Shown here piece after piece: positions 1 to 64,000 of a stretch of 64,000 nt of DNA. Source of the DNA: Candidatus Omnitrophota bacterium (GTDB lineage: Bacteria; Omnitrophota; Gorgyraeia; Zapsychrales; Fredricksoniimonadaceae); the NCBI GenBank assembly GCA_903901225.1, contig CAIUQE010000035.1:9249-73248 (forward strand). Direction: 5' to 3'. The position numbers and the translations under genes are program-made. A model generated the notes under the pieces. That model was not told the DNA's origin and ran no database searches. It saw nothing but the letters and a program-made list of their open reading frames with translations. Numbering within the stretch: position 1 is the stretch's first letter; the number at the start of each line of letters is the position of its first letter.

Positions 1-474
1 CTGATGATGCTCAACAATTCCGTGGCCAGCATCCAGGTGGGCGAGACCCGCTCATATGTGGAAAGCACCAACATGGAAACCACCCAGGGCGGCGCCACGA
101 TCACGTCCGCGACCCTTAACGAGGTGCACGGCGGCGTGACCCTCCAGCTCACGGGCAGCATTGTCGGTGAGGATGTGTATCTTAATGTCACGCCCGTGGT
201 GAGCACGATCGACGGTATCCGCACGATCATGCTGGGCGGCGGGAATAAGCTTGAAGCGCCGGATACCTCCATGAAAACCATGTCAACGCTCGTTCGCGTG
301 AAAGCGGGGCAGACGGTGGCCATCGGCGGGTTGATCACGCGCGACCGGACAAACCAGCAGCAGGGTGTCCCGTTCTTGTCCAAAGTTCCTGTGCTGGGAA
401 AGATGTTCTCTTACGAGGTGCGCGGTGACAAGCGCACGGAACTTGTCATTTTTATGACACCGCGCCGGGGGTAA
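1..474 (+). CDS. secretin (GspD/PilQ family), C-terminal fragment; 5' end outside window
   Basis: Conserved secretin C-domain motifs (GGLITRDRT...VPFLSKVPVLGKMF...ELVIFMTPR). The reading frame is open to the window edge. Confidence 0.7.
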   Translation: MMMLNNSVASIQVGETRSYVESTNMETTQGGATITSATLNEVHGGVTLQLTGSIVGEDVYLNVTPVVSTIDGIRTIMLGGGNKLEAPDTSMKTMSTLVRVKAGQTVAIGGLITRDRTNQQQGVPFLSKVPVLGKMFSYEVRGDKRTELVIFMTPRRG

Positions 475-477
475 ATC

Positions 478-1515
478 ATGGGTTGTTATCTTTTTCAGAA
501 CGGGAATGTATATTTTGCGGCGCAGGGCAAGGCGGGGAGCCTGCGTTGGGACGAATTCCGGTCTTCCGATATGACGCACGACAGGCACGCGCATATCCTT
601 GTCCTGGAAGGTGAAGGCGGCGCGCGTTTTGAACTGGTGCGACGGAGCCGGGAAGTTTTCGGCCGCGGGTGCATCAGGACCCTGGCACCTTACGCAGAGG
701 GCCTGAGAGCGTATTTTCGCGCGCATGACCTGGCACGTCCTGACGAGAATTTCTTCGTGGCGGATGATCTGGGCGACAGGGTACTTTTGACAGTGTTCCG
801 GGGTGGCCGCGCGGCCATGACCCGGATGATCCCGTCGCAGGACGCTGTCGTGATCATGGATGAGATCCGTCGCACCTGCAAAAGCGTCCAGGAAAAGGAA
901 CCGGGTGTGGTGTTGCGGATCTTTACAAATCGCGCGGGGCTGAAAGATACTGTGTTCTTTGAAACGCGCTTCCCGGCGTTCGACGTCCTTGGCAAGGTGA
1001 AATTCCCGCTGTTAATGTTGCCTGAAGAGGCGGCGGAAATGAAAAAACGTGGCCGGCGCGTTGAATTCATCAAAGCGTGCCTGGCGGCTTTGCTGATGGG
1101 CGGGGCCGGTGCGGGTGCTTGGGGTTGCGCGGGCCATGCCGCGGCGGCCATCGATGCCCGGCTAGGCAGCCTGTCCCGGGAGCGCGCCGCGCTTGAAAAT
1201 GATCTTCGCTCCATCGGCTGTCGGACGTACCATTCCAGCGTGAAGCATTTGCCCTCGGTAAATTTCGCCGCGGTTTTTAGTGTGTTTTTGGATAACGTCC
1301 CGCCGGAAAGCCGGCTTGTATCCGTGGTGTTCCAACGCAGCAGTGACATGACATGGGATCTCGCGGGGACCGTCATGTTCCCGGGGCAGGAAATATATCC
1401 TTTCGCGGCGCGCGGGATATTGTCAGGTGCCATGGCCGACGATATTAACTACCAGGGAAAACCGGGGCTTAGGATCAGTCTGAAGCTGCCTGAAAGACGT
1501 GAGGTGGATAAATGA
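478..1515 (+). CDS. hypothetical bitopic membrane protein, GspL/PilM-N-like assembly component (tentative)
   Basis: Starts 4 nt after the secretin stop. About 200 aa cytoplasmic part, one TM helix (FIKACLAALLMGGAGAGAW), a coiled coil and a ~110 aa periplasmic tail. Assigned by architecture and context only. Confidence 0.3.
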   Translation: MGCYLFQNGNVYFAAQGKAGSLRWDEFRSSDMTHDRHAHILVLEGEGGARFELVRRSREVFGRGCIRTLAPYAEGLRAYFRAHDLARPDENFFVADDLGDRVLLTVFRGGRAAMTRMIPSQDAVVIMDEIRRTCKSVQEKEPGVVLRIFTNRAGLKDTVFFETRFPAFDVLGKVKFPLLMLPEEAAEMKKRGRRVEFIKACLAALLMGGAGAGAWGCAGHAAAAIDARLGSLSRERAALENDLRSIGCRTYHSSVKHLPSVNFAAVFSVFLDNVPPESRLVSVVFQRSSDMTWDLAGTVMFPGQEIYPFAARGILSGAMADDINYQGKPGLRISLKLPERREVDK

Positions 1516-2003
1516 GATCTTTGGTGCTGGTAACGGGGGTGCTGGCCTTCGCGGCCGGGTTGTGGCTGGCCAGGGGGTTCCATGAACACTGTCAACAACA
1601 GTCCGTTGCGGCAAGGCAGATAGAGGCGGAGATACAGGATCTTGCGCGCAAGAAGGCGCTCCTGGAAAAACTGCCGCGGCAGGAGCCGGGCACGCTCATG
1701 CGGGCTTATGCGGGGTTTGTTAATGAGATTGGAATGATGGCCCGGTTCCATCATGTGACGTGGGGCGCCGTTGTCCGGGGCTTGAACGATGCTGACGTTC
1801 AAAAAAGCGCAATGCCTTCTGATATATCGGGCGTCAGGGAACTTGGACTGCAGGTGACATTTTCCAATTTCCCCCGGTTCGGGACCCTTTTGTCATTGCT
1901 GGACGCGGTATCCGATGTTGGGCATGTTTTTCCTGTTGTGGTGCGGAAGGTTTCTTTTGAAAAGGATTCCCTTGTGCTGGATGTGTCAGTGCTGGGGCCG
2001 TAA
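1512..2003 (+). CDS. hypothetical membrane protein, GspM/PilO-like (tentative)
   Basis: ATGA overlap with the upstream gene. N-terminal TM (LVLVTGVLAFAAGLWLA) followed by a coiled coil and a periplasmic domain. Confidence 0.3.
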   Translation: MRSLVLVTGVLAFAAGLWLARGFHEHCQQQSVAARQIEAEIQDLARKKALLEKLPRQEPGTLMRAYAGFVNEIGMMARFHHVTWGAVVRGLNDADVQKSAMPSDISGVRELGLQVTFSNFPRFGTLLSLLDAVSDVGHVFPVVVRKVSFEKDSLVLDVSVLGP

Positions 2004-2015
2004 GGAGATGAAGGC

Positions 2016-2483
2016 ATGAAGAAAATGATGGTTGTTATTTTTTATATTGGGTTGATGATGCCGCTCGCGCGGGCGGGACAGAGTCCGGTCGTGGGAGAAG
2101 ATGAAAATCTTACGCGCATGCGCACGCAGGTCGAGTCCCAGCGGCGTAAGGAGGAGGAGCTTCAACTGTTGCAAATGGATGTCGAGCGGCTGAAACTTGA
2201 GGTTGAAAAGAAAAAAGCCGTCGCCGAGCTGGGGCAGTTGTCCGGCGGCGGGCAGGGTTCCGCGTCATTGACGGGGGCCGGGCCGTCCGTTGTCCTGAAA
2301 TATATTTTTATCAGTGCCGGAGATAAAACGCGGAAAGAGGCTGTATTTGATGTGAACGGCGTCCAAAGCCGGGCGCGTGAAGGCGGCGACGTCGGAGGAA
2401 GGCTGGTGAAGGCTATTGCCGCCCAAGGGGTCACTCTTCAGGCCAAGGACGGCCAGGAGGAGCGTTTTACCCTGAAAGAATAG
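2016..2483 (+). CDS. hypothetical secreted coiled-coil protein (PilP/GspC-like, tentative)
   Basis: N-terminal signal peptide (MKKMMVVIFYIGLMMPLARA) and a charged coiled-coil segment. Same operon as the secretin. Confidence 0.3.
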   Translation: MKKMMVVIFYIGLMMPLARAGQSPVVGEDENLTRMRTQVESQRRKEEELQLLQMDVERLKLEVEKKKAVAELGQLSGGGQGSASLTGAGPSVVLKYIFISAGDKTRKEAVFDVNGVQSRAREGGDVGGRLVKAIAAQGVTLQAKDGQEERFTLKE

Positions 2484-2946
2484 TAGCGTTTTCCTGAATA
2501 CATGTTCGAGGGCTTGTTTTTTCCGAAGTCGTAGGACATACTTTAGCAGGTGGTCGGCCGTGAGCCGGTCGTGGGAGGGGAATAGTCCCGAATGGGTAAA
2601 CTTTTTCCTCATGCAAATTTGGGGGCTGTCAGAGCCCTCCCACAAAGACGAAACCACCAAACTAGTAGCACATCCCCCTTCTCTGGCGCCCCCAATTTTT
2701 TCCCTCCCGTGCCGAGAGGCTAATAATAGTGAGAAGGAAATTGCACCGAGGCAACGATGGGCTCCTACAGAGCCCCGTGCCAAGGTGATATGAAAAGAGA
2801 CGCGGCAATCCATCCGGGGGCGAGACCTTCAATGGGTTGCCGTTTTCTTGTTTCGTCAGCGCTCCCGCTCCCGCTTGGCATTATTAAGAAATATATGTTA
2901 ACTTTTACTAGAGTGGTAGAGCATCTATCCCAATAAAGGATAAAAA

Positions 2947-5900
2947 TTGAAGAATTGTACGCGAGTGTTGCGTAAATTTATTGCCACCGTATTGATCCTG
3001 GCCTTCACGCTGATGGATCTGCGCGCCTATGCCCAGGGGGTGATCCCCTTGCCGCCGCCAGGCACGCGCCTGGCCCTCAGCCCTATTGTTGCCCCACCGC
3101 TGCTCAAGGGCATCAAGGTGTTCCGTGACGATCCTTTCCGTTTTGATTTTATCCTCGATAAAGGTGACGCGCCGTCCACGGATACGCAGGTTAAAACAGA
3201 TTCAACCCGCCTGATCAAATACTTCCTCGCCGCGCTCACAGTCCCTGAAAAAGACCTCTGGGTCAACCTTTCGCCCTACGAAAAAGACCGCATTGTGCCC
3301 GAAGCCTTTGGCCAGACCGAGATGGGGCGTGATCTTCTGGCCCAGGATTACATTCTTAAACAGATAACGGCATCAGTTCTCTATCCGGATGAGAAAACTG
3401 GCAAGGAATTCTGGGCTAAGGTCTACGCCGAAGCGCAGCAACGTTACGGCACAACCGACATCCCGGTGGACACCTTCAACAAAGTCTGGATCGTCCCGGA
3501 GAAAGCCACCGTCTATGAACACCAGGACGCCGCCTTTGTGGTCGAGAGCGGATTGAAAGTCATGTTGGAAAGTGATTACGTAGCCATGTCCCGGGCGGAC
3601 ATGAAGTCCGCCCCTACAACACAGGGTGTTGCTCTCATGAGCGTAGGGGAGGACCTTGTGTCCTCCCGTAACGAGATCGCAAAAAATGTTTTACGCGAAG
3701 TCATCATCCCCATCCTCGAAAAAGAAGTCAACGAAGGCAAGAATTTCGCCACGCTCCGCCAGGTTTACAACTCCCTCATCCTGGCCACCTGGTACAAGCG
3801 CAAGATCAAAGCCAGCATCATGGGCCGGGCGTACGTCGACCAAAAGAAAACCGCCGGCGTTGACATTGTTGACAAGAACGAGAAGGAAAAGATCTGGGCC
3901 CAATACGTCGAAGCCTTCAAGAAAGGCGCGTACAACTTCATCAAGGAAGAATATGACCCGTCCACGCAAACCACGATCCCCAGGAAGTATTTTTCCGGTG
4001 GGATGGATTGCTCGATGGAGGTGTTCAAGGTAAATGTAACAGATGCGGCTATGCCGGTTGAGGCAATTACCCCAGGACGTGACGTTGTTATCGGTGTAAC
4101 AGGGGCGCTGGAAAAGCCTGCCTTTGAAGAAAATTACAATTTGAAGACATCCGATCAGGACCACGCCATGTTCTCATCGGCGTTAAACATCAAATACAGG
4201 CCTGAGGTCGAACGAATTTATGATATTTACAGCCAGTTCATAAAGGATGGCGGAGGTTATGTATTGCCGTTTTCAAAAGAAAAAGCAGTGAAAAGATTAG
4301 ATTTTCGTTCAGCGGCGAAATCGTATTTTATTGCCGGATGTTATCTTGGTGTTGCCCTTGCTGTAGGTGGTATTCAGTATAGCCTGATACCGGATTCATT
4401 TTTTTTCCAAACAATTGGCAGTTCCATAAAAGTTCTTTCATTAGCGATGTTTTTTTATAAATCTTATACTTCTTTCCTGTACGGCGGGCTTCAGCCACTA
4501 ACTCATAAAGTTATCATGACACGGGCAACAGGTAAACTTGATGCTTTTCATGCGTATGGTATTTCTCATGAGATGGCCCATGTTCTGGAAATGCCAAAAA
4601 ATATTATATATGCTAATGCGTATGGTTTCTTAATGAGCAAGAAACTTGGCTATGAACATTCCAGCTATGATGAGAACATGGCTTTAATTTATGATTTGGA
4701 TATGTTTTCGTCTAAGAATCTGAATGACCATATCTGTCGTGGGCCGGGGTATGCGGTCGCCAATATTATTTTAAAAGAATTTCCCGGCACCTTGTCGGAT
4801 CAGGAGAGGTTGCTTAGAAAATTTCTTCAAGCAGTAGAAAGAAACGAATTTATGCTGGATGAAAGCATAAAAGATGCTTTGAAAAAGACACGATCAAGCC
4901 TGGAAGAGAAAGATTACTTTATAGTTGCTCCCAAACGTGAAAAAAGTTGGATATATCGATATGGGAACGGGATCGCTCAGCTGGCGTTACGGCATTACAA
5001 CAATGACGTTGACGCCGCGTTGCGATATATTTATCGGCTTAGTCGGCAACGGGATTCAAGGTTGGCAGATAAGCCCGTTGATAATGCTATGGAAGAAAAA
5101 AATGACGGCGGGATCAAAGATTTCAATGAAAAATCATTACTTGCCCCCCACCGCCTGACGATCGCCGAAGCCAGGGAGCGCTTGATCGACAGTTTAAAGG
5201 TCATCAAGGCGCATTATCCTGCTTTTCAAAAAGCTTGTTCCGATGGGCTTGAGGTTTTCAAGAACGAAGGAGTTAAGGCATTTGAAAGCAGATCTTATCC
5301 GGTGATCAAGGCAGAGGCCGATGCCCTTCGGGTCCACGTTGACGCGGTGAAGGCATTGCCCGCGTTATTGGGCTTTTCAGAGCCGGAAATGAAAGCCAAA
5401 CTGGATCCGTTCCTGCGGCAGATCGCTGAAGAAGCAAAAGTGGATAAGGTCCTTATTTCGTTCAGGACTGGTTTTTATTATGATTTTTCTTATACGAGCG
5501 GCTTTACGGATGAAGAAATTATGAATTTCAGATTACAGAACGATGAAATTTTCGATGTGATCTCTAATTCCGGAATTCAAATGAGTCCTGAGAAAATAGC
5601 CAAGGGGATGAACGCGTTAAGATCCGCGGGTATGGTTTCAGCACTCGACGTATCAACAGACGCAAAATGGTTGATCAAGATAGAGGATTCTTACATTTCA
5701 ATCGTTATCGGGCGCTCAGCGCAAGGGGTTTCATTGAATGGAGAGCTTACGGATAATGACAGGAAGGCTTTGGCCACGAAGTTGAACGCATTTGTAAGGA
5801 ATGGCCAAGCTCCGTGGTATGGGGTGAGGAAGTTTCTTGACGACAATCAATATAAAACATTTGACGATTTTATGTATTTCTTAAGGCACAACAGCGGGAT

Positions 5901-6819
5901 TGGTCCTTTAAAGGAACACATACTCCCGATCATTTATAATAATATTCCGGAATTGCTGAAAGGATCTCCCGCGCAAGACGGAAGGATTCAGCAGCGGGAT
6001 GATCACATTATTGGAAACATGGTAGAAGTATTAAAACAAACACAACTCCTTGGTAATGTGGAAACATTTTTGCAGTTATTGGAAAAGGGGGCTGAATTTA
6101 AATCTTGGGATATTTCAGGAGAAGTTCATCAGAGAGTCGCGTCATTTAAAGGGATGGCGGAAGACAAGAAGCTCAAGCTTGATATTTCCGGTCTCACAAA
6201 TGAAGCGCTGATCGTCCCTGCGTGCGACCTGAACTGGCTGGATGTGGTGGTGGATAATCTCCTTCAGAATGCCATTAAATATACATCGGCCGGCGCGGTG
6301 AAGGTTCGTCTTTCTAAAAAGATGATGCACGCGGAAGATCCTGATTTAGAACAAGCATTTGCTGTTCTGGAAGTCGAAGATACGGGCATAGGTGTTCCTG
6401 CAGATGAAAGGGTTGCAGTATTGGAGAGAGGATACCGGGCAACGAACGCGATCGCCGCTAAGATCAAAGGCACGGGCATAGGGTTGGATGCTGTTTCTAC
6501 TATTCTGCGCTTGATGCAAGGCGATATTACGGTTGAACCCGGTGAGAATGGAATAGGTTCAAAATTCATCGTCCGCTTGCCGCTTGTTCAAGATCCAAGC
6601 CAGGATCAAGCTGAGGTACCTTTACCCGGCGGCATCGACCTTAACCCGGCGCAACTTGATCTTAAAACGCAGAATTCCGGCGGCGAGATCGCTTTCAATC
6701 TTGACCCCACGTTGCTCGCCCGCCTGCAGAATGCTTCCGGCATTTCACCCGTGATCGTCAGTGTGCGGCCGCTGGACAGCATTTCTGCATTCATGGGGAT
6801 CCAGAAGCCTGTGAAATGA
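2947..6819 (+). CDS. giant (1290 aa) secreted/membrane protein, paralogue A: conserved N-terminal ~330 aa domain, two TM helices, C-terminal GHKL/HATPase_c ATPase domain, conserved ~60 aa C-terminal tail
   Basis: TTG start with an AAAGGA SD 6 nt upstream. Signal peptide ending AYAQG. Residues ~35-365 are ~65% identical to the 17180 protein. N-box LLQNAIKYT, G1 VEDTGIGV and G2 GTGIGLD motifs are present near the C-terminus, but no recognisable H-box. The last ~60 aa (GGIDLN..DL....G..F.DP...) are shared with the paralogue. Confidence 0.75.
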   Translation: MKNCTRVLRKFIATVLILAFTLMDLRAYAQGVIPLPPPGTRLALSPIVAPPLLKGIKVFRDDPFRFDFILDKGDAPSTDTQVKTDSTRLIKYFLAALTVPEKDLWVNLSPYEKDRIVPEAFGQTEMGRDLLAQDYILKQITASVLYPDEKTGKEFWAKVYAEAQQRYGTTDIPVDTFNKVWIVPEKATVYEHQDAAFVVESGLKVMLESDYVAMSRADMKSAPTTQGVALMSVGEDLVSSRNEIAKNVLREVIIPILEKEVNEGKNFATLRQVYNSLILATWYKRKIKASIMGRAYVDQKKTAGVDIVDKNEKEKIWAQYVEAFKKGAYNFIKEEYDPSTQTTIPRKYFSGGMDCSMEVFKVNVTDAAMPVEAITPGRDVVIGVTGALEKPAFEENYNLKTSDQDHAMFSSALNIKYRPEVERIYDIYSQFIKDGGGYVLPFSKEKAVKRLDFRSAAKSYFIAGCYLGVALAVGGIQYSLIPDSFFFQTIGSSIKVLSLAMFFYKSYTSFLYGGLQPLTHKVIMTRATGKLDAFHAYGISHEMAHVLEMPKNIIYANAYGFLMSKKLGYEHSSYDENMALIYDLDMFSSKNLNDHICRGPGYAVANIILKEFPGTLSDQERLLRKFLQAVERNEFMLDESIKDALKKTRSSLEEKDYFIVAPKREKSWIYRYGNGIAQLALRHYNNDVDAALRYIYRLSRQRDSRLADKPVDNAMEEKNDGGIKDFNEKSLLAPHRLTIAEARERLIDSLKVIKAHYPAFQKACSDGLEVFKNEGVKAFESRSYPVIKAEADALRVHVDAVKALPALLGFSEPEMKAKLDPFLRQIAEEAKVDKVLISFRTGFYYDFSYTSGFTDEEIMNFRLQNDEIFDVISNSGIQMSPEKIAKGMNALRSAGMVSALDVSTDAKWLIKIEDSYISIVIGRSAQGVSLNGELTDNDRKALATKLNAFVRNGQAPWYGVRKFLDDNQYKTFDDFMYFLRHNSGIGPLKEHILPIIYNNIPELLKGSPAQDGRIQQRDDHIIGNMVEVLKQTQLLGNVETFLQLLEKGAEFKSWDISGEVHQRVASFKGMAEDKKLKLDISGLTNEALIVPACDLNWLDVVVDNLLQNAIKYTSAGAVKVRLSKKMMHAEDPDLEQAFAVLEVEDTGIGVPADERVAVLERGYRATNAIAAKIKGTGIGLDAVSTILRLMQGDITVEPGENGIGSKFIVRLPLVQDPSQDQAEVPLPGGIDLNPAQLDLKTQNSGGEIAFNLDPTLLARLQNASGISPVIVSVRPLDSISAFMGIQKPVK
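3593..3667. repeat. REPIN-like hairpin doublet, copy A, in frame inside CDS (GGGCGGAC-atgaa-GTCCGCCC ...32 nt... GGGAGGAC-cttgt-GTCCTCCC)
   Basis: Two 21-nt hairpins (8-bp GC stem, 5-nt loop) 32 nt apart. Additional CCCCTAC/GTAGGGG pairing bridges the spacer. Homologous to the copies at 17832 and 10929. Confidence 0.8.
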
Positions 6820-6837
6820 TCGAACGATAACGGGGCG

Positions 6838-7134
6838 TTATTTCAGGAACCGTCGAACCTGGTCGTGGTTGCCGGCGAGCATGGCGGTGAAGGCGAGGCC
6901 GTCTTTGCGCAGGACGAGGCGTAATTTTCCCTCAATGCCGGCTTCGTAGAATGGCCGGCGCAGTTGCTTGAAAAAGAACCGCGGCGCGATCTTTTGCGCT
7001 TCCGTGAGGTCGTTGTTCGTTGAGAAATAAGCCAGCAAGGCCCGCAGGGCTGTTTTGACGGTTTCTTTTTGCTGTGGATCAAGGCCTTTGACGTCGCGCT
7101 CGAAGGACGGGAGCCAGGCGAGGGTATACGGCAT
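6838..7134 (-). CDS. type II toxin, RelE/ParE superfamily (98 aa)
   Basis: 98 aa basic protein with a C-terminal ...MLAGNHDQV motif typical of RelE/StbE-like toxins. Overlaps the upstream antitoxin gene by 4 nt. Convergent with giant gene A, with 18 bp between stops. Confidence 0.55.
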   Translation of the reverse strand: MPYTLAWLPSFERDVKGLDPQQKETVKTALRALLAYFSTNNDLTEAQKIAPRFFFKQLRRPFYEAGIEGKLRLVLRKDGLAFTAMLAGNHDQVRRFLK

Positions 7135-7137
7135 GGG

Positions 7138-7380
7138 CTACAGCCTTTCGATATCCCTGGCCGTTACCTTCTTCGCGGTGTTCTTTTCTTTCTGGTAGAC
7201 GGACTCCAGCCTGGCATATTCCTCATCCGAAAATATTTTTTCGACCGTTTCCAGCGGCACCAGTTCAAGGCGGTTGCCTTTGATATGGATATCAAAAAGC
7301 GCCCCTTCCGCGAGGTGCATTTCATTGATGAGTTTTTTGGGGATCGTGATCTGGTTCTTACTGGTCAGTGTGATGGTCAT
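7138..7380 (-). CDS. AbrB/MazE/SpoVT-family antitoxin (start at internal Met, MTITLTSKNQITIPKK)
   Basis: Swapped-hairpin DNA-binding motif ITIPKKLINEMHL..G. A strong SD (AAGGAG) lies 6 nt upstream of the ATG at 7380 on the minus strand. Forms an operon with the toxin. Confidence 0.65.
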   Translation of the reverse strand: MTITLTSKNQITIPKKLINEMHLAEGALFDIHIKGNRLELVPLETVEKIFSDEEYARLESVYQKEKNTAKKVTARDIERL

Positions 7381-7549
7381 GGACAGCTCCTTATTGTGGT
7401 ATAAGTTTACCATATATTCTGAAATTCCGTAAAGAAGAAAGTAAGGCTATGGAATTGGACTATCGGGTTGCGAACTGGGCCGCAAAATCCGGGTTGACCG
7501 GGTCGATTGAGGCGTTTATAGTAAAGGTGACTATTAATATATTTTCGAT

Positions 7550-7921
7550 TTGTGCCATGAAATGGGGACGCAAATGCGTAGTGAACGAGTGAGTTATAAA
7601 CATAAAAGCCTCGCCGCTGGCCGGTGGAAAGAATTGACGTTCTGCGCGCAAATGGCCAATATCGGCAGTGAAGTGGAACGCGCGCTCAACTGGCAGGCGA
7701 AACAAAATCCCGGTTACAGCCTCAAGGCGGTGGAGCGGGCGCTGGAATTGCTTGACCTGACCCTGGACAGCGTTGCGGGTCTGGCGCGGCGCAGGGAAGT
7801 TGCCCGTGTCCGCGAGGCGGTTGTTGATTTCTTTATGGGTTCCAACGAGTTTTGTTCGACGGACAAATCCTGGCGCGGATATTTTCTCCCCTTTACTTTT
7901 GCCGCGCGGCGTTTAAAGTAA
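7550..7921 (+). CDS. hypothetical protein (123 aa), start uncertain
   Basis: ORF only. Helical, weak similarity to four-helix-bundle type proteins. No clear SD. Confidence 0.25.
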   Translation: MCHEMGTQMRSERVSYKHKSLAAGRWKELTFCAQMANIGSEVERALNWQAKQNPGYSLKAVERALELLDLTLDSVAGLARRREVARVREAVVDFFMGSNEFCSTDKSWRGYFLPFTFAARRLK

Positions 7922-7988
7922 TTCGCGATCGAACGTGACGTTCACATAGTTGAAGTAACCAAAAAAACACCTTATCAACGAGGTCCTC

Positions 7989-8756
7989 ATGAAGCGTTTT
8001 TTCTGCTGTATGTTGTTACTTGCCGCCGGGTTTTTTCCCGTCGTTTCGTCGGCTCAGGGCAACAGTTTGTCCGATATCCAGACCGCCATTATCCAGGAGG
8101 ATTACAAGAAAGCCGGTGACCTGGCCAAAGATCTTCTGAAGACGAAGCCTTCGGGCAATGAGCTGGCCCAGGCGCGTTATTACCTGGCGCTGAGCGACCT
8201 GCGCCAGGGCAATTATCCGCAGGCGTATGAGATGTTCCGCAAGGTCGTTGATTCCCGTCCGGCCGCGGATATTTTTGAGAAAGCGACTGTGGGCGTGATC
8301 GACGCGCTTTACATGCGGGGGGATTACGAGAGCGCGTTGAACGAAGCGACGCAGTTCATGAATAAGCACCGTAAGGCCGAGGACATGAGCCTGATCTACC
8401 TTAAAGCGGCCCGCTCGAACCTGAAACTGGCCCGCTGGAACAAGGCGAAGGAATTCCTGGAAAAGATCGTCGTGGAATATCCGAACAGTTTTGAATGCGG
8501 CGTGGCGCGACAGCTTCTGGAAGAAAAACAGTATTTCACGGTCCAGGTCGGGGCTTTTGTCGAGCAGGCCCGCGCCGAGCGGTTGGTGCAGGAGCTGATG
8601 CGTCAGAAAGAGTATGCCTATGTGGTCGAGACTAAGTCGCCCGACGGCAAGAATTATTATCGTGTGCGCGTCGGCCAGCTCGCGGCCCTGAAAGACGCCC
8701 AGGCGCTCGAGTCCAGGCTTTCCGGCTCCGGTTATCCGACGCGCATTTATCCGTGA
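7989..8756 (+). CDS. TPR-repeat / SPOR-domain periplasmic protein
   Basis: Signal peptide, TPR-like repeats (AQARYYLALSDLRQGNYPQA...), and a C-terminal SPOR domain (YFTVQVGAF...YYRVRVGQ). Confidence 0.7.
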   Translation: MKRFFCCMLLLAAGFFPVVSSAQGNSLSDIQTAIIQEDYKKAGDLAKDLLKTKPSGNELAQARYYLALSDLRQGNYPQAYEMFRKVVDSRPAADIFEKATVGVIDALYMRGDYESALNEATQFMNKHRKAEDMSLIYLKAARSNLKLARWNKAKEFLEKIVVEYPNSFECGVARQLLEEKQYFTVQVGAFVEQARAERLVQELMRQKEYAYVVETKSPDGKNYYRVRVGQLAALKDAQALESRLSGSGYPTRIYP

Positions 8757-9667
8757 ACAAACCCCCCGTTATTTTTATCGCCGGCCCGACAGGTGTCGGG
8801 AAATCCGCGGTGGCCATGGCTTTCGCGGGACTCGCGACGCCAGAGGCTGTCGAGATCGTCGCGTGTGACGCCATCCAGGTCTACCGTGAGGTGGCGATCG
8901 CCAGCGACAAGCCTTCTTCCGAAATGCGCCGGCAGGTGCGGCATCATTTGCTGGATGTTGTTTCTGTTGTTGAGGAATTCAACGCGGCGCGATATCGCGC
9001 GCTGGCGGTCGCGGCGGTCGATGATATCCTTGCCCGCGGGAAACAACCCGTGATCGTCGGCGGCAGCGGGATGTACATGATGGCCTTGCTGGACGGTCTT
9101 TTTGAAGAAGGCGGGGCCTCGGAAAGCCTGCGCGTCGCGCTGGAAGGCAGGGAGCTTTCCGGCCTTTACGCGGAATTGCAACGCGTTGACCCCCAGGCGG
9201 CCGCAAAGATCTCATCGAATGACAAAAAACGCATCGTGCGCGCGCTGGAAGTTTTTCACGCGACGGGCGTGCCCATGTCCGTTCAGCAGAAGAAACGCGA
9301 AGGCCTGTGGGGCAAGCATGACATTCGTATCATCGGCCTCGAACGCCCACGCGCTGAACTATATCGTCGGGTGGAGGCGCGGGTTGACGCGATGTTCGAC
9401 GCCGGGCTCGTTGACGAGGTGAAAGGTTTATTGCGCAGGCCGCTTTCTTTGACGGCGGCGCGCATCATCGGCGTGCCCGAGATCAAGGGTGTTCTTAACG
9501 GTGAGTATGATCTGGAACGCGCGCGGTATCTGATCAAACTGCACACGCGCCATTACGTGAAACGCCAGATGACATGGTTCCGCAAGGACAAGCGCCTGCA
9601 GTGGCTGGTGCCGGGGCCGAATGAGACCGCCCCAGAAACAGCGCAACGCATAAAGGATATGATATGA
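8753..9667 (+). CDS. miaA: tRNA dimethylallyltransferase
   Basis: P-loop IFIAGPTGVGKS, typical length (304 aa) and MiaA core motifs. GTG start overlapping the upstream stop. Confidence 0.9.
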   Translation: MNKPPVIFIAGPTGVGKSAVAMAFAGLATPEAVEIVACDAIQVYREVAIASDKPSSEMRRQVRHHLLDVVSVVEEFNAARYRALAVAAVDDILARGKQPVIVGGSGMYMMALLDGLFEEGGASESLRVALEGRELSGLYAELQRVDPQAAAKISSNDKKRIVRALEVFHATGVPMSVQQKKREGLWGKHDIRIIGLERPRAELYRRVEARVDAMFDAGLVDEVKGLLRRPLSLTAARIIGVPEIKGVLNGEYDLERARYLIKLHTRHYVKRQMTWFRKDKRLQWLVPGPNETAPETAQRIKDMI

Positions 9668-10911
9668 AAGAAAAGATACTGCTGGCGATCGTGGATATGA
9701 AGCTTCGGAATGCCTGGCCGGTTGAAGAAGTTATCCATGAGATGACGGAACTTGTGAAGGCGTGCCAGGGCGAGGTGGTGGGGCATATTATTTGCCCGGC
9801 GCATCCTCCGACGGCCGCCACGCTCATTCACAGCGGCAAGGTCCTTGAGGTCGCTGAATTGGCCCGTGTCCAGGGCGCGCAGGGGGTTGTTTTCAGCGAG
9901 GAGCTTAAGGGTGTCCAGCAGCGTAATCTTGAAGAAGCGCTTGCCGTTAAGACGATCGACCGCACCCAGCTTATCCTCGATATTTTTGCCCGCCGCGCGG
10001 TATCGCTCGAAGGGAAACTGCAGGTCGAGTTGGCCCAGCTGGCGTACCGCCTGCCGCGGCTGGCCGGCCATTATGACGACCTTTCGCGTCAGGGCGGCGG
10101 CATCGGCACGAGCGGCCCCGGCGAGACCAAGCTTGAGGTGGACCGCCGGCGCATTGCAGTGCGCATCGACAAGCTCAAGAAAGACCTTTTGGATGTGACC
10201 CAGAGCCGCATGACCAAACGCAAGAAACGGGAGTTGCAGCACATCCCGCTCATTTCGCTCGTCGGTTATACCAACGCGGGAAAGTCCACCCTTCTTAACA
10301 CGCTGACCGGCGCCCATCAGGCAACCAAAGACGGGCTGTTCACGACGCTTGATTCGCTCGCGCGCCAGCATGTCCTGCCTGATCGGCAGAAAGTTGTTTT
10401 TTCGGACACGGTCGGGTTCATGCGCGAGCTGCCGCACAACTTGATCGAGGCGTTCAAGGCTACGCTTGAGGAAGTGCAGAGCGCGGACATCCTCCTGCAC
10501 GTGGTGGATGTCAGCAATCCGCGTTACCGCCATTTGAAAGAGAGCGTCGACCAGGTGCTTGACGCGCTGGGGGCGCTGAACAAGCCGACGATCCTGGTCT
10601 TCAACAAGATCGACCGGGTCGAGGACAAGGAAGAGCTTGAAACGGCCTGCGGAAGATACGGCAATACCATCGCGGTTTCGGCGCTGGAAAAACAGAACAT
10701 CGACGGGCTCCTGCGCCTGATCGAAAAAGAACTGGGCGGGCGTGTCGTGGCGGTGGATGTGGCGATCCCCGTCAACCGCATGGATCTGGTGAACATGGTC
10801 CACAAGCAGGGCCAGGTCGAAGCCATTGAATACTCGGGGGAGAGCATCCGCGTGAAGGCCGTCGTGCCCCAGCAGCTCGCCGGGCTTCTTGAGAAAGCCG
10901 CTGCGTCCTAG
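9664..10911 (+). CDS. hflX: GTPase HflX
   Basis: HflX N-domain followed by G-domain motifs (GYTNAGKSTLLNTLTG, DTVGF, NKID). Confidence 0.9.
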   Translation: MKEKILLAIVDMKLRNAWPVEEVIHEMTELVKACQGEVVGHIICPAHPPTAATLIHSGKVLEVAELARVQGAQGVVFSEELKGVQQRNLEEALAVKTIDRTQLILDIFARRAVSLEGKLQVELAQLAYRLPRLAGHYDDLSRQGGGIGTSGPGETKLEVDRRRIAVRIDKLKKDLLDVTQSRMTKRKKRELQHIPLISLVGYTNAGKSTLLNTLTGAHQATKDGLFTTLDSLARQHVLPDRQKVVFSDTVGFMRELPHNLIEAFKATLEEVQSADILLHVVDVSNPRYRHLKESVDQVLDALGALNKPTILVFNKIDRVEDKEELETACGRYGNTIAVSALEKQNIDGLLRLIEKELGGRVVAVDVAIPVNRMDLVNMVHKQGQVEAIEYSGESIRVKAVVPQQLAGLLEKAAAS

Positions 10912-10928
10912 AACTCCGTTGAACGTAG

Positions 10929-11009
10929 GGGCCGACCTTGTGTCGGCCCGAAACATTTGCCGGATATCATAAGGATGCATTCTCCGACGGGAGGACACAA
11001 GGTCCTCCC
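10929..11009. repeat. REPIN-like hairpin doublet, copy C, intergenic (GGGCCGAC-cttgt-GTCGGCCC ...39 nt... GGGAGGAC-acaag-GTCCTCCC)
   Basis: Same 21-nt hairpin unit as inside the giant genes. The two hairpins are in mutually inverted orientation. Lies 18 nt after the hflX stop. Confidence 0.8.
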
Positions 11010-11045
11010 CCACGCACCATTTAAACATTCACAGAAAATTTTTTC

Positions 11046-11074
11046 TTGACAAAATCCAAGGTGAGTTGTATATT
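11046..11074 (+). promoter_or_regulatory. sigma70-type promoter TTGACA-17-TATATT
   Basis: Perfect -35 hexamer, 17-nt spacer and TATATT -10, ~150 nt upstream of the MORN gene. Confidence 0.6.
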
Positions 11075-11117
11075 TTAGCAGTAACCCATTGAGAGTGCCA
11101 GAATCAGTGGGTTTTTT
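11075..11117 (+). promoter_or_regulatory. CIRCE-like element (TTAGCAGTA-N9-GAGTGCCAG) overlapping a 10-bp stem-loop followed by a U-run (intrinsic-terminator-like leader)
   Basis: Each half matches the CIRCE consensus 7/9. The stem AACCCAUUGA/UCAGUGGGUU (one G-U pair) has an 11-nt loop and is followed by UUUUUU. It sits immediately after the -10. Confidence 0.4.
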
Positions 11118-11226
11118 CCGGCAAAGATTTTGGCACTCAATATCCAAGAGTGATAGAAACACTTGAACCAGAATTTTGTTGTTTGATAATTGCAACACCT
11201 GACGCGTCTGGTAGAATGAAGGGGCC

Positions 11227-12237
11227 ATGTTCAAACGCTTCCTCTTTTTTGCTATCGTTTGCGTTATCAGCGTTGCCAGCGCCTGGGCCCAGGACAAGGT
11301 CAAGGATGGTTTTTACAACGAGTACGATGCCAAAGGCGTTCTGGTCCGGGCCGTGGAATACCAGTTGGGCGTGCCTCACGGGCGTTTCCGCGCGTATTAT
11401 CCCGACGGGCGCATCAAGGCCACGGGCCATTATCTCAACGGCCAGCTTGACGGGGAGCTTGAGGAATATCGTCCGGACGGAAAACCCCTGACGCGGGCTG
11501 TTTACCGGCAGGATCGTTTGCACGGGGTGAAGGTGTCGTATTATCCCGACGGTGTGATCAAAAGCGAGGAAACGTTCATTGAGGGCGCGAAGGACGGGGT
11601 GAGCAAGGAGTATGACCGGCTCGGGCGGCTCGTCTGGGCGCGTTCTTTCCGGCATGCCCAGGAGGATGGTGTTTCAAAACAATACTATCCCAGCGCGCGG
11701 GTTTATCGTGAGTATGAGTATAAGAACAATGTTCAGCACTGGTATATCCGTGAGTACGCCGAGGACGGGAAGCTCACAGGCGTGTATCAGGCGGATAACG
11801 GGCTGCGTGAAGGGTCGGGCAAGGAATATTTTACCACGGGCGAGATAAAGCTCGACGGGTTCTTTGAGAAGGATCAGCTGAACGGCCTTGTGAAGATCTA
11901 TGACAAGAACGGCCATCTTCATATCCGGGCGAATTATACGGCGGGCCATATTGATGATGCCGCCTGGCGCGAATATTACGAGACGGGTGAATTGCGCTGG
12001 GTCGTGCCGGTGCGCCAGGACCTGAAAGAAGGCCTGGGCCGCGAGTATTTTGAGAACGGCGTTCTCAAGAGTGAGGGCAGCTTCGCCCATGACAAGCGTG
12101 AGGGCGTTTTCAAAATATTTGATACGGAGGGCATCCTTGTCGCGGAAGATAAATACAAGGCGGACTGGCTCCTGCGGCATACGGAATTCTATCCGTCGGG
12201 AAAGGTAAAGACGGACAAGTATTTTTTTGATCAATGA
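11227..12237 (+). CDS. MORN-repeat (YwqK-like) secreted protein
   Basis: Signal peptide, then ~12 tandem YxDGxxxxEGxYxNGxxxG-type MORN variant repeats. Confidence 0.65.
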   Translation: MFKRFLFFAIVCVISVASAWAQDKVKDGFYNEYDAKGVLVRAVEYQLGVPHGRFRAYYPDGRIKATGHYLNGQLDGELEEYRPDGKPLTRAVYRQDRLHGVKVSYYPDGVIKSEETFIEGAKDGVSKEYDRLGRLVWARSFRHAQEDGVSKQYYPSARVYREYEYKNNVQHWYIREYAEDGKLTGVYQADNGLREGSGKEYFTTGEIKLDGFFEKDQLNGLVKIYDKNGHLHIRANYTAGHIDDAAWREYYETGELRWVVPVRQDLKEGLGREYFENGVLKSEGSFAHDKREGVFKIFDTEGILVAEDKYKADWLLRHTEFYPSGKVKTDKYFFDQ

Positions 12238-12243
12238 CCGGTA

Positions 12244-12272
12244 TTGACAGGGATGGGTCTTTTTTTTATACT
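12244..12272 (+). promoter_or_regulatory. sigma70-type promoter TTGACA-17-TATACT (hrcA operon)
   Basis: Consensus -35, 17-nt spacer containing a T8 run, and TATACT -10, 70 nt upstream of hrcA. Confidence 0.55.
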
Positions 12273-12341
12273 GTGCGCCTGGCAATAAGACCGCTTGATT
12301 GCTAATTTGCGGGCCGGGATAAACATTCAAAGGACGCGTAT

Positions 12342-13070
12342 ATGCGCAAAAGTTCGCACGAGAGGAAAGACGTTGTTCTGGGCATGGTGGTTCGCCATTA
12401 TATCCAGACCACGGTCCCCGTCAGCTCCGCCTATATCGCCGAGGAGTATGAGAAGGACATCAGTTCGGCCACGATCCGCAATATCCTCGCCGAGCTTGAG
12501 GGTGACGGCTATCTCATGCACCCGCATACGTCGGCCGGCCGCGTCCCGACTGAACGAGGTTATAGATATTACGTGGATTTCCTGATGCAGGAGATCCAGC
12601 TTATTGAAGAAGACCGCCGCCGCGTCCACAAGGAATACGAGCGCGGCATCGAAGAGTTGGAAGCGCTGGTTGAAACAACGACCGAGGTCCTTGCGGATCT
12701 GACGCATTGCACGAGCATCGTGAGCGTGGACGGCTGGACGCACCATTATGTTTGTCGCGGCACGAATTATCTTGCCGAGGCGATCGGGATGCAGGGCCTG
12801 CAGAAGGTCGTGGCCATCCTCAAGGCCCTGGAAGAAAAAGACCGGGTGCTGGCGGTGTTGCGGCGCGACCTGGACAGGCGGATCAAGATCTATATCGGGC
12901 AGGAAACGGATTGCGATGCTTTTGACGGTTGTGCCATGGCGGTGGCGCGTTTTGCGACACGCCGAGGCCCGGCGGGACGCATCGCGGTGCTTGGGCCCGT
13001 GCGGATGGATTATCCCCGGGTCGTTTCCACCCTGGAATATGTTTCTGAATTGATGCATGAGGCCATGTGA
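12342..13070 (+). CDS. hrcA: heat-inducible transcription repressor HrcA (short, 242 aa)
   Basis: N-terminal winged helix (SSATIRNILAELEGDGYL...HTSAGRVPTERGYRYY) and C-terminal GPVRMDY motif. First gene of the hrcA-grpE-dnaK-dnaJ order. Confidence 0.85.
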   Translation: MRKSSHERKDVVLGMVVRHYIQTTVPVSSAYIAEEYEKDISSATIRNILAELEGDGYLMHPHTSAGRVPTERGYRYYVDFLMQEIQLIEEDRRRVHKEYERGIEELEALVETTTEVLADLTHCTSIVSVDGWTHHYVCRGTNYLAEAIGMQGLQKVVAILKALEEKDRVLAVLRRDLDRRIKIYIGQETDCDAFDGCAMAVARFATRRGPAGRIAVLGPVRMDYPRVVSTLEYVSELMHEAM

Positions 13071-13588
13071 AAGATATGACACCGGAGAACGAACAGGATA
13101 TGGATGATATTCCCGCTGAACCGCAGGTCGCGGACGCGGCGGAGACGTTGAGGAAGGATCTTGACGAGGCGAAAGACAGGTACATCCGCCTTTTCGCCGA
13201 GTTCGAGAACATGCGCAAGCGCCATGACCGGGAGCGCTCCCAGATCATCAAGTACGCGCATGAGGAAGTGATCATCGAGATGCTCGGGTTTTATGAGGAT
13301 TTCGAACGCGTGATCGTGGCGGCCAAGGCCAATCCGTCAAACGCGTCGGAACTCGTCAAGGGCATTGAGATGATCTACGGGCGGATGCAGCAGCTTCTGA
13401 AAAAGTACGATGTGCGCGAGATCGAGGCTGTGGGCAAAAAATTCGACCATAATTGCCATGAGGCGCTGATGGTCGAAGAATCCGCGGAACATGAGGATGG
13501 CACAGTGCTCGAGGTTTTTCAAAAAGGGTTTATGCTGGGCGACAGGGTGGTGCGCACGGCCAAGGTTAAAGTTTCCAAGAAGAACTAG
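13067..13588 (+). CDS. grpE: nucleotide exchange factor GrpE
   Basis: GrpE motifs (RLFAEFENMRKR...) and a 4-nt overlap with hrcA. Confidence 0.9.
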   Translation: MKDMTPENEQDMDDIPAEPQVADAAETLRKDLDEAKDRYIRLFAEFENMRKRHDRERSQIIKYAHEEVIIEMLGFYEDFERVIVAAKANPSNASELVKGIEMIYGRMQQLLKKYDVREIEAVGKKFDHNCHEALMVEESAEHEDGTVLEVFQKGFMLGDRVVRTAKVKVSKKN

Positions 13589-13600
13589 GAGGTAGCGAGT

Positions 13601-15523
13601 ATGAGTAGAGTTATTGGTATCGATCTGGGAACATCGAATTCAGCGGCCGCGGTCCTTGAAGGGGGCCGTCCGGTCATCATCCCCTCGGCCGAGGGCGCCG
13701 GGGTCGCGTCGGGCAAGGCTTTCCCGTCGTTCGTGGCGTTCACCAAGGACGGGCAGAGGCTCGTGGGTGAGCCCGCGCGCCGTCAGGCGGCCATGAACTC
13801 CGAAGGGACCGTCTACGCGGCCAAACGCAAGATGGGGACGGACCACAAGTTCAGCGTGTTCGGCAAGGACTTCACGCCCCAGCAGATCTCGGCGTTCATC
13901 CTGCAGAAGATCAAGGCCGACGCGGAAAAGTATCTGGGCGACACGGTCGAAGGCGCGGTCATCACGGTGCCGGCGTATTTCAACGACAACCAGCGCCAGG
14001 CCACCAAGGACGCGGGAGAGATCGCGGGCATGAAAGTCCTGCGCATCATCAATGAGCCCACGGCCGCGTGCCTCGCCTACGGCGTTGACAAGGCGGGCAA
14101 GGAACAGAAGATCATGGTGTTCGACCTCGGCGGCGGGACGCTCGACGTGACCATCCTTGAGATGGGCGAAGGCGGGACCTTTGAGGTTCTTTCCACCAGC
14201 GGCGACAACCTGCTTGGCGGGACGGACATGGATAATGTGATCATCGATCATATCGTTCAGACGTTCAAGAAAGAAACAGGCATTGACCTGATGAAGGACA
14301 AGATGGCGTTCCAGCGCTTGCGCGAGGCGGCGGAGAAAGCAAAAGTGGAACTGTCATCGACGATCCAGACCGACATCAACCTGCCGTTCATCTCGGCGGA
14401 CGCTTCAGGCCCGAAGCACTTGACCATGTCGCTTGACCGGGCGAAGCTGGAAAGCCTTGTCGGCCCCATTGTCGAACGTTGCCGCGGTCCGATCCGTCAG
14501 GCGATGAAGGACGCGGGCGCCAAGATCGGCGGCGAGGTCAAGATCGACAAGATCATCATGGTCGGCGGCCCCACGCGCATGCCCATCGTGCAGAACTTTG
14601 TCGAGAAAGAGGCCGGCCAGAAGATCGAACGCGGCATTGACCCCATGGAATGCGTGGCGCTCGGCGCCGCGGTGCAGGGCGGCATCATCAAGGGGGATGT
14701 GAAGGACGTCCTTCTTCTGGACGTGACGCCGTTGTCGCTGGGCATCGAGACCATGGGCGAGGTTTTCACCAAGATCATTGAGCGCAACACGACCATCCCG
14801 ACCAAGAAGAGCCAGGTCTTTTCGACCGCGGCCGATAATCAACCGGCGGTGACCATTCGCGTGCTGCAGGGCGAGCGCAAGATGGCCAGTGATAATACCG
14901 AGCTGGGGAAGTTCGACCTCGTGGGCATCCCGCCCGCGCCGCGCGGCGTTCCGCAGATCGAGGTGACCTTTGACATCGACGTGAACGGCATCGTGCATGT
15001 CCACGCCAAAGACAAGGCCACGGGCAAGGAACAGTCCATCCAGATCACGTCGCCGAAGAAACTTTCGGAGAACGAGATCGACCAGATGGTCAAGGACGCG
15101 GAAAAGTACGCGGCTGAGGACGAGAAGCGCAAGGAAGAGGCGGAATTGCTCAACCAGGCGAACACCCTGACCTATTCGACGGAAAAAGCGCTCAGTGATT
15201 ACGGCGATAAAGTCCCGCAGGCCGAACGCGATACCATCCTCAAGGAACTTGAGGGCCTCAAGCAGGCGGTCAAGGACAAGGCGGCTGATCGTATCAAGTC
15301 GTCCATGGAGTCGTTGACCAAGTCCAGCCACAAGCTCGCCGAGGAGATGTACAAGGCGACCCAGGCGCAGCAGGGCGGCGCCCAGGGGCAAAGTGGCGCG
15401 GGAGCGCAGGAGAACGCGGGCCCGGGGCCGGAAGGTTCCCAGGAGCAGCCCGGTCCGGACAAGAAGTCCGGCGGTAAGGAAGACGTGATCGACGCGGATT
15501 TCAAGGTCCAGGACGATAAATGA
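13601..15523 (+). CDS. dnaK: molecular chaperone DnaK (Hsp70)
   Basis: [19 protein letters not shown] and other Hsp70 signatures. 640 aa. Confidence 0.95.
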
Positions 15524-16662
15524 AAAAGGACTATTACGAGATCCTCGGCATAAAGAAAGATTCGGACGCGGCGGAGGTGAAGAAAGCGTATCGCCAATTG
15601 GCGATGCGCTTTCACCCCGACCGTGTTGAGGAGAAGGAAAAGAAGTCCGCCGAGGAGAAGTTCAAGGAGATCTCCGAGGCTTACGGGGTGCTTTCCGACC
15701 CGCAGAAACGCGCGACGTATGACCAGCACGGCCATTCCGGGATTGACCAGAACTACACGTCGGACGATATTTTCCGCGGTGCTGATTTCTCGAGCGTCTT
15801 TGGTGATGGCGGCGGTATGGAAGATATCCTCAGCCATTTCTTCGGCGGGGCGTTTGGCGGCGGTGGCGGCGGCAGCCGGCGTTCGCGCGGGGCGGCGCGG
15901 GGCCGTGATATCCAGTATGAAGTGGAATTGAGCCTTGAAGAAGCGTTCAGCGGCATGAAAAAGACCATCAAGGTGCCGCGCAACGAAGTGTGCGGTGATT
16001 GCCGGGGTTCGGGCGCCAAAGGCGGCACGGCCATGGCGGAGTGCGCGACGTGCGCCGGGCGCGGGCAGGTCATGGTCAACAGCGGTTATTTCCGCCTGGC
16101 CCAGACATGTCCGAATTGTCGCGGCGCGGGGCGCATCATCAAGGAAACCTGCCCCTCATGTCGGGGCGTGGGATATAACCGGATGACGCGCAACATCGAC
16201 GTCAGTTTTCCGGCGGGTTTGGACAATGATTCCCAGATGCGGGTGCGGGGCGAGGGCGAAGTGGGCCAGGGCGGCCCGGGCGACCTTTACCTTTATATCC
16301 GCGTGCGCGAACACGCGCGGTTCCGCCGGGTCCGCAATGACCTGGAGATGAACCTCGCGGTCAGTTTTGTGAAAGCGACGCTCGGCGGTGAGGTCAGCGT
16401 GCCGACGCTGAGCGGGCATGTGACGATGAAGTTGCCGGCGGGGACGGAATGCGGCAAGATGTTCCGGATCAAGGGCAAGGGCATGCCGGATGTGCACTCC
16501 CAGGGGTCGTTTGGCGATCTTTACGCGAAAGTGGTGATCGATGTTCCCGCGAGGCTGGACGCCGAACAGCGCCGGTTGCTTGAGGAATTTGCCAAAGCCA
16601 GCGGCGAAACCGTGGATGGCGCCGGTTCTTTTAAAGACAAAATAAAGAAAGTATTCAAATAA
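15520..16662 (+). CDS. dnaJ: molecular chaperone DnaJ
   Basis: J-domain (YYEILGI...HPDR), a G/F region and four CxxCxGxG zinc-finger repeats. Confidence 0.95.
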
Positions 16663-16663
16663 T

Positions 16664-16939
16664 ATGCCTACGTACGATTATGAATGCTCGGCCTGCGGCC
16701 ACGCGTTCGAAGCGCTGCAGACCATGAATGAGCCGAAACTGGAAAAGTGCCCCGCGTGCGGCAAGAAGAAGCTGCACCGGCTCATCGGCACCGGCAGCGG
16801 GGTCATTTTCAAAGGTTCCGGTTTTTATGAGACCGATTACAAGAAGAAGACACCTTCAGCTTCCGAATCCTCCAAACCCGCGAGCCAGCCTTCCTGCGCC
16901 GCTGCTTGTCCTCACGCGGGCAAGTGCGCCTCCCAATGA
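16664..16939 (+). CDS. FmdB-family zinc-ribbon protein
   Basis: MPTYDYECSACGHAFE...CPACG, the typical FmdB fold and length. Confidence 0.75.
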   Translation: MPTYDYECSACGHAFEALQTMNEPKLEKCPACGKKKLHRLIGTGSGVIFKGSGFYETDYKKKTPSASESSKPASQPSCAAACPHAGKCASQ

Positions 16940-17001
16940 TGGTTGGTCTGTAACCATCGATCTATTAAACAGATTCATTTTCATGGTTGTTTAGTGCGCC
17001 T

Positions 17002-17050
17002 GTGGGGACATGTGCCAAAGCTGTCCTTCAGATTTGGTATGTGTCCCCAC
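17002..17050 (+). terminator. long imperfect stem-loop (~17 bp) ~60 nt after fmdB; T7 run 15 nt downstream (possible operon terminator)
   Basis: GUGGGGACAU.../...AUGUGUCCCCAC with an inner CCAAA/UUUGG stem. The U-run is not immediately adjacent. Confidence 0.35.
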
Positions 17051-17179
17051 AACTCACAACTGGATTTTTTTGTGCCACAAACTTGCATTTTGCTACATTA
17101 TGTGCTATTTTTCTGCTTAAACCACCTATTGACAGATCGACTTTGTTCATAAACCCTTAAATTTTTGAGGATTAATGCC

Positions 17180-20100
17180 ATGAAGAAGACCTTTTATTTT
17201 CGATTTATTTCTGCCTGGATCCTTGTCAGTTTCCTGACAACCGGGGTGGTCCCGTCGGGCGCATACGCGCAGGCGTTGAACCTTCCGGCACCGGGGACCA
17301 TGGTATCCCTGACACCGGCCTATATGCCGATCCTCATGAAGGGTGTCCGGGTGCATCCCGAGAACCCTCTTTTGTTTGACTTTATCCTCGATAGCGGGAA
17401 ATCCGCCCTCAAGGCTGAAAGCCCTGAATTCAAGGCTGAATCCCAAAAACTCATCAAGTATTTCCTGGCGTCATTGACGATCAAGGAAGAAGACCTGTGG
17501 GTCAACTTGTCGCCTTACGAAAAAGACCGGATGATCACCGATGAGCTGGGCAAGACCGAACTGGGGCGTGACATGCTGGCGCAGGATTATATCCTCAAGC
17601 AGTTGACCGCTTCCCTTATATACCCCGAGAAGGATCTCGGCAAAGCATTCTGGGACAGGGTTTACTCCAAGGCGCGGGAACAATTTGGTAACACAGATAT
17701 CCCGGTCGACACCTTCAACAAAGTCTGGATCACAGCCGACAAGGCCAAGGTCCTCGAACGTAACAACGTAGCCTACGTCGTCGGCGCGCATCTGAAGGTG
17801 ATGCTGGATGTGGATTATACCGCTGCTATGCGGGCCGACACAAGGTCGGCCCCTACAACCAATAATGTTAGTGCGAAGGGCGTAGGGGAGGACCTTGTGT
17901 CCTCCCGCGATGAGATCGCCCGACAGGTCATCCGCGACGTCGTCATCCCCGAGATCGAAAAAGAAGTCAACGAAGGCCAAAACTTCGCCATGTTGCGCCA
18001 GATGTTCTATTCCATGATCCTCGCCTCCTGGTACAAGCTCGCGCTCAAGGATGCGCTGCTGAATCAGGTATATAGCAATCAAGCCAAGACCAGCGGGGTC
18101 CTGTCCGACGATCCGGCGGTCAAGGACAAGATCTATACGCAGTATCTGGAAGCCTACAAGAAGGGCGTGTTCAATTATATCAAGGAAGACATGGACGCTG
18201 TGAGTCAGCAGCCTGTGCCGCGGAAGTATTTTTCGGGTGGGCTCAATTTATTTCCCAAGGGATCTGAAACTGTTGAGTATGCGCAAGCGGCAACGCAGGA
18301 GCAGATAGCGAATATTACGTTTTCAAAATTATGGTCTATTTCCGTTCTGGTTACCCGAGAGCGGACGCCACCTTCTAAGGCAACAGAGACGGAGCCGACG
18401 ATCCTTTATGATCTGTGGGGAAGCATGGAAGTTACACCTGCAGTAGATCTCTATAAATTGGAAAGTTGGTGGATAGAAGGGGGAGAATATTGGAAGGCTT
18501 TCGTGAATCTCAAGAAAGCCCTCGATACAGATGCCAAATATACTCGTTTTGATGACATGGGCAAGGCGGAAAATTATATATCTGGAAAAAAATTTAAAGA
18601 AGCTGAAAAGATATTAAGGCAGGTCATATCAGCCAATCCGGAGTATTCATTGGCCTATGCCTATTTAGGGTTGGCCTTATGCGCGCAAGGCAATACTGAA
18701 GAGGCATACAAGAATAATATGAAAGCCGCGGAGCTGGATGCCATTAACAAGATCGAAATAAGAAAATTTCCGCAAAGGCCATTGTCGCGTGCGGCGAGAC
18801 TTGAAAGATATATGCAAATTTTCAGAAAATTTTTTCCTCAAAGAATGACGTATGAAGCTTTTGTGGATCGTGTTTGGGATGGCAGGATCAAGGAAAACCC
18901 CAGGATCAAGGTCCAAACTTATTCGGCGAATAAAGACAAAAAAAGTATTTATGTGGGGAAGTTGAATAAAATTGGCCCATACTTGGAGCTCTTTATTCAA
19001 CCTGAGGAAGGGGATGGGGTAAAAATAGATTCCTACAAAATTAAAAGGATCACTGTTTATCCCGATTTAGCTCAGGTGAAAGAGGCGTCTGACGCGGCGG
19101 AAAAGAGCTTATCTGTTGAAGAAATGATCTCATTGGGACAATTGCATGAACGCCAAGGTGATTTGGAAAGTGCGGAAAAATATTTTCGTGATGCTGTGAA
19201 AAAGAACGGCAATGATGCCAGGGCCCACGCGGTCCTTGGCGTGTTTTTGAGATCTGTGAATCGTCTGGATGAGGCCGTGCAAGAGTTGGAGATAGCTCAA
19301 AACTTGGATCATCAGTATTATCCTGAGTATTTTACCGTCGACGGAATCCAAAAGCTGATAGATGGATATGTAGTTGATGCCATTGAGGATTTTGAAGAGG
19401 CAGTGAAATCAGATGAAGAGATGGCATTGGCTTATGCGTGGTGGGGGATCGCCTTGAATGCCGCAGCAGATAAAAAAGCCAAAAGAGAGGGGGGGCAAGT
19501 CTCGGGATCTCAAAGAAGCGAGGCACTTGGTTATATAAAACACGCGTTGATATTGGATCCAGAAAACAAGGAGATCAAAAGACTTCTTGCCCTTCTTAAG
19601 CCATCCTTTTTATCAAAGGTGAGGTTCGCCAGGGATTTCACCGGGGAAACAATGAGCGCTGAACAGTTTAAAAAAGCGATTCTGACGGGGAAGATCCAGC
19701 CGGGGACCAGGATCAAGATCAAACGGGTCTTTGAAGAAGGGGTTTCCACGGGGATCACGGATAATGTCGTTTTTGGATATGTCGAGACAACGCCCCATAG
19801 CAGTACGCCTGACATTGTTTACAATCTCCCGTTATTTACAGGTGATGGAAAAATAGTGAGTCTTGATAAAATTGTTGAGGTTACTGTTTACGACGCGTCA
19901 ATGGAAACTATCACGGCGCCCGAAGGCCTGGAGAACTCAAATCAAACATTGACCATCAAGTCCGACGCGGCGGAAAAAATATCAGGGTCAATGCGTCAAA
20001 CGGATGCTGAAATTATGGCAGGCCTGGAAGAAATAATGGCTCTTCCTGATGCATCGAAAGAAGCCATGGAGCAAGTTTTGTCAGATTTTGCGCAGGGAAT

Positions 20101-21202
20101 TCCTCCCACAACGAATATATCTGATGTGCCGACAGATCAGGAATTGGAGGATTTGGTTTTCAAGGTTTCGGAATTTGCGACAAGTAACAGTGAATTTATT
20201 CAAGCGTTGCAAAGAGTAACGCCTGAGCAGATCGAGGAATTTGTCAGGATGGATTTGCGTTTTGACGAAGATAAGAAACCGGCACTCATTCAATTGATGC
20301 TGAAGATCAGGGAGCTCTCCAGTGATCACGTTCTTGCGGCTGGAAGGATGTTGGGGGAAAACCCAGAAGTATCAGCAAATTTTATTAAAACCGTTAATCA
20401 ATTGGTTTATATCTTTGAACAGGGAAAGCTTGGCGGGTTGGTCAAAGTGGACAAGGAAAGGCAAAGAAGGATACATCTGATAAAAGGCGCATTTGAATAT
20501 GTCCTGTTTTTTGCGATGGCTTTGGTTGGAGAGATGGGGGCAGAACAGCTTTCTGAAGTTCGTGGGAATTTGTCGAGGTTTTTTATGGTGGCGATAAGTA
20601 TAGCTTGGTTGATCAATAAATCGGGGATGGACATTTCAAATCCATTAGGAACAAAGTCACCTGCGTTGATCAAGCCGGTTTATTTCAATTCTATGTTGAA
20701 GGCGGATATGGTAAAGATGGCCGAGGATTTTTTGAAGGATAATAGATCGGTCAGGGCGGCCTCCGAAAATATCGCGTTATTGAAACTCAAGAAGCGGTTG
20801 ATGCTTTGGCTGAAGAACACCATGTTCATTGATAAAGATTCACGTAACACGGCCTTTAAGGGGATATCAACGTATATCCGTGTTGTTGAGGTGCAGAAGG
20901 GCTTGTACAAAGTAGAGCTTGATCCCGATGCCAAGATGGATGGCGCGCAAAAGGGCATGGACCAGGCGGAAAATGTTAAAGAACCTGAGCAGCATAGAGA
21001 TAATGCCGGAGTTACAAACGGCGGTATCGACCTCAACGCCAAAAAGATGGACCTGGACGTGGCCAGGGATGGCAAGGGTGTTGAGATGACATTTGACCCG
21101 GCCATGGTCGCGGAGTTCCGCAAGGGTAATTTTACGGGAGTTGAAGGGATCATCCTCAAGATCGTCCCGATCGAGAACCCCCAGGCGCTCCTGGGGCTGT
21201 AG
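17180..21202 (+). CDS. giant (1340 aa) secreted protein, paralogue B: conserved N-terminal domain, TPR repeats, conserved ~60 aa C-terminal tail; no ATPase domain
   Basis: GAGGA SD 8 nt upstream of the ATG at 17180. Signal peptide ending AYAQA. The N-terminal ~330 aa and C-terminal ~60 aa are homologous to the 2947 protein. The middle contains TPR-like repeats and is AT-rich. Confidence 0.75.
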   Translation: MKKTFYFRFISAWILVSFLTTGVVPSGAYAQALNLPAPGTMVSLTPAYMPILMKGVRVHPENPLLFDFILDSGKSALKAESPEFKAESQKLIKYFLASLTIKEEDLWVNLSPYEKDRMITDELGKTELGRDMLAQDYILKQLTASLIYPEKDLGKAFWDRVYSKAREQFGNTDIPVDTFNKVWITADKAKVLERNNVAYVVGAHLKVMLDVDYTAAMRADTRSAPTTNNVSAKGVGEDLVSSRDEIARQVIRDVVIPEIEKEVNEGQNFAMLRQMFYSMILASWYKLALKDALLNQVYSNQAKTSGVLSDDPAVKDKIYTQYLEAYKKGVFNYIKEDMDAVSQQPVPRKYFSGGLNLFPKGSETVEYAQAATQEQIANITFSKLWSISVLVTRERTPPSKATETEPTILYDLWGSMEVTPAVDLYKLESWWIEGGEYWKAFVNLKKALDTDAKYTRFDDMGKAENYISGKKFKEAEKILRQVISANPEYSLAYAYLGLALCAQGNTEEAYKNNMKAAELDAINKIEIRKFPQRPLSRAARLERYMQIFRKFFPQRMTYEAFVDRVWDGRIKENPRIKVQTYSANKDKKSIYVGKLNKIGPYLELFIQPEEGDGVKIDSYKIKRITVYPDLAQVKEASDAAEKSLSVEEMISLGQLHERQGDLESAEKYFRDAVKKNGNDARAHAVLGVFLRSVNRLDEAVQELEIAQNLDHQYYPEYFTVDGIQKLIDGYVVDAIEDFEEAVKSDEEMALAYAWWGIALNAAADKKAKREGGQVSGSQRSEALGYIKHALILDPENKEIKRLLALLKPSFLSKVRFARDFTGETMSAEQFKKAILTGKIQPGTRIKIKRVFEEGVSTGITDNVVFGYVETTPHSSTPDIVYNLPLFTGDGKIVSLDKIVEVTVYDASMETITAPEGLENSNQTLTIKSDAAEKISGSMRQTDAEIMAGLEEIMALPDASKEAMEQVLSDFAQGIPPTTNISDVPTDQELEDLVFKVSEFATSNSEFIQALQRVTPEQIEEFVRMDLRFDEDKKPALIQLMLKIRELSSDHVLAAGRMLGENPEVSANFIKTVNQLVYIFEQGKLGGLVKVDKERQRRIHLIKGAFEYVLFFAMALVGEMGAEQLSEVRGNLSRFFMVAISIAWLINKSGMDISNPLGTKSPALIKPVYFNSMLKADMVKMAEDFLKDNRSVRAASENIALLKLKKRLMLWLKNTMFIDKDSRNTAFKGISTYIRVVEVQKGLYKVELDPDAKMDGAQKGMDQAENVKEPEQHRDNAGVTNGGIDLNAKKMDLDVARDGKGVEMTFDPAMVAEFRKGNFTGVEGIILKIVPIENPQALLGL
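17832..17906. repeat. REPIN-like hairpin doublet, copy B, in frame inside CDS (GGGCCGAC-acaag-GTCGGCCC ...33 nt... GGGAGGAC-cttgt-GTCCTCCC)
   Basis: Same position in the protein alignment as copy A. It encodes RADTRSAPTT...VGEDLVSSR. Confidence 0.8.
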
Positions 21203-21219
21203 ACGGGAGTGAACCTGGG

Positions 21220-21921
21220 TTAACCCGCGGGTGGTCCTGAAAGGGCCTGCAACATGACAATGGTGTCTTCAATAAGCTGTTTTCTGGCCCATTGTTTTTG
21301 ATCTTCGTCCAGGGCGGTGCCCAATCCCTGCAAGATGTTCCTGGGCGTAAAAGTCTTCCTGATGAACTTGATCGTCATCTGGATCAATTCATCCGTCCCC
21401 TTGCCTGTCCGTTCACGGATCAGGTCAGAATCAGCGCGGAATCCTGACTTGAGGAAATACCAGATATCATACAGATCCCGGGCGACAGGTGTTTTACGGT
21501 CAGTCAAAGCCACCAGTTTATTCGTCAGAAGGGTGGTTTCCTCGGGGATAGTGAGGGAAACGCCCAGGAACAGGACAGGTTTGAATTTGTTAGCCGTCCA
21601 AAGCCTTTTGTTAAGCTCGATCTTGATGTTGGGATAACCCGCGCCGTAGTCAAGGACACCCAAAAGTGTAAAGTGTTTGTCTTGCCAGTCGAGGATGCGG
21701 CCCTCCCGGGCCAGGATGGAGCGTAAGCGCGCGACGTCATCATCGGAGAAAGGCTTGAGCATATCGAAATCCAGGTCAAAAGAGAAGCGGGGAAGGCCGT
21801 AGAAGAAGAGCGCGCACGTGCCGCCTTTAAAGGCGATCTTCCCGGGAAATGCTTTGGTAATGGACGTCAGCAAGCTTGTCAAATATCGGCGATGAAGCGC
21901 CTGGTCAAACTTGCGTTCCAT
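21220..21921 (-). CDS. AbiEii/AbiGii-family nucleotidyltransferase toxin (type IV TA / abortive infection)
   Basis: FKGGTCALFFYGLPRFSFDLDFDM nucleotidyltransferase motif. Convergent with giant gene B, with 17 bp between stops. Confidence 0.75.
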   Translation of the reverse strand: MERKFDQALHRRYLTSLLTSITKAFPGKIAFKGGTCALFFYGLPRFSFDLDFDMLKPFSDDDVARLRSILAREGRILDWQDKHFTLLGVLDYGAGYPNIKIELNKRLWTANKFKPVLFLGVSLTIPEETTLLTNKLVALTDRKTPVARDLYDIWYFLKSGFRADSDLIRERTGKGTDELIQMTIKFIRKTFTPRNILQGLGTALDEDQKQWARKQLIEDTIVMLQALSGPPAG

Positions 21922-22516
21922 AAAACTTACGCGCTTTCTTTTGCACGGTTAAAGGGAAAATACCACATAATTGTTTCAGATAGCTCCGGTCAAGGCGATC
22001 CGGAGTATCAATGTCAGGCATAAAACCGAAATACAATGAATCCAGGATGGCCCGTTCGGGGCAGGCGATAGAAACATTGTTTTTTGTGATGATCCCTTCC
22101 TGATGAAAAAACAATTCTTTCTTTATGGAGTAGTAGGCGTACGTGATGCTTTGGATCTTGCGCCGATAAGAGAGAAGGGCTACGGAATCAATGCTTTTGC
22201 GCTGCTGAAAATTGATCCCCGCGCTTGCCAAAGCGCTGTTAAAAGACACATACGAAGGCGTGATCACTAAATTAGCCAGCGCACGCGTGTCATAATTCTC
22301 GTCAATGGCATAATAGCCCTTGGCCAGCCTGAGGATCAGCTTCCGTTCCACCATGCGGGCGGCGCTGATCTTGGCGGTCAGCGCGCTGTCCTTCCAGAGT
22401 ACACGAAGATCCTGCGGACGGAAAACCGTTCGCCCGGAACTCATCAAAATTTTCAATCGCGTTGATGCATTCATATGCGATAGAAGTATACAACATTGTA
22501 TCCTTGGATGCAACAT
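21905..22516 (-). CDS. AbiEi-family antitoxin/transcriptional regulator (start may be the internal Met at 22474)
   Basis: N-terminal AbiEi-type winged helix (GRTVFRPQDL...RKLILRLAKGYYAI). Overlaps the toxin gene by 17 nt. Confidence 0.65.
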   Translation of the reverse strand: MLHPRIQCCILLSHMNASTRLKILMSSGRTVFRPQDLRVLWKDSALTAKISAARMVERKLILRLAKGYYAIDENYDTRALANLVITPSYVSFNSALASAGINFQQRKSIDSVALLSYRRKIQSITYAYYSIKKELFFHQEGIITKNNVSIACPERAILDSLYFGFMPDIDTPDRLDRSYLKQLCGIFPLTVQKKARKFYGTQV

Positions 22517-22591
22517 ATAGTCAAATAACTGTTATTTAATATTCAAAAGGGAACACTTTTCATTGAAAGATGTCATGCGTTAAACCTTTCC

Positions 22592-22619
22592 TTGTCAAAC
22601 ACGCTTTTTTTTGTATACT
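22592..22619 (+). promoter_or_regulatory. sigma70-like promoter TTGTCA-16-TATACT
   Basis: Lies 70 nt upstream of the DUF1015 gene. The spacer contains a T8 run. The region is also divergent to the abiEi start. Confidence 0.4.
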
Positions 22620-22689
22620 TATGTGATGTTTTGCAGTTCCATGGGAACGGTTTATCCATTAATCTCGTTAAATAAGGGGTCTTTTTCGG

Positions 22690-23952
22690 ATGTCAGTAAT
22701 AAAACCTTTCAACGGACTTGTTTACAATCCTTCTAAAATCGCGGATATGGGCAAGGTCGTATGCCCGCCCTACGATGTCATTTCTCCTGAACAGGAGATC
22801 GTCCTCAAGAAACGCAGCCCGTACAATTTTATCCATGTGATGCTGGCCAAGGTTGACGCCAAGCACGGGGAGGAGGATGCCCGCTACGCCAAGGCCGGTG
22901 ATACCTTCCGGCAATGGCTCAAGGACGGCATCCTTGTCCAGGATGATAAGCCCTGCATTTATTACACCAAGCAGGAATACAAGGTCATGGGCCAGCGTTA
23001 CAGCCGCATGGGGTTCCTGGCCGTCATGAAGATCGAGGACGAGAAGGCGAAGATCCACCCGCATGAAAAGACCCACGCCGGGGCCAAGGAAGACCGTTTC
23101 AAGCTCTGGTCTTCCCTCAAGGCTGCCTGCAGCCCGATCTTTGTTTGCTTTTCCGACCGCCAGAAGAAGGTCGAGGGCATTTTTCAGCGCAAGATCGCGG
23201 CCACGAAGCCTTTTGTCGATGTGATCGACGATGACGGCACGCGCAACCTGTGCTGGCGCCTGGATGATCCCATCCTCATCCAGGAGATCGTGGACACCTT
23301 TGACAACCAGAATTTGTTCATCGCGGACGGGCATCACCGCTATGAGGTGTCCCGCCGTTACCGTGAGACGATGCTGGCGGCGACGCCGGACGCGACCGGG
23401 GAAGAGCCCTGGAATTACGTGATGACCTATTTCACCAACATCGATTCCCGCGACCTGCAGATATTCCCGATCCACCGCATTGTCAGGAATTTTCCGAAGG
23501 ATATCAGCTTCCTTGAGGAGCTTTTCCGTATCGATACCATCAAAAAGCGCGAAGACCTTGTGGTGATGATCGCCAAGGCCGGGCGCAACGAGCATGCCTT
23601 CGGCCTTTATACCAAGAAAGGCCTCCAGCTGCTGCGCCTGAAGAACAAGAACCAGATCGACGCTTTCATCAAGGAAGGGTCGCAGGACTATCGTTCGCTG
23701 GATTCTTTGATCCTCAAGGCGTTCGTGTTCGACAAGCTGGGGATCAAGTCCGAGGACATCACCTATTGCAACAAGGACATGGATGAATGTTTCAGCACCG
23801 TCGACAATAACGAGAATGTCGCGGCGTTCATCCTCAACCCGGTGCGCATCGAGCAGCTGCGTTCCATTGCCTTGAATGGCGAAAAGATGCCGCCCAAGAC
23901 GACATATTTTTATCCCAAGGCCATTTCGGGCCTCACGATGTATAAACTCTAG
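22690..23952 (+). CDS. DUF1015-family protein
   Basis: Conserved ...FIADGHHRYE... motif and ~420 aa length. Confidence 0.7.
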   Translation: MSVIKPFNGLVYNPSKIADMGKVVCPPYDVISPEQEIVLKKRSPYNFIHVMLAKVDAKHGEEDARYAKAGDTFRQWLKDGILVQDDKPCIYYTKQEYKVMGQRYSRMGFLAVMKIEDEKAKIHPHEKTHAGAKEDRFKLWSSLKAACSPIFVCFSDRQKKVEGIFQRKIAATKPFVDVIDDDGTRNLCWRLDDPILIQEIVDTFDNQNLFIADGHHRYEVSRRYRETMLAATPDATGEEPWNYVMTYFTNIDSRDLQIFPIHRIVRNFPKDISFLEELFRIDTIKKREDLVVMIAKAGRNEHAFGLYTKKGLQLLRLKNKNQIDAFIKEGSQDYRSLDSLILKAFVFDKLGIKSEDITYCNKDMDECFSTVDNNENVAAFILNPVRIEQLRSIALNGEKMPPKTTYFYPKAISGLTMYKL

Positions 23953-23970
23953 TCCAACGGTCGAGGTGTC

Positions 23971-24834
23971 ATGAGCCTGTTCGGTAAAAGCAGAAATACA
24001 TTTGTCAGGGTCCCGAAGAAGAAGGTCATCCCTGACGGGGTCTGGATGAAATGCCCCGATTGCCAGCAGCCTTCCTATACCAAAGAGGTTGACGGGAACC
24101 TGAACGTGTGCCCCAAGTGCGGCTATCACATGACGCTGACCGCGCGCGGCAGGATCGAGCTTTTGGTTGATGCGGGGACATTCGTGGAAATGGACCCCGA
24201 CATGCTTTCGGCCGATCCGCTGGAGTTCAAGGGAGTTAAAACTTACAAGGACAAACTTGCCGGCGACCAGAAGCTGACGGGTCTCAAGGATGCCGCCATC
24301 ACGGGCCACGGGAAGATCAACGGCCACGCGGCCGCCCTCGCGGTCACGGATTCGCAGTTCATCATGGGGTCGATGGGGTCGGTGGTGGGCGAGAAGATCA
24401 CCCGCGTGATCGAATACGCGACGGCCAACGGCCTTCCCGTGATCATCGTGTCCGGGTCCGGCGGTGGCGCGCGCATGTACGAGGGGTGTATTTCGCTCAT
24501 GCAGATGGCCAAGACCTGCGCGGCGCTGTCGCGTCACGGGAAAAAAGGCTTCGTGTATATTTCGGTACTGACGAACCCGACCATGGGAGGTATCATGGCC
24601 TCGTTCGCGGGTGTTGGTGACATTATCATGGCCGAACCCAAGGCCCTCCTGGGTTTCGCCGGGCCGCGCGTCGTCGAGTCAACGGTACGTCAGAAACTTC
24701 CCAAGGGATTCCAGACATCGGAATTCATGCTGGCCCACGGCCTCCTGGACATGATCGTGCCGCGCAAGGAAATGAAGAGCTTGCTCGCGAAGCTCCTTGA
24801 ATATAACCATAAAACAACACGGAGGAACACGTAA
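23971..24834 (+). CDS. accD: acetyl-CoA carboxylase carboxyltransferase beta subunit
   Basis: N-terminal zinc ribbon CPDC...CPKCG followed by a carboxyltransferase domain. Confidence 0.9.
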   Translation: MSLFGKSRNTFVRVPKKKVIPDGVWMKCPDCQQPSYTKEVDGNLNVCPKCGYHMTLTARGRIELLVDAGTFVEMDPDMLSADPLEFKGVKTYKDKLAGDQKLTGLKDAAITGHGKINGHAAALAVTDSQFIMGSMGSVVGEKITRVIEYATANGLPVIIVSGSGGGARMYEGCISLMQMAKTCAALSRHGKKGFVYISVLTNPTMGGIMASFAGVGDIIMAEPKALLGFAGPRVVESTVRQKLPKGFQTSEFMLAHGLLDMIVPRKEMKSLLAKLLEYNHKTTRRNT

Positions 24835-26291
24835 TGGACCACCACCACGAGACAGCTCCCGGCGACCGCATTCCTTTTCTTCAGAAGGCTGTCTATGGTG
24901 TAGGTTCCTTCGTCAACCAGTTCCAGGCTGCCGCGATCGGCCAGCTGATCACCGTCCTCAATGTCGGGCTGGGCGTGAACCCCGCTTTGGTCGGATGGAT
25001 CGGCGCCATCCCCCGGTTCGTTGATGCTTTCTCAGACCCGCTCATCGGTTACACGTCCGACAACACGCGCACCCGTTACGGCCGCCGCCGCCCGTGGATC
25101 TTCTTCGGGGCCCTGGCCTCGGGGATCCTCCTGGCGTTGATGTTCCAGCTTTACAAAGGCCATAGCGAGCTTTTCTATTTCGGTTATGTCCTGGCGATCC
25201 AGCTCCTTTTTGTGATCGCGTTCGCCTGCTATTCGATCCCCTGGATCGCGTTGGGGTATGAGATGACGCCGGATTATCACGAGCGCACGCGCCTGCAGGC
25301 GTTTGCCAGCTTCTTTGCCCAGCCGGTGTGGATGATCGCGCCGTGGTTCTTTTCGGTCATGAGCAACAAGTCTTACTTCCCGGATATCGTGGCCGGTGCC
25401 CGCGTCCTGGCGATCATCGTCGGGGCTTTCATTTTGGTCGGCGGCATCCTTCCGGCGATCTTCAACAAGGAGATCTATGGCAACTTGCCCGTGCCCAAGA
25501 AAGAAAAAGGTTACGGCGGTGTCATCAAGGATCTCCTGGGCAATTGCGCGGCGTCTTTCAAGTGCCTTCCTTTTGTAAAACTTTGCGCGGTGACGTTCCT
25601 GATCTTTAACGGGTTCATGCTGGCCTCCTCCTTCACGTTCTACGTGATCTGCTTTTATGTTTATGGCGGTTCACAGCCTGACGGGGCCACGTCGGCCATG
25701 GATGTGATGTGGCACAGCGGCGGGACGCTGATCGGCCTGTTCGGCACTTTCAGTTCCGTGTGCGCGTTCGGCGCCATCTCTTTGACCGCCTGGATATCTT
25801 CAAAGATCGGTAAAAGAAAGGCGTTCCTGATCACCATGTCCCTGGCGGTCATTGGTTACGCGCTCAAATGGATCGGCTATGATCCCGCGCATCCGTACCT
25901 GCTGTTGATCGCGGCGCCGTTCTTGGCGTTCCACCTGGGTTCGCTGTTCACCATTGTTCCCTCCATGGTCGCGGATGTGTGCGACTACGATGAGTTGCAG
26001 TGCGGGACCCGCCGTGAAGGGATGTTCAGCGGCATTTACTGGTGGATCCAGAAGCTGGGCATGGCCGGGGCTTCCGTCATCGGCGGTTATCTTCTCAACT
26101 GGACCGGGTTCAACATTGCCCTGGGGGTCGGACAGGCATCGCAAACCCTGTTTTATATGCGCGTGTGCGATGTTGGCATCCCGATCGTGACCACATTGAT
26201 CGCGATTTATATTATCGCGACCTTTGAAGTTTCAGAAGACAAGGCGTATGATATTCGCAAGCAGCTGGAAGCCAAACGCGGAAAGAATTGA
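24834..26291 (+). CDS. MFS transporter, glycoside-pentoside-hexuronide (GPH) symporter family
   Basis: About 12 TM helices and the RYGRRRPW GPH-family motif. Confidence 0.7.
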   Translation: MDHHHETAPGDRIPFLQKAVYGVGSFVNQFQAAAIGQLITVLNVGLGVNPALVGWIGAIPRFVDAFSDPLIGYTSDNTRTRYGRRRPWIFFGALASGILLALMFQLYKGHSELFYFGYVLAIQLLFVIAFACYSIPWIALGYEMTPDYHERTRLQAFASFFAQPVWMIAPWFFSVMSNKSYFPDIVAGARVLAIIVGAFILVGGILPAIFNKEIYGNLPVPKKEKGYGGVIKDLLGNCAASFKCLPFVKLCAVTFLIFNGFMLASSFTFYVICFYVYGGSQPDGATSAMDVMWHSGGTLIGLFGTFSSVCAFGAISLTAWISSKIGKRKAFLITMSLAVIGYALKWIGYDPAHPYLLLIAAPFLAFHLGSLFTIVPSMVADVCDYDELQCGTRREGMFSGIYWWIQKLGMAGASVIGGYLLNWTGFNIALGVGQASQTLFYMRVCDVGIPIVTTLIAIYIIATFEVSEDKAYDIRKQLEAKRGKN

Positions 26292-26292
26292 C

Positions 26293-27264
26293 ATGGCATC
26301 GACGGATCTTCAGGAAAAGAGCATGGCGCAGCCACTGGATAACAAGAAGACAGGTTCCAAGCCGCTGATTATTTTCCCGTACATGGGGTATGAGAAAAAC
26401 AAGCAGTGCGAATGGTACTTCTGGTGGACGATCGATCGCTGCAAGAAGATCGACCCCAGGCCGCTTGTTGTGGTGCCGCGGGACACGGTCATCCGGGGGG
26501 ACGCGGCGTCATTCATCAAGGATGAAAGGTTCAAGACCCTCGAGGTCGTGCAGACCTGGTCCGTCGACTCCTGCCAGACATGGTTGTCGGGTTGGGGGCA
26601 TGTGCTGGACAATTATCCCGACGTCGACAGGATCGTGCAAATACCCGGCGATATCGATTTCGTCCTTGAAGATGTTGAATTTTATAACAATCTCAGCAAT
26701 TTTATTGAAACAACAAGTTCGGATATCGCGATCGGCGATTTCAGGACGGGTGACCAGTACAGCGCCAAAAGCCTTGTGGACACCTATGGCACGTATTCGC
26801 TCCTGGCGAACTGGTTCCCCGAGGTCTCGCGCAGCATCAGGTCCCTGCCGCTGAACCGGCCGCGGTCCGAGTTCCTTAACATCAAAACATCCGTATTGCG
26901 CGACCTGTTGATCAACCACAGGAATTTCGCCTACGAGCAGACCTTGAACTTCCTGATCAAGTGCTGGAATTATGACGAGGCCAAATGGCGGTATAATATT
27001 TCCATATCCCGCCTGGGGACCTTGTCGGACAACAAGTCTTTCAGGAATTACAGGGGCAGCATTGACCAGATCGAAAGGATCGACCGGATGTTGTCGCTGT
27101 TATGGCGCGAGATCAAGGCGCCCCAAAAGAAGGACAGTGTGAGCGACAAGCAATTTGAGGAACAATATACCGTATTCAGCAATGAATACGACAAGCTTTT
27201 CACCAAATCCAACGGCATCATGGACACGGCCAGGACGACGTTAAGGGCCCTTTTGGGCGTCTAG
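26293..27264 (+). CDS. hypothetical protein (start chosen after the MFS stop)
   Basis: ORF with an SD GGAAAG. No recognisable domain. Sits between sugar transporter genes. Confidence 0.4.
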   Translation: MASTDLQEKSMAQPLDNKKTGSKPLIIFPYMGYEKNKQCEWYFWWTIDRCKKIDPRPLVVVPRDTVIRGDAASFIKDERFKTLEVVQTWSVDSCQTWLSGWGHVLDNYPDVDRIVQIPGDIDFVLEDVEFYNNLSNFIETTSSDIAIGDFRTGDQYSAKSLVDTYGTYSLLANWFPEVSRSIRSLPLNRPRSEFLNIKTSVLRDLLINHRNFAYEQTLNFLIKCWNYDEAKWRYNISISRLGTLSDNKSFRNYRGSIDQIERIDRMLSLLWREIKAPQKKDSVSDKQFEEQYTVFSNEYDKLFTKSNGIMDTARTTLRALLGV

Positions 27265-27314
27265 CAGGATGCGTTAGAGGTTAACCCGGGCCCATTGTCA
27301 GTTCCAAAGGATCC

Positions 27315-28421
27315 ATGGCAAGCATCAGACTCGAAAATCTGAGCAAGATCTATCCGGGTGCCGCGGCGAAAGTCGTGGCGAACGTTAACCTGGAAGTCGG
27401 GGACAAGGAATTCATTGTCCTGGTGGGGCCTTCAGGTTGCGGCAAGTCCACGACCCTGCGGATGATCGCGGGCCTGGAGCCTGTTACCGAGGGGAAGATC
27501 TGGATCGGCGATCGCCTGGTCAATGATGTTCCCGCCCGAGACCGCGATATCGCCATGGTGTTCCAGAATTACGCGCTCTACCCTCACATGACCGTTTTCG
27601 AGAACATGGCCTTCGGCCTCAAGCTCCGGAATTATCCGAAGGTTGAGATCGAGAAGCGCGTGCATGAGGCGGCGGAGATCCTCAACGTCCACAAGTACCT
27701 CAACCGGCGCCCGGGCCAGCTTTCGGGCGGTGAGTGCCAGCGCGTCGCGCTCGGCCGCGCGATCGTGCGCAAGCCCAAGGTGTTCCTCTTCGACGAGCCT
27801 CTCTCCAATCTTGACGCCAGGATGCGCGTGACGATGCGCACGGAGATCCATAAATTGCGCACGCGCCTGCAGACCACGTTCATCTATGTGACCCATGATC
27901 AGACCGAGGCCATGACCATGGGCAACAGGATCGTTATCATGAAGAATGGAGCGATCCAGCAGTGCGCCGGGCCCATGACCATTTATGATAAGCCGGCCAA
28001 CAAATTCGTGGCCGGTTTCATCGGCACGCCTCCGATCAACCTGATCAAGGGCGCGATCCTGCACAAGGACAGGAAATATTATTTTGACGAGGGGAAATTC
28101 CGCGTTAAACTGATGGATGAAATGAGCGGCTTCCTCGCTCCGTACGCCGGCAAAGATGTTATTTTAGGGGTCCGCAGCGAGGACATTTACGACAAGCTGT
28201 TCGTTTCGGAAGCGTCCGCGGATAACACGGTCCGGGTGACCTGCGAGGTGGTGGAGCCTCTGGGGTCGGATGTTTACTTGTACCTTAATTCCGGGAAGAA
28301 CACTTTCATGGCGCGCGTGGGGGCCCATAACCGCCCCGAGGTCAACCGCGACGTGGAAGTTGTCTTCGACATGCGCAAGGTGCACTTCTTTGATCCAGAA
28401 ACTGAAACAACGATCATTTAA
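27315..28421 (+). CDS. sugar ABC transporter ATP-binding protein (MalK/UgpC type)
   Basis: Walker A GPSGCGKST, the LSGGQ-like signature LSGGECQR, Walker B LFDEPLSNLD, and a C-terminal MalK-type regulatory domain. Confidence 0.9.
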   Translation: MASIRLENLSKIYPGAAAKVVANVNLEVGDKEFIVLVGPSGCGKSTTLRMIAGLEPVTEGKIWIGDRLVNDVPARDRDIAMVFQNYALYPHMTVFENMAFGLKLRNYPKVEIEKRVHEAAEILNVHKYLNRRPGQLSGGECQRVALGRAIVRKPKVFLFDEPLSNLDARMRVTMRTEIHKLRTRLQTTFIYVTHDQTEAMTMGNRIVIMKNGAIQQCAGPMTIYDKPANKFVAGFIGTPPINLIKGAILHKDRKYYFDEGKFRVKLMDEMSGFLAPYAGKDVILGVRSEDIYDKLFVSEASADNTVRVTCEVVEPLGSDVYLYLNSGKNTFMARVGAHNRPEVNRDVEVVFDMRKVHFFDPETETTII

Positions 28422-29685
28422 GTATTTTATCCTGCTCGTTATCTGCCTTCTTCTGCCCCTTATCGGGTTCTTTGTTTACGCGACCCGGTTCCAGACAGGA
28501 TTCTTCGCTTTTCTGACGCTGGCCCTGCTGATCAATATCCTCCTGTTGTCGCTTTTCTTCCACCGCCTCAAGAACCGAAGGTCCCTGCTCAAGCTCCAGC
28601 GCGAGGAATTTTCCGAGAAGGCCAATGTCCTCAAGGTCGACCTGGAGAATGAGGTCGCGGCCATCGCTGCTTTTCGCCGGAAGATCGTCACCTATTCCCA
28701 GCTCAAGGTTTTTGTCGAGAAGCTGAGCCTGTGCCTGACGCAGGAGGATTCCGCGCACATGCTTTGCCGCGAGGTGGGCAGGTTCTTCGAACAGGCGGAT
28801 GCGACCGTTGTTGTTTACGTGCTTGACGCGGCTACGGGCGAACTCGCCATTGTTTCTTCGGAAGCCAACCAGCATCCGGTGAACGTCAAAAGCAAGCGCG
28901 GCGATGTGTTCGACAGGTGGATCATGCAGAACATGCAGCCGTTATACCTTGAGGACACGAAGAATGATTTTCGTTTTGACCAGGATAAGGTGGAAGAAGA
29001 GCAAACCCGCCCGGTCCGTTCAGTCCTGAGCGTGCCGCTGGCTATTCACGCCAAACTTGTCGGTATCCTGAGGCTGGATAGCCCTGAGCCGGCGAAGTTC
29101 CACAAGGAAGACCTGCGGTTCCTGAAGGCCATCGGGGATGTGGCGGCCGTGGCGATCGAGAACGCGCAGCTTTACGACAAGGTCGAAGACCTTGCCATCC
29201 GTGACAGCCTGACCGGCTTGTACTTGCGCCGTTATCTGGCCGAACGTCTTCAGGAGGAGCTGGCGCGGCATTTGCGCCGTGACAAGCCTGTGGCATTCCT
29301 CATCCTGGACCTGGACCATTTCAAACAGTATAACGACAGTTTCGGCCATGCGGCGGGTGACCTGGTCCTCCGGCATATGGCGGCGCTCATGCGGCGGCAT
29401 TTTTCGACACCCGGAAACCTGCTCTGCCGTTACGGGGGGGAGGAATTTTGCGTGGTCCTGCCGGAATGTTCCAAAGAAGAGGCCATGGCCCTTGCTAAAA
29501 GTTTTGTGGCGCTGGTTGAAAGTGAAGCCGTGACGCTGCGCCGGGAAAAGACGCCCGTGACCGTTTCCGTGGGGGTCGCGGTATTCCCTTCGGACGGGCG
29601 GACTAAAGAAGAATTGATCCAGAAAGCAGATCACGCGTTATACGAGGCCAAGCGTAAAGGCCGCAATTGTGCCTGCGCGGCGTGA
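28390..29685 (+). CDS. diguanylate cyclase with two N-terminal TM helices, a GAF domain and a GGDEF (GGEEF) domain
   Basis: GGEEF active site, RxxD-like I-site and a GAF segment. Start set at the TTG at 28390 (AAGGTG SD). The listed ATG at 28270 lies inside malK in another frame. Confidence 0.7.
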   Translation: MIQKLKQRSFKYFILLVICLLLPLIGFFVYATRFQTGFFAFLTLALLINILLLSLFFHRLKNRRSLLKLQREEFSEKANVLKVDLENEVAAIAAFRRKIVTYSQLKVFVEKLSLCLTQEDSAHMLCREVGRFFEQADATVVVYVLDAATGELAIVSSEANQHPVNVKSKRGDVFDRWIMQNMQPLYLEDTKNDFRFDQDKVEEEQTRPVRSVLSVPLAIHAKLVGILRLDSPEPAKFHKEDLRFLKAIGDVAAVAIENAQLYDKVEDLAIRDSLTGLYLRRYLAERLQEELARHLRRDKPVAFLILDLDHFKQYNDSFGHAAGDLVLRHMAALMRRHFSTPGNLLCRYGGEEFCVVLPECSKEEAMALAKSFVALVESEAVTLRREKTPVTVSVGVAVFPSDGRTKEELIQKADHALYEAKRKGRNCACAA

Positions 29686-29712
29686 GCGGACGCTGACGCG
29701 TAAAGGAGCGGG

Positions 29713-30753
29713 ATGGACCAGTACCTGATGTTGATCCTTTTGGCGCTTCATACCGTGGCGGTGGCCTGTTTCGCCTGGGCCGCCGTGATGGAATTTGAGC
29801 AGCGGGCCGACAATGATGTTGTGCGCGTCAAGACGGGGTATTTGGGCATCATTGAACAGAAAGACCACCTGGCGGATGAGAAGAAACAGCTGCAGGCCGA
29901 AGCTGACCGTATTTTTCAGATGTTTGAGCTCACGCGCGAGGTGACCGCCACGTTCGATGAGCAGGAAGCGTTCATGGCGTTCAGGGAGCATATGAGCCGT
30001 TTTCTGACGGTCGAGGATTGCCAGATGCTCGAGCATTTTCCGCAGGACTTCAACGATTTTCCCCTGTTCAAGGGGTACAAGTTTTTTCCATTGCGCATCA
30101 ATAAAATGGTGCTGGGGGAGATCGCCTACAAGGGGATGGCGGACGCGGATGAGGAAGCCTTTACCGTGCTGGTGCACCAGTTCGCGCTGGGCTTGCGGCG
30201 CATCCGGCTTTACCATGAGGTGGAGAACCTGGCGATCACCGACGGGTTGACGCAAATGCATACCCGCCGGCACCTTGGTGAGCGTTTTGAAGAGGAATTC
30301 CGCCGCGCGACACTGCGCCAGGTGCCGTTGTCGGTGCTCATGATCGATGTGGACCATTTCAAGAAAGTGAACGACCAGTACGGGCATTTGACCGGCGATA
30401 TGCTCCTGCGCGCCGTGGCCCGGATCATCTTGGAGCACATCCGCGAGATCGATATCGCCGGCCGCTACGGCGGCGAGGAATTCTGCCTCCTTTTGCTCGA
30501 CACGGATAAGCCGGGAGCCTTGGTCGTGGCCGAGCGTATCCGTGAGGCCATTCATGCCAAAGGCATCAAGGCGTATGATGCCGCGATCCGCGTGAGCGTC
30601 AGCATCGGGGTGTCGTCCCTGCCCGATGACGCGGCCAAGGTCGAGGAGTTGCTCGACAAGGCCGATTGGGCGCTTTACCGCGCCAAAAGATCAGGCCGCA
30701 ACCGCGTGGTCGGTTTCAGTGTTTATCCGCCAGAGAATATAAATCCAGGTTGA
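29713..30753 (+). CDS. membrane-anchored diguanylate cyclase (GGEEF)
   Basis: N-terminal TM helix, coiled coil and a GGDEF domain with a GGEEF motif. Confidence 0.8.
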   Translation: MDQYLMLILLALHTVAVACFAWAAVMEFEQRADNDVVRVKTGYLGIIEQKDHLADEKKQLQAEADRIFQMFELTREVTATFDEQEAFMAFREHMSRFLTVEDCQMLEHFPQDFNDFPLFKGYKFFPLRINKMVLGEIAYKGMADADEEAFTVLVHQFALGLRRIRLYHEVENLAITDGLTQMHTRRHLGERFEEEFRRATLRQVPLSVLMIDVDHFKKVNDQYGHLTGDMLLRAVARIILEHIREIDIAGRYGGEEFCLLLLDTDKPGALVVAERIREAIHAKGIKAYDAAIRVSVSIGVSSLPDDAAKVEELLDKADWALYRAKRSGRNRVVGFSVYPPENINPG

Positions 30754-30778
30754 ATTACGGCGTCTTTTTATATACAAT
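30750..30778 (+). promoter_or_regulatory. candidate sigma70 promoter TTGAAT-17-TACAAT
   Basis: AT-rich 65-bp gap upstream of the ROK kinase gene. Confidence 0.3.
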
Positions 30779-30819
30779 GAAAATTCAAATTTATAATAAT
30801 TATTACCTTTAAGCCCCAT

Positions 30820-31746
30820 ATGAAGAAATACGTGGTTGGTGTCGATGTTGGCGGGACGAACGTGAGGCTTGGGCTGGTCGATCCGCGCGGGGATGTTTGT
30901 TCCAGCCTGTCTTTTGCCACCCGGCATTTTTCCGCGACCCCGGAGAAACTCACCGGCGCGATCTGCGAGGCTGTCGGTACGCTCCTGCGCAAGGAACGGA
31001 TCGTGAAGGCCAGGATCGCGGGCGTTGGCGTGGGGCTTCCCGGCCTGGTCGATGTTGAAAAAGGCATTGTCCGGATCCTTCCTAATATCCCGGGATGGAA
31101 GGACGTCTTGTTGCAAAAAGACATGGAAAAACGCCTTGGATTGCGGGTCCAGCTTGAGAATGACGTGAACATGATCACCCTCGGCGAATGGAAATACGGC
31201 GCCGGCAGGGGGTTTACGGATGTGATCGTGATGACGCTCGGCACGGGCGTTGGCGCGGGGCTTGTCCTTTCCGGCGACATTTATCGCGGCCCCGGGTTTG
31301 CCGCGGGTGAGATCGGCCACGCGCCGTTCAATGATGAAGGGCCTGAATGCGGCTGCGGCGGTTGGGGGTGTTTTGAACGTTATGTGGGCAACAAGGAGCT
31401 CCAGCGCCTGGCGGCCGGCATATTCAAGGAGCGTGACATCGCGCTTGAAGAAGTTTACCGCAAGGCGGTGGACGGAAAAAAGAAAGCCCTGGAATTCTGG
31501 GACATGGTCGGGCAGAGGGTCGGCAACGGCCTGGTCGGCGCGGTCAATCTCCTGAATCCCGAGGCGGTTGTCATCGGCGGCGGGGTGTCCCGCAGTTTTG
31601 CTTTTATCGAGCCGGCGATCGCGCGAACGTTGCGCCGGCGCGCGATGCGCACGCAGGCCGAGATGGTCCGTATCGTCAAGGCCCAGCTGGATGATGATGC
31701 CGGTATTATTGGAGCCAAGGTATTGATCTGCCATGAAAAACATTAA
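30820..31746 (+). CDS. ROK-family sugar kinase (glucokinase-like)
   Basis: VGVDVGGTNVRLGLVD and the ROK zinc motif GH..C.CG..GC.E. Confidence 0.85.
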   Translation: MKKYVVGVDVGGTNVRLGLVDPRGDVCSSLSFATRHFSATPEKLTGAICEAVGTLLRKERIVKARIAGVGVGLPGLVDVEKGIVRILPNIPGWKDVLLQKDMEKRLGLRVQLENDVNMITLGEWKYGAGRGFTDVIVMTLGTGVGAGLVLSGDIYRGPGFAAGEIGHAPFNDEGPECGCGGWGCFERYVGNKELQRLAAGIFKERDIALEEVYRKAVDGKKKALEFWDMVGQRVGNGLVGAVNLLNPEAVVIGGGVSRSFAFIEPAIARTLRRRAMRTQAEMVRIVKAQLDDDAGIIGAKVLICHEKH

Positions 31747-33874
31747 GACCTGTTCTGTTTTTCTGTTCATGCTCCTCGTGCTGTGCGGGTGGGTGTCCGT
31801 GGTGAAGGTGTTTGCCCAGGACACAGGATCGAAGAATGCTGACCCCGTGGAACTGAACGGCGACGTGATCGAGTACAAGGCCGAAGAAGGGAAGATGGTC
31901 GCCACGGGCAATGTGCTGTTGAAGCAGAAAGACACGGTCCTTTATTGCGATAAGGTGGAGTTTTACAAGGAAAAGAAAGAGGCCCATGCCGAGGGCAATG
32001 TTATCCTTAAGTCCGGCAGGGGAGAGGTATGGGCGGACAAGGCTTTTTTTAATTTCGCGACCAAAAAAGGCGAGTTCACCAACGCGCGCTTCATGGCCGA
32101 CCCGCTTTACGGACGCGCCCGTTCCATCATCAGGGTGGGGGAAAATTATTATATCCTCAAGGATGGTTATCTGACGACGAGCGATTACGACACCCCCGGA
32201 TATCGTATCAAAGCGAGGCGCCTGGACGTTTATCCTGATGACAAGGCTGTGGCCCGTGATTCGGTCATGTACCTGGGGTCGGTCCCGATCATGTACATGC
32301 CAAAATATGTCCAGGATCTGCGTACCGACCGGCCGCATTTCAGCTTCATTCCCGGTTACAGCAAGGAGTTCGGGCCTTACGCGTTAATGACGTACCGCGC
32401 GCCGTTGACCGGGCGGATCGAAATGCTTTACCATCTTGACCTGCGGGAGCGCAAGGGCATCGCGTGGGGCATTGATGCTAAATATAACGCGGCGCCTTAC
32501 GGGACCGGCCTTGTGCGAACTTATTACACCAAGGAAACCAAGGCGGATAATCGTTGGCTCTGGGAACAGAATACGGAACCTGTTGTCAAACACCAGCAGG
32601 CGCGCGTCGAATGGCGACATATGGTGGACATCGACCCTGCTACATTTTTGATCGGACAATATTACCGGATCAGGGACCCCAATTTCATGGTCAGGTATTT
32701 TCCCAGGGAGCATCAGCAGGATGAAAGTCCCGCCACATACGTGCTGTTGACACATTCAACGTCGGCCACAACCTCTTCCTTACGTTTTGATCGCCGTGTA
32801 AACCGCGACCAGGCCATGGTAGAACGTTTGCCGGAGGCTTCCTTTTCCTTGTCCAATCAGGAGCTTGGCACCAGCGGGTTTTATTTCAAGAGCACGAACA
32901 CTGCCTCCAGCCTGGTGTACAAAGACCCGGCGCCGTCGGATAATCAAAAACGCACCCTGCGCCTTGACACGGACAATGACCTGTCGCATCCCTTCAAGGT
33001 CGCGTTTCTCGAGGTTAATCCTCATGTCGGTACCGAACAGACGTATTACTGGCGGGCTTTGGAGATGAAGGACAATAACAGTATCCGCGGGCTTTTCAAG
33101 ACCGGCGTGGACTTAAGCACCAAATTTTACAAGATCTATAACGCGCATTTTGACAAATGGGGATTTGAGCTTAACAATGTTCGCCATGTCATCACCCCGA
33201 CGGTATCTGAATGGTATCAGCACGCGCCCACCATGCCTTCTTCCAAGTTTTACCAATATGACGCCATGGATAACCGGGCCATGAGCCATCAGGTCACATT
33301 TGGCATCGAGAATAAGTTGCAGACGAAAAGGAAAGGCGTGTCGGTGGATTTCTTTCGTTCATTGTTCAGCGTGCCCTATCGGCTTAATGATGACCCTGCC
33401 GGACCAGGACTGGGTGATATGACGGTAGCCAATGAGTTTTATGCCAATCAATATGTGTCCTTGCATGAGGACATGACGTACAGCAACGATTTGCACCAGC
33501 TGCAGACGGTGAATGTGAGCATAGGTCTGAATGACCAGAATAAATGGGACCTTAATATTGGTCAGCGCAAGGCTACAGGAGGGGAAGATCTTTTTACGTC
33601 CCAATTGTCCTACAAGTTCAATCCTTTGTGGAAGACGGTCATCTACGAGCAGTTTGAATCGAGGACCGGGCAGTTGCGGCAGCAGCAGTATTCCTTTGTC
33701 CGCGACCTGCATTCCTGGGAGGTGGAATTCGCCTTTATTGACAAGAACCACTACCAGGACAGCGGCAGTGAGATATGGTTCATTTTTCGCATCAAAGCAT
33801 TCCCGTCAGTCGCTGTTAACGGCGGTTCGAGTTTCGCGACGGCAAAAGCAGGGTCACAGTCGAAGACGTTTTAG
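31733..33874 (+). CDS. lptD: LPS-assembly protein LptD (OstA family)
   Basis: Signal peptide, an N-terminal OstA-like domain (VELNGDVIEY...GNVLLKQKD..) and a large C-terminal beta-barrel. Confidence 0.75.
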   Translation: MKNIKTCSVFLFMLLVLCGWVSVVKVFAQDTGSKNADPVELNGDVIEYKAEEGKMVATGNVLLKQKDTVLYCDKVEFYKEKKEAHAEGNVILKSGRGEVWADKAFFNFATKKGEFTNARFMADPLYGRARSIIRVGENYYILKDGYLTTSDYDTPGYRIKARRLDVYPDDKAVARDSVMYLGSVPIMYMPKYVQDLRTDRPHFSFIPGYSKEFGPYALMTYRAPLTGRIEMLYHLDLRERKGIAWGIDAKYNAAPYGTGLVRTYYTKETKADNRWLWEQNTEPVVKHQQARVEWRHMVDIDPATFLIGQYYRIRDPNFMVRYFPREHQQDESPATYVLLTHSTSATTSSLRFDRRVNRDQAMVERLPEASFSLSNQELGTSGFYFKSTNTASSLVYKDPAPSDNQKRTLRLDTDNDLSHPFKVAFLEVNPHVGTEQTYYWRALEMKDNNSIRGLFKTGVDLSTKFYKIYNAHFDKWGFELNNVRHVITPTVSEWYQHAPTMPSSKFYQYDAMDNRAMSHQVTFGIENKLQTKRKGVSVDFFRSLFSVPYRLNDDPAGPGLGDMTVANEFYANQYVSLHEDMTYSNDLHQLQTVNVSIGLNDQNKWDLNIGQRKATGGEDLFTSQLSYKFNPLWKTVIYEQFESRTGQLRQQQYSFVRDLHSWEVEFAFIDKNHYQDSGSEIWFIFRIKAFPSVAVNGGSSFATAKAGSQSKTF

Positions 33875-33889
33875 TTGAGAGAGGGGTAT

Positions 33890-35224
33890 ATGGAAATCGC
33901 GATCATTGGTTCAGGTTATGTCGGGCTTGTCACGGGAGTTTGCCTTGCCCATATCGGGCACACGGTCACGTGCGTTGACAATAATCCTGAAAAGGTCCGC
34001 AAGCTCAAGGCGGGCGAGGTCCCGATCTACGAACCGGGCCTCGAGCCCCTTATGCACAAGTACAGCAAAATGAAACGCTTGAATTTCTCGTCGTCCATTG
34101 AGGCGGCGACGAAAAAAGCGACGGTCATTTTCATCGCGGTGGGGACCCCGTCAAAGAAGAACGGCGACGCTGACCTTACTTATATCGAGAATGTGGCGCG
34201 CGCGATCGCCAGGAACATGGATTCTTATAAGCTGCTCGTCGAGAAGTCAACGGTCCCCGTGCAGACGGGCAACCGCATCGAGCGCACCGTGGCGCTCAAT
34301 CTTCCGGCAAAATTCCGCCGCGGCAATAAATGCCTTGTGGAATTCGATGTCGCCTCCAATCCGGAGTTCCTGCGCGAAGGCTCGGCGGTGGAAGATTTCA
34401 TGAATCCCGACCGTATCGTCATTGGCGTCAAGTCACGGCGGGCCGAACAGCTGCTGCGCGAGGTTTACGCGCCATTGAAAGCCAGGCTGGTCGTGACGAA
34501 CGTGGCCACCGCGGAAATGATCAAGCACGCCTCCAATTCGTTCCTGGCGACAAAGATATCTTTTATTAATTCCGTCGCGCAGATCTGCGACAGGGTCGGC
34601 GCCGACGTCCTCAGTGTGGCCGAAGGCATGGGCTATGACCGGCGTATCGGTCGCGCGTTCCTCAATGCCGGTATCGGTTACGGCGGCAGCTGCTTTCCGA
34701 AGGATGTTGACGCCTTCGTGCGCCTCGCCGAGAAGAGCGGGTATGATTTCAAGCTTCTCAAGGGCGTGCGCGACGTTAATGAGCAGCAGAAAGCCTCGTT
34801 CATCCACCTGATCGAGGATAAATTGTGGATCATCAAGGACAAGACCATCGCGATATGGGGCCTGGCGTTCAAGGCTGACACGGATGACATGCGCCGCGCC
34901 GCGTCCATTGACATTATCCAGGCGCTTCAGGAGGAGGGTGCCCGCGTCCAGGCGTTCGACCCCAAGGCCATGGATAACGCGCGCCATGAATTGAAAGGCG
35001 TCAAATTCTGCGCGGACGCGTACGCGGCCGCGAAAGGCGCGGATTGCCTGCTTGTCCTTACTGAATGGGAAGAGTTCAAGCGCCTGGACCTCAAGCGCGT
35101 CCGGGGGTTGTTGCGCCAGGCGGTGGTGTTTGACGGGCGGAATTTCTTCGATGACAAGCTGTTCGTTGATCTGGGGTTTGAATATCACGGGATCGGCCGT
35201 GGCAGGGGGGCGCATGCCAGCTGA
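33890..35224 (+). CDS. ugd: UDP-glucose 6-dehydrogenase
   Basis: [14 protein letters not shown] Rossmann fold, GGSCFPKD catalytic Cys, and the UDPGDH C-terminal domain. Confidence 0.9.
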
Positions 35225-36158
35225 ACAGTCCGTTCTTATGTCCGGGGGCGCGGGTTTCCTCCCAAGCCATATGTGCGACATGCTCTTGGCGCGCGGCTAC
35301 AAGGTGATCTGCGCGGATAATTTTATCACCGGCAGGAAGGCCAACATTGCCCACCTCCTGAAGCACAAGAAGTTTACGCTCATCAGGCAGGATGTGACGG
35401 AACCTTTCAGGATCTGTGGCCGTATTAATTATGTGATGCACTGCGCGTCGCCCGCAAGCCCGGTCGATTACCTGAACCATCCTCTTGAGACGCTCATGGT
35501 CGGGGCGCAGGGCACCCAGAACATGCTGGATATCGCCAGGGCCAAGAAAGCCGTGTTCCTGCTGACATCGACATCCGAAGTTTACGGCGACCCGCTTGAA
35601 CATCCCCAGAAAGAAACGTATTGGGGCAATGTCAATCCCAACGGCCCCCGCAGTGTTTACGATGAGGCCAAGCGCTACGCCGAGGCGATCACCTTTGCCT
35701 ATCGCCGGACCTTCGGGGTGGATACGCGCGTTGTCCGTATTTTTAACACGTATGGCCCGCGCATGAACATCCACGACGGGCGCGTAGTCCCCAATTTCAT
35801 CGACCAGGCCCTCAAGGGCCTCCCGCTGACCGTGTACGGTGACGGGGAACAGACGCGCTCATTTTGTTACGTTTCCGACGAAGCCGATGGCATCCTGAAG
35901 CTGCTTTTCTCAAAGGAACCGGGGCCGGTGAATATCGGCAATCCCCGTGAATTCACGATGAAGGAATTCGCGGCGATCGTCCTGGAGTTGACCGGCAGTA
36001 AAAGCCGTATCATCCATAAACCTTTGCCCCAGGACGATCCACGCCAGCGCAAGCCCGATATCACCCTGGCGCGCCGCCGTCTCGGCTGGGAGCCGAAGGT
36101 GGCGCTCCGTGACGGGTTGAAAATGACGATCGACTGGTTTCGGGCCAATCCCGAGTAG
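35214..36158 (+). CDS. UDP-glucuronate decarboxylase (UXS/ArnA-decarboxylase-like SDR)
   Basis: GGAGFL, YDEAKR, and UXS hallmarks ([20 protein letters not shown]). An 11-nt overlap with ugd and a GGGGGG SD. Confidence 0.8.
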
Positions 36159-36164
36159 GGGCGC

Positions 36165-36776
36165 ATGCTGACACAAGAGGATCTCATTCAATTTGAGAAC
36201 GAGATCGCCGGGGCTTTTGCCAAGGGCCTGATCAAGGCGCCGGTCCACCTGCGCGCCGGCCGAGAGGCCGAGCTCATCCGTCTTTTCCAGAAATACAATA
36301 TCGGCCCTGATGACCATATCCTGGGGCATTGGGATTCACACGAATTATGCCTGCTCAAAGGCGTGCCGCCGGATGTGCTGAAACAGGCGATCCTCGACGG
36401 GCGCAGCATCGCGTTGTGTTTTCCCGAATACCGGATTTACTGTTCCGGCATTGTGGGCAGCCTCATGGGCGTGGCCACGGGCCTGGCGTGGGCGATCAAG
36501 GCCCGGGGGGAGCGCGGCAGGGTCTTTCTTTTTTGCGGGGATATGTCTTCCGAGACGGGCATTTTTCATGAGGCGGTAAAGTACGCGGTGAATTTTGACC
36601 TTCCGGCCGTTTTCGTTGTTTCCGATAACGGGCTGAGCGTCATGACCGATACCCGCGCGGCGTGGGGATCGCGGGAACCCTGGTTTCTGGGCACGCGCTT
36701 CGTCGCGAAGATCGAGTATTTCCGTTACAAGAACGGCTGGCCGCATTCCGGGTTGGGGAAGCTGGTGAAGTTCTGA
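36165..36776 (+). CDS. thiamine-diphosphate-dependent enzyme, alpha/N-terminal (PP-domain) subunit, truncated transketolase/E1-like
   Basis: TPP-binding GDMSSETG...NFDLPAVFVVSDNG motif. Only 203 aa. Confidence 0.6.
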   Translation: MLTQEDLIQFENEIAGAFAKGLIKAPVHLRAGREAELIRLFQKYNIGPDDHILGHWDSHELCLLKGVPPDVLKQAILDGRSIALCFPEYRIYCSGIVGSLMGVATGLAWAIKARGERGRVFLFCGDMSSETGIFHEAVKYAVNFDLPAVFVVSDNGLSVMTDTRAAWGSREPWFLGTRFVAKIEYFRYKNGWPHSGLGKLVKF

Positions 36777-36918
36777 CATTAGTAGCCAGGGTTTTTGACG
36801 TATCTTGATACGAGTTCAGAAACCAAGCTTTCCTTAATGCTTTTTTGAAAAAGCTGTTTCTGCTGTTTGAGTAGCAAGATATGTTAAAAACCCGATGGGG
36901 AATATCTAAAAGATAACA

Positions 36919-37458
36919 ATGGCTAAATATTTTGACGAGCTTAAACGTACCATGGAATGGCTGGCGCAGCACCCGCAGGTGGTATTTGTGGGGCAGACCG
37001 CGGCGGTCCCTGGCACGTTCATGTACCAGACGCTGCGGGATATCCCGCCGGGGAAGGCCCTGGAGTTCCCGGTGGCCGAGAGCTTCCAGATGCAGTTCAC
37101 CCTGGGGTTGGCGATCGGGGGGTACATCCCGGTCAGCATTTATCCGCGGCAGAATTTCCTGCTGCTGGCCGCCGGCGACATGGCGAACATGGTCGACAAG
37201 TTCAGTGACCTGACCTGCGGCCGGGTGAACCCGCGCCTTATCATCCGCGTGGCCACGGGGCCGGATAAGCCGGTCCATCCCGGGCACCAGCATGTGGGCA
37301 ACTATGCCGGCGCGTTGCGCGCGATGTTCTCCCGTATCGAGGTTGTTGAACTGGATGAGCCGCAGGATATTTTTCCCGCGTATGAAAAGGCGTTGACGCG
37401 GCCGGACGCGAAGCCCGTGATCCTTATCGAGCACGGAAATCATTACCAGGACAAGTGA
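36919..37458 (+). CDS. thiamine-diphosphate-dependent enzyme, beta/C-terminal (PYR-domain) subunit
   Basis: Pyrimidine-binding domain similar to the transketolase C-part / E1-beta. 179 aa. Partner of the upstream gene. Confidence 0.55.
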   Translation: MAKYFDELKRTMEWLAQHPQVVFVGQTAAVPGTFMYQTLRDIPPGKALEFPVAESFQMQFTLGLAIGGYIPVSIYPRQNFLLLAAGDMANMVDKFSDLTCGRVNPRLIIRVATGPDKPVHPGHQHVGNYAGALRAMFSRIEVVELDEPQDIFPAYEKALTRPDAKPVILIEHGNHYQDK

Positions 37459-37459
37459 C

Positions 37460-38407
37460 ATGCCAAAAAATACGATGAAGGTGCTGGTCACCGGCGGAGC
37501 CGGATATCTCGGATCCGTGCTTGTGCCATTGCTGCTTGAGAAAGGGCACGCGGTCACCGTACTGGACAATTTCATGTACGGCCAGACGCCGCTTTTGGAG
37601 TTGTGCCATCACGAACAACTGACGATCGTGCGGGGTGACGCGCGGGACAAGGCGACGGTCGAGCGGCTGATGCGCGATGCCGACGCCGTATTTCCCCTGG
37701 CGTGCCTGACGGGCGCGCCGTTGTGCGCGAAGGACCCCGCGGGGGCGCGCGCGGTCATCCTGGACGCGGTTGTGATGGCGCTGGCGCTGGCCTCAAAGGA
37801 GCAGCGGGTCATTTTTCCGACGACCAACAGCGGTTACGGCATCGGGGAACAGGGGAAATTCTGCACGGAGAGCACACCCCTGCGGCCCATATCCCTTTAC
37901 GGCAGGCTCAAGGTGGACGCGGAGAAAGCGGTGCTCGACAGCGGCCACGGCATCACCCTGCGCCTGGCCACGGCTTTCGGCGCGAGCCCGCGCATGCGCC
38001 TGGACCTTCTTGTGAACGATTTTACGTATCGCGCCGTTAATGACCGTTTCATTATCCTTTTTGAGGCGCATTTCAAGAGGAATTTCATCCACACGCGCGA
38101 CGTGGCCAGGGCGTTCCTTCACGCGCTCGACAATTTTGCCGCGATGCGCAATGAACCTTACAATGTCGGATTATCCGACGCGAACCTGAGCAAGCTTGAG
38201 CTGTGCCAGGAAATAAAAAAACAGGTGCCGGATTTTTATTTCGTCGAGGCGGCCGTGGGTGAAGACCCAGACAAGCGCGATTATATCGTTTCGAACGCGA
38301 AGATCGAACGCGCGGGGTTCAGGCCCGCGGTGTCCTTGTCCGACGGGATCAAAGAGCTTGTCAAGGCATACCAGGTCATCCGGCGCAACCAGTTCGCGAA
38401 TATCTGA
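37460..38407 (+). CDS. NAD-dependent epimerase/dehydratase-family SDR
   Basis: VLVTGGAGYLGS Rossmann fold and a YGRLK catalytic dyad. Confidence 0.75.
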   Translation: MPKNTMKVLVTGGAGYLGSVLVPLLLEKGHAVTVLDNFMYGQTPLLELCHHEQLTIVRGDARDKATVERLMRDADAVFPLACLTGAPLCAKDPAGARAVILDAVVMALALASKEQRVIFPTTNSGYGIGEQGKFCTESTPLRPISLYGRLKVDAEKAVLDSGHGITLRLATAFGASPRMRLDLLVNDFTYRAVNDRFIILFEAHFKRNFIHTRDVARAFLHALDNFAAMRNEPYNVGLSDANLSKLELCQEIKKQVPDFYFVEAAVGEDPDKRDYIVSNAKIERAGFRPAVSLSDGIKELVKAYQVIRRNQFANI

Positions 38408-39645
38408 TGCTGACGGCCTTCATCAAGCCTAACGCGAAGATGGACCAGTACGGCAAGGTTGCCGGCCTTTCCGCGATCGAGCTGCCGGTGTGGCTTATGC
38501 TGTTCGCCCAGAGCGTGCCCGGGAGTGTCGTCGTGGACATGGAGGCCGAAGGGCTTGATCACGCCGGGCTGGTCGCGCGCCTGGGTTCTCTCAAGGCGGG
38601 CCGCGCGGTGGTCCTGGCCACAGGCTCGCATCCTTCGGCGCATGTCCAGCAGGCCGAAGCCGCGCAGGCCGTCCGTCGGGTGGTGGGCGAGGCTTTGGGC
38701 ATCACGACGGAGATCCATGACCGCCTGCCCTTTGACCCTTTAAAGGCCGGGCAGCTGGACCTTGCGCGTGTTCCGATGGTAAAGTACCGCGCGCATAACT
38801 GGCATGGGTGGGGGCGCGATGACCTGGCGTATGGCGCGACGTTCGCGAGCATTTCATGCCCTTTCCATTGTGATTTTTGTTGCGTGAAGGATTTTTACGG
38901 GTCAGGTTACCGTCAGAGGGATCCCGGTGCTGTTGTTGAGGATGTGCGCGCGCTTGTTGAGAATGGCGTGACGAACATCAAGATGATGGACGAGCTTTTT
39001 GCCATCGACAATCCCGGTGTCCATGCTGTTTGTGACGGCTTGGCGGCCAGCGGGCTGGCGGACAGGCTTAATATCTGGGCTTACGCCCGCATTGACACCG
39101 TGACACCGGTCCTTTTAAAGAAAATGCGCGCCGCCGGCATCCGTTGGCTCGCGTACGGGATCGAGTCAGGGAACGAGGCGATACGCGCTGGCGCGGCCAA
39201 GGGGGCATTCACGAACGCGCGCGTCCGTGACGTCGTGGCCATGACCAAAGCAGCCGGCATCCATGTTGTCGGGAATTTCATGTTCGGCTTCTGGGAGGAT
39301 GACAGCGTCACCATGCGCCAGACGCTGGATCTCGCGAAAGAACTGGCCTGCGAATACGCGAATTTTTATTGCGTGACGGCGTACCCGGGCAGCCGGTTCT
39401 ACGATGAGATGAAAGCCCGCGGGGTCGATCTTCCCGCGGCGGGCGCGGAATACGCGCAGATGAGCCCGCGTTTCAAGCCGGTGCCTTCGGCAAAGCTTTC
39501 GGGGCGGGACATCCTGGCGTTCAGGGACGCGGCATTCATGGAATATTTCACCGACGCGCAATATCTGGCCATGATGGCGCGTTCATTCGGGGACGGCACC
39601 GTGGCCGGTATTCGCGCCATGACAAAGATCAAGATCAGAGGATAA
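38407..39645 (+). CDS. B12-binding radical SAM protein (class B, probable C-methyltransferase)
   Basis: N-terminal cobalamin-binding-like domain followed by a CPFHCDFC (CxxxCxxC) radical SAM core. Confidence 0.75.
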   Translation: MLTAFIKPNAKMDQYGKVAGLSAIELPVWLMLFAQSVPGSVVVDMEAEGLDHAGLVARLGSLKAGRAVVLATGSHPSAHVQQAEAAQAVRRVVGEALGITTEIHDRLPFDPLKAGQLDLARVPMVKYRAHNWHGWGRDDLAYGATFASISCPFHCDFCCVKDFYGSGYRQRDPGAVVEDVRALVENGVTNIKMMDELFAIDNPGVHAVCDGLAASGLADRLNIWAYARIDTVTPVLLKKMRAAGIRWLAYGIESGNEAIRAGAAKGAFTNARVRDVVAMTKAAGIHVVGNFMFGFWEDDSVTMRQTLDLAKELACEYANFYCVTAYPGSRFYDEMKARGVDLPAAGAEYAQMSPRFKPVPSAKLSGRDILAFRDAAFMEYFTDAQYLAMMARSFGDGTVAGIRAMTKIKIRG

Positions 39646-39661
39646 CAGGAGTGAACGTGTC

Positions 39662-40660
39662 ATGATCATCAGCCGCACGCCTTTTCGCATTTCTTTCTTT
39701 GGCGGTGGGACGGACTATCCCCAGTGGTTCAAGGACCATCCGGGGGCTGTCCTGTCCACCACCATCGACAAGTATTGTTATATTACCGCGCGTTACCTGC
39801 CGCCTTTCTTTGAGCATCGTTCGCGCATCATTTATTCCAAAATGGAACATGTCCATAATATCGACGAGATCGATCATCCCTCAGTGCGCGAGACGCTGAG
39901 GTTTCTGGATATTTCCCGCGGCCTTGAGATCCACCATGACGGCGACCTTCCCGCGCGCACGGGCCTTGGCTCCAGTTCGGCATTCACTGTCGGGCTTTTG
40001 AACGCGCTTTACGCCCTCAAGGGTGTGATGCCCACGAAGACCCGCCTCGCGGAAGAAGCCATCCATATTGAGCAGGACATGATCAAGGAGAGCGTGGGCT
40101 GCCAGGACCAGGTCGCGGCCGCTGAGGGCGGATTGAACCACATCGAGTTCGGAGGCCCCGGGCATCTGAACGTGAACAAGGTCACGATCTCGCGGGAGAA
40201 CCTTATCACCTTGCAGAACCATATGATGCTTTTCTTTACCGGGATATCCCGTATTTCGTCGGCGATCGCCGTGCACCAGGTCCAGAACATCCCGCGGCTC
40301 AGCCGTGAGCTGGGGACCATGCACGCGCATGTCGCTGAAGCGCTGGCACGCCTGAACGCGGCGGATTTTAAGGGGTTCGGCAAGCTCCTGCACGAAAGCT
40401 GGTTGTGCAAGCGCTCCCTTTCGGACAGGATCACGACTCCTCAGGTCGATGATGTGTACGCCAAAGCATTGCGGGCGGGCGCTCTGGGCGGCAAACTGCT
40501 GGGCGCGGGCGGGGGCGGGTTCGTGCTCATTTACGCGGAGCCCGACAGGAAGCCGGCGGTCCGCAAGGCGCTGGAAGGGTTGCTTGAGGTCCCGTTCAGG
40601 TTCGAGACGCTGGGCAGCCAGATCATTTTCTACCAACCTTATGACGGGGTCGTGGCATGA
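39662..40660 (+). CDS. GHMP-family sugar kinase (HddA-like heptose-7-phosphate kinase)
   Basis: RISFFGGGTDYP N-terminus and the GHMP motif PARTGLGSSSA. Confidence 0.7.
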   Translation: MIISRTPFRISFFGGGTDYPQWFKDHPGAVLSTTIDKYCYITARYLPPFFEHRSRIIYSKMEHVHNIDEIDHPSVRETLRFLDISRGLEIHHDGDLPARTGLGSSSAFTVGLLNALYALKGVMPTKTRLAEEAIHIEQDMIKESVGCQDQVAAAEGGLNHIEFGGPGHLNVNKVTISRENLITLQNHMMLFFTGISRISSAIAVHQVQNIPRLSRELGTMHAHVAEALARLNAADFKGFGKLLHESWLCKRSLSDRITTPQVDDVYAKALRAGALGGKLLGAGGGGFVLIYAEPDRKPAVRKALEGLLEVPFRFETLGSQIIFYQPYDGVVA

Positions 40661-41370
40661 GCGCTGATGTCGGGAAAACGGATTTCCTTATCCTTTGCGG
40701 CGGGCTCGGCACGCGGCTGCGCTCCGTTACGGGCGGTGTGCCCAAGGTCATGGCCGAGGTCCAGGGTGAGCCGTTCCTGGATTTTTTATTGCGTTATCTC
40801 ATCAAACAGGGTGCCACACGCGTGATCCTTTGCGCGGGTTACAAGGCGGAATCGATCGCGGCGCATTACAAGGCCAAATTCAGCCAGTTGGACCTCCAGT
40901 TGTCGGTGGAACGGGAACCTTTGGGCACGGGCGGCGCCCTGAAGAATGCCGCGCCCCTGTTGAAATATGATCATGTTTTCGGCCTTAACGGCGATTGTTT
41001 CACTCCCGTGGATTATGCCGCTTTTCTTGGCGCCCATCTGGATAAAAAGGCGCTGGCCACCCTGGTCGGTGTCCGTGTCGAGGGCAACAAGGATTTCGGC
41101 ACTATCGTGAGCAATGACAAAGGAGATATCCTCGCGTTCAAAGAAAAGTTTGAGACCCGGGACGTGCAGTATATCAGCGCGGGCATTTATTGTTTCAACC
41201 GGGGGCTGTTTGAACGCATGCCGCCGGGGAAATTTTCCATCGAGTATGACTTTTTCCCGGGGATGATCGCCAACCGGTTCTATTGCCACAAGGTTGAGGC
41301 GCCTTTCATTGACATAGGGACGCCGGAGCGTTTTGCCTGGGCCCAGGAAAATCTCATGGGGATGCTATGA
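40657..41370 (+). CDS. sugar-1-phosphate nucleotidyltransferase (HddC-like)
   Basis: ILCGGLGTRLRSVTGGVPKV nucleotidyltransferase signature. Overlaps the kinase stop. Confidence 0.75.
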   Translation: MSADVGKTDFLILCGGLGTRLRSVTGGVPKVMAEVQGEPFLDFLLRYLIKQGATRVILCAGYKAESIAAHYKAKFSQLDLQLSVEREPLGTGGALKNAAPLLKYDHVFGLNGDCFTPVDYAAFLGAHLDKKALATLVGVRVEGNKDFGTIVSNDKGDILAFKEKFETRDVQYISAGIYCFNRGLFERMPPGKFSIEYDFFPGMIANRFYCHKVEAPFIDIGTPERFAWAQENLMGML

Positions 41371-42533
41371 TCCCGCGCGGCGAGGAGCAGAAGAAAGCGG
41401 ATTACAGGGTGCCTTTCGGGACGGTTTCCATAACGCCCAAAGCGCGCCGGCTCATCGATGCGGCGCTGGAAAGCGGCTGGGTGACCAAGGGAAAATATGT
41501 TAAAGAGTTCGAAGAGAAGTTCGCCGCCCTTTTTGGCGTGAAGCACGCGGTCGCGGTCTCCAGCGGCACGGACGCGGACGCGTTGGCGTGCGCGGCGCTT
41601 TATGATCTGGGCGCGCGGCGGGGGGATGAGGTCATCGTCCCCGCGTTGTCATTCGTGGCCACCGGCAACGCGGTTTTTCAGGCGGGACTGACGCCGGTCT
41701 TTGTGGATGTACGGAGGGACACTCTCAATATTGACGTGACGAAGATCGAGGCGAAGATCACCGCCCGCACGCGCGCGATCATGCCCGTGCACCTGATGGG
41801 CAAGCCCGCGGACATGGACGCGGTCAATGCTATTGCCCGCAAGCACGGGTTGAAGGTCATCGAGGACGCGGCCGAGGCGCACGGGGCCGAGTACCGCGGC
41901 CGGAAAGCGGGGGCTATGGGTGACATGTCCTGTTTCAGCCTTTATGCCGCCCATATCATCACGACGATCGAGGGGGGGATGGTCCTGACGGATGACGCGG
42001 CCATCGCTGAGGCCTTGATGTCGCTGCGCAATCACGGGATGACGGGAAAATTTACGTTTGAGCGGATCGGTTTTTCAGCTAAAATGAACGAACTTGAAGC
42101 CGCGGTGGGGCTTGGCAACATGGAGATATTCGCGGACATCCTCTCCCGCCGCCGCAGGAATATGCTTTATCTCATCGAAAAGTTCAAGCGGTTCGACAAG
42201 GTATTCATCACGCTGCGGGAAGAACCTTTTGAGAAGCTTGGCCCGCACGCTTTTTCCATTATCGTGAAAGAGGGGGCGCCTTTTACCAGGGATGAATTCG
42301 TGGCTGGCCTGGAGGCGAACGGCGTGGATTCGAGGAACCTTTTTTATTCCATGCCGACGCAGTGCCCGGGTTACGCGTTCCTGGGTCACAGGCGCGGTGA
42401 TTTTCCCGAGGCTGAATATTGCAGTGACCACGGGACCCATATCGGGATCCATCAGGATATAGGGATCGAACAGCTCGACCATGTGGTCGGTGTCGTGGAA
42501 AAGTTCCTCAAGAGTAAAGGGGTGAATTATTAA
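41367..42533 (+). CDS. DegT/DnrJ/EryC1-family PLP/PMP enzyme, His-for-Lys variant (ColD/E1-like sugar 3-dehydratase candidate)
   Basis: DegT fold. The Schiff-base Lys position reads FSLYAAHIITTIEGG (Ala/His), unlike the paralogue at 55550 (FYPTKGLGAWGDGG). Confidence 0.6.
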   Translation: MIPRGEEQKKADYRVPFGTVSITPKARRLIDAALESGWVTKGKYVKEFEEKFAALFGVKHAVAVSSGTDADALACAALYDLGARRGDEVIVPALSFVATGNAVFQAGLTPVFVDVRRDTLNIDVTKIEAKITARTRAIMPVHLMGKPADMDAVNAIARKHGLKVIEDAAEAHGAEYRGRKAGAMGDMSCFSLYAAHIITTIEGGMVLTDDAAIAEALMSLRNHGMTGKFTFERIGFSAKMNELEAAVGLGNMEIFADILSRRRRNMLYLIEKFKRFDKVFITLREEPFEKLGPHAFSIIVKEGAPFTRDEFVAGLEANGVDSRNLFYSMPTQCPGYAFLGHRRGDFPEAEYCSDHGTHIGIHQDIGIEQLDHVVGVVEKFLKSKGVNY

Positions 42534-42546
42534 AGAATATCTCCGG

Positions 42547-44325
42547 ATGATCCATTTGGCGCGCAGGAACCTGCATTATCTGGCGGGAGGCATCCTGTGC
42601 ATGATGGCGTCGACCCTTTTTGAAGGCGTGCAGTTCGGCGCGATCGTGCCGCTGGCGGACCGCATCTTCACCAACAAGCTCATCGTCCTGCCGACGGGCA
42701 TGCCGCCTTATGTGGCAGAGTGGGCGGCCAGGCTTAATGCGATCGACCGTAACCAGATCTTTTACGGCATCATTTTCATGATCCCGTTCTTTTTTCTTCT
42801 CAAGGGCATATTTTCTTACGCCCAGGGGTACTTCATGAACGAGGTCGGTCAGAAATCCGTATCCGACGTGAGGGCTGACCTTTTTCGCAAATACCAGGAA
42901 CTGTCCCTTGATTTTTACAGCCAGAAGCGCCAGGGAGAGCTCATGTCGCGCATCACCAATGACGCGGGGTTCATCGGTAACGCCATTTCCTACGGCATGA
43001 CGGACATGGTGTACCAGTCGTTTTTGGCGATCATGTTCGCCGTGATCGCCTTCGCGATCAGCTGGCAGATGGTCCTGATCGTCCTGCTTGTTTTCCCCAT
43101 CAACGGCTTTCTTATTTACGCGATCGGCAAGACCATCAAGAAGCAGTCCATTTATTCCCAGGAATCCATGGCGGACCTCAATTCGATCCTCGCGGAGACG
43201 AATCAGGGCGTTGCCATCGTCAAGGCGTTCTCCCGCGAGAACCACGAGATCGATCGTTTTGACGTGATCAACAAGCGCTATTACAAGGCGATCATCAAGG
43301 GGATCAGGCGCAACCTTCTCCTGGCCCCGGTGAGCGAATTGCTGGCATCGATCGCGGTTGTCATCGTGTTCTGGATCGGCGGCCGTTCTGTCCTCGAAGG
43401 CAAGATGTCCTTTGGCGTGTTCGCGCTTTTTCTGACATCGCTCATCAGCATCCTGCGGCCGATCAAGAAACTGACCGGCGTGTACGGCATCAACCAGCAG
43501 GCGCTGGCGTCCACCAAAAGGCTTTATGATATCCTTGACTGGAAGCCGCTCATTGTGGACGCGCCATCCGCGGTGGCATGCCTTCCGCCTGAAAAATACA
43601 TCCGTTTTCACGACGTGTCCTTTAAATACGAGAAAGCCGAAGAGCGCTGGATCATCAAGAATTTCTCCCACGATTTCGAGATCGGCAAGACCACGGCCCT
43701 GGTGGGCCCCACCGGCTGCGGGAAGACCACGATCATGAACATGATCCTGCGTTTTTATGACCCGGACAAGGGAGTTATTCTTTTTGACGATCAGGACATC
43801 AAGCAGGTGACGGTCAATTCATTGCGCAAGAACGTGGGGCTCGTGACGCAGGACATGATCCTGTTCAACGAGACCATTCGCGAGAACCTGCGTTACGGCA
43901 AGCTGGACGCGACGGACCAGGAGATCAATGACGCGGCGCGCCGCGCGCTGGCCTGGGAGTTCATCGAGCGGATGCCCAACGGCCTGGAGACGGTCATCGG
44001 TGACCGCGGGTTCAAGCTTTCCGGCGGGCAGAAACAGCGGCTGTGCATCGCCCGTGCCATCCTGAAGAATCCAAAGATACTGCTTCTGGACGAGGCGACC
44101 TCCGCGCTTGATTCGGAATCGGAATATTTTGTCCAGCAGGCGCTGGACAACCTGATGAAGGACCGCACGGTCGTCGTGATCGCCCACAGGCTTTCGACCA
44201 TACGCCATGCCTCGTGCATCCTGGTGATGGATCAGGGCCGCATCATCGAGAAAGGCATACACGACGATCTGATGACGTCTTCCGAGCTTTACGCGCGGCT
44301 GGCGAGTTATCATTTCAACCAGTGA
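42547..44325 (+). CDS. ABC transporter permease/ATPase fusion, MsbA-like lipid/glycolipid exporter
   Basis: Six-TM domain followed by an NBD (GPTGCGKTT, LSGGQKQR, LLLDEATSALD). Confidence 0.8.
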   Translation: MIHLARRNLHYLAGGILCMMASTLFEGVQFGAIVPLADRIFTNKLIVLPTGMPPYVAEWAARLNAIDRNQIFYGIIFMIPFFFLLKGIFSYAQGYFMNEVGQKSVSDVRADLFRKYQELSLDFYSQKRQGELMSRITNDAGFIGNAISYGMTDMVYQSFLAIMFAVIAFAISWQMVLIVLLVFPINGFLIYAIGKTIKKQSIYSQESMADLNSILAETNQGVAIVKAFSRENHEIDRFDVINKRYYKAIIKGIRRNLLLAPVSELLASIAVVIVFWIGGRSVLEGKMSFGVFALFLTSLISILRPIKKLTGVYGINQQALASTKRLYDILDWKPLIVDAPSAVACLPPEKYIRFHDVSFKYEKAEERWIIKNFSHDFEIGKTTALVGPTGCGKTTIMNMILRFYDPDKGVILFDDQDIKQVTVNSLRKNVGLVTQDMILFNETIRENLRYGKLDATDQEINDAARRALAWEFIERMPNGLETVIGDRGFKLSGGQKQRLCIARAILKNPKILLLDEATSALDSESEYFVQQALDNLMKDRTVVVIAHRLSTIRHASCILVMDQGRIIEKGIHDDLMTSSELYARLASYHFNQ

Positions 44326-44333
44326 CGGCCGCG

Positions 44334-45293
44334 ATGAAAAAGATCCTGGCCGTCAGAAACGACCGTTTCGGCGAGTTCCTGCTGAATATCCCGGCATTGC
44401 GGGCGATCAAGGAAACTTATCCCACGGCCGAATTGCATGTGATGGTCGCGCCCGCGGTCGTGGAATTGGCCCGGGCGGTTCCGTTCATTGACAAGATCCT
44501 CGAGCGGCCCTTCGGGCGCCGCGCTTGGGGTGAAGATATCGCGCTGGTCTGGCAGTTGCGGCGCGAACACTATGACGCCGCGATCGTCCTCAACCCGACG
44601 CGGGAAGCGCATCATATTGTTTTTTGGGCCGGTATCCCGTGCCGTATCGGTTACGCGCGCAAGCATCCCTTTTTGCTCAATCGCACCCTGCCCGATAAAA
44701 AACACCTGGGCCTGCGCCACGAGGTGGAGTATAACCTTGAACTCGTTGCCTTGATCGGCGCGGCGACGCAGGATCGTTCTTTGGAGCTGGCGATCCCGGC
44801 TGAGGTCCAAGCCGCGGTTGCCGCCAAATTCGGGATAACGCCCGGCAGTATTGCCGTCCATCCCTGGACGAGCGATCCCGTCAAGCAGTGGCCGCTGGAA
44901 AGGTTCACAGAGTTGGTACGGCGTCTGGCTGAAAAGGAAACCGGCAAGGTCATCATTATCGGTCGACCCGAGCCCTGGCAGATTAGTATTCCCTCCCCCC
45001 GGTGGGGAGGGGTAGGGGAGGGGGGTCGTAACATCCTCGACCTAAGCGGCCGCACAACCCTCCTCGAAACCGCCGCCATCCTGAAGCAATGCCGTTGCCT
45101 CGTGTCGTGCGACAGCGGCCCGGTCCATTTGGCCGCGGCCGTGGGCGCGCGCACCGTGGCGCTTTTTCGCAACGACATACCCGGGAAAAACCCCGAGCGC
45201 TGGGGGCCATGGGGCACGGGCGCGGGGCATGTTGTTGTTCAGGCTGCCGGCGTGGACCGGATCACGGTCGAGGATGTGGCGGGTAAGATTTGA
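44334..45293 (+). CDS. glycosyltransferase family 9 (heptosyltransferase-like)
   Basis: GT9 C-terminal motif LVSCDSGPVHLAAAVGARTVALF. Start taken at MKKILAVRND. Confidence 0.7.
   Translation: MKKILAVRNDRFGEFLLNIPALRAIKETYPTAELHVMVAPAVVELARAVPFIDKILERPFGRRAWGEDIALVWQLRREHYDAAIVLNPTREAHHIVFWAGIPCRIGYARKHPFLLNRTLPDKKHLGLRHEVEYNLELVALIGAATQDRSLELAIPAEVQAAVAAKFGITPGSIAVHPWTSDPVKQWPLERFTELVRRLAEKETGKVIIIGRPEPWQISIPSPRWGGVGEGGRNILDLSGRTTLLETAAILKQCRCLVSCDSGPVHLAAAVGARTVALFRNDIPGKNPERWGPWGTGAGHVVVQAAGVDRITVEDVAGKI
45004..45025 (+). repeat. G-quadruplex motif GGGGAGGGGTAGGGGAGGGGGG preceded by complementary CCCTCCCCCC (inside the GT9 CDS)
   Basis: Four G-tracts of at least 4 nt with 1-2 nt loops. 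Encodes a Gly-rich insertion (PRWGGVGEGGR). Confidence 0.5.
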
Positions 45294-45345
45294 CGGGCCG
45301 CGGGTTACGACTTGGATGTCGGATAAATGCATGTTTGGAGGGGGC

Positions 45346-46200
45346 ATGGAAGATTTGAAACAGTGCGCTGTATGCCAAAGTAAGAGCCTTGCTGTTTTTG
45401 ATAAAACTGGCCATATTAAAATTTGCAAAGAATGCGGGTATAAATTTACAAGTCCGCGGATTGCGACGACGAAAGAAATTTCCGATATGGATCAGAAATA
45501 TGAGCGGGAATTTATAAAGGGTTTTGATCCTGCCCGGGCAGAGCATTTATATTTAAGGCGCGTGGGATTGGTCCGGAAATACCTTTCTCGCGGGGCGATC
45601 CTTGACGTCGGCGCTGGCCCGGGGACTTTTTTATATTTCCTGAAGGCGGCAGGCAACTACCAGTTGCATGGGACCGAAGTTTCACAAGCGTGTGTTGCCT
45701 GCGCAAAGAATGGTCTGGGTGTTTTGTTGGACCAGGGCATATTGGAAGCGATCAGGTATCCTGACGCGTCTTTCGACGGGGTGGTTTTGCTCCATGTGTT
45801 TGAGCATTTGCCGGACCCGGTAGTTACGTTGCGGGAAATTGCGCGGATCCTGAAACCCGGCGGGTTTGTTTTCATTGCTGTTCCGAATGATTCGCTTTTA
45901 GGGCGCAAGGGGTATTTAAGATACGCGCTTCAGAAGTTTGTCGGGATGAGGAAGAAACTGATGTATCCTGATTATGTGAAGGAAGGCAATTGGCACCTTT
46001 CGCATTTCACGCCATCTGTTTTACGCAAGACTTTGGAAGTGGCCGGGTTCTCCGTTAAAGAGGCGACGGTGGATGATGCCTGGGGGGATATTGTCAAGCC
46101 CTGGCATAAGCGGGGCCGACTTACGTTGGCATTGTTGATGAACAAGATATTCGGTTGTATTCTTTATGATGCTCAATTCTTTGTCGGACAGAAAATTTAA
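45346..46200 (+). CDS. class I SAM-dependent methyltransferase with N-terminal zinc ribbon
   Basis: CxxC...CxxC ribbon, then motif I LDVGAGPG and VLLHVFEHL. Start chosen at the Met with a GGAGGG SD. Confidence 0.65.
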   Translation: MEDLKQCAVCQSKSLAVFDKTGHIKICKECGYKFTSPRIATTKEISDMDQKYEREFIKGFDPARAEHLYLRRVGLVRKYLSRGAILDVGAGPGTFLYFLKAAGNYQLHGTEVSQACVACAKNGLGVLLDQGILEAIRYPDASFDGVVLLHVFEHLPDPVVTLREIARILKPGGFVFIAVPNDSLLGRKGYLRYALQKFVGMRKKLMYPDYVKEGNWHLSHFTPSVLRKTLEVAGFSVKEATVDDAWGDIVKPWHKRGRLTLALLMNKIFGCILYDAQFFVGQKI

Positions 46201-46270
46201 AGGCTCCGGCATGAAAAGACTCGACGTGAGTTGTTCAAGGGACAAAGTCAAGGGTTCCGTGCAGGGAGCG

Positions 46271-47050
46271 ATGCCAAAAATATCCGTTGTTATCATTACA
46301 AAGAATGAAGAACCGCGTATCAGGAAAGCGTTGGCGTCTGTGCGTTCATTCGCCGATGAAATTGTTGTTGTCGACGATATGTCCACGGACTGTACGCGTG
46401 AGATCGCGGCGCGGGAGTTCCAGGCTAAAGTTTTTCAGCGGCCGCTGGAAAAGGATTTTGCCGCCCAGCGTAATTTCGGCGCCCAACAGGCGTCATCCGC
46501 GTGGATTTTTCCCATGGATGCCGACGAGTTCATTTCCGATGCGGTGGGCGCCAGGATCAGGGAGGCGATCGGGGCCGCGGGTGACACGGCGGCCTTTGAG
46601 TTGCGGCGCCTGAATTATTTTGTCGGAAGTCCTATTCGCCACGCCGGCGCGTATGGTTATTACGTCAGGCTTTACCGGAAAGACTGCGTCGCTTACCATG
46701 GCCCCGTGCATGAACAACTTGAGGTCAGGGGAGTTGTTAGCCGTATCGACGGAGATATCTGTCATTATCCTTTTGAAACATTGGCACCATTCTTTGATAA
46801 GGCTGTCCGTTACGCCGAACAGGAGGCCGAGCTTTATTGCCAGGCGCGGCCCCATGTCAGCGCGAAAGAGATCCGTTACCATTTGACGTGGAGGCCTTTG
46901 AAAACATTCTGGAAGATCTATGTCAGAAAAAAAGGGTACAGGGACGGTTTGCCCGGGCTTGTCTGGTGTGTCGGCAATGTCATCGGCCCGCTGATCAAAT
47001 GGATGAAGATCTGGGAGAAGGCGGAGCGGTCCGGGTTGCTGGCGCCTTGA
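46271..47050 (+). CDS. glycosyltransferase family 2
   Basis: ISVVIITKNEE...VVVDDMSTD GT-A motifs. Paralogue of the 56647 gene. Confidence 0.7.
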   Translation: MPKISVVIITKNEEPRIRKALASVRSFADEIVVVDDMSTDCTREIAAREFQAKVFQRPLEKDFAAQRNFGAQQASSAWIFPMDADEFISDAVGARIREAIGAAGDTAAFELRRLNYFVGSPIRHAGAYGYYVRLYRKDCVAYHGPVHEQLEVRGVVSRIDGDICHYPFETLAPFFDKAVRYAEQEAELYCQARPHVSAKEIRYHLTWRPLKTFWKIYVRKKGYRDGLPGLVWCVGNVIGPLIKWMKIWEKAERSGLLAP

Positions 47051-47059
47051 AAGGAAACA

Positions 47060-47773
47060 ATGGAAGATAATGCACGCGCGTATCACATCAATGAGCCGGT
47101 CTTTGTCCGGACAAAAAAGAAGTTCAATTTCGGTAAACTTGCGTATGAAAGATACGTGAAGGCGGTATTCATCAATGAACGGATCATTGAGTTGCCGTTC
47201 GTTATTCAGGGGCTCGCTTCACTCAAGCGGGGAGCAGCTGTCCTCGATGTGGGGTGTATGGAAAGCCTGTTGCCGATGCAACTCGCCGGGCTGGGTTATC
47301 ATGTGACAGGCCTGGATTTCAGGAAATACCCTTTCTTTTTCCCTGGCCTTGATCTTGTCCAGGCGGATGCGACAAAAATGCCGTTGGTCGACCGGTCATT
47401 TGACGCGGTGACGTGCGTTTCAATGATCGAACATGTGGGGCTTGGTCATTATCAGGACCCTTGCCATCATCCTGATGCCGATGCGGACGTTGTCCGTGAA
47501 TTTGAGCGTGTGTTGAAGCCGGGGGGGCTCCTGTTATTGTCAGTGCCTTTTGGTGTCCTGACAACAGGGGTGGTTCAGCGGACGTATGACGCGGCGCGCC
47601 TCAAGAAAGCGCTTGGCGCTTTCCTTGTTGAGGAAAAAAGATATTATATCCAGCGCCGTGACCAACAGCATCTGAATGATTTTTGGCAGGAATGCGACGA
47701 GCCGGAAGCTTCCGGAGTACAGGCTGTTGATAAAACGGCGTGCGTGTGCCTGATAAAAGCCAGGAAGCCGTGA
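47060..47773 (+). CDS. class I SAM-dependent methyltransferase (DUF268-like)
   Basis: AAVLDVGCMES motif I and downstream methyltransferase motifs. Confidence 0.6.
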   Translation: MEDNARAYHINEPVFVRTKKKFNFGKLAYERYVKAVFINERIIELPFVIQGLASLKRGAAVLDVGCMESLLPMQLAGLGYHVTGLDFRKYPFFFPGLDLVQADATKMPLVDRSFDAVTCVSMIEHVGLGHYQDPCHHPDADADVVREFERVLKPGGLLLLSVPFGVLTTGVVQRTYDAARLKKALGAFLVEEKRYYIQRRDQQHLNDFWQECDEPEASGVQAVDKTACVCLIKARKP

Positions 47774-47777
47774 TCTT

Positions 47778-48935
47778 ATGCGTATTGGTTTTGATGCGAG
47801 AATATTGACATTGCCAAGATGCGGAGGGGTGACTGTTTTTTTGCGACTCCTGGAACATCTTCCGTTGTTAGATGATCAGTTGGAGCTTGTACTTTTTTTC
47901 CCTCGGCCTTTTTTGCCGGAGTATCAGAGATACTTGAAACATGACCGGATCGTTTGTGTCCAGGTTGCGGAGCGCGTCAGCGATATAAGCCGTTGGCCCA
48001 ACAGACAATTGTCGCCCCTTCTTCGGGAGCAAAGGATTGATATTTTTCATCAACCGTTCAATGCGGATGGCCCGTTCTTTTGCGCTCCTTGTCCTGTTGT
48101 TGTAACGATCCATGACCTGATCCCGTGGGTGATACCAGGTATTTTTCGCAAGGCCGTTAAGGCGCTACGTTATAAAGTCAGGAATATACTTTGGGCACAT
48201 GCCGCGGCAAGAGTACACACGGTCTCTGAAACCAGCAAATTCGATATTATGCGGCTTTGCCGGGTGCCTGCGACGAAAGTCCTGGTAACGCACCTGGGGG
48301 CTGATGACATCTATAGTTGCGCAATTGCTCCAGGAGAAGAGCAGGAGATCCTTCAGCGGTACAGTCTTGTGGGAAAAAGATATGTGGTTAACATGGGGGG
48401 GCTCAATCAATTGAGGCGAAACCCTGATTTCATTATTGAAGGGTTTGCAAGGTACCTGGACCGGACGGGCGACGATAGTTTTTTGGTTATTACAGGGCAA
48501 GTTCTTAAACAAGATGGTTTTTTTGATCGGGTGAAGGCTAAGATGGTGAAAGAGGGCATAAATGATCGTGTCATACTCACAGGATTCCTTTCCAACAAGG
48601 AGTTGAAAGTTGTCCTGTCGCATGGACTGGTATCAGTTGTTACATCGCTCTATGAGGGGTTTTGCTTGCCTTTGACCGAATCTTTTTCATGTGGAATTCC
48701 AACAATTGCCAATCACGCCGGCTCTATTCCTGAGATCGCAGGCGATGCGGCTATATTGGTGGATCCTCGGAAACCTGATGAGTTGGCAGGACATTTGCAG
48801 TTGTTGATGCAGGATGAGAATAGGCGCGCGGTATTGTCACGTCAAGGAAGAGAGCGGGTTAAACAGTTTCGTTGGGATGAAATGGCCCGGGGAGTCCTGG
48901 CCATGTATCATTCTGTCGGAAGATCGAGAGCCTGA
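47778..48935 (+). CDS. glycosyltransferase family 1/4 (GT-B)
   Basis: GT4 C-terminal domain with the E..E motif (SLYEGFCLPLTESFSCGIP). Confidence 0.8.
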   Translation: MRIGFDARILTLPRCGGVTVFLRLLEHLPLLDDQLELVLFFPRPFLPEYQRYLKHDRIVCVQVAERVSDISRWPNRQLSPLLREQRIDIFHQPFNADGPFFCAPCPVVVTIHDLIPWVIPGIFRKAVKALRYKVRNILWAHAAARVHTVSETSKFDIMRLCRVPATKVLVTHLGADDIYSCAIAPGEEQEILQRYSLVGKRYVVNMGGLNQLRRNPDFIIEGFARYLDRTGDDSFLVITGQVLKQDGFFDRVKAKMVKEGINDRVILTGFLSNKELKVVLSHGLVSVVTSLYEGFCLPLTESFSCGIPTIANHAGSIPEIAGDAAILVDPRKPDELAGHLQLLMQDENRRAVLSRQGRERVKQFRWDEMARGVLAMYHSVGRSRA

Positions 48936-48937
48936 GC

Positions 48938-49792
48938 ATGCTGTTCCGTAAAAAGACACCCGTCATTGAGTATCCGGATTCGGTGCAGATCGAAACGACC
49001 AACCGCTGCAACGGGCGGTGTGTTTTTTGTCCGCATCCACGGATGAAGCGCCCCTTGATGGATATGTCCGACGAGGTGTTCGCGAAACTGATCCGCGACG
49101 TTAAAGAACTCAAGGTGAAGTCCATCCAGCCTTTTGTCAACGGCGAGCCTTTCATGGACCGTAATATTTTTGAGCGGCTCCTGCTCATCAACCGTGAATT
49201 GCCCGGGGTGAAGATCGTCATTTATACCAATGGCGCCTTGCTTACCGCCGACAAGTTGCAGAAACTTGCGGCGGTCAAAGACATTGATGTGATGAACTTT
49301 AGCCTTAACGGGATCGATGCCGCGGATTATCATGAGCGGGTGGGACTTAATTTTGAAAAGACCGTCGCTAATATCAAGGAATTCTTGCGCTTGAACAGGG
49401 AATTGAATTTCGTGCGCGAGGTCTGCGTCGCTTCGGTTGAGCCGGGCAATGGCAGCAAGGCGCAGGACAAGGCTTATAATGACGCCTTTACCCGTTTTTG
49501 CCACGCGAATTTTCCGGGCGTCCAGGTGAAGATCGGGTACAAGTATAACTGGCTTTCCCGGGTTTTCAGCCTCCGGCGGTTCCGCAATATTTTCTGCCCC
49601 CGCTTGAAGGCCATGATCGTCCTGGCCAATGGGCTGGTGGCGCTGTGTTGCATGGACATGGAGGGCGAATTCATTCTTGGCAACGCGCAGGAGCGTTCAC
49701 TGCTGGATATTTACAACGGGATCCTGGCGCGTGAATACCGGCATCACCGCAAGGCACATATGGTGCCATGCCGCACGTGCAACATGATCTAG
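48938..49792 (+). CDS. radical SAM enzyme with SPASM/twitch C-terminal domain
   Basis: CNGRCVFC CxxxCxxC cluster and C-terminal Cys motifs (LCCMD...CRTC). Paralogue of the 52573 gene. Confidence 0.75.
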   Translation: MLFRKKTPVIEYPDSVQIETTNRCNGRCVFCPHPRMKRPLMDMSDEVFAKLIRDVKELKVKSIQPFVNGEPFMDRNIFERLLLINRELPGVKIVIYTNGALLTADKLQKLAAVKDIDVMNFSLNGIDAADYHERVGLNFEKTVANIKEFLRLNRELNFVREVCVASVEPGNGSKAQDKAYNDAFTRFCHANFPGVQVKIGYKYNWLSRVFSLRRFRNIFCPRLKAMIVLANGLVALCCMDMEGEFILGNAQERSLLDIYNGILAREYRHHRKAHMVPCRTCNMI

Positions 49793-49806
49793 GTGAAAGG
49801 GAACAG

Positions 49807-50550
49807 ATGTTCAAGACAGGTGTTTTCCGGGAATTGTGCGCGATCAGCGCGGGCATTGAAGGTTTTCTGACAGATCGTGAAGGCTGGTTGCTCTATCAAT
49901 TGGCCCGCAGGGCTTCCGGTGGATGTATCGTTGAGATCGGTTCATGGCAGGGTAAATCCACGGTTTGGATCGGGTTGGGCGCGAAGGCCAGCGCGTCTCA
50001 CGGCGAACCCTCCAGGGTTTATGCCATTGATCCTCATACCGGTTCCGAAGAACATCAGAAACCGGGTGAGAAGATCTGGACGTTGGAACGGTTCAAGGCC
50101 AATATCAGTCGTAACGGGCTTGACAGGATCGTTACGCCCATCGTGGAGCGCGCGCATAATGCCCGCCGTGCTTTTGAACAGCCTGTCAGCCTGCTTTTCA
50201 TTGACGGAGCGCATGATTACGATTCGGTCAAACAGGACTATGAGCTTTGGGCGCCGCTGGTGGTGGAGGGCGGGTATATCGTGTTCCATGATACCCAGCA
50301 GGCCGGCGTGAAGAAATTTGTTGATGAGATTATCCCCACAGGGCCCTTCGCGAAGGTTTATTTCCAGGATACCATCTGTTATGGGAAAAAAGTGGTGCGG
50401 CATTCTTCCGTTGATGCTTTTCGCGGCCGCGCCATGATCCGGCTGAAAAACGAGTTCCTGGATGTCTGCGACGGGGCGGTTTCGAAGGAACATAAAAAAT
50501 GGGTCAAACAGCGGGTCAAGTTCGTGCGCGCGCTATTGACGATCCTGTGA
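49807..50550 (+). CDS. class I SAM-dependent O-methyltransferase (TylF/MycF/CmcI-like)
   Basis: GCIVEIGSWQGKST and LLFIDGAHDYDSV motifs. Confidence 0.7.
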   Translation: MFKTGVFRELCAISAGIEGFLTDREGWLLYQLARRASGGCIVEIGSWQGKSTVWIGLGAKASASHGEPSRVYAIDPHTGSEEHQKPGEKIWTLERFKANISRNGLDRIVTPIVERAHNARRAFEQPVSLLFIDGAHDYDSVKQDYELWAPLVVEGGYIVFHDTQQAGVKKFVDEIIPTGPFAKVYFQDTICYGKKVVRHSSVDAFRGRAMIRLKNEFLDVCDGAVSKEHKKWVKQRVKFVRALLTIL

Positions 50551-50562
50551 CAATGAGGAGCC

Positions 50563-51720
50563 TTGATGAGAATTGCCTTTGATGCGGTGAGCCTGACCCG
50601 GGAGCGTTCGGGCGTGGCGAATTATCTCACGCGCCTTGTGCGCCGGCTGGTTGAGATCGACCCGGACCTTCAGGTTGTCTTGCTGGCGCCTGACAAGATC
50701 TGTGTGGAGTACGACCTTTTTATCCGTCATCCGCGGATCAGGCGGGTGGTGGTGGACCTGCCGCGTGCCGGGCGGAAAAAGTGGGCGTCAACGCACCTGC
50801 CCCGCCTTCTGAAGGAGCATGGCATTGACCTTTTTCACCAGCCCGGCGGCATGGACGTGGCGCTCTTTCGTTCGCCCTGCCCGATGGTCCTTACCGTTCA
50901 CGATATGGCGCCCTGGGTGTTGAGTACTTTCAAGGATTGGCGCCGGGCGCTGCGTTATAAATTGCGCAGCCTTGTTTGGGCGCACCAGGCGGCCAGGATC
51001 CTCACGGGAGTCGAGGTGAGCCGCAAGGACATTGTCCGGTTATGCCGCGTCCCGGCGGACAAGGTCGCCGTCACGCCGTACGGGGCGGAGCCTGTGTATG
51101 AAGGCGAGATCAAGGCCGGTGAGGCGGATGACATCCTGCGCAAGTACCGTTTGCTCGGGAAAAGGTATGTCGTTAATTTTTCCGGATTGAATTATAAACG
51201 GCGTAACATTGACCTTGTGCTCGACGGCTTCGCGCGTTTCCACCGTGAGGTTCCCGATGACGTGACGCTTGTTTTTACCGGGCCTGTGGCCAACGCGCAA
51301 GGCGCGTACGACCGGGCCCAGCGCAAGATGGGCATCCTCGGCATCCGCGAGCGCGTGGCCACGACCGGGTTCATGAACGAGAAGGCTCTGCAGGTGGTCA
51401 TTGAGAATGCCGAGGCGGCGATCGTGACCTCCCTGCATGAGGGATTCCCCCAGTCGATGGTCGAGGCGTTCGCTTCCGGCACGGCGGTCATTGCCACGGA
51501 CCGGGGCGGCGTGCCCGAGGTGGCGGGCGAGGCCGCGATCATCATTGACCCATACGACCCCGCGGCCCTGGCCGACGCGCTCAAACGCTTGCTCGGCAAT
51601 TCCGTCGACCGTGAACTTTATGTTGAACGGGGTTACGGCTGCATCCGTGCCTTGACCTGGCAGCGGACCGCCCGTGAGACGCTCAATGCCTACCGTTCCG
51701 TCCTGAAGGTCAGCGCATGA
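50563..51720 (+). CDS. glycosyltransferase family 1/4 (GT-B)
   Basis: GT4 C-terminal domain (SLHEGFPQSMVEAFASG). Confidence 0.8.
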   Translation: MMRIAFDAVSLTRERSGVANYLTRLVRRLVEIDPDLQVVLLAPDKICVEYDLFIRHPRIRRVVVDLPRAGRKKWASTHLPRLLKEHGIDLFHQPGGMDVALFRSPCPMVLTVHDMAPWVLSTFKDWRRALRYKLRSLVWAHQAARILTGVEVSRKDIVRLCRVPADKVAVTPYGAEPVYEGEIKAGEADDILRKYRLLGKRYVVNFSGLNYKRRNIDLVLDGFARFHREVPDDVTLVFTGPVANAQGAYDRAQRKMGILGIRERVATTGFMNEKALQVVIENAEAAIVTSLHEGFPQSMVEAFASGTAVIATDRGGVPEVAGEAAIIIDPYDPAALADALKRLLGNSVDRELYVERGYGCIRALTWQRTARETLNAYRSVLKVSA

Positions 51721-52592
51721 AGATCGCCCTCGTCTATGACCGCGACAGCCGCGTGGGGGTCGGGGAAAGATGCCGGCGCGTGCTGGAGCATCAGCCCGGG
51801 CTTCAGGTCTCTCAGTTCGACCTGAAAGAGATACGGCAGGTCACGGGGGGGTTTGACCTTTATCTGCGCCTGGACGACGGGGATTACGCGGCGCCGTTCC
51901 CTGCCGGCCTGCATCCTTACGCGTGGTGGGTGGCCGATACGCATTTGAAACATCCCTTGCGCTGCATCATCCGCAATGCCCCCGACTGTGACGCGCTTTT
52001 TTGTTTCCAGAAAGAAGGCGCCTGGGAGGTTTCCCGTGCCACAGGGAGGCTGGCGCGCTGGCTTCCGCCGGCGTGTGATCCAGTAAATCCGTCGTCTGCT
52101 TTTGTTCCTCATTCTCAGCGGCGCTGGGATATCGCTTTTGTCGGGACGACGGGAAAATATACCCTGCGCAAGGTGGTGCTGGAACTCATTAAAAGCGGCT
52201 ATCCCAACGCCTTCATCGGGACAGCCCATCACAGCGAACTTTTTTCGATCTATTCCCAGGCCAGGATCGTCGTCAACTACGCGATCAACAATGACCTCAA
52301 CATGCGCATTTTTGAAGCCATGGCGGCCGGGGCTTTGGTCCTCAACAACAGGATCAAGGACAACGGTTTTGAAGATATCTTTTCACCCGGCCAAGACTGT
52401 GTTGTCTTTGACGACCCGACGACCGGGGAGCTGAAGCGGCTGATCGACCATTATCTGTCCCATCGCGAAGACGGGGAACGGATCGCCCGGGCCGGGTTCA
52501 CCCTGGCAGAGCGGCACACGTACCGGGAAAGGCTCCGGGAGATAGGGCGGATCGTTCTCAACAGGGGGGCGCGTGAAGCTGATTTCTTTTAA
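51717..52592 (+). CDS. CgeB-family glycosyltransferase-like protein
   Basis: C-terminal NMRIFEAMAAGALVL motif typical of the CgeB/DUF3880 family. Confidence 0.5.
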   Translation: MKIALVYDRDSRVGVGERCRRVLEHQPGLQVSQFDLKEIRQVTGGFDLYLRLDDGDYAAPFPAGLHPYAWWVADTHLKHPLRCIIRNAPDCDALFCFQKEGAWEVSRATGRLARWLPPACDPVNPSSAFVPHSQRRWDIAFVGTTGKYTLRKVVLELIKSGYPNAFIGTAHHSELFSIYSQARIVVNYAINNDLNMRIFEAMAAGALVLNNRIKDNGFEDIFSPGQDCVVFDDPTTGELKRLIDHYLSHREDGERIARAGFTLAERHTYRERLREIGRIVLNRGAREADFF

Positions 52593-53631
52593 CAAAAGAA
52601 TGTACCAGCTGTTCAAGGTGTTTTACAAATTGACCGGGCAGTGCCGGAAGATGGACGATCATTTTCTCGTCGAGAGGTTTGTGGATTCTCTCCAGCGGCT
52701 GCATTTCACGCAGCAAGGGGCTTCGGCGGCGGAACGGCGGGATTTCTTCAGGAAGCATCTTGTGGAGATCGAGGTGGAAACGCATGGGTATTGCAACCGC
52801 ACATGTTCTTTTTGCCCCAACGCGCATTTCAGCCGTGCCGACAAGTCTCAGATCATGCCGGAGGATGTTTTTGACCGGATCATTGCGCAATTGAAGTCCA
52901 TTGATTATGCTCATACGTTGAAACTGCATCGTTATAATGAACCGCTGGCGCTCGATATCATTTTCGACCGCATCCGCCGCGCGCGCCGGGAATTGCCGCG
53001 GGCGCGGATAGGGTTCCATTCCAACGGCGACTATGTCACCGCGGAAAAACTGAAGGAACTGGAGTCCGCGGGCCTTGATTTTGTGATCATCGGCATGTAC
53101 CTTGACGCAGCGGGGAGCCGTGAAGCGCTGCTGGCCGAAGCCAAAGACCGATGTCGGGAATTTCTCCGGCGGAGGGATCTTGAGGCGCATGAGGTCCCCG
53201 CGGATGGGGCGCTGGTGCGTTACCGTGTCCGTATGGAGAAGCTCCAGGTTGCCATGTTCGTGCCGGATGTCGCCAGCCAGTGGAACGACCGCGGCGGCAC
53301 GTTGAAAAGTTATGCCAGGCACGCCCGCGTGTCGCCCTGCGAAAGTCCCTTTGGCAGGCTTTTGGTCGACTGGACCGGAGATGTCCTGCCGTGCTGTAAT
53401 TTGAGAGGGGATGTCGCGGCGCACAAGCCTTATATCCTCGGCAACGCGGCCACAACCGCGCTCGAAGACATTTATTTTTCCGGTGTTGCCAATGGATTGC
53501 GGCGGAAGCTTGCCGGTTTTGACATCAAGGAAGGGGCCTGCCGGACCTGCCACTACGCGTCGTTCCCGCAGGATGATGGGTACAAGGCGCTGGTTGAAAA
53601 GAAGATCCGTAAACTTGATATTGATCAATGA
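52573..53631 (+). CDS. radical SAM enzyme with SPASM domain (second copy)
   Basis: CNRTCSFC cluster and C-terminal Cys motifs (LPCCN...CRTCH). Confidence 0.75.
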   Translation: MKLISFNKRMYQLFKVFYKLTGQCRKMDDHFLVERFVDSLQRLHFTQQGASAAERRDFFRKHLVEIEVETHGYCNRTCSFCPNAHFSRADKSQIMPEDVFDRIIAQLKSIDYAHTLKLHRYNEPLALDIIFDRIRRARRELPRARIGFHSNGDYVTAEKLKELESAGLDFVIIGMYLDAAGSREALLAEAKDRCREFLRRRDLEAHEVPADGALVRYRVRMEKLQVAMFVPDVASQWNDRGGTLKSYARHARVSPCESPFGRLLVDWTGDVLPCCNLRGDVAAHKPYILGNAATTALEDIYFSGVANGLRRKLAGFDIKEGACRTCHYASFPQDDGYKALVEKKIRKLDIDQ

Positions 53632-53644
53632 AGGAGAGGCCGGA

Positions 53645-54301
53645 ATGAGCGAAGATTTCAGGATGTGGAAAAAGAAGAACCTGCCGGGATTAAGGGCGCT
53701 GGTCAGGTCGGTCCGTTATATTTTCAAAAGGCCCCGCTGGTTTTTTCAGCGGGAGATCATGAAGAACAGCATTTTTATTTCCGAGTTTGAGATCGCCGAG
53801 GCGTCGCTTTTTCCGCGCCGGGTCATTGACCGGGTCATTGATATGTTCCGTCCGTCGTCCGTCCTGGACCTGGGATGCGGGGTGGGCCGGGCGCTGGAAT
53901 ATTTTCATGATCGCGGGATAGATGTCCAGGGCGTGGAGGGGTCTGAACTGGCCATATCCAAAGCGAAGTATCCCGACAAGATCCTTCAGTATAATCTTGA
54001 GAAAGAACTCAACCTCAAGAAGCGGTTTGACCTCATCTGGTCATTTGAATTTGTCGAGCACATCCATCCCAAATATGTAGATAACCTGCTAAAAACTTTT
54101 TCAAACCATTCCGATAAGGTTGTTGTTTCCGCCGCGCCTCCGGGGCAGGGGGGCGACGGTCATTTTAATGAACAGCTTCCGGTTTACTGGATAGAAAAGT
54201 TCAAACAATACGGTTATGCATTCGACCAGCCAAGGTCTGAAGAGCTGCGCAAGCTGGAAGACAGTTACAGCCAAAACCTTATTGTTTTCGAAAGAAAATG
54301 A
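53645..54301 (+). CDS. class I SAM-dependent methyltransferase
   Basis: Perfect AAGGAGAGG SD and motif I VLDLGCGVGRA. Confidence 0.65.
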   Translation: MSEDFRMWKKKNLPGLRALVRSVRYIFKRPRWFFQREIMKNSIFISEFEIAEASLFPRRVIDRVIDMFRPSSVLDLGCGVGRALEYFHDRGIDVQGVEGSELAISKAKYPDKILQYNLEKELNLKKRFDLIWSFEFVEHIHPKYVDNLLKTFSNHSDKVVVSAAPPGQGGDGHFNEQLPVYWIEKFKQYGYAFDQPRSEELRKLEDSYSQNLIVFERK

Positions 54302-54494
54302 TCTCTGTGGGAATTAGAGGCGGGAGAGGATCGTCGGGTATGAAAATTTCCACGCATTGTGTGGCCATTGGAATGGGATCAAAGTTCAACTTCATGTCGC
54401 CTGTATGGTTTTATCGTTCAAAATACGAGCGCTGGGCCATCCTGCGCGTGTGCGGCATTTATTTCTGGTTCGTCGTCAAGGAGTTCAAAATATT

Positions 54495-55553
54495 TTGAAA
54501 AAAGTCCTGATCGTCAACCCTTTCGGCATCGGGGACGTGCTGTTCACGACGCCTTTGATCGCGGCCCTCAAGCGCCGGGAGCCCGGCATATCCATCAGTT
54601 TCGTCGGGAACGCCCGCACCGCGCCCTTCCTCAGGAATGACCCCCGCCTTGACCGGGTTTTTTCCTATGAACGTGATGAATTCGTCGCGGTCTATAAAAG
54701 ATCGCCGTGGCAGTTCCTCCTGAAATGGAAAGCGTTCACGGCAGAACTGTATGCCGGGCATTTTGATACCGCGTTCGACCTTTCCATGGGGTCCCCCGTC
54801 GGAGCGGCGCTGATGCTGGCCGGGATCCCGGCGCGCGTCGGATATGACTACAAGGGCCGCGGGCGGTGGTTGACCCGCAAGGTCCCGCTCAAAGGCTATG
54901 AAGGCCGGCACGTGGCCGCGCATTATCTGGACCTTCTTGAGCCCCATCCCGGTAACGAAGACCGCATGGCCTTGTTCGTTCCCGAAGCTGACAAGGCCTG
55001 GGCCGGAGAGTTCATGGCACGTCACGGGTTGGGGGATAACGCCTTCATCGTCATGTTCCCGGGTGGCGGGGCAAGCTGGGGGCAGGGGGCCGGCATGAAA
55101 CGCTGGCCGCCGGAAGGCTACGCGCGATTGGCAGAGAAAATAATTGAAAGATCAAAGTGCCCCATTATACTGATGGGGGACCAAAGCGAGCTGGAGCTTT
55201 GCCGTCATGTCGCCGGGTCAGCTTCAAGTCCGCTGGTAGCGGTGGCGGATCCGACGAGCCTGACGCGGGCCGCGGCGCTGATGCGCCGGGCAAGGTGCGC
55301 TGTTGTCAACGATGGCGGCCCGTTGCACGTGGGGGTGGCCTGCGGCGCGCGGACAGTTTCGATCTTTGGCCCTGTCGACCCCGTGGTTTACGGGCCTTAC
55401 CCGCCGGGGAAAGATCACCGGGTGGTGACCAAAGGGCTGCCCTGCCAGCCGTGTTACAGGAATTTTCGCGTGTCAGGGTGCGATCATCAGAGTTGTTTGA
55501 GAACATTAACCATGGATGAGGTCTACAGGGCCTTGGAGGAGTTCGTCTCATGA
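54495..55553 (+). CDS. glycosyltransferase family 9 (heptosyltransferase-like), second copy; TTG start inferred
   Basis: N-terminal KKVLIVNPFGIGDVLFTTP and C-terminal NDGGPLHVGVACGARTVSIFG GT9 motifs. Confidence 0.65.
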   Translation: MKKVLIVNPFGIGDVLFTTPLIAALKRREPGISISFVGNARTAPFLRNDPRLDRVFSYERDEFVAVYKRSPWQFLLKWKAFTAELYAGHFDTAFDLSMGSPVGAALMLAGIPARVGYDYKGRGRWLTRKVPLKGYEGRHVAAHYLDLLEPHPGNEDRMALFVPEADKAWAGEFMARHGLGDNAFIVMFPGGGASWGQGAGMKRWPPEGYARLAEKIIERSKCPIILMGDQSELELCRHVAGSASSPLVAVADPTSLTRAAALMRRARCAVVNDGGPLHVGVACGARTVSIFGPVDPVVYGPYPPGKDHRVVTKGLPCQPCYRNFRVSGCDHQSCLRTLTMDEVYRALEEFVS

Positions 55554-56647
55554 GCGTGCCGTTCATTGATTTTACCGAACAGAATAAAATGATCCGCAAG
55601 GCGGTCGACGCGGGGCTTGAACAGGTGATCGCGAAAGCGTCATTCATCATGGGGCCGGAAGTGAAGAAATTCGAGGATGAGTTCGCGGCTTTTTGCGGCG
55701 TGAAATACGCGGTGGGCGTGAATTCCGGGACGGACGCGCTGTACCTTGCTTTGGCGGCCATGGGTGTCGGGGAAGGTGACGAGGTGATCCTGCCGACGTT
55801 CACGTTCATCGCCACGGCCCTGTGCGCGTCTTATACGGGCGCCCGGGTCAAGTTCGTGGACATCGATGAGCATTCCTACAATATGGACCCCGCGAAGCTG
55901 GAGCAGGTGATCACGCCGCGGACCAAGGTCATCATTCCCGTGCACCTTTACGGGCAGATGGCGAACATGGACGAGATCCTGGCGGTCGCCCGCCGGCGCG
56001 GCGTGGCGGTGCTCGAGGACGCCTGCCAGGCGCACGGCACGCGTTACAAGGGCCAGCGCAGCGGGTCCATGGGCAACGGCGGTTGTTTCAGCTTTTATCC
56101 GACCAAGGGCCTGGGCGCCTGGGGCGACGGCGGCATGGTCGTGACCAATGACGCGAAACTGGCCGAGATGGTGCGGATGCTCAGGGATTACGGGCGCACG
56201 GACCGTTATGCCCACAAGTTCAAGGGGCACAACTCGCGGCTGGACACGGTGCAGGCCGTTGTGCTTTCGGAGAAGTTGAAACACCTGGACGCGTGGAACA
56301 GCTTGCGCCAGACGGTGGCCGGATATTACGCCAGGCACCTTGCCGGATCGGGGATCATTGTGCCGCAGACACTGCCTGACCGGGAGCATGTCCATCAGAC
56401 CTATGCCGTCCGCCTGAAGGACCGCGCCCGCGTGCTGGACCGGCTGAAGGAGAAAGGCGTCACCGCGCTGATCCATTACCCCATACCGATCCATCTGCAG
56501 GAAGCATACGCCGACGCCGGATTCAAGGCGGGGGATTTTCCTGTTTCCGAGAAAGTCGCTGACGAGATCCTGTCGCTGCCCATGTTCCCGCACATGACGG
56601 AGGCCCAGGTCATTGAGGTTGCTGCCGCGCTCAAGGGAGCCCTGTAA
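55550..56647 (+). CDS. DegT/DnrJ/EryC1-family aminotransferase (canonical Lys)
   Basis: PLP lysine in FYPTKGLGAWGDGG and full DegT fold. Confidence 0.85.
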   Translation: MSVPFIDFTEQNKMIRKAVDAGLEQVIAKASFIMGPEVKKFEDEFAAFCGVKYAVGVNSGTDALYLALAAMGVGEGDEVILPTFTFIATALCASYTGARVKFVDIDEHSYNMDPAKLEQVITPRTKVIIPVHLYGQMANMDEILAVARRRGVAVLEDACQAHGTRYKGQRSGSMGNGGCFSFYPTKGLGAWGDGGMVVTNDAKLAEMVRMLRDYGRTDRYAHKFKGHNSRLDTVQAVVLSEKLKHLDAWNSLRQTVAGYYARHLAGSGIIVPQTLPDREHVHQTYAVRLKDRARVLDRLKEKGVTALIHYPIPIHLQEAYADAGFKAGDFPVSEKVADEILSLPMFPHMTEAQVIEVAAALKGAL

Positions 56648-57420
56648 TGTTCCCAGTACCGGTGGCGGTCGTCATCATCGCGAAGAATGAAGAAGACAAT
56701 ATGGAGGCCTGCATCCACAGCGTCAAGGGGTGGGCCGCCGAGATCATCGTGGTCAATGACAATTCCACGGACCGCACGGTGGCCATTGCCGAGGCCTGCG
56801 GCGCCGTTGTCCATCATCGCACGATGGACAATGAGGGCATCCACCGCAACTGGGCCGCGGCCCGGGCGACGAGCGCGTGGGTCCTCTATCTTGACGCGGA
56901 CGAACGCGTGACGCCGGAGCTTCGCCGGGAGATCGATGCGGTGCTGCCCGGCACAGCGCACGTGGCCTTTGCCATACCGTTCAAGACCTATATCGGCAAT
57001 TACTGGGTGGACCATTCCGGATGGTACCCGGGGTCGAAGACCAGGCTGGTCCTGAAAAGCAAATTCCGTTATGAGGAGGCACCAGTCCATCCGCGCGTGT
57101 TCCACGAGGGGACCTGCGGGCATTTGACCGGGGATATCGTGCATTACGGTTATCCTGACCTGGCGCATTTTCTCGCCAGCCTTAATCGCCAGACGACGCT
57201 GGAAGCGCAGAAGTGGGTCGATACCGGACGGCGCATGTCCATGCTCGCGGGATTTTGGCGCATGGTCGACCGGTTCTTCCGTTCCTATATCGGCAAGGGC
57301 GGCTGGAAGGGCGGGTTCATGGGTTTTGTGATCGCTTATTTCGCCTCGCTGTACCAGGTCATGAGCTACATCAAATATTACGAGATCATCAAAGGCATCA
57401 AAGAGCCCGTGAAAAAATGA
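56647..57420 (+). CDS. glycosyltransferase family 2
   Basis: VAVVIIAKNEE...IIVVNDNSTD GT-A motifs. Confidence 0.75.
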   Translation: MFPVPVAVVIIAKNEEDNMEACIHSVKGWAAEIIVVNDNSTDRTVAIAEACGAVVHHRTMDNEGIHRNWAAARATSAWVLYLDADERVTPELRREIDAVLPGTAHVAFAIPFKTYIGNYWVDHSGWYPGSKTRLVLKSKFRYEEAPVHPRVFHEGTCGHLTGDIVHYGYPDLAHFLASLNRQTTLEAQKWVDTGRRMSMLAGFWRMVDRFFRSYIGKGGWKGGFMGFVIAYFASLYQVMSYIKYYEIIKGIKEPVKK

Positions 57421-58016
57421 AAGTTGTTTTTGTTGATAGAGATGGCGTGATCAATGAATTTCCCGGCAACGGCCTTTATGTCACCAACGTCAAGGATTTT
57501 CATTTCATCCCGCGTTCCATGGAAGCGCTGAAATTGTTGACCGACGCCGGGTACCATATTTTCGTGATATCGAACCAGGCGGGTGTCGGCAAAGGGGTAT
57601 TCACCCACGACAAGCTCCGGCGCATCACGCAGCGCCTGCACGATGGCGCGGCCCGGGCCGGAGCGCGTATCACCGGGGTCCATTACTGCACCTGCAAGTC
57701 GACGGACGGGTGCAATTGCCGCAAGCCGCGCGTCGGCAATATCCTCAAGGCGCTTGCCTCCGTCGGGGGGAGTGACGCGGACGCGCGCGACGCGTATTTT
57801 GTGGGGGATACCGAGATCGACATCAAGGCCGGGAAGAATGCCGGATGCAAGACGGTCTTTGTCCTGTGCGGGCGTGAAGACCGGGCGTACATGAAGCGCT
57901 GGGATATCAGGCCCGACCATATAGCAAAGGACCTTTATGAAGCCGCAAAACTCATCATCGCCCGGGATACTGATCATCCACGCGACCGCGGGCGCCGGGC
58001 ATCGCAAGGCCGCTGA
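57417..58016 (+). CDS. gmhB: D-glycero-D-manno-heptose 1,7-bisphosphate phosphatase-like HAD-IIIA phosphatase
   Basis: VFVDRDGVIN motif I, ISNQ, and the Zn motif H..C.C.DGCNCRKP. The 3' end overlaps the next gene by ~80 nt. Confidence 0.65.
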   Translation: MKVVFVDRDGVINEFPGNGLYVTNVKDFHFIPRSMEALKLLTDAGYHIFVISNQAGVGKGVFTHDKLRRITQRLHDGAARAGARITGVHYCTCKSTDGCNCRKPRVGNILKALASVGGSDADARDAYFVGDTEIDIKAGKNAGCKTVFVLCGREDRAYMKRWDIRPDHIAKDLYEAAKLIIARDTDHPRDRGRRASQGR

Positions 58017-59046
58017 AGCCATCCATCACGGGCTGGAGGACCGTTATCCGGGAGCGTCGACGGTCGTTGACGCGCTGGACCTTACCACGCCGTTCTTTCG
58101 CCATGCCTATACCCAGGGTTACGAATTCATGGTCGGGAAGATCCCGGTGTTCTGGGGAATGTTCTTTTGGCTCACCGACCAGGCCTGGTTCCTGCCGGTC
58201 TTCCGCGCCATCCGTCGCGTCTATAACGGGCTTAACGCCACGCGCCTCGTGGCTTTCCTGAAGAAAGAAAAGTTCGACTGCGTCGTGGCGACGCATTTCT
58301 TTGCCGCGGAGGTGTGCGGCCATCTGCGCCGCACGGGGCAGCTCGGCGGAAAGCTGGTCGTTGTTGTGACGGATTTCGACGTGCATAAAATATGGCTTGT
58401 CCCGGGCGTCGATGAATACTGCGTGGCGAGCGAGTACACCAAAAGGCGCCTGGTGTCGCTTGGAGTGGATGAGAGTAAAATATTCATTACCGGCATCCCG
58501 CTGGATGAGAAATTCACCCGGCCGCGCGACAAGGCCGGGATGCGCCGCAAGCTCGGCCTTGACTCGGAGGCGTTCACGGTCCTTATCTCAACAAGTTCAT
58601 TCGGTTTCGGGCCTATCGAGGAATTGGCCGGATACCTGGCCACGTTGCAGCTCATTATCATTTGCGGGAACAACAAGGAACTCCAGGCGCGGATCGCGGC
58701 GCGGTCCAATCCGCGGCACAAGCCTTTCGGGTTCGTCAATAACATGGAAGAGATGATGGCTGCCGCCGACGTCATGGTCACGAAGCCCGGCGGCCTTTCG
58801 GTCACGGAAGCGCTGGCCAATAACCTTCCCCTTGTTTTCTTCAGCGCGATCCCGGGTCAGGAAGCCGGGAATATCCATGTCCTGGCGATCAATGGCATCG
58901 GCCTGAGCGGCATGCCGTTGCGCGACCTTTGTTCCGAGGTCCTCGGCCTGGCCGCGTCCCCGGCGGCCCTGGCGCAGGCGCGGGAGAGGACCCGCATCCT
59001 GGCCAGGCCTGATTCCGTCCGGGATATCATTGCCCGTCTGGTATGA
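57937..59046 (+). CDS. GT28-family glycosyltransferase (MGDG-synthase/UgtP/MurG-like)
   Basis: N-terminal ILIIHATAGAGHRKAAEAI and a C-terminal GT28 domain. Confidence 0.7.
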   Translation: MKPQNSSSPGILIIHATAGAGHRKAAEAIHHGLEDRYPGASTVVDALDLTTPFFRHAYTQGYEFMVGKIPVFWGMFFWLTDQAWFLPVFRAIRRVYNGLNATRLVAFLKKEKFDCVVATHFFAAEVCGHLRRTGQLGGKLVVVVTDFDVHKIWLVPGVDEYCVASEYTKRRLVSLGVDESKIFITGIPLDEKFTRPRDKAGMRRKLGLDSEAFTVLISTSSFGFGPIEELAGYLATLQLIIICGNNKELQARIAARSNPRHKPFGFVNNMEEMMAAADVMVTKPGGLSVTEALANNLPLVFFSAIPGQEAGNIHVLAINGIGLSGMPLRDLCSEVLGLAASPAALAQARERTRILARPDSVRDIIARLV

Positions 59047-60704
59047 CACGGCCTTTGATCGCCCAGGTCGTGGTCGGGGTCCCCGTGGAAGGCCCTTTCG
59101 ATTATCTCATTCCTGATGAACTTTCCGCCAAAGTCGCGGCAGGGCAGCGCGTCCTTGTCCGTTTCGCCGGCCGCAAGCGCGTGGGTGTCATAGTGCGGCT
59201 TCTGGCGAACACGGAACATACGGGGAAATTGAGCGTCCTGATGAATGTCCTGGACGCGGCCCCTGTGTTTTCACCGGAGTTCATCCGGCTGGCCGATGTT
59301 TTCGCGCGGCGGTTCGCCTGCACCACGGGTGAGGCGTTTGAACTTTTCCTGCCTGCGTACCTGAGAGAAGCGAAGATCGCCGCGGTAACACCGCATGGCC
59401 CGCGCGCGCCTCAAGGCCCTTTCTCCGTCGACATGATATTTGATCGCGGGCAAACGAAGCGCTGGGATATCCTGTTACCGCGCATTACCGCAACCTTGCG
59501 CGAAGGGTACGGGGTCCTTGTCCTCGTCCCCGATTCCGCCAGGCTTGCGGATGTCCTTGCGAAGCTGGGCCCTCTGGCCAAAGCCGAAGAGCGCGTGTTC
59601 CTGGCGCAGGACACTCCCAAAAAGGAATATGACCGCTGGCTCAAGGCCCGCAACGGCCAGGCCCGGCTGGTCGTGGGTTTTGTGTCGGCGGTATTTGCCC
59701 CCGTGCAGCGCCTGGGGCTTGTTGTCGTGATCGACGAGGAGAGCGCGGCTTACAAGAACGACCAGTCGCCTTTTTATCACGCGCGAGACGTCGCGTTCGC
59801 GCGCGCGGCCATCGAAGGATGCGCGCTTGTCTGCGTTTCCAGCGCCCCGTCGGCTGAAATGTGGCACAAGGCCGGCGCGGGGGAGGCGTCCCTGACCCGC
59901 CTTGATGAGGCGCTGGCGCCCGTCAAGCTTTTGGACCTGACGAATTTCAAGATGAAAAAAGGGACATATGTTTCCCCGGGATTGCGGCAGCTGATCGAAA
60001 CGACGCTGAAGAACGGGCACAAGGCCCTCTGTTATATCCAGGCCGCGCGCGGCGTCGCGGGGGTTGTTGCCGAGATAAAAAAGATATTTTCCTCGGCCCG
60101 GGTCGAAGGGTATGACAAGGCGTCGGCCGCGCTTGGCACCGATGCCGATATCCTCGTCGTGACACAAGCGGTGTTCCGGCATCGCGCCTCCTTCAAGGCC
60201 GCTCTCACGGTGGTGCTCGATATTGACTGGGAATTTCACAAACATCATTATCAGGCGGCCCAGGGCGCGTTCGCCCTGGTTCAGTATTTACGCCAGATGA
60301 CCCAGGAGCAGGTGGTCCTGCAGACCCGTAACGCGGCCGATCCTTTGTTGCAGGCCCTCGCGGCGCCGGACCCGGCGGCGTTCTATGATCGCGAGCTGGC
60401 CCAGCGGCGTGCCATGGAACTGCCGCCGTTCGCGACGCATGTCACGATCATCCTGCGCTCAGCCGACTTTGAGCTGGCTTGCGGGGAAGCCAAAAGGTTG
60501 TATGATATCCTTGATCCTTTACGCTCCGGGGATGTGATGGTCCTTGAGCCGCAGGAAGACCGCGCGGCGATCGTGCGCGGTAAGTTTCGTTTTTGCGTGA
60601 CGCTGCAGGGGCCCGACAGGGACGTGGTTGTCGGGATCGTCAAGGGCGCGTTGAAGGCCTTCAGGCCGAGGAAAGGCACGGTGGTTACCGTGAACGTGGA
60701 TTAA
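59043..60704 (+). CDS. PriA-like protein lacking helicase catalytic motifs (degenerate primosomal protein N')
   Basis: N-terminal 3'BD (VPVEGPFDYLIPD) and C-terminal domain (VVLQT...RRAMELPPFATHV) align to PriA. Walker A is absent, DEEH reads DEES, there is no Cys4 zinc finger and no motif VI arginines. Confidence 0.65.
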   Translation: MTRPLIAQVVVGVPVEGPFDYLIPDELSAKVAAGQRVLVRFAGRKRVGVIVRLLANTEHTGKLSVLMNVLDAAPVFSPEFIRLADVFARRFACTTGEAFELFLPAYLREAKIAAVTPHGPRAPQGPFSVDMIFDRGQTKRWDILLPRITATLREGYGVLVLVPDSARLADVLAKLGPLAKAEERVFLAQDTPKKEYDRWLKARNGQARLVVGFVSAVFAPVQRLGLVVVIDEESAAYKNDQSPFYHARDVAFARAAIEGCALVCVSSAPSAEMWHKAGAGEASLTRLDEALAPVKLLDLTNFKMKKGTYVSPGLRQLIETTLKNGHKALCYIQAARGVAGVVAEIKKIFSSARVEGYDKASAALGTDADILVVTQAVFRHRASFKAALTVVLDIDWEFHKHHYQAAQGAFALVQYLRQMTQEQVVLQTRNAADPLLQALAAPDPAAFYDRELAQRRAMELPPFATHVTIILRSADFELACGEAKRLYDILDPLRSGDVMVLEPQEDRAAIVRGKFRFCVTLQGPDRDVVVGIVKGALKAFRPRKGTVVTVNVD

Positions 60705-60706
60705 TC

Positions 60707-61636
60707 ATGCGGATCGTTTTTTTCGGCTGCGATGATTTCGCGGCGATCAACTTGTTGCATCTGATCGACCGTGGGCATCATATCGTCGGGCTCGTCACAC
60801 AGCCGGACAAGCCCAAGGGCCGCGGTTTGCGCGTCACGTATTCTCCCACCAAGCATATTGCCATGCTCAACGGGATCGCGCTGTTCCAGCCGGACTCCTT
60901 GAAGAATCCCGTTCTGGTGAGCCGTTTGGCCTGGTTCCACGCGGATATTTTCGTCGTTATCGCTTACGGGAAGATCCTTCCCGCGGAAGTCCTGGCTTTG
61001 CCGAAGCATTTTTGCGTCAACCTGCACGCGTCATTATTGCCCCGGCACAGGGGCGCGGCTCCGATCAACTGGGCTATCATCCACGGTGATACTGAAACGG
61101 GCGTGACGCTCATGAAGATGGATGAGGGCATGGACACGGGGGATATCATCGCCCAGGCCGCGTGCCCCATTGCCGACGATATGACGTCGGCTGAACTGCG
61201 CGCCAGGCTGGCCGATATGGGCGCGCGGCTTTTATCGGATTCACTGGAGCAGATAAAGTCCGGCGGCCACACGATCAAGCCACAGGATGCGGCGGGGGTC
61301 ACGCGCGCGCCCAAGATGCACAAGGACCTCGGGCATATCCGCTGGGACCGCACGGCGAAAGAGATCCATGACCTTGTCCGCGGGGTCCAGCCATGGCCCG
61401 GCGCTTTTACGTTCTGGGGCGCGACGCGGCTGAAGGTCCTGGAAGCCGAGGCGGCCGTGGCACAGGGAAAAGGCCGGCCGGGGGAGATCGTCGAGCTGCA
61501 CAAGGACGGTTTTTACGTCCAGGCCGCTGACAGCGCGGTGATCGTTAAGCGCGTGGTCCCGGCTGGTTCCCACGCCATGGACGCGCGGGCGTTCCTCGCC
61601 GGGCACAAGCTCAAGGTCGGGGATGTTTTAGGGTAG
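60707..61636 (+). CDS. fmt: methionyl-tRNA formyltransferase
   Basis: Formyltransferase motifs N..SLLP..RG..P and HGDTETG. 309 aa. Confidence 0.9.
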   Translation: MRIVFFGCDDFAAINLLHLIDRGHHIVGLVTQPDKPKGRGLRVTYSPTKHIAMLNGIALFQPDSLKNPVLVSRLAWFHADIFVVIAYGKILPAEVLALPKHFCVNLHASLLPRHRGAAPINWAIIHGDTETGVTLMKMDEGMDTGDIIAQAACPIADDMTSAELRARLADMGARLLSDSLEQIKSGGHTIKPQDAAGVTRAPKMHKDLGHIRWDRTAKEIHDLVRGVQPWPGAFTFWGATRLKVLEAEAAVAQGKGRPGEIVELHKDGFYVQAADSAVIVKRVVPAGSHAMDARAFLAGHKLKVGDVLG

Positions 61637-61662
61637 GTTTATTCGCTGGTAATGGAGGTGGC

Positions 61663-62820
61663 ATGGTTTCTGTAATATTGGTTATCGTCGGTTCTACGGT
61701 TGTCACATTGCTGGCTGTTATGGGTATTGCCTACAGTCTCAGCCGGGTCTCGGATCCTTCTTTAAAAGCGCTGCTGACAGGTTTTGGCGGCCGGCCGGCA
61801 TGGTTCAACAATGGCGCGATGGATGTCGATGGCCGCGCCGTGCGCGTGGTGTATACGCCGCGCGGCAGGAATATGCCCTCACGCCTGACGGTCGCCTTAA
61901 AGGGGGATTTCTTCGCGCACGCGATCTTTCGTTCGGAGACACAGGCAGACCGTATTTCCAAAGAAATAGGATTGAACCGGGAGATCCAGCTGTATGACCC
62001 GGCTTTCGACAGCGCGGTTTACGTCGAGTGCGAGGATGAGCCTTTTGTCCGGCAGTTGCTGGGGGCGCGTGAGGCCAAAGAACGCGTCGGCCGCATCCTC
62101 AGGGCCTTTACATCTTTAGAGATCGATGGCAAAGAATGCCGGATCATTAAATCCCCTTGTGATGATAATGCCGGATTGGGGCAGGATATATTGATGGAGG
62201 CCGTGCGTGCCCTGGTTGCCTTGACCGCTGATATTTCGTTGCCTGCGCCGGGACAGGCGTCAGCAACGCCTCTGACCGATGAAAGCCGGCGAACAACGGG
62301 ATTCTTTGTTGCTTTTGCCGGAGTTGTCCTGGTTACCGGTATTTTCCTGTGGATATGGGGTCTGGTCGCGTTCCCACCGGTATTGCCGGGAAAGGCGTTC
62401 ATGTCATCGCTCGTGATCAGCGGGACCCTGGGGTTTCCTTTCTTGTTGTATATTTATACTCAGCTCAAGGGGCTGTCCACGGCGTCGCGGTATTTTTTGT
62501 TGACGGCTATTTTAGGCGGCGCGGGTATCCTGTTTTTGTGCTGGGGCGGGTTGATGGTCCTCAACGGCAGTCAGGATGTTTCGCCTCTCGCCGTGCACCA
62601 CGTGGGGGTGACGGAAAAAAATATCACGCATTCCAAAAATTCGACAACGTATCATGTCACGGTTCTGTCCTGGGAACGCGGCTTCGCGACGTATTCGTTC
62701 AGCGTGCCGCAGTCCATGTATGCCAGGATCGAGCCCGGTGATACCTGCGCGATCGGGACCCGGGGAGGGTTGTTCGCCCTGGAATGGGTGGCGTCGAAAG
62801 AATGCCAGCCGTCGCGCTAA
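61663..62820 (+). CDS. hypothetical polytopic membrane protein
   Basis: N-terminal TM helix, ~180 aa soluble region, then 4-5 C-terminal TM helices. Confidence 0.5.
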   Translation: MVSVILVIVGSTVVTLLAVMGIAYSLSRVSDPSLKALLTGFGGRPAWFNNGAMDVDGRAVRVVYTPRGRNMPSRLTVALKGDFFAHAIFRSETQADRISKEIGLNREIQLYDPAFDSAVYVECEDEPFVRQLLGAREAKERVGRILRAFTSLEIDGKECRIIKSPCDDNAGLGQDILMEAVRALVALTADISLPAPGQASATPLTDESRRTTGFFVAFAGVVLVTGIFLWIWGLVAFPPVLPGKAFMSSLVISGTLGFPFLLYIYTQLKGLSTASRYFLLTAILGGAGILFLCWGGLMVLNGSQDVSPLAVHHVGVTEKNITHSKNSTTYHVTVLSWERGFATYSFSVPQSMYARIEPGDTCAIGTRGGLFALEWVASKECQPSR

Positions 62821-62844
62821 GGCCTGGAGAGAAAGAGAATTGTC

Positions 62845-64000
62845 ATGATCGACCTGGTCGCCGTCATATTTATTTTCGCGCTCCGGCTGTGGATATGGAA
62901 ATTCTTCCCGTCCCTCGAGTCCGGCATCAAGGACGACCTGTCGAACATGATCATCGCCAGCTGTATTTTCACCCTGGCGGCTTTCTTTTTTTCAAGGAAG
63001 ATGTTCCGGCGGGAGACGTGCTTTAAAAGCGGACTCGAAGCGCCGCTGACGTTATTTATTGCCGCCGCGGCCCTGTCCCTGGGTTGGACCGTCGACCAGG
63101 GGGCGAGCGTCAGGGCGCTGGTGATGCTCCTGGCGTATGTGGTCTATTTCTATATTCTCCTTGATGTTTTTGCCGACACAGGGCGGCGCAGGTTCTTTCT
63201 CTGGGCGTTCCTCGCCGGAGGTTTACTGGTGGGGGCCCTGGGGGTCAATGACATTATCATCCTTAACCAGACACCGGCCGCGACGATCGAGGCCGCGCGC
63301 CTGACGAACAGGAGCCTGTATTACATCCTGACGCACAAGCGGGCGTGTTCGCTGTTCGGCTGGCCGAATGTCCTGGTCGCGTTCCTGATGCTGGTCCTGC
63401 CGCTGGCGGCCGCTTTTTTCATGTCGGTGAAAAATATTGCCGGGAAAGTCCTCGTCGCGCTGGTCGGGTGCGTGTGCGTGGCAGCCTTCTTTTTCACGTT
63501 CTCCTTCCTTGGCTGGAGCATCTTTCTGGCCGCGTCGGCATTCATGTTCATTGTCCTGGCGCGGACCGGGGTGATTGCGATCAGGCCGGCCGTGTTGCGT
63601 TTCGGGGGCGTTGCCGTTGTTCTGGCCGCGCTTTTGTTCGCGGGTGTTATCCATAAAAAGAATTTTGGTGAATCCATGACGCCGCGCAAGGAATACTGGC
63701 GCGTGGTCTGCGCCGTGATCGGGGAGCATCCGTTGGCGGGCACCGGGTTCGGGACATACCGTTACGCTTCGTCGAAATTTGTGACCTCGCTGGAGGCGTT
63801 GACCGCTTTCCCGCATAACAGCTACGCCCAGATATGGGCTGAAACGGGGCTTGCGGGGCTTGCGGGCATGCTCTGGCTCATTGTCCTGCTCGTACTTCGC
63901 GCATGGGAAAAGTTGCGGCGCCTGCGCGATGAGAAGGAGGCGTGGTTCCTGGCCGCCGCCATCTGGGGGCTGGGGGCGTTCCTTGTGGAGAATATCAACA
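62845..64000 (+). CDS. O-antigen ligase (Wzy_C/WaaL)-family membrane protein; 3' end outside window
   Basis: Multi-TM protein with the ...FPHNSYAQIWAETGLAGL... ligase signature. No stop before the window edge, so it is absent from the ORF track. Confidence 0.65.
   Translation, partial: MIDLVAVIFIFALRLWIWKFFPSLESGIKDDLSNMIIASCIFTLAAFFFSRKMFRRETCFKSGLEAPLTLFIAAAALSLGWTVDQGASVRALVMLLAYVVYFYILLDVFADTGRRRFFLWAFLAGGLLVGALGVNDIIILNQTPAATIEAARLTNRSLYYILTHKRACSLFGWPNVLVAFLMLVLPLAAAFFMSVKNIAGKVLVALVGCVCVAAFFFTFSFLGWSIFLAASAFMFIVLARTGVIAIRPAVLRFGGVAVVLAALLFAGVIHKKNFGESMTPRKEYWRVVCAVIGEHPLAGTGFGTYRYASSKFVTSLEALTAFPHNSYAQIWAETGLAGLAGMLWLIVLLVLRAWEKLRRLRDEKEAWFLAAAIWGLGAFLVENIN

Follow-up and report, generated by a model that had tools for sequence, protein, structure and literature searches.

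The 64,000-nt stretch of Candidatus Omnitrophota DNA studied here (GCA_903901225.1 CAIUQE010000035.1:9249-73248; the window) contains two genes for radical SAM proteins that lie among genes for glycosyltransferases and methyltransferases. Do the two enzymes tailor a glycan, and if so by what reaction, or do they mature peptides, with the glycan context being coincidental? A sequence-only reading had described them as paralogous SPASM-type enzymes that act on sugars, with no precursor peptide gene nearby, and had listed epimerization, dehydration and the formation of an unusual C-C or C-O bond as possible reactions.

Two Radical SAM Proteins Encoded in an Envelope Operon

Both open reading frames are present on the plus strand where that reading had placed them, rSAM1 at 48938-49792 (284 aa) and rSAM2 at 52573-53631 (352 aa), and both proteins carry the cysteine motifs that it had pointed out. 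In rSAM1 these are, in this order, CNGRCVFCP, ALCCMD, ILGNA and PCRTCN; their counterparts in rSAM2 are CNRTCSFCP, LPCCNL, ILGNA and ACRTCH. The CX3CX2C signature (C24, C28 and C31 of rSAM1, plus strand, 49007-49030; C74, C78 and C81 of rSAM2, plus strand, 52792-52815) was read from the rSAM1 sequence, is invariant in alignments A2 (rSAM1) and A1 (rSAM2), and is predicted to provide the ligands of the SAM-binding [4Fe-4S] cluster. The Pfam Radical_SAM model (PF04055, cut-off 29.5 bits) matched rSAM1 with 68.3 bits and rSAM2 with 41.8 bits, and AF2 models of both proteins (mean pLDDT of 95.2 for rSAM1) matched known radical SAM structures. Thus, by motif, Pfam match and fold, rSAM1 and rSAM2 belong to the radical SAM superfamily.

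A full-length BLASTP alignment of the two proteins shows 27% identity (E 6e-16), and a profile-profile alignment made with hhalign (probability 99.9%, E 5.8e-35) spans 254 columns and brings all cluster cysteines into register. At the same time, rSAM2 scores as well against BtrN, a characterized enzyme discussed below, as it does against rSAM1. These alignments indicate homology far above chance and an old divergence, and speak against a recent duplication; the two proteins are paralogous at most as representatives of two sister subfamilies that separated long ago.

The two genes are part of a tightly packed plus-strand operon with LptD, MsbA, GT9, GT4, GT2 and methyltransferase genes. According to Pfam, its upstream half includes genes for an MsbA-type ABC exporter, a GT9 glycosyltransferase, a methyltransferase, a GT2 glycosyltransferase and another methyltransferase (42547-47773), followed by a GT4 glycosyltransferase gene (Glycos_transf_1 and Glyco_transf_4; 47778-48935) that ends 2 nt 5′ of rSAM1. 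Directly 3′ of rSAM1 is a gene for a Methyltransf_24 protein (CmcI/rhamnosyl O-methyltransferase-like; 49807-50550), for which inspection of start codons and Shine-Dalgarno sequences favors a start at 49807 over 49768, in agreement with the 247-aa gene call. It is followed by a second GT4 gene (50563-51720) and a gene for a CgeB-like glycosyltransferase-like protein (Glyco_trans_1_2, 83 bits; 51717-52592) that overlaps the start of rSAM2 by 20 nt. A class I SAM methyltransferase gene (53645-54301), whose real start at 53645 is preceded by a GGAG Shine-Dalgarno sequence, is located 3′ of rSAM2, and next comes a trio of genes for GT9 (heptosyltransferase family), DegT aminotransferase and GT2 (54357-57420) that is conserved in the related loci L001, L002 and L009. 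Between 42.5 and 58 kb, gaps between consecutive genes, as listed, range from -221 to +55 nt; the largest real gap, upstream of GT9b, is at most ca. 190 nt. The interleaving with GT4 and methyltransferase genes noticed in the sequence-only reading is therefore real, and it extends to GT2 and GT9 genes. There are two DegT genes in the operon, located three and eight genes from the nearest radical SAM gene, the nearer one being three genes from rSAM2.

The Cysteine Complement Indicates a Twitch Domain

The Pfam SPASM model matched both proteins above its gathering score (47.2 bits for rSAM1 and 37.9 bits for rSAM2). However, the seven-cysteine SPASM pattern CX9-15GX4C-gap-CX2CX5CX3C-gap-C is found in neither of them; both have C...GX4C(C)...CX2C only. 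In rSAM1, this set consists of C220, G232-X4-C237, the extra C238 and C278-X2-C281 (plus strand, 49595-49780), and in rSAM2 of C256, G269-X4-C274, the extra C275 and C323-X2-C326 (plus strand, 53338-53550). C220, C237, C278 and C281 of rSAM1 are invariant in alignment A2, where C238 is kept in at least 90% of sequences, and all five cysteines of rSAM2 are invariant in alignment A1. Beyond CX2C, rSAM1 continues for just 3 residues, and the last 26 residues of rSAM2 hold no further cysteine.

The ligand cysteines at the C-terminus thus number four per protein, which suffices for a single auxiliary cluster. In alignments with BtrN, obtained both with phmmer and with profiles, which span the C-terminal domain, all four are aligned with auxiliary-cluster ligands. 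Judged by these alignments, both enzymes are of the twitch subclass, with one predicted auxiliary [4Fe-4S] cluster each, and the cysteine count rules out a full SPASM domain with two. The SPASM model is matched nevertheless, since its span includes the twitch part, so the label "SPASM-type" holds for the Pfam match and fails for the cluster content. Assignments to specific NCBIfam families (tungsten-cofactor maturase, spiro-SPASM, MoaA and others) were discarded, all matches being far below cut-off and limited to the generic core.

Gene Context of Relatives and the Peptide Maturation Alternative

The rSAM1 orthologue of locus L001, also from Omnitrophota, lies between two GT4 genes, with the same arrangement of the upstream GT4 gene, in a syntenic locus extending from MsbA to PriA. 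Orthologues of rSAM2 adjoin GT2/GT4 and GT9 genes. In 37 of about 70 loci of distant relatives, a large glycosyltransferase cluster is found within three genes on either side, and glycosyltransferase and methyltransferase families are the most frequent immediate neighbors. Moreover, of the 20 family members that reach 550 aa or more, 14 carry a fused GT2, GT99, GT8 or WavE domain, and in one protein (P0221) an rSAM1-type radical SAM enzyme is naturally fused to Methyltransf_24.

These data bear on the alternative that rSAM1 and rSAM2 are maturases of a ribosomally synthesized peptide (RiPP) or a protein, and that the glycan context is a coincidence. One could expect as much from the match to the SPASM model, from the presence of EpeE, SuiB, anSME and SkfB among structural neighbors, and from weak NCBIfam matches to maturase families, yet no NCBIfam maturase model was matched at cut-off. 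Genes around rSAM1 and rSAM2 overlap or are 2-55 nt apart, so that a precursor gene would not fit between them, and a small-ORF check found no precursor-peptide gene or free small ORF there, confirming the earlier observation as far as sequence allows. Neither the two proteins nor the scanned neighbors gave a Pfam match to an RRE/PqqD or peptidase domain, and the MsbA-type ABC protein is devoid of a C39 peptidase domain. Since, in addition, relatives from different phyla keep the glycan context and family members are fused to glycosyltransferases, we consider peptide or protein maturation highly improbable and rejected it.

We therefore conclude that rSAM1 and rSAM2 very probably tailor a glycan in an envelope operon. 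This conclusion is based on four lines of support that are independent of each other: BtrN as the closest solved structure, the conserved glycan context, the glycosyltransferase fusions, and the absence of precursor, RRE and protease genes. The same evidence supports the earlier proposal that the two proteins are sugar-active enzymes of the glycan cluster.

A Second Cysteine Next to the Predicted Auxiliary Cluster

Both proteins have BtrN as their closest solved structure (PDB 4m7t and 4m7s). It was the best Foldseek match of rSAM1 (E 2.5e-13); an rSAM1 family profile searched against the PDB retrieved BtrN with E 1e-33 and EpeE second with E 2e-14, and the twitch domain alone retrieved BtrN as its sole match (E 0.17). 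BtrN is the 2-deoxy-scyllo-inosamine dehydrogenase of the butirosin pathway, i.e., it acts on an aminocyclitol, and its partner in the aminoglycoside antibiotic cluster is a DegT-family aminotransferase. Although close to BtrN in sequence and structure, the window enzymes are encoded in an LPS-type envelope operon without aminotransferase coupling, and rSAM2 has a conserved N-terminal extension of ca. 60 residues, predicted to be all-helical, that BtrN lacks.

Alignment of rSAM2 with BtrN reveals a further difference. Besides a common motif just upstream of the twitch cysteines (DRGG in rSAM2, invariant and including R240; NRGG in BtrN), LPCC of rSAM2 stands against LPCF of BtrN. As can be seen, a Phe of BtrN occupies the position at which rSAM1, rSAM2 and their families have a second cysteine. 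The residue that follows the G-X4-C ligand is Cys in all 70 full-length relatives, and of 145 top representatives 129 have Cys there. Judging from this conservation, rSAM1 and rSAM2 would not share the lack of an enzyme H-atom donor that characterizes BtrN-type dehydrogenases.

A Cys-Cys pair is also present in the twitch radical SAM peptide epimerase EpeE (YydG) of Bacillus subtilis (PDB 8ai1-8ai6). EpeE has a twitch-type domain that holds a single auxiliary cluster, as is predicted for rSAM1 and rSAM2, and it shares their G-X4-C-C motif. A phmmer alignment places C237/C238 of rSAM1 on C222/C223 of EpeE, though the whole-protein match is weak (E 7e-5) and the pair lies at the extreme end of the aligned stretch. 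The second of these EpeE cysteines, C223, is an experimentally supported H-atom donor located beside the auxiliary cluster (PMC13012085). In the window enzymes, the motif would likewise position a conserved cysteine for H-atom delivery next to the predicted auxiliary cluster. There are also differences: EpeE epimerizes Ile and Val residues at C-alpha, within a ribosomal peptide whose gene is adjacent, whereas rSAM1 and rSAM2 have a glycosyltransferase context and no peptide gene, Asp210 of EpeE is not conserved in them, and overall identity is only 11-16%.

Twitch enzymes that act on carbohydrates include the epimerases NeoN (neomycin) and HygY (hygromycin B) and the dehydrogenase SpeY, the last of which was among the structural matches. 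NeoN and HygY, which we liken to the window enzymes by description, set a precedent for radical epimerization of an unactivated sugar carbon, for action on a glycosylated intermediate and for an enzyme cysteine as H-atom donor; unlike rSAM1 and rSAM2, they and SpeY belong to the antibiotic secondary metabolism of actinomycetes. The donor of NeoN, Cys249, is found in the context D248-C249-Y250, and so is not adjacent to a cluster ligand. NeoN was therefore dropped as a precedent for the Cys-Cys pair, and, as its donor stands outside such a pair, the position of the donor cysteine is not universal. According to a title cited in PMC10991966, mutation of one cysteine converts the HygY epimerase into a dehydrogenase.

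Because the conserved extra cysteine aligns with the H-donor cysteine of EpeE, epimerization is now favored among the chemistries listed by the sequence-only reading; that list had omitted keto-sugar oxidation, which emerges as the main rival. With a confidence that falls somewhat short of even, we propose that rSAM1 and rSAM2 are radical sugar epimerases of core oligosaccharide assembly, and that C238 of rSAM1 and C275 of rSAM2 serve as their H-atom donors. Either cysteine of the pair could be the one that ligates the cluster.

The Cys-Cys Class Is Seldom Linked to DegT Aminotransferases

Oxidation would proceed as in BtrN: a sugar hydroxyl would become a keto group while the electron leaves via the auxiliary cluster, and the ketone would then be a substrate for a DegT aminotransferase of the operon, or for another enzyme that reduces or methylates it. 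No other characterized enzyme is nearly as close to the window enzymes as BtrN, which shares with them the N/D-R-G-G motif and many residues of the core, and the operon contains two DegT aminotransferases. The motif, which in rSAM2 is compatible with oxidation, and the two DegT genes also count against epimerization. In a sister class of radical SAM proteins (Lawsonia type), linkage to DegT is tight: when the second cysteine is replaced by Asn or Ala, a DegT gene is found within two genes on either side in 26 of 35 loci.

This linkage, however, is a property of proteins without the second cysteine that rSAM1 and rSAM2 possess. Within the same distance, DegT genes were found in only 3 of 28 loci of Cys-Cys members and in 1 of 68 loci of the rSAM2 family. 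For 26 of 35 against 3 of 28 loci, the Fisher p is 1.5e-6 when relatives are clustered at 90% identity and 1.7e-3 when they are clustered at 50%; the correlation is partly phylogenetic, since the Asn class is essentially one clade. Furthermore, locus L001 keeps the GT9-DegT-GT2 trio without rSAM2. Co-occurrence thus gave no support to a dehydrogenase that would feed the operon's own DegT proteins, and this coupling was rejected. Given also the Phe that BtrN has in place of the extra cysteine, we regard dehydrogenation in general as possible but rather unlikely.

Some other radical reaction on a sugar is, in our estimate, unlikely. It might be dehydration or deamination (DesII/AprD4-like), decarboxylation of a uronic acid (BlsE-like) or formation of a C-C or C-S bond (AbmM-like). 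DesII, BlsE and AbmM are among the structural matches, a UDP-glucose dehydrogenase (Ugd) gene of the operon, at 33875-35224, could provide UDP-glucuronate for decarboxylation, and several invariant Arg residues of the rSAM2 family would suit an anionic substrate.

Proposed Epimerase Mechanism

If rSAM1 and rSAM2 are epimerases, they would function as BtrN-like twitch enzymes, with one SAM-binding and one auxiliary [4Fe-4S] cluster, that act on a sugar while a glycan of the LPS-core type is being assembled. The reduced SAM-binding cluster would cleave SAM, and the resulting 5′-deoxyadenosyl radical would take a hydrogen atom from a ring carbon, probably one of the CH-OH type, of a sugar that is probably already attached by a neighboring glycosyltransferase. 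C238 of rSAM1 or C275 of rSAM2 would then return a hydrogen atom to the opposite face, inverting the center, and the adjacent auxiliary cluster would re-reduce the thiyl radical. In this way, with neither NAD nor O2, each enzyme may introduce one rare epimer into the core oligosaccharide.

Distribution and Implications

The very large family of twitch radical SAM proteins that probably tailor glycans comprises more than 1000 clusters at 50% identity; culturable carriers include Azospirillum, Ciceribacter, Brachyspira hyodysenteriae and Edwardsiella tarda, in the last of these on a plasmid. As a more doubtful extension of the epimerase proposal, the residue that follows G-X4-C may be a natural switch, Cys specifying an epimerase and Asn or Ala a dehydrogenase that feeds DegT. 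Radical epimerization after glycosylation, often by enzymes fused to glycosyltransferases, might then be a widespread and hitherto unrecognized way of making the rare sugars of LPS, capsules and lipooligosaccharides (LOS), also in pathogens such as Brachyspira, Lawsonia and Helicobacter, and the two window enzymes might epimerize two different residues of one core oligosaccharide.

To our knowledge, the radical SAM enzymes that epimerize or dehydrogenate sugars all come from a few antibiotic pathways (BtrN, NeoN, HygY and SpeY). If the proposal is true, it would explain how anaerobes, like many other bacteria, come to have unusual epimers at positions beyond the reach of NAD-dependent nucleotide-sugar epimerases. 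The many proteins from O-antigen, capsule and LOS loci that are annotated only as "radical SAM/SPASM domain-containing protein" would receive a name, and a one-residue rule (Cys-Cys versus Cys-Asn) would predict the reaction outcome from sequence.

Homologues of rSAM1 with the same twitch layout (E ca. 1e-18 to 1e-20) are encoded on pBHWA1, the 36-kb plasmid of Brachyspira hyodysenteriae. As in the window, several paralogues are found in one glycan cluster, seven copies being located amid rfb, epimerase and glycosyltransferase genes, though here they are plasmid-borne and the host is a pathogenic spirochaete. Our literature search for radical SAM enzymes that modify sugars of LPS or capsules found no paper except for one on these genes, which reports only a correlation with virulence in B. 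hyodysenteriae (PMC4267127). At the diagnostic position, the pBHWA1 copies have Cys-Cys in three cases, and then C-A, C-Y and C-Q.

Sequence Features of the Two Radical SAM Proteins

Both plus-strand ORFs that the sequence-only reading described as radical SAM enzymes, rSAM1 (48938-49792, 284 aa) and rSAM2 (52573-53631, 352 aa), pass the Pfam Radical_SAM and SPASM thresholds, and the motifs quoted for them were found. Since they align over their full length (27% identity end to end, E 6e-16) and their family profiles match in profile-profile alignment (probability 99.9%, E 5.8e-35), the two proteins are homologous; the term "paralogous" thus holds for old sister subfamilies rather than for recent duplicates.

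Eight cysteines are conserved in both families (CX3CX2C, a single C, G-X4-C-C and CX2C). The C-terminus of rSAM1 lies three residues past CX2C, and rSAM2 has no further cysteine. The CX5CX3C...C part, to which the second auxiliary cluster of a true SPASM domain binds, is missing from both proteins, which rules out a full SPASM domain with two auxiliary clusters and makes the label "SPASM-type" imprecise beyond the Pfam match. Alignments place four of five C-terminal cysteines in register with the auxiliary-cluster region of BtrN, the 2-deoxy-scyllo-inosamine dehydrogenase (butirosin). Judged by their cysteine set, rSAM1 and rSAM2 are predicted twitch enzymes with one auxiliary cluster. The AF2 models are confident (mean pLDDT 95.2 for rSAM1 and 92.7 for rSAM2). 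Residues 1-60 of rSAM2 (52573-52752) form an extension that is conserved in the close rSAM2 subfamily and predicted to be all-helical; it has no Pfam match, is present in neither BtrN nor rSAM1, and may serve to bind the substrate or a partner.

The Envelope-Glycan Operon

Envelope-glycan genes run nearly without gaps on the plus strand between ca. 31.7 and 59 kb of the window. The first block comprises LptD, UDP-glucose dehydrogenase and an SDR epimerase/dehydratase. Also on this strand lie a split or truncated PDH-E1-alpha-like thiamine enzyme (36165-36776), a 179-aa protein that matches no family (36919-37458), a second SDR (37460-38407), the third radical SAM protein, which belongs to the B12-binding class B (38407-39645), and, 3′ of it, an HddA-like kinase, an HddC-like nucleotidyltransferase and an RfbH/PseC-like DegT aminotransferase. 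This sub-cluster (36165-42533) resembles a biosynthetic pathway for an unusual nucleotide sugar and is kept in the syntenic Omnitrophota locus L001 and in part in another locus, L009; the best NCBIfam matches of its radical SAM protein (HpnJ, BchE, AprD4) are all well under the cut-offs.

An MsbA-type ABC exporter, GT9, methyltransferase, GT2, methyltransferase and GT4 genes precede rSAM1 in this order on the plus strand. rSAM1 is followed by Methyltransf_24, GT4 and Glyco_trans_1_2 genes, and rSAM2 by methyltransferase, GT9, DegT, GT2, GmhB-like phosphatase and MGDG-synthase-like glycosyltransferase genes, all plus-strand, with PriA and Fmt at the end of the run. Neighbouring operon genes overlap or are spaced by 2-55 nt. 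Mechanical starts appear too far upstream in ORFs 44214-45293, 49768-50550, 53411-54301 and 57213-58016; when the likely true starts, 44334, 49807, 53645 (with a GGAG Shine-Dalgarno) and 57417, respectively, are used, apparent long overlaps with preceding genes vanish.

Since the remainder of the window holds housekeeping genes, DnaK and DnaJ among them, it is chromosomal DNA. The closest homologues and the syntenic locus come from MAGs labelled Candidatus Omnitrophota. Two giant ORFs, 2947-6819 (1290 aa, a C-terminal HATPase_c as sole domain) and 17165-21202 (1345 aa, TPR repeats only), are located in stretches with a clearly lower G+C, 0.43-0.48 against 0.55-0.60 elsewhere.

Association with Glycan Genes across Genomes

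In another Omnitrophota MAG, the rSAM1 orthologue is flanked by a GT4 gene on either side within the same MsbA-to-PriA-Fmt order, and rSAM2 is missing from that genome. Orthologues of rSAM2 are located 3′ of GT2 or GT4 genes and 5′ of GT9-DegT-GT2, and distant relatives in Ciceribacter, Edwardsiella and deltaproteobacterial contigs adjoin capsule, GT2, Wzx, acyltransferase and GDP-sugar genes. When each species was represented by one genome, a scan retrieved 316 relatives from many phyla; profile searching against 1.84 billion representatives retrieved 1293 clusters at E<=1e-30. The commonest immediate neighbours belong to the GT2, GT1, methyltransferase, Glyco_trans_1_2 and GT29 families, and one large glycosyltransferase cluster is at most three genes away in 37 of about 70 loci.

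Of the 21 highest-ranking members that reach 550 aa or more, 20 were scanned for fusions. The radical SAM module is fused to GT2, GT99, GT8+GT2 or WavE in 14 of these 20 and to a methyltransferase in two, one of them with Methyltransf_24. The latter, P0221 (598 aa), is a natural fusion mirroring the adjacent rSAM1/Methyltransf_24 gene pair (48938-50550), which suggests a shared sugar substrate for these two proteins.

No precursor peptide, RRE or protease was found at the locus in a Pfam scan of neighbours and in the intergenic gaps, which bears out the earlier statement on precursors and makes a peptide maturase very improbable. Together with the glycosyltransferase fusions and the context kept in orthologues and distant relatives, this makes the proposed glycan-tailoring role of rSAM1 and rSAM2 well supported.

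Ulosonic-acid transferases are fused to or adjoin several members: P0140 and P0157 carry a GT99 beta-Kdo transferase domain, and others occur in locus L003 (5489-9913) and as +1 neighbours in L024, L026, L034 and L044. Neighbours of this type include a giant KpsC/KpsS-like Capsule_synth protein and GT29 sialyltransferase-like genes; on an Edwardsiella tarda plasmid, a BNR sialidase-like protein takes this place. Some family members may act on Kdo- or sialic-type sugars.

Known Relatives and Proposed Chemistry

BtrN is the best solved match to both proteins by every method used: phmmer (E 1e-20 for rSAM2 and 9e-10 for rSAM1), family profile (E 1e-33) and Foldseek (E 2e-16 and 2.5e-13, respectively). 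No NCBIfam model matched rSAM1 or rSAM2 at its cut-off, and RefSeq labels the homologues solely "radical SAM/SPASM domain-containing protein".

Where BtrN has Phe after the G-X4-C ligand, rSAM1 and rSAM2 have a second Cys (C238 and C275). Among solved enzymes, this G-X4-C-C motif was found in just one, the Bacillus subtilis peptide epimerase EpeE/YydG; phmmer aligns C237/C238 of rSAM1 with its C222/C223 (weak whole-protein match, E 7e-5). Cys223 of EpeE lies beside the auxiliary cluster, on the side of the substrate that faces away from SAM, and donates an H atom that quenches the substrate radical; the resulting thiyl radical would, as proposed, be re-reduced by the auxiliary cluster (PMC13012085, PMC5682303). 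The sugar epimerase NeoN requires Cys249 as H donor (PMC10991966, PMC5682303), and HygY is described, in a title cited in PMC10991966, as a twitch epimerase in which mutating one Cys reveals dehydrogenase activity. Unlike the Cys-Cys pair, the NeoN donor stands in a D-C-Y context, so the donor position is not universal.

The second Cys is present in rSAM1, rSAM2, all 70 full-length relatives of the genome scan and 129 of the top 145 representatives. From the several radical sugar chemistries listed earlier, this conservation and the EpeE alignment now favour epimerisation through the second Cys, tentatively the best single mechanistic reading; other radical sugar chemistry ranks lower and is rather unlikely. 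Each of the two genes lies directly 3′ of a glycosyltransferase gene, which, with the fusions, suggests that the substrate would be a glycosylated intermediate, as with NeoN, rather than a free nucleotide sugar.

The Second Cysteine and DegT Aminotransferases

BtrN-like oxidation, to which the closest solved match would point, was weighed against the occurrence of DegT within ±2 genes in 80 metagenomic loci obtained by mixed-alignment retrieval. DegT is present in 26 of 35 loci with Asn or Ala after the ligand Cys and in 3 of 28 with Cys, as well as in 1 of 68 Cys-Cys loci of the rSAM2 family (genome scan). Fisher p values after enzyme clustering are 1.5e-6 (90% identity), 3e-5 (70%) and 1.7e-3 (50%). 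Because nearly all of the Asn class forms a single clade, the contrast is no more than suggestive that members without the second Cys follow BtrN logic (oxidation, then transamination), whereas Cys-Cys members, including rSAM1 and rSAM2, do not. Oxidation ranks next after epimerisation and is possible but doubtful for rSAM1 and rSAM2.

On Lawsonia intracellularis plasmid 2 (L087, 8274-14740), an acetyltransferase gene is followed by a radical SAM gene with "LCN" and by DegT. This locus and metagenome loci L090-L135 share one conserved module: a twitch enzyme whose ligand Cys is followed by Asn, a DegT aminotransferase and an AsnB-like amidotransferase, in many cases joined by an acetyltransferase or methyltransferase. 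The module recurs with twitch enzymes just 33-55% identical and with DegT on either side of them. By analogy with BtrN/BtrS, it looks like an O2-/NAD-independent route to an amino sugar.

While the fold, cofactors and proposed chemistry are already known, the setting in envelope glycans, not antibiotic pathways, the size of this uncharacterised family with its glycosyltransferase fusions, and a one-residue signature dividing two genomic-context classes are new.

Seven radical SAM genes of the same kind, five of them consecutive (10855-16105), lie among rfbABCD, glycosyltransferase and rhamnan-synthesis genes (7270-20028) of the 36-kb Brachyspira hyodysenteriae plasmid pBHWA1 (NC_012226.1). Three of these paralogues have Cys-Cys at the G-X4-C ligand, and others have C-A, C-Y and C-Q. 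Reduced-virulence strains lack a part of this block that contains three of the radical SAM genes, and part of the block thus shows a correlation with swine-dysentery virulence (PMC4267127).

Follow-up and report, generated by a model that had tools for sequence, protein, structure and literature searches.

Can a protein that has lost the defining motifs of a helicase still be PriA, and if so, what could it do? This question is raised by a gene on a chromosome fragment from the Omnitrophota. The fragment is 64 kb long, and this whole stretch is called the window below. An earlier note, made from the letters alone, saw a PriA homologue stripped of its motifs and proposed a helicase-dead protein that still recognises forks. 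The analysis below follows that note. It concludes that helicase-dead PriA is no one-off oddity. The state extends through a whole lineage, and a precedent from Deinococcus has been published.

The gene and its locus

The gene is here called ψpriA and its product ψPriA. It encodes a PriA homologue. The gene, its neighbours and its two terminal domains are as follows, all on the forward strand.

57,937 to 59,046, +: MGDG-synthase-like glycosyltransferase, 5' of ψpriA (Pfam PF06925, synteny)
59,043 to 60,704, +: ψpriA, full ORF, 553 aa, helicase-dead PriA orthologue that lacks the Cys-rich region (ORF list, Pfam, NCBIfam, phmmer against the PDB, AF2, Foldseek)
59,064 to 59,354, +: 3'-DNA-binding domain (3'BD), residues 8 to 104 (PF17764, PriA_3primeBD, E 8e-22), with the pocket F19-D20-Y21 equivalent to E. 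coli F16-D17-Y18
60,426 to 60,701, +: PriA C-terminal domain (CTD), residues 462 to 553 (PF18074, PriA_C, E 4e-6, 28.1 bits against a cutoff of 26.9), aligned with the E. coli CTD
60,707 to 61,636, +: fmt, methionyl-tRNA formyltransferase (TIGR00460, 273 bits; synteny)

The claim that both terminal domains of PriA are present is borne out by these Pfam matches. According to the ORF list, the reading frame is free of interruptions. The stop codon of the glycosyltransferase and the ATG of ψpriA share 4 nt (ATGA), and 2 nt separate the stop of ψpriA from the start of fmt, with no def in between.

Models of the full protein score lower. ψPriA reaches 178.2 bits with the TIGR00595 priA model of NCBIfam, under its cutoff of 230.35 bits, and stays far under every cutoff of PRK05580 and PRK14873. 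In a phmmer search of the PDB, the alignment with PriA of K. pneumoniae and E. coli falls into three stretches, which leave out both the Cys-rich region and the winged-helix domain. The winged-helix domain is equally missing from intact relatives in the alignment. In NCBI MAGs, most of these helicase-dead proteins carry the label 'hypothetical protein', and for the ~615-aa forms of other Omnitrophota some NCBI/JGI annotations say 'primosomal protein N''. Because of such labels and the scores under the TIGR00595 cutoff, pathway reconstructions would wrongly call Omnitrophota PriA-less.

The order MGDG-synthase–ψpriA–fmt is found in the window, in the related loci L001, L002, L003, L004, L006 and L086, and on one ENA contig. 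Five MAGs or contigs of a related, intact lineage, labelled Omnitrophica, have MGDG-synthase–UDG–intact priA–TPR–def–fmt–galT. Their PriAs have GVTGSGKT or GVTASGKT (5/5), QVAGRAGR or QMAGRAGR (5/5) and an exact DEEH (3/5). In dead and intact lineages alike, the MGDG-synthase-like gene is conserved to the left of priA. ψpriA is the positional orthologue of priA: it sits in the ancestral priA slot between this gene and fmt, which argues for orthology over paralogy.

It had also been noted that the order priA-def-fmt is kept apart from def, and this is correct. The intact-PriA MAGs have priA–(TPR)–def–fmt, and a motif scan and tblastn found no def within the 64-kb window. None of the best 120 Def homologues falls under 60% identity to the Def of the intact lineage, and the Def gene contexts inspected belong to the intact-PriA lineage in 5/5 cases. 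The window itself is ordinary chromosome, in which no magnetosome or other special context was seen.

Could ψPriA be a neofunctionalised copy, with a normal priA elsewhere? It might then be a fork competitor or regulator, or a DNA-structure sensor for another pathway. ψPriA does evolve faster than its neighbours. Its identity to intact relatives is 24–30%, versus 38–43% for Fmt, and its dN/dS is slightly higher. However, its place is exactly the ancestral slot. In addition, no second PriA-like sequence was found within the 64-kb window (motif scan, tblastn) nor in the flanks, of at most 10 kb, of seven related loci. Bacteria normally have one priA. We therefore regard a copy as unlikely, and ψPriA is probably the sole PriA of its genome.

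State of the helicase motifs

The sites of interest were compared with E. coli PriA, and are again all on the forward strand.

59,439 to 59,474, +: former Walker A or motif I, residues 133 to 144, FDRGQTKRWDIL (alignments, motif census)
59,733 to 59,744, +: relic of Walker B or motif II, D231-E232-E233-S234, with DEES for DEEH; Asp and Glu are kept, His is lost
59,751 to 59,786, +: aromatic/basic loop Y237-KNDQSPFYHA-R248, aligned with E. coli YKQQEGWRYHAR
60,030 to 60,050, +: deletion scar C330-Y-I-Q-A-A-R336 at the former motif IV and zinc module (alignments, census)
60,279 to 60,302, +: former motif VI, V413-QYLRQM-T420 (alignments, census)

Walker A had been described as deleted. It is in fact overwritten at equal length: FDRGQTKRWDIL aligns with E. 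coli GVTGSGKTEVYL, and the glycine-rich loop is gone. The letters cited for the deletion, ILLPRITATLREG, are the helix that follows the P-loop. Within the window's clade W141 is invariant, and position 139 varies between K, Q, R and G. R140 and W141 are conserved where GKTE has T and E in the alignment.

The reading of DExH as DEES was right, and so was the absence of the Cys-rich zinc insertion. LNRRGF and the 4xCxxC module, which take up 63 columns in the E. coli alignment, have shrunk to 3 residues (I-Q-A) with 0 Cys, and Pfam gives no match in ψPriA to PF18319 (Cys-rich region, 4xCxxC, two Zn). At the QVAGRAGR position there is Q414-Y-L, then a 5-residue gap, then R417-Q (VQYL-----RQMT). 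The arginine finger of motif VI is indeed lost, although QGAFALVQ, which was named as its replacement, lies just upstream of the true position. The statement that all catalytic and zinc motifs are stripped goes too far. It is accurate for motifs I and VI and for zinc, but Asp and Glu of Walker B are still there. Neither G.GK[TS] nor DExH turned up anywhere else in ψPriA, by motif scan or census, and no hidden GxGKT or DExH was found in the window.

The residues that would touch DNA have fared differently. Across 93 homologues, D20 and Y21 show little or no variation. They align with D17 and Y18 of E. coli, the two residues that hold the 3' end of the leading strand there (PMC5778457). In the same 93 homologues Y237, Q241, P243, Y245 and R248 of the aromatic/basic loop are near-invariant. 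Its E. coli equivalent YKQQEGWRYHAR is an aromatic-rich loop that contacts fork DNA (PMC5778457). Judged from the motif loss, ψPriA probably has no ATPase activity, and the conserved 3'BD pocket and aromatic/basic loop suggest that it may bind DNA, and forks in particular.

The conserved Walker B Asp-Glu pair is a counterpoint to this reading. D231 and E232 are kept, and E232 is invariant in the 93 homologues. Together with K139, R140 and W141, of which the last two are conserved at the T and E of GKTE, the pair might form a non-canonical site for an active NTPase or translocase. The weak second nucleotide site that has been proposed for PriA might also serve; the possibility of such a site in E. 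coli PriA has been mentioned (PMC5778457). Such activity is improbable, however. The glycine-rich loop that would hold phosphate is gone, and position 139 varies in the clade. Motif VI has been physically removed, and the unwinding pin of the Cys-rich region went with that region. In E. coli PriA, K230R alone already kills ATPase activity (PMC5778457).

Predicted fold

The earlier note suggested a check with AlphaFold, on whether the RecA folds are retained without the P-loop. The AF2 model of ψPriA has a pLDDT of 95.6 and a pTM of 0.93, shows no disordered segment, and superposes on solved PriA structures. The nine top Foldseek matches are all PriA, with TMq 0.71–0.86. The best is E. coli PriA, 8fak_H (E 4e-41, TMq 0.86), and the others include 6dcr, 6dgd and 4nl4. 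The next family is Mfd, with TMq <0.45. With very high confidence, ψPriA is predicted to retain two RecA-like lobes and the C-terminal domain in the PriA arrangement.

Distribution and selection

Around 46 clusters at 90% identity share the architecture of ψPriA, at 48–81% identity and with lengths of 546–599 aa. They are drawn from independent Omnitrophota assemblies in NCBI, JGI, ENA and Logan. In the motif census, GxGKT, DExH, GRxGR and cysteines in the columns of the Cys-rich region are found in 0/46 clade members. A frameshift, which the note had named as a possible explanation of the loss, is excluded because the identical architecture recurs in many independent assemblies.

Compared with its orthologue in L006, at 81% identity, ψpriA has an overall dN/dS of 0.18. 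By domain this is 0.13 for the 3'BD, 0.20 for lobe 1, 0.13 for lobe 2 and 0.29 for the CTD. Purifying selection acts on every domain. The flanking fmt and glycosyltransferase genes are at 0.10–0.11, and the higher values of ψpriA indicate some relaxation. Across the window's clade 57 residues are invariant.

A functionless, decaying pseudogene or relic, or a sequencing or assembly artefact (frameshift, collapsed region), would fit the score under the TIGR00595 cutoff and the missing key motifs, but is effectively refuted by the dN/dS of 0.13–0.29 across all domains, by the clade-invariant residues and by the independent assemblies with equal architecture down to 48% identity, and is also contradicted by an unbroken frame that is translationally coupled with both neighbours and by the highly confident, disorder-free AF2 model.

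The window's clade is part of a wider group. Of 245 full-length homologues, 171 lack motifs I and VI yet have 7–9 Cys in the columns of the Cys-rich region, and 62 lack motifs I and VI as well as these cysteines. The helicase-dead form that bears the zinc module accounts for ~170 further clusters at 50% identity, with proteins of ~615 aa each. Taken together, the helicase-dead PriAs of Omnitrophota form a radiation of more than 200 clusters (50% identity). In a homology scan of genome contigs, three Omnitrophota loci were found (63%, 52% and 33% identity), and the remaining matches were ordinary PriAs from other phyla.

Outside the window's clade there are more variants without the module. These are 39–48% identical to module-bearing dead PriAs, versus 30–39% to the window's clade, and each has its own distinct Cys-free linker of 3–34 residues. 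From this pattern, the zinc module appears to have been lost several times independently among dead PriAs. A broader statement would be that in much of Omnitrophota the sole PriA is an ATP-independent pseudohelicase, from which the Cys-rich module was then dropped at least five and perhaps ~9 independent times, where ~9 is a crude NJ/Fitch estimate. We would give this statement even odds.

Proposed history and function

Our main reading is that ψPriA is a vertically inherited priA orthologue that has turned into a pseudohelicase and serves as a fork-binding scaffold in Omnitrophota. We put its probability at roughly 0.72. The helicase-dead scaffold that had been proposed earlier is supported by the absence of P-loop and finger in ~46 clade members, by purifying selection, by the predicted PriA fold and by the conservation of D20 and Y21, all of which are read from sequence or model.

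The ancestral PriA would have been short, lacking the winged-helix domain and intact in all other respects, and encoded in an MGDG-synthase–UDG–priA–TPR–def–fmt locus. One large lineage may then have lost motif I (the P-loop) and motif VI (the arginine finger). The loss of both would abolish ATP binding and hydrolysis, and thereby translocation and unwinding. Once catalysis was gone, the Cys-rich zinc module would have been dispensable, and it was presumably deleted in the window's clade, and independently in several other sub-lineages.

What remains may be a rigid scaffold, consisting of the 3'-end-binding domain, two dead RecA-like lobes with the aromatic/basic loop, and the C-terminal domain. 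With the ATP-binding loop, the arginine finger and the zinc module lost, ψPriA most likely serves only as a fork-recognising platform. It would recognise abandoned forks and D-loops with its pocket for the 3' end of the leading strand, together with those surfaces of the inactive helicase core that bind DNA. Partners could be recruited directly or through an adaptor, and DnaB may be one of them.

If the broader statement on Omnitrophota, given even odds above, is true, it would amount to a natural experiment. What all PriAs have in common would then be structure-specific recognition of forks and recruitment of the helicase loader, by the 3'BD, dead RecA lobes and CTD alone. In bacteria without PriB, the Cys-rich region would have a role tied to unwinding, and there would be a route of hand-off to DnaB that does not depend on this region. 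For research on replication restart, ψPriA offers a naturally minimised PriA, useful for asking which surfaces are needed to recognise forks and reload the replicative helicase without PriB and DnaT.

Comparison with known systems

The PriAs of E. coli and K. pneumoniae (TIGR00595; PDB 4NL4, 6DGD, 8FAK) share with ψPriA the fold and the domain order 3'BD–lobe 1–lobe 2–CTD, with TMq 0.82–0.86. The residues of the 3'-end pocket are conserved between E. coli PriA and ψPriA, and so is the aromatic/basic loop. Unlike E. coli PriA, ψPriA has no winged-helix domain, GxGKT, Cys-rich region or arginine finger, and DEES for DEEH. In E. coli the Cys-rich region is the unwinding pin and the PriB dock; it also helps form the lagging-strand ssDNA pore and is needed for PriB-dependent DnaB loading (PMC10175261). 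Without it, ψPriA would have no pin, pore wall or PriB dock. Given this role in E. coli, a PriA without the region must engage DNA and partners differently.

The E. coli alleles priA300 (K230R) and K230A/D are ATPase- and helicase-dead, yet they sustain restart by PriA-PriB, in vivo as well as in vitro (PMC5778457). This means that the platform function is separable from catalysis. The K230 alleles are engineered point mutants, however, with the Cys-rich region, PriB and DnaT present, and do not work in the PriA-PriC pathway. ψPriA by contrast is natural, long-evolved, and has deletions.

Closer to home are the ~615-aa dead PriAs of other Omnitrophota (for example P0052 and P0104). They are encoded in the same locus as ψPriA, have likewise lost motifs I and VI, and show the conserved R-W where the P-loop used to be. 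They keep the full 4xCxxC zinc module, which the window's clade deleted.

A search of the literature for PriA in Omnitrophota, def in Omnitrophota and further PriA pseudohelicases found nothing beyond one study, that of D. radiodurans PriA (Lopper, Boone & Morrow 2015, PMC4504706). That protein has no ATPase or helicase activity, and binds ssDNA, fork DNA and DnaB in vitro. Helicase motifs I and II of Deinococcus PriA are degenerate across a phylum-level lineage, in hosts without PriB and DnaT (PMC4504706). Both Deinococcus PriA and ψPriA, the latter known from sequence, are PriA descendants without the residues for ATP hydrolysis, and the platform model is ATP-independent in both.

The two also differ. 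The P-loop of Deinococcus-Thermus is still recognisable (GKT has become GRT), and that of ψPriA is not. In the Deinococcus paper, only motifs I and II are described as degenerate, and no loss of the Cys-rich region is described. ψPriA lacks motif VI, the whole zinc module and the winged-helix domain. The Omnitrophota loss is independent of the Deinococcus one, since related Omnitrophica-labelled MAGs keep an intact PriA in the same slot. The Omnitrophota radiation is a second exception, much larger and more radical than Deinococcus. Its PriAs have neither P-loop nor arginine finger, several sub-lineages also have no zinc module, and purifying selection maintains all of them. ψPriA is most likely a more extreme natural counterpart of the Deinococcus pseudohelicase, which is its closest precedent.

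The ψpriA gene and its locus

The gene for the PriA homologue without intact helicase motifs (ψpriA, coding for the "window protein") sits between two other genes on the same strand.

57937-59046 (+): MGDG-synthase-like glycosyltransferase gene, upstream of ψpriA; its TGA is overlapped by the ψpriA ATG
59043-60704 (+): ψpriA, an ORF of 553 codons without interruption
60707-61636 (+): fmt (TIGR00460, 273 bits); its ATG is two bases past the ψpriA TAA

Given this overlap and spacing, the three genes look translationally coupled. An opposite-strand ORF of 257 codons (59475-60248) found no support, and is read as the usual high-GC shadow ORF. Directly 3' of fmt lies a 385-aa ORF (61663-62820) with a weak 2-TM match only, for which no significant Pfam or NCBIfam family was found. 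The closest relatives (L006 and an ENA contig) have a family-less ORF in the same position, also of 385 aa, and related contigs L001 and L002 have one of 355 aa in the corresponding position.

The window shares the order MGDG-synthase-like – ψpriA – fmt with seven related contigs; galT-galT-gap often comes next after fmt. Five MAGs or contigs (where named, Candidatus Omnitrophica/Omnitrophota) have an intact PriA, which keeps motifs I (P-loop) and VI (arginine finger). There the order is MGDG-synthase-like – UDG – priA – TPR(-) – def – fmt – galT – galT – gap – pgk. These intact PriAs measure 656-686 aa, with 11-14 Cys per whole protein. All five have GVTGSGKT or GVTASGKT, plus QVAGRAGR or QMAGRAGR; exact DEEH is present in three. 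The comparison places the window protein in the ancestral priA slot, and ψpriA is an orthologue of priA. Such positional orthology speaks against a neofunctionalised paralogue with an intact PriA elsewhere in the genome, which is unlikely.

Missing from the window locus, compared to the intact relatives (L085, L087, L088, L089, L090), are UDG, the minus-strand TPR gene and def. In intact relatives the UDG, a uracil-DNA glycosylase of family-4/5 type (PF03167), is the gene immediately before priA. Its absence from the locus in dead-PriA lineages means that a DNA-repair gene left the locus together with the catalytic motifs of PriA. The earlier note's observation that def is missing between ψpriA and fmt holds, def being present in the intact-lineage order. 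Neither def nor a second priA was found within the 64-kb window, and a scan of genome contigs brought up three Omnitrophota loci only. To have fmt and no def would be a highly unusual state for a genome. Relocation of def to another part of the genome is much the likelier course; its true absence is improbable.

In one sub-lineage (protein cluster P0038), a DUF1016/YhcG nuclease-like gene is found between ψpriA and fmt (L001 11688-12767, L002 3680-4735), so this junction is not strictly fixed. Elsewhere in the window there are two islands of low GC (43-48%, versus 55-60% elsewhere), possibly acquired horizontally. The first (2947-6819) codes for a 1290-aa protein with a C-terminal HATPase_c as its sole domain. 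The second (17165-22516) has a 1345-aa TPR protein, then an AbiEii-type toxin gene (21220-21921, -) beside a partner ORF with no family assigned (21905-22516, -).

Motif states

By Pfam, residues 8-104 are a PriA 3'-DNA-binding domain (3'BD; E 8e-22) and residues 462-553 a PriA C-terminal domain (CTD), the latter barely over the cutoff. This agrees with the earlier assignment of both ends. The TIGR00595 score is 178 bits, below the 230-bit cutoff. In a phmmer search against the PDB, K. pneumoniae and E. coli PriA align in three blocks (residues 6-117, 140-314 and 366-539). Judged by its sequence, the protein is homologous to PriA and lacks the intact catalytic motifs of that family.

Motif states in E. 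coli PriA (from NC_000913, aligned with the window protein and relatives) and in the window protein
E. coli GVTGSGKTEVYL; window protein F133-DRGQTKRWDIL
E. coli DEEH; window protein D231-E-E-S234
E. coli GSATP; window protein SSAPS
E. coli LNRRGF + 4xCxxC module (63 columns); window protein three residues, no Cys
E. coli QVAGRAGR; window protein 5-residue gap

The earlier list of lost motifs was thus right in substance, and the absence of the zinc insertion and of the motif VI arginine finger stands as described. The earlier strings for motifs I and VI sat slightly out of register, however, and Walker A has been overwritten rather than deleted. DExH does read DEES, but the protein is not stripped of all catalytic residues: the Walker B Asp and Glu survive, and E232 is invariant in 93 homologues. 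Also missing are the winged-helix domain and its linker, at about E. coli 110-215.

Where GK[T]-[E] once stood in the P-loop there is now an R140-W141 pair (K139-R140-W141, window 59457-59465). This Arg-Trp is common to the dead PriAs of 550 and 615 aa, and conservation of W141 across 93 sequences is 90% or more. In place of the nucleotide, the pair and E232 may provide a structural plug or a salt bridge. That the protein is a non-canonical NTPase is very unlikely, with the phosphate-binding loop absent and motif VI deleted.

Conservation and fold

A search of 5.8 billion proteins gave some 46 clusters (546-599 aa, 48-81% identity) from NCBI, JGI, ENA and Logan assemblies. Named members are Candidatus Omnitrophota/Omnitrophica MAGs, mostly labelled 'hypothetical protein'. 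Motif states are identical in all of them, which disposes of a sequencing frameshift. Compared with its orthologue in L006 (GCA_017973895.1; 81% identity), ψpriA has a Nei-Gojobori dN/dS of 0.18 (3'BD 0.13, lobe 1 0.20, lobe 2 0.13, CTD 0.29); for the same pair fmt has 0.10 and the glycosyltransferase 0.11. The clade has 57 invariant positions, and all four regions are conserved to a similar degree. A pseudogene or artefact is counted as refuted.

The AlphaFold2 model (93-sequence alignment) has a pLDDT of 95.6, a pTM of 0.93 and no disordered segment. The best nine Foldseek matches in the PDB are all PriA, including 8fak_H (E 4e-41, TMq 0.86), 6dcr, 6dgd, 4nl4 and 4nl8; the next family is Mfd (TMq <0.45). 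As the earlier note expected of the RecA folds, both RecA-like lobes are predicted to persist without a P-loop, in one compact unit with the 3'BD and CTD.

Distribution

HMMER, run exhaustively over 1.84 billion representatives, yielded 800 matches at E ≤ 1e-30, and 245 full-length homologues were classified by motif.

Without motifs I and VI, Cys-rich region kept (7-9 Cys), typically 600-630 aa: 171/245
Without motifs I, VI and the Cys-rich region: 62/245
Intact: 12/245

The window's clade is one monophyletic group of 46 without the Cys-rich region. All 14 other examined variants without it share more identity with dead PriAs in which it is retained (39-48%) than with this clade (30-39%). Their linkers are free of Cys, 3-34 residues long and different in each. 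By a crude NJ/Fitch count, the region was lost about nine times. Degeneration of this PriA is lineage-wide and stepwise. In the most economical history, the ancestor would be a short intact PriA that lost its ATPase motifs, after which the zinc module would have been lost repeatedly.

Many Cys-rich-less forms are labelled 'primosomal protein N'' by JGI. In NCBI MAG records, P0011, P0014, P0017, P0019, P0024, P0025, P0027, P0030, P0033, P0036, P0039 and P0133 are 'hypothetical protein'. PriA in such genomes would escape automated pathway surveys.

Proposed function

E. coli PriA K230R (priA300) has no ATPase, helicase or translocase activity, and PriA-PriB restart still works in vivo and in vitro (PMC5778457). 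The 3'BD holds the leading-strand 3' end with Asp17 and Tyr18, and an aromatic/basic loop of lobe 1 contacts fork-junction DNA (PMC5778457). Three elements come from the Cys-rich region: the β-hairpin that separates the strands, a wall of the pore for lagging-strand ssDNA, and the surface on which PriB docks (PMC10175261).

The window protein has lost the elements for catalysis and unwinding, and its 3'-end pocket (F19, D20, Y21) and loop Y237-R248 are conserved. It is on this basis that a fork-recognising, ATP-independent platform is proposed. The protein would recognise abandoned forks and D-loops and serve DnaB reloading; the zinc module with its unwinding pin would be dispensable once unwinding was lost. 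We put this overall explanation at about 70%. We are highly confident that the product is a functional orthologue with a dead helicase, and moderately confident in the DnaB step.

Comparison with known PriA pseudohelicases

A literature search found no paper on PriA in Omnitrophota or on PriA without the Cys-rich region. Candidatus Latescibacterota has another apparent pseudohelicase lineage (P0119 and cluster members P0259-P0261, 800 aa). It has the winged-helix domain and an 8-Cys zinc module, with SPGADRT for Walker A, EEEQ for DExH and motif VI lost. Partial degeneration is seen in P0225, P0226, P0228, P0241, P0246, P0248 and P0257. Going by these sequences, PriA pseudohelicases may extend beyond Deinococcus and Omnitrophota.

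Of the known cases, the PriA of Deinococcus-Thermus comes closest; a 2018 review names Deinococcus as the sole exception (PMC5778457). In D. radiodurans PriA, motifs I and II are degenerate and there is no ATPase or helicase activity; its affinity for ssDNA and forks is near normal, and it also binds DnaB. PriB and DnaT are missing from Deinococcus (PMC4504706). Because relatives have an intact PriA in the same slot, the Omnitrophota form arose independently. It also goes further, with the P-loop unrecognisable, motif VI deleted and both the winged-helix domain and Cys-rich region gone, and it spans a large radiation.
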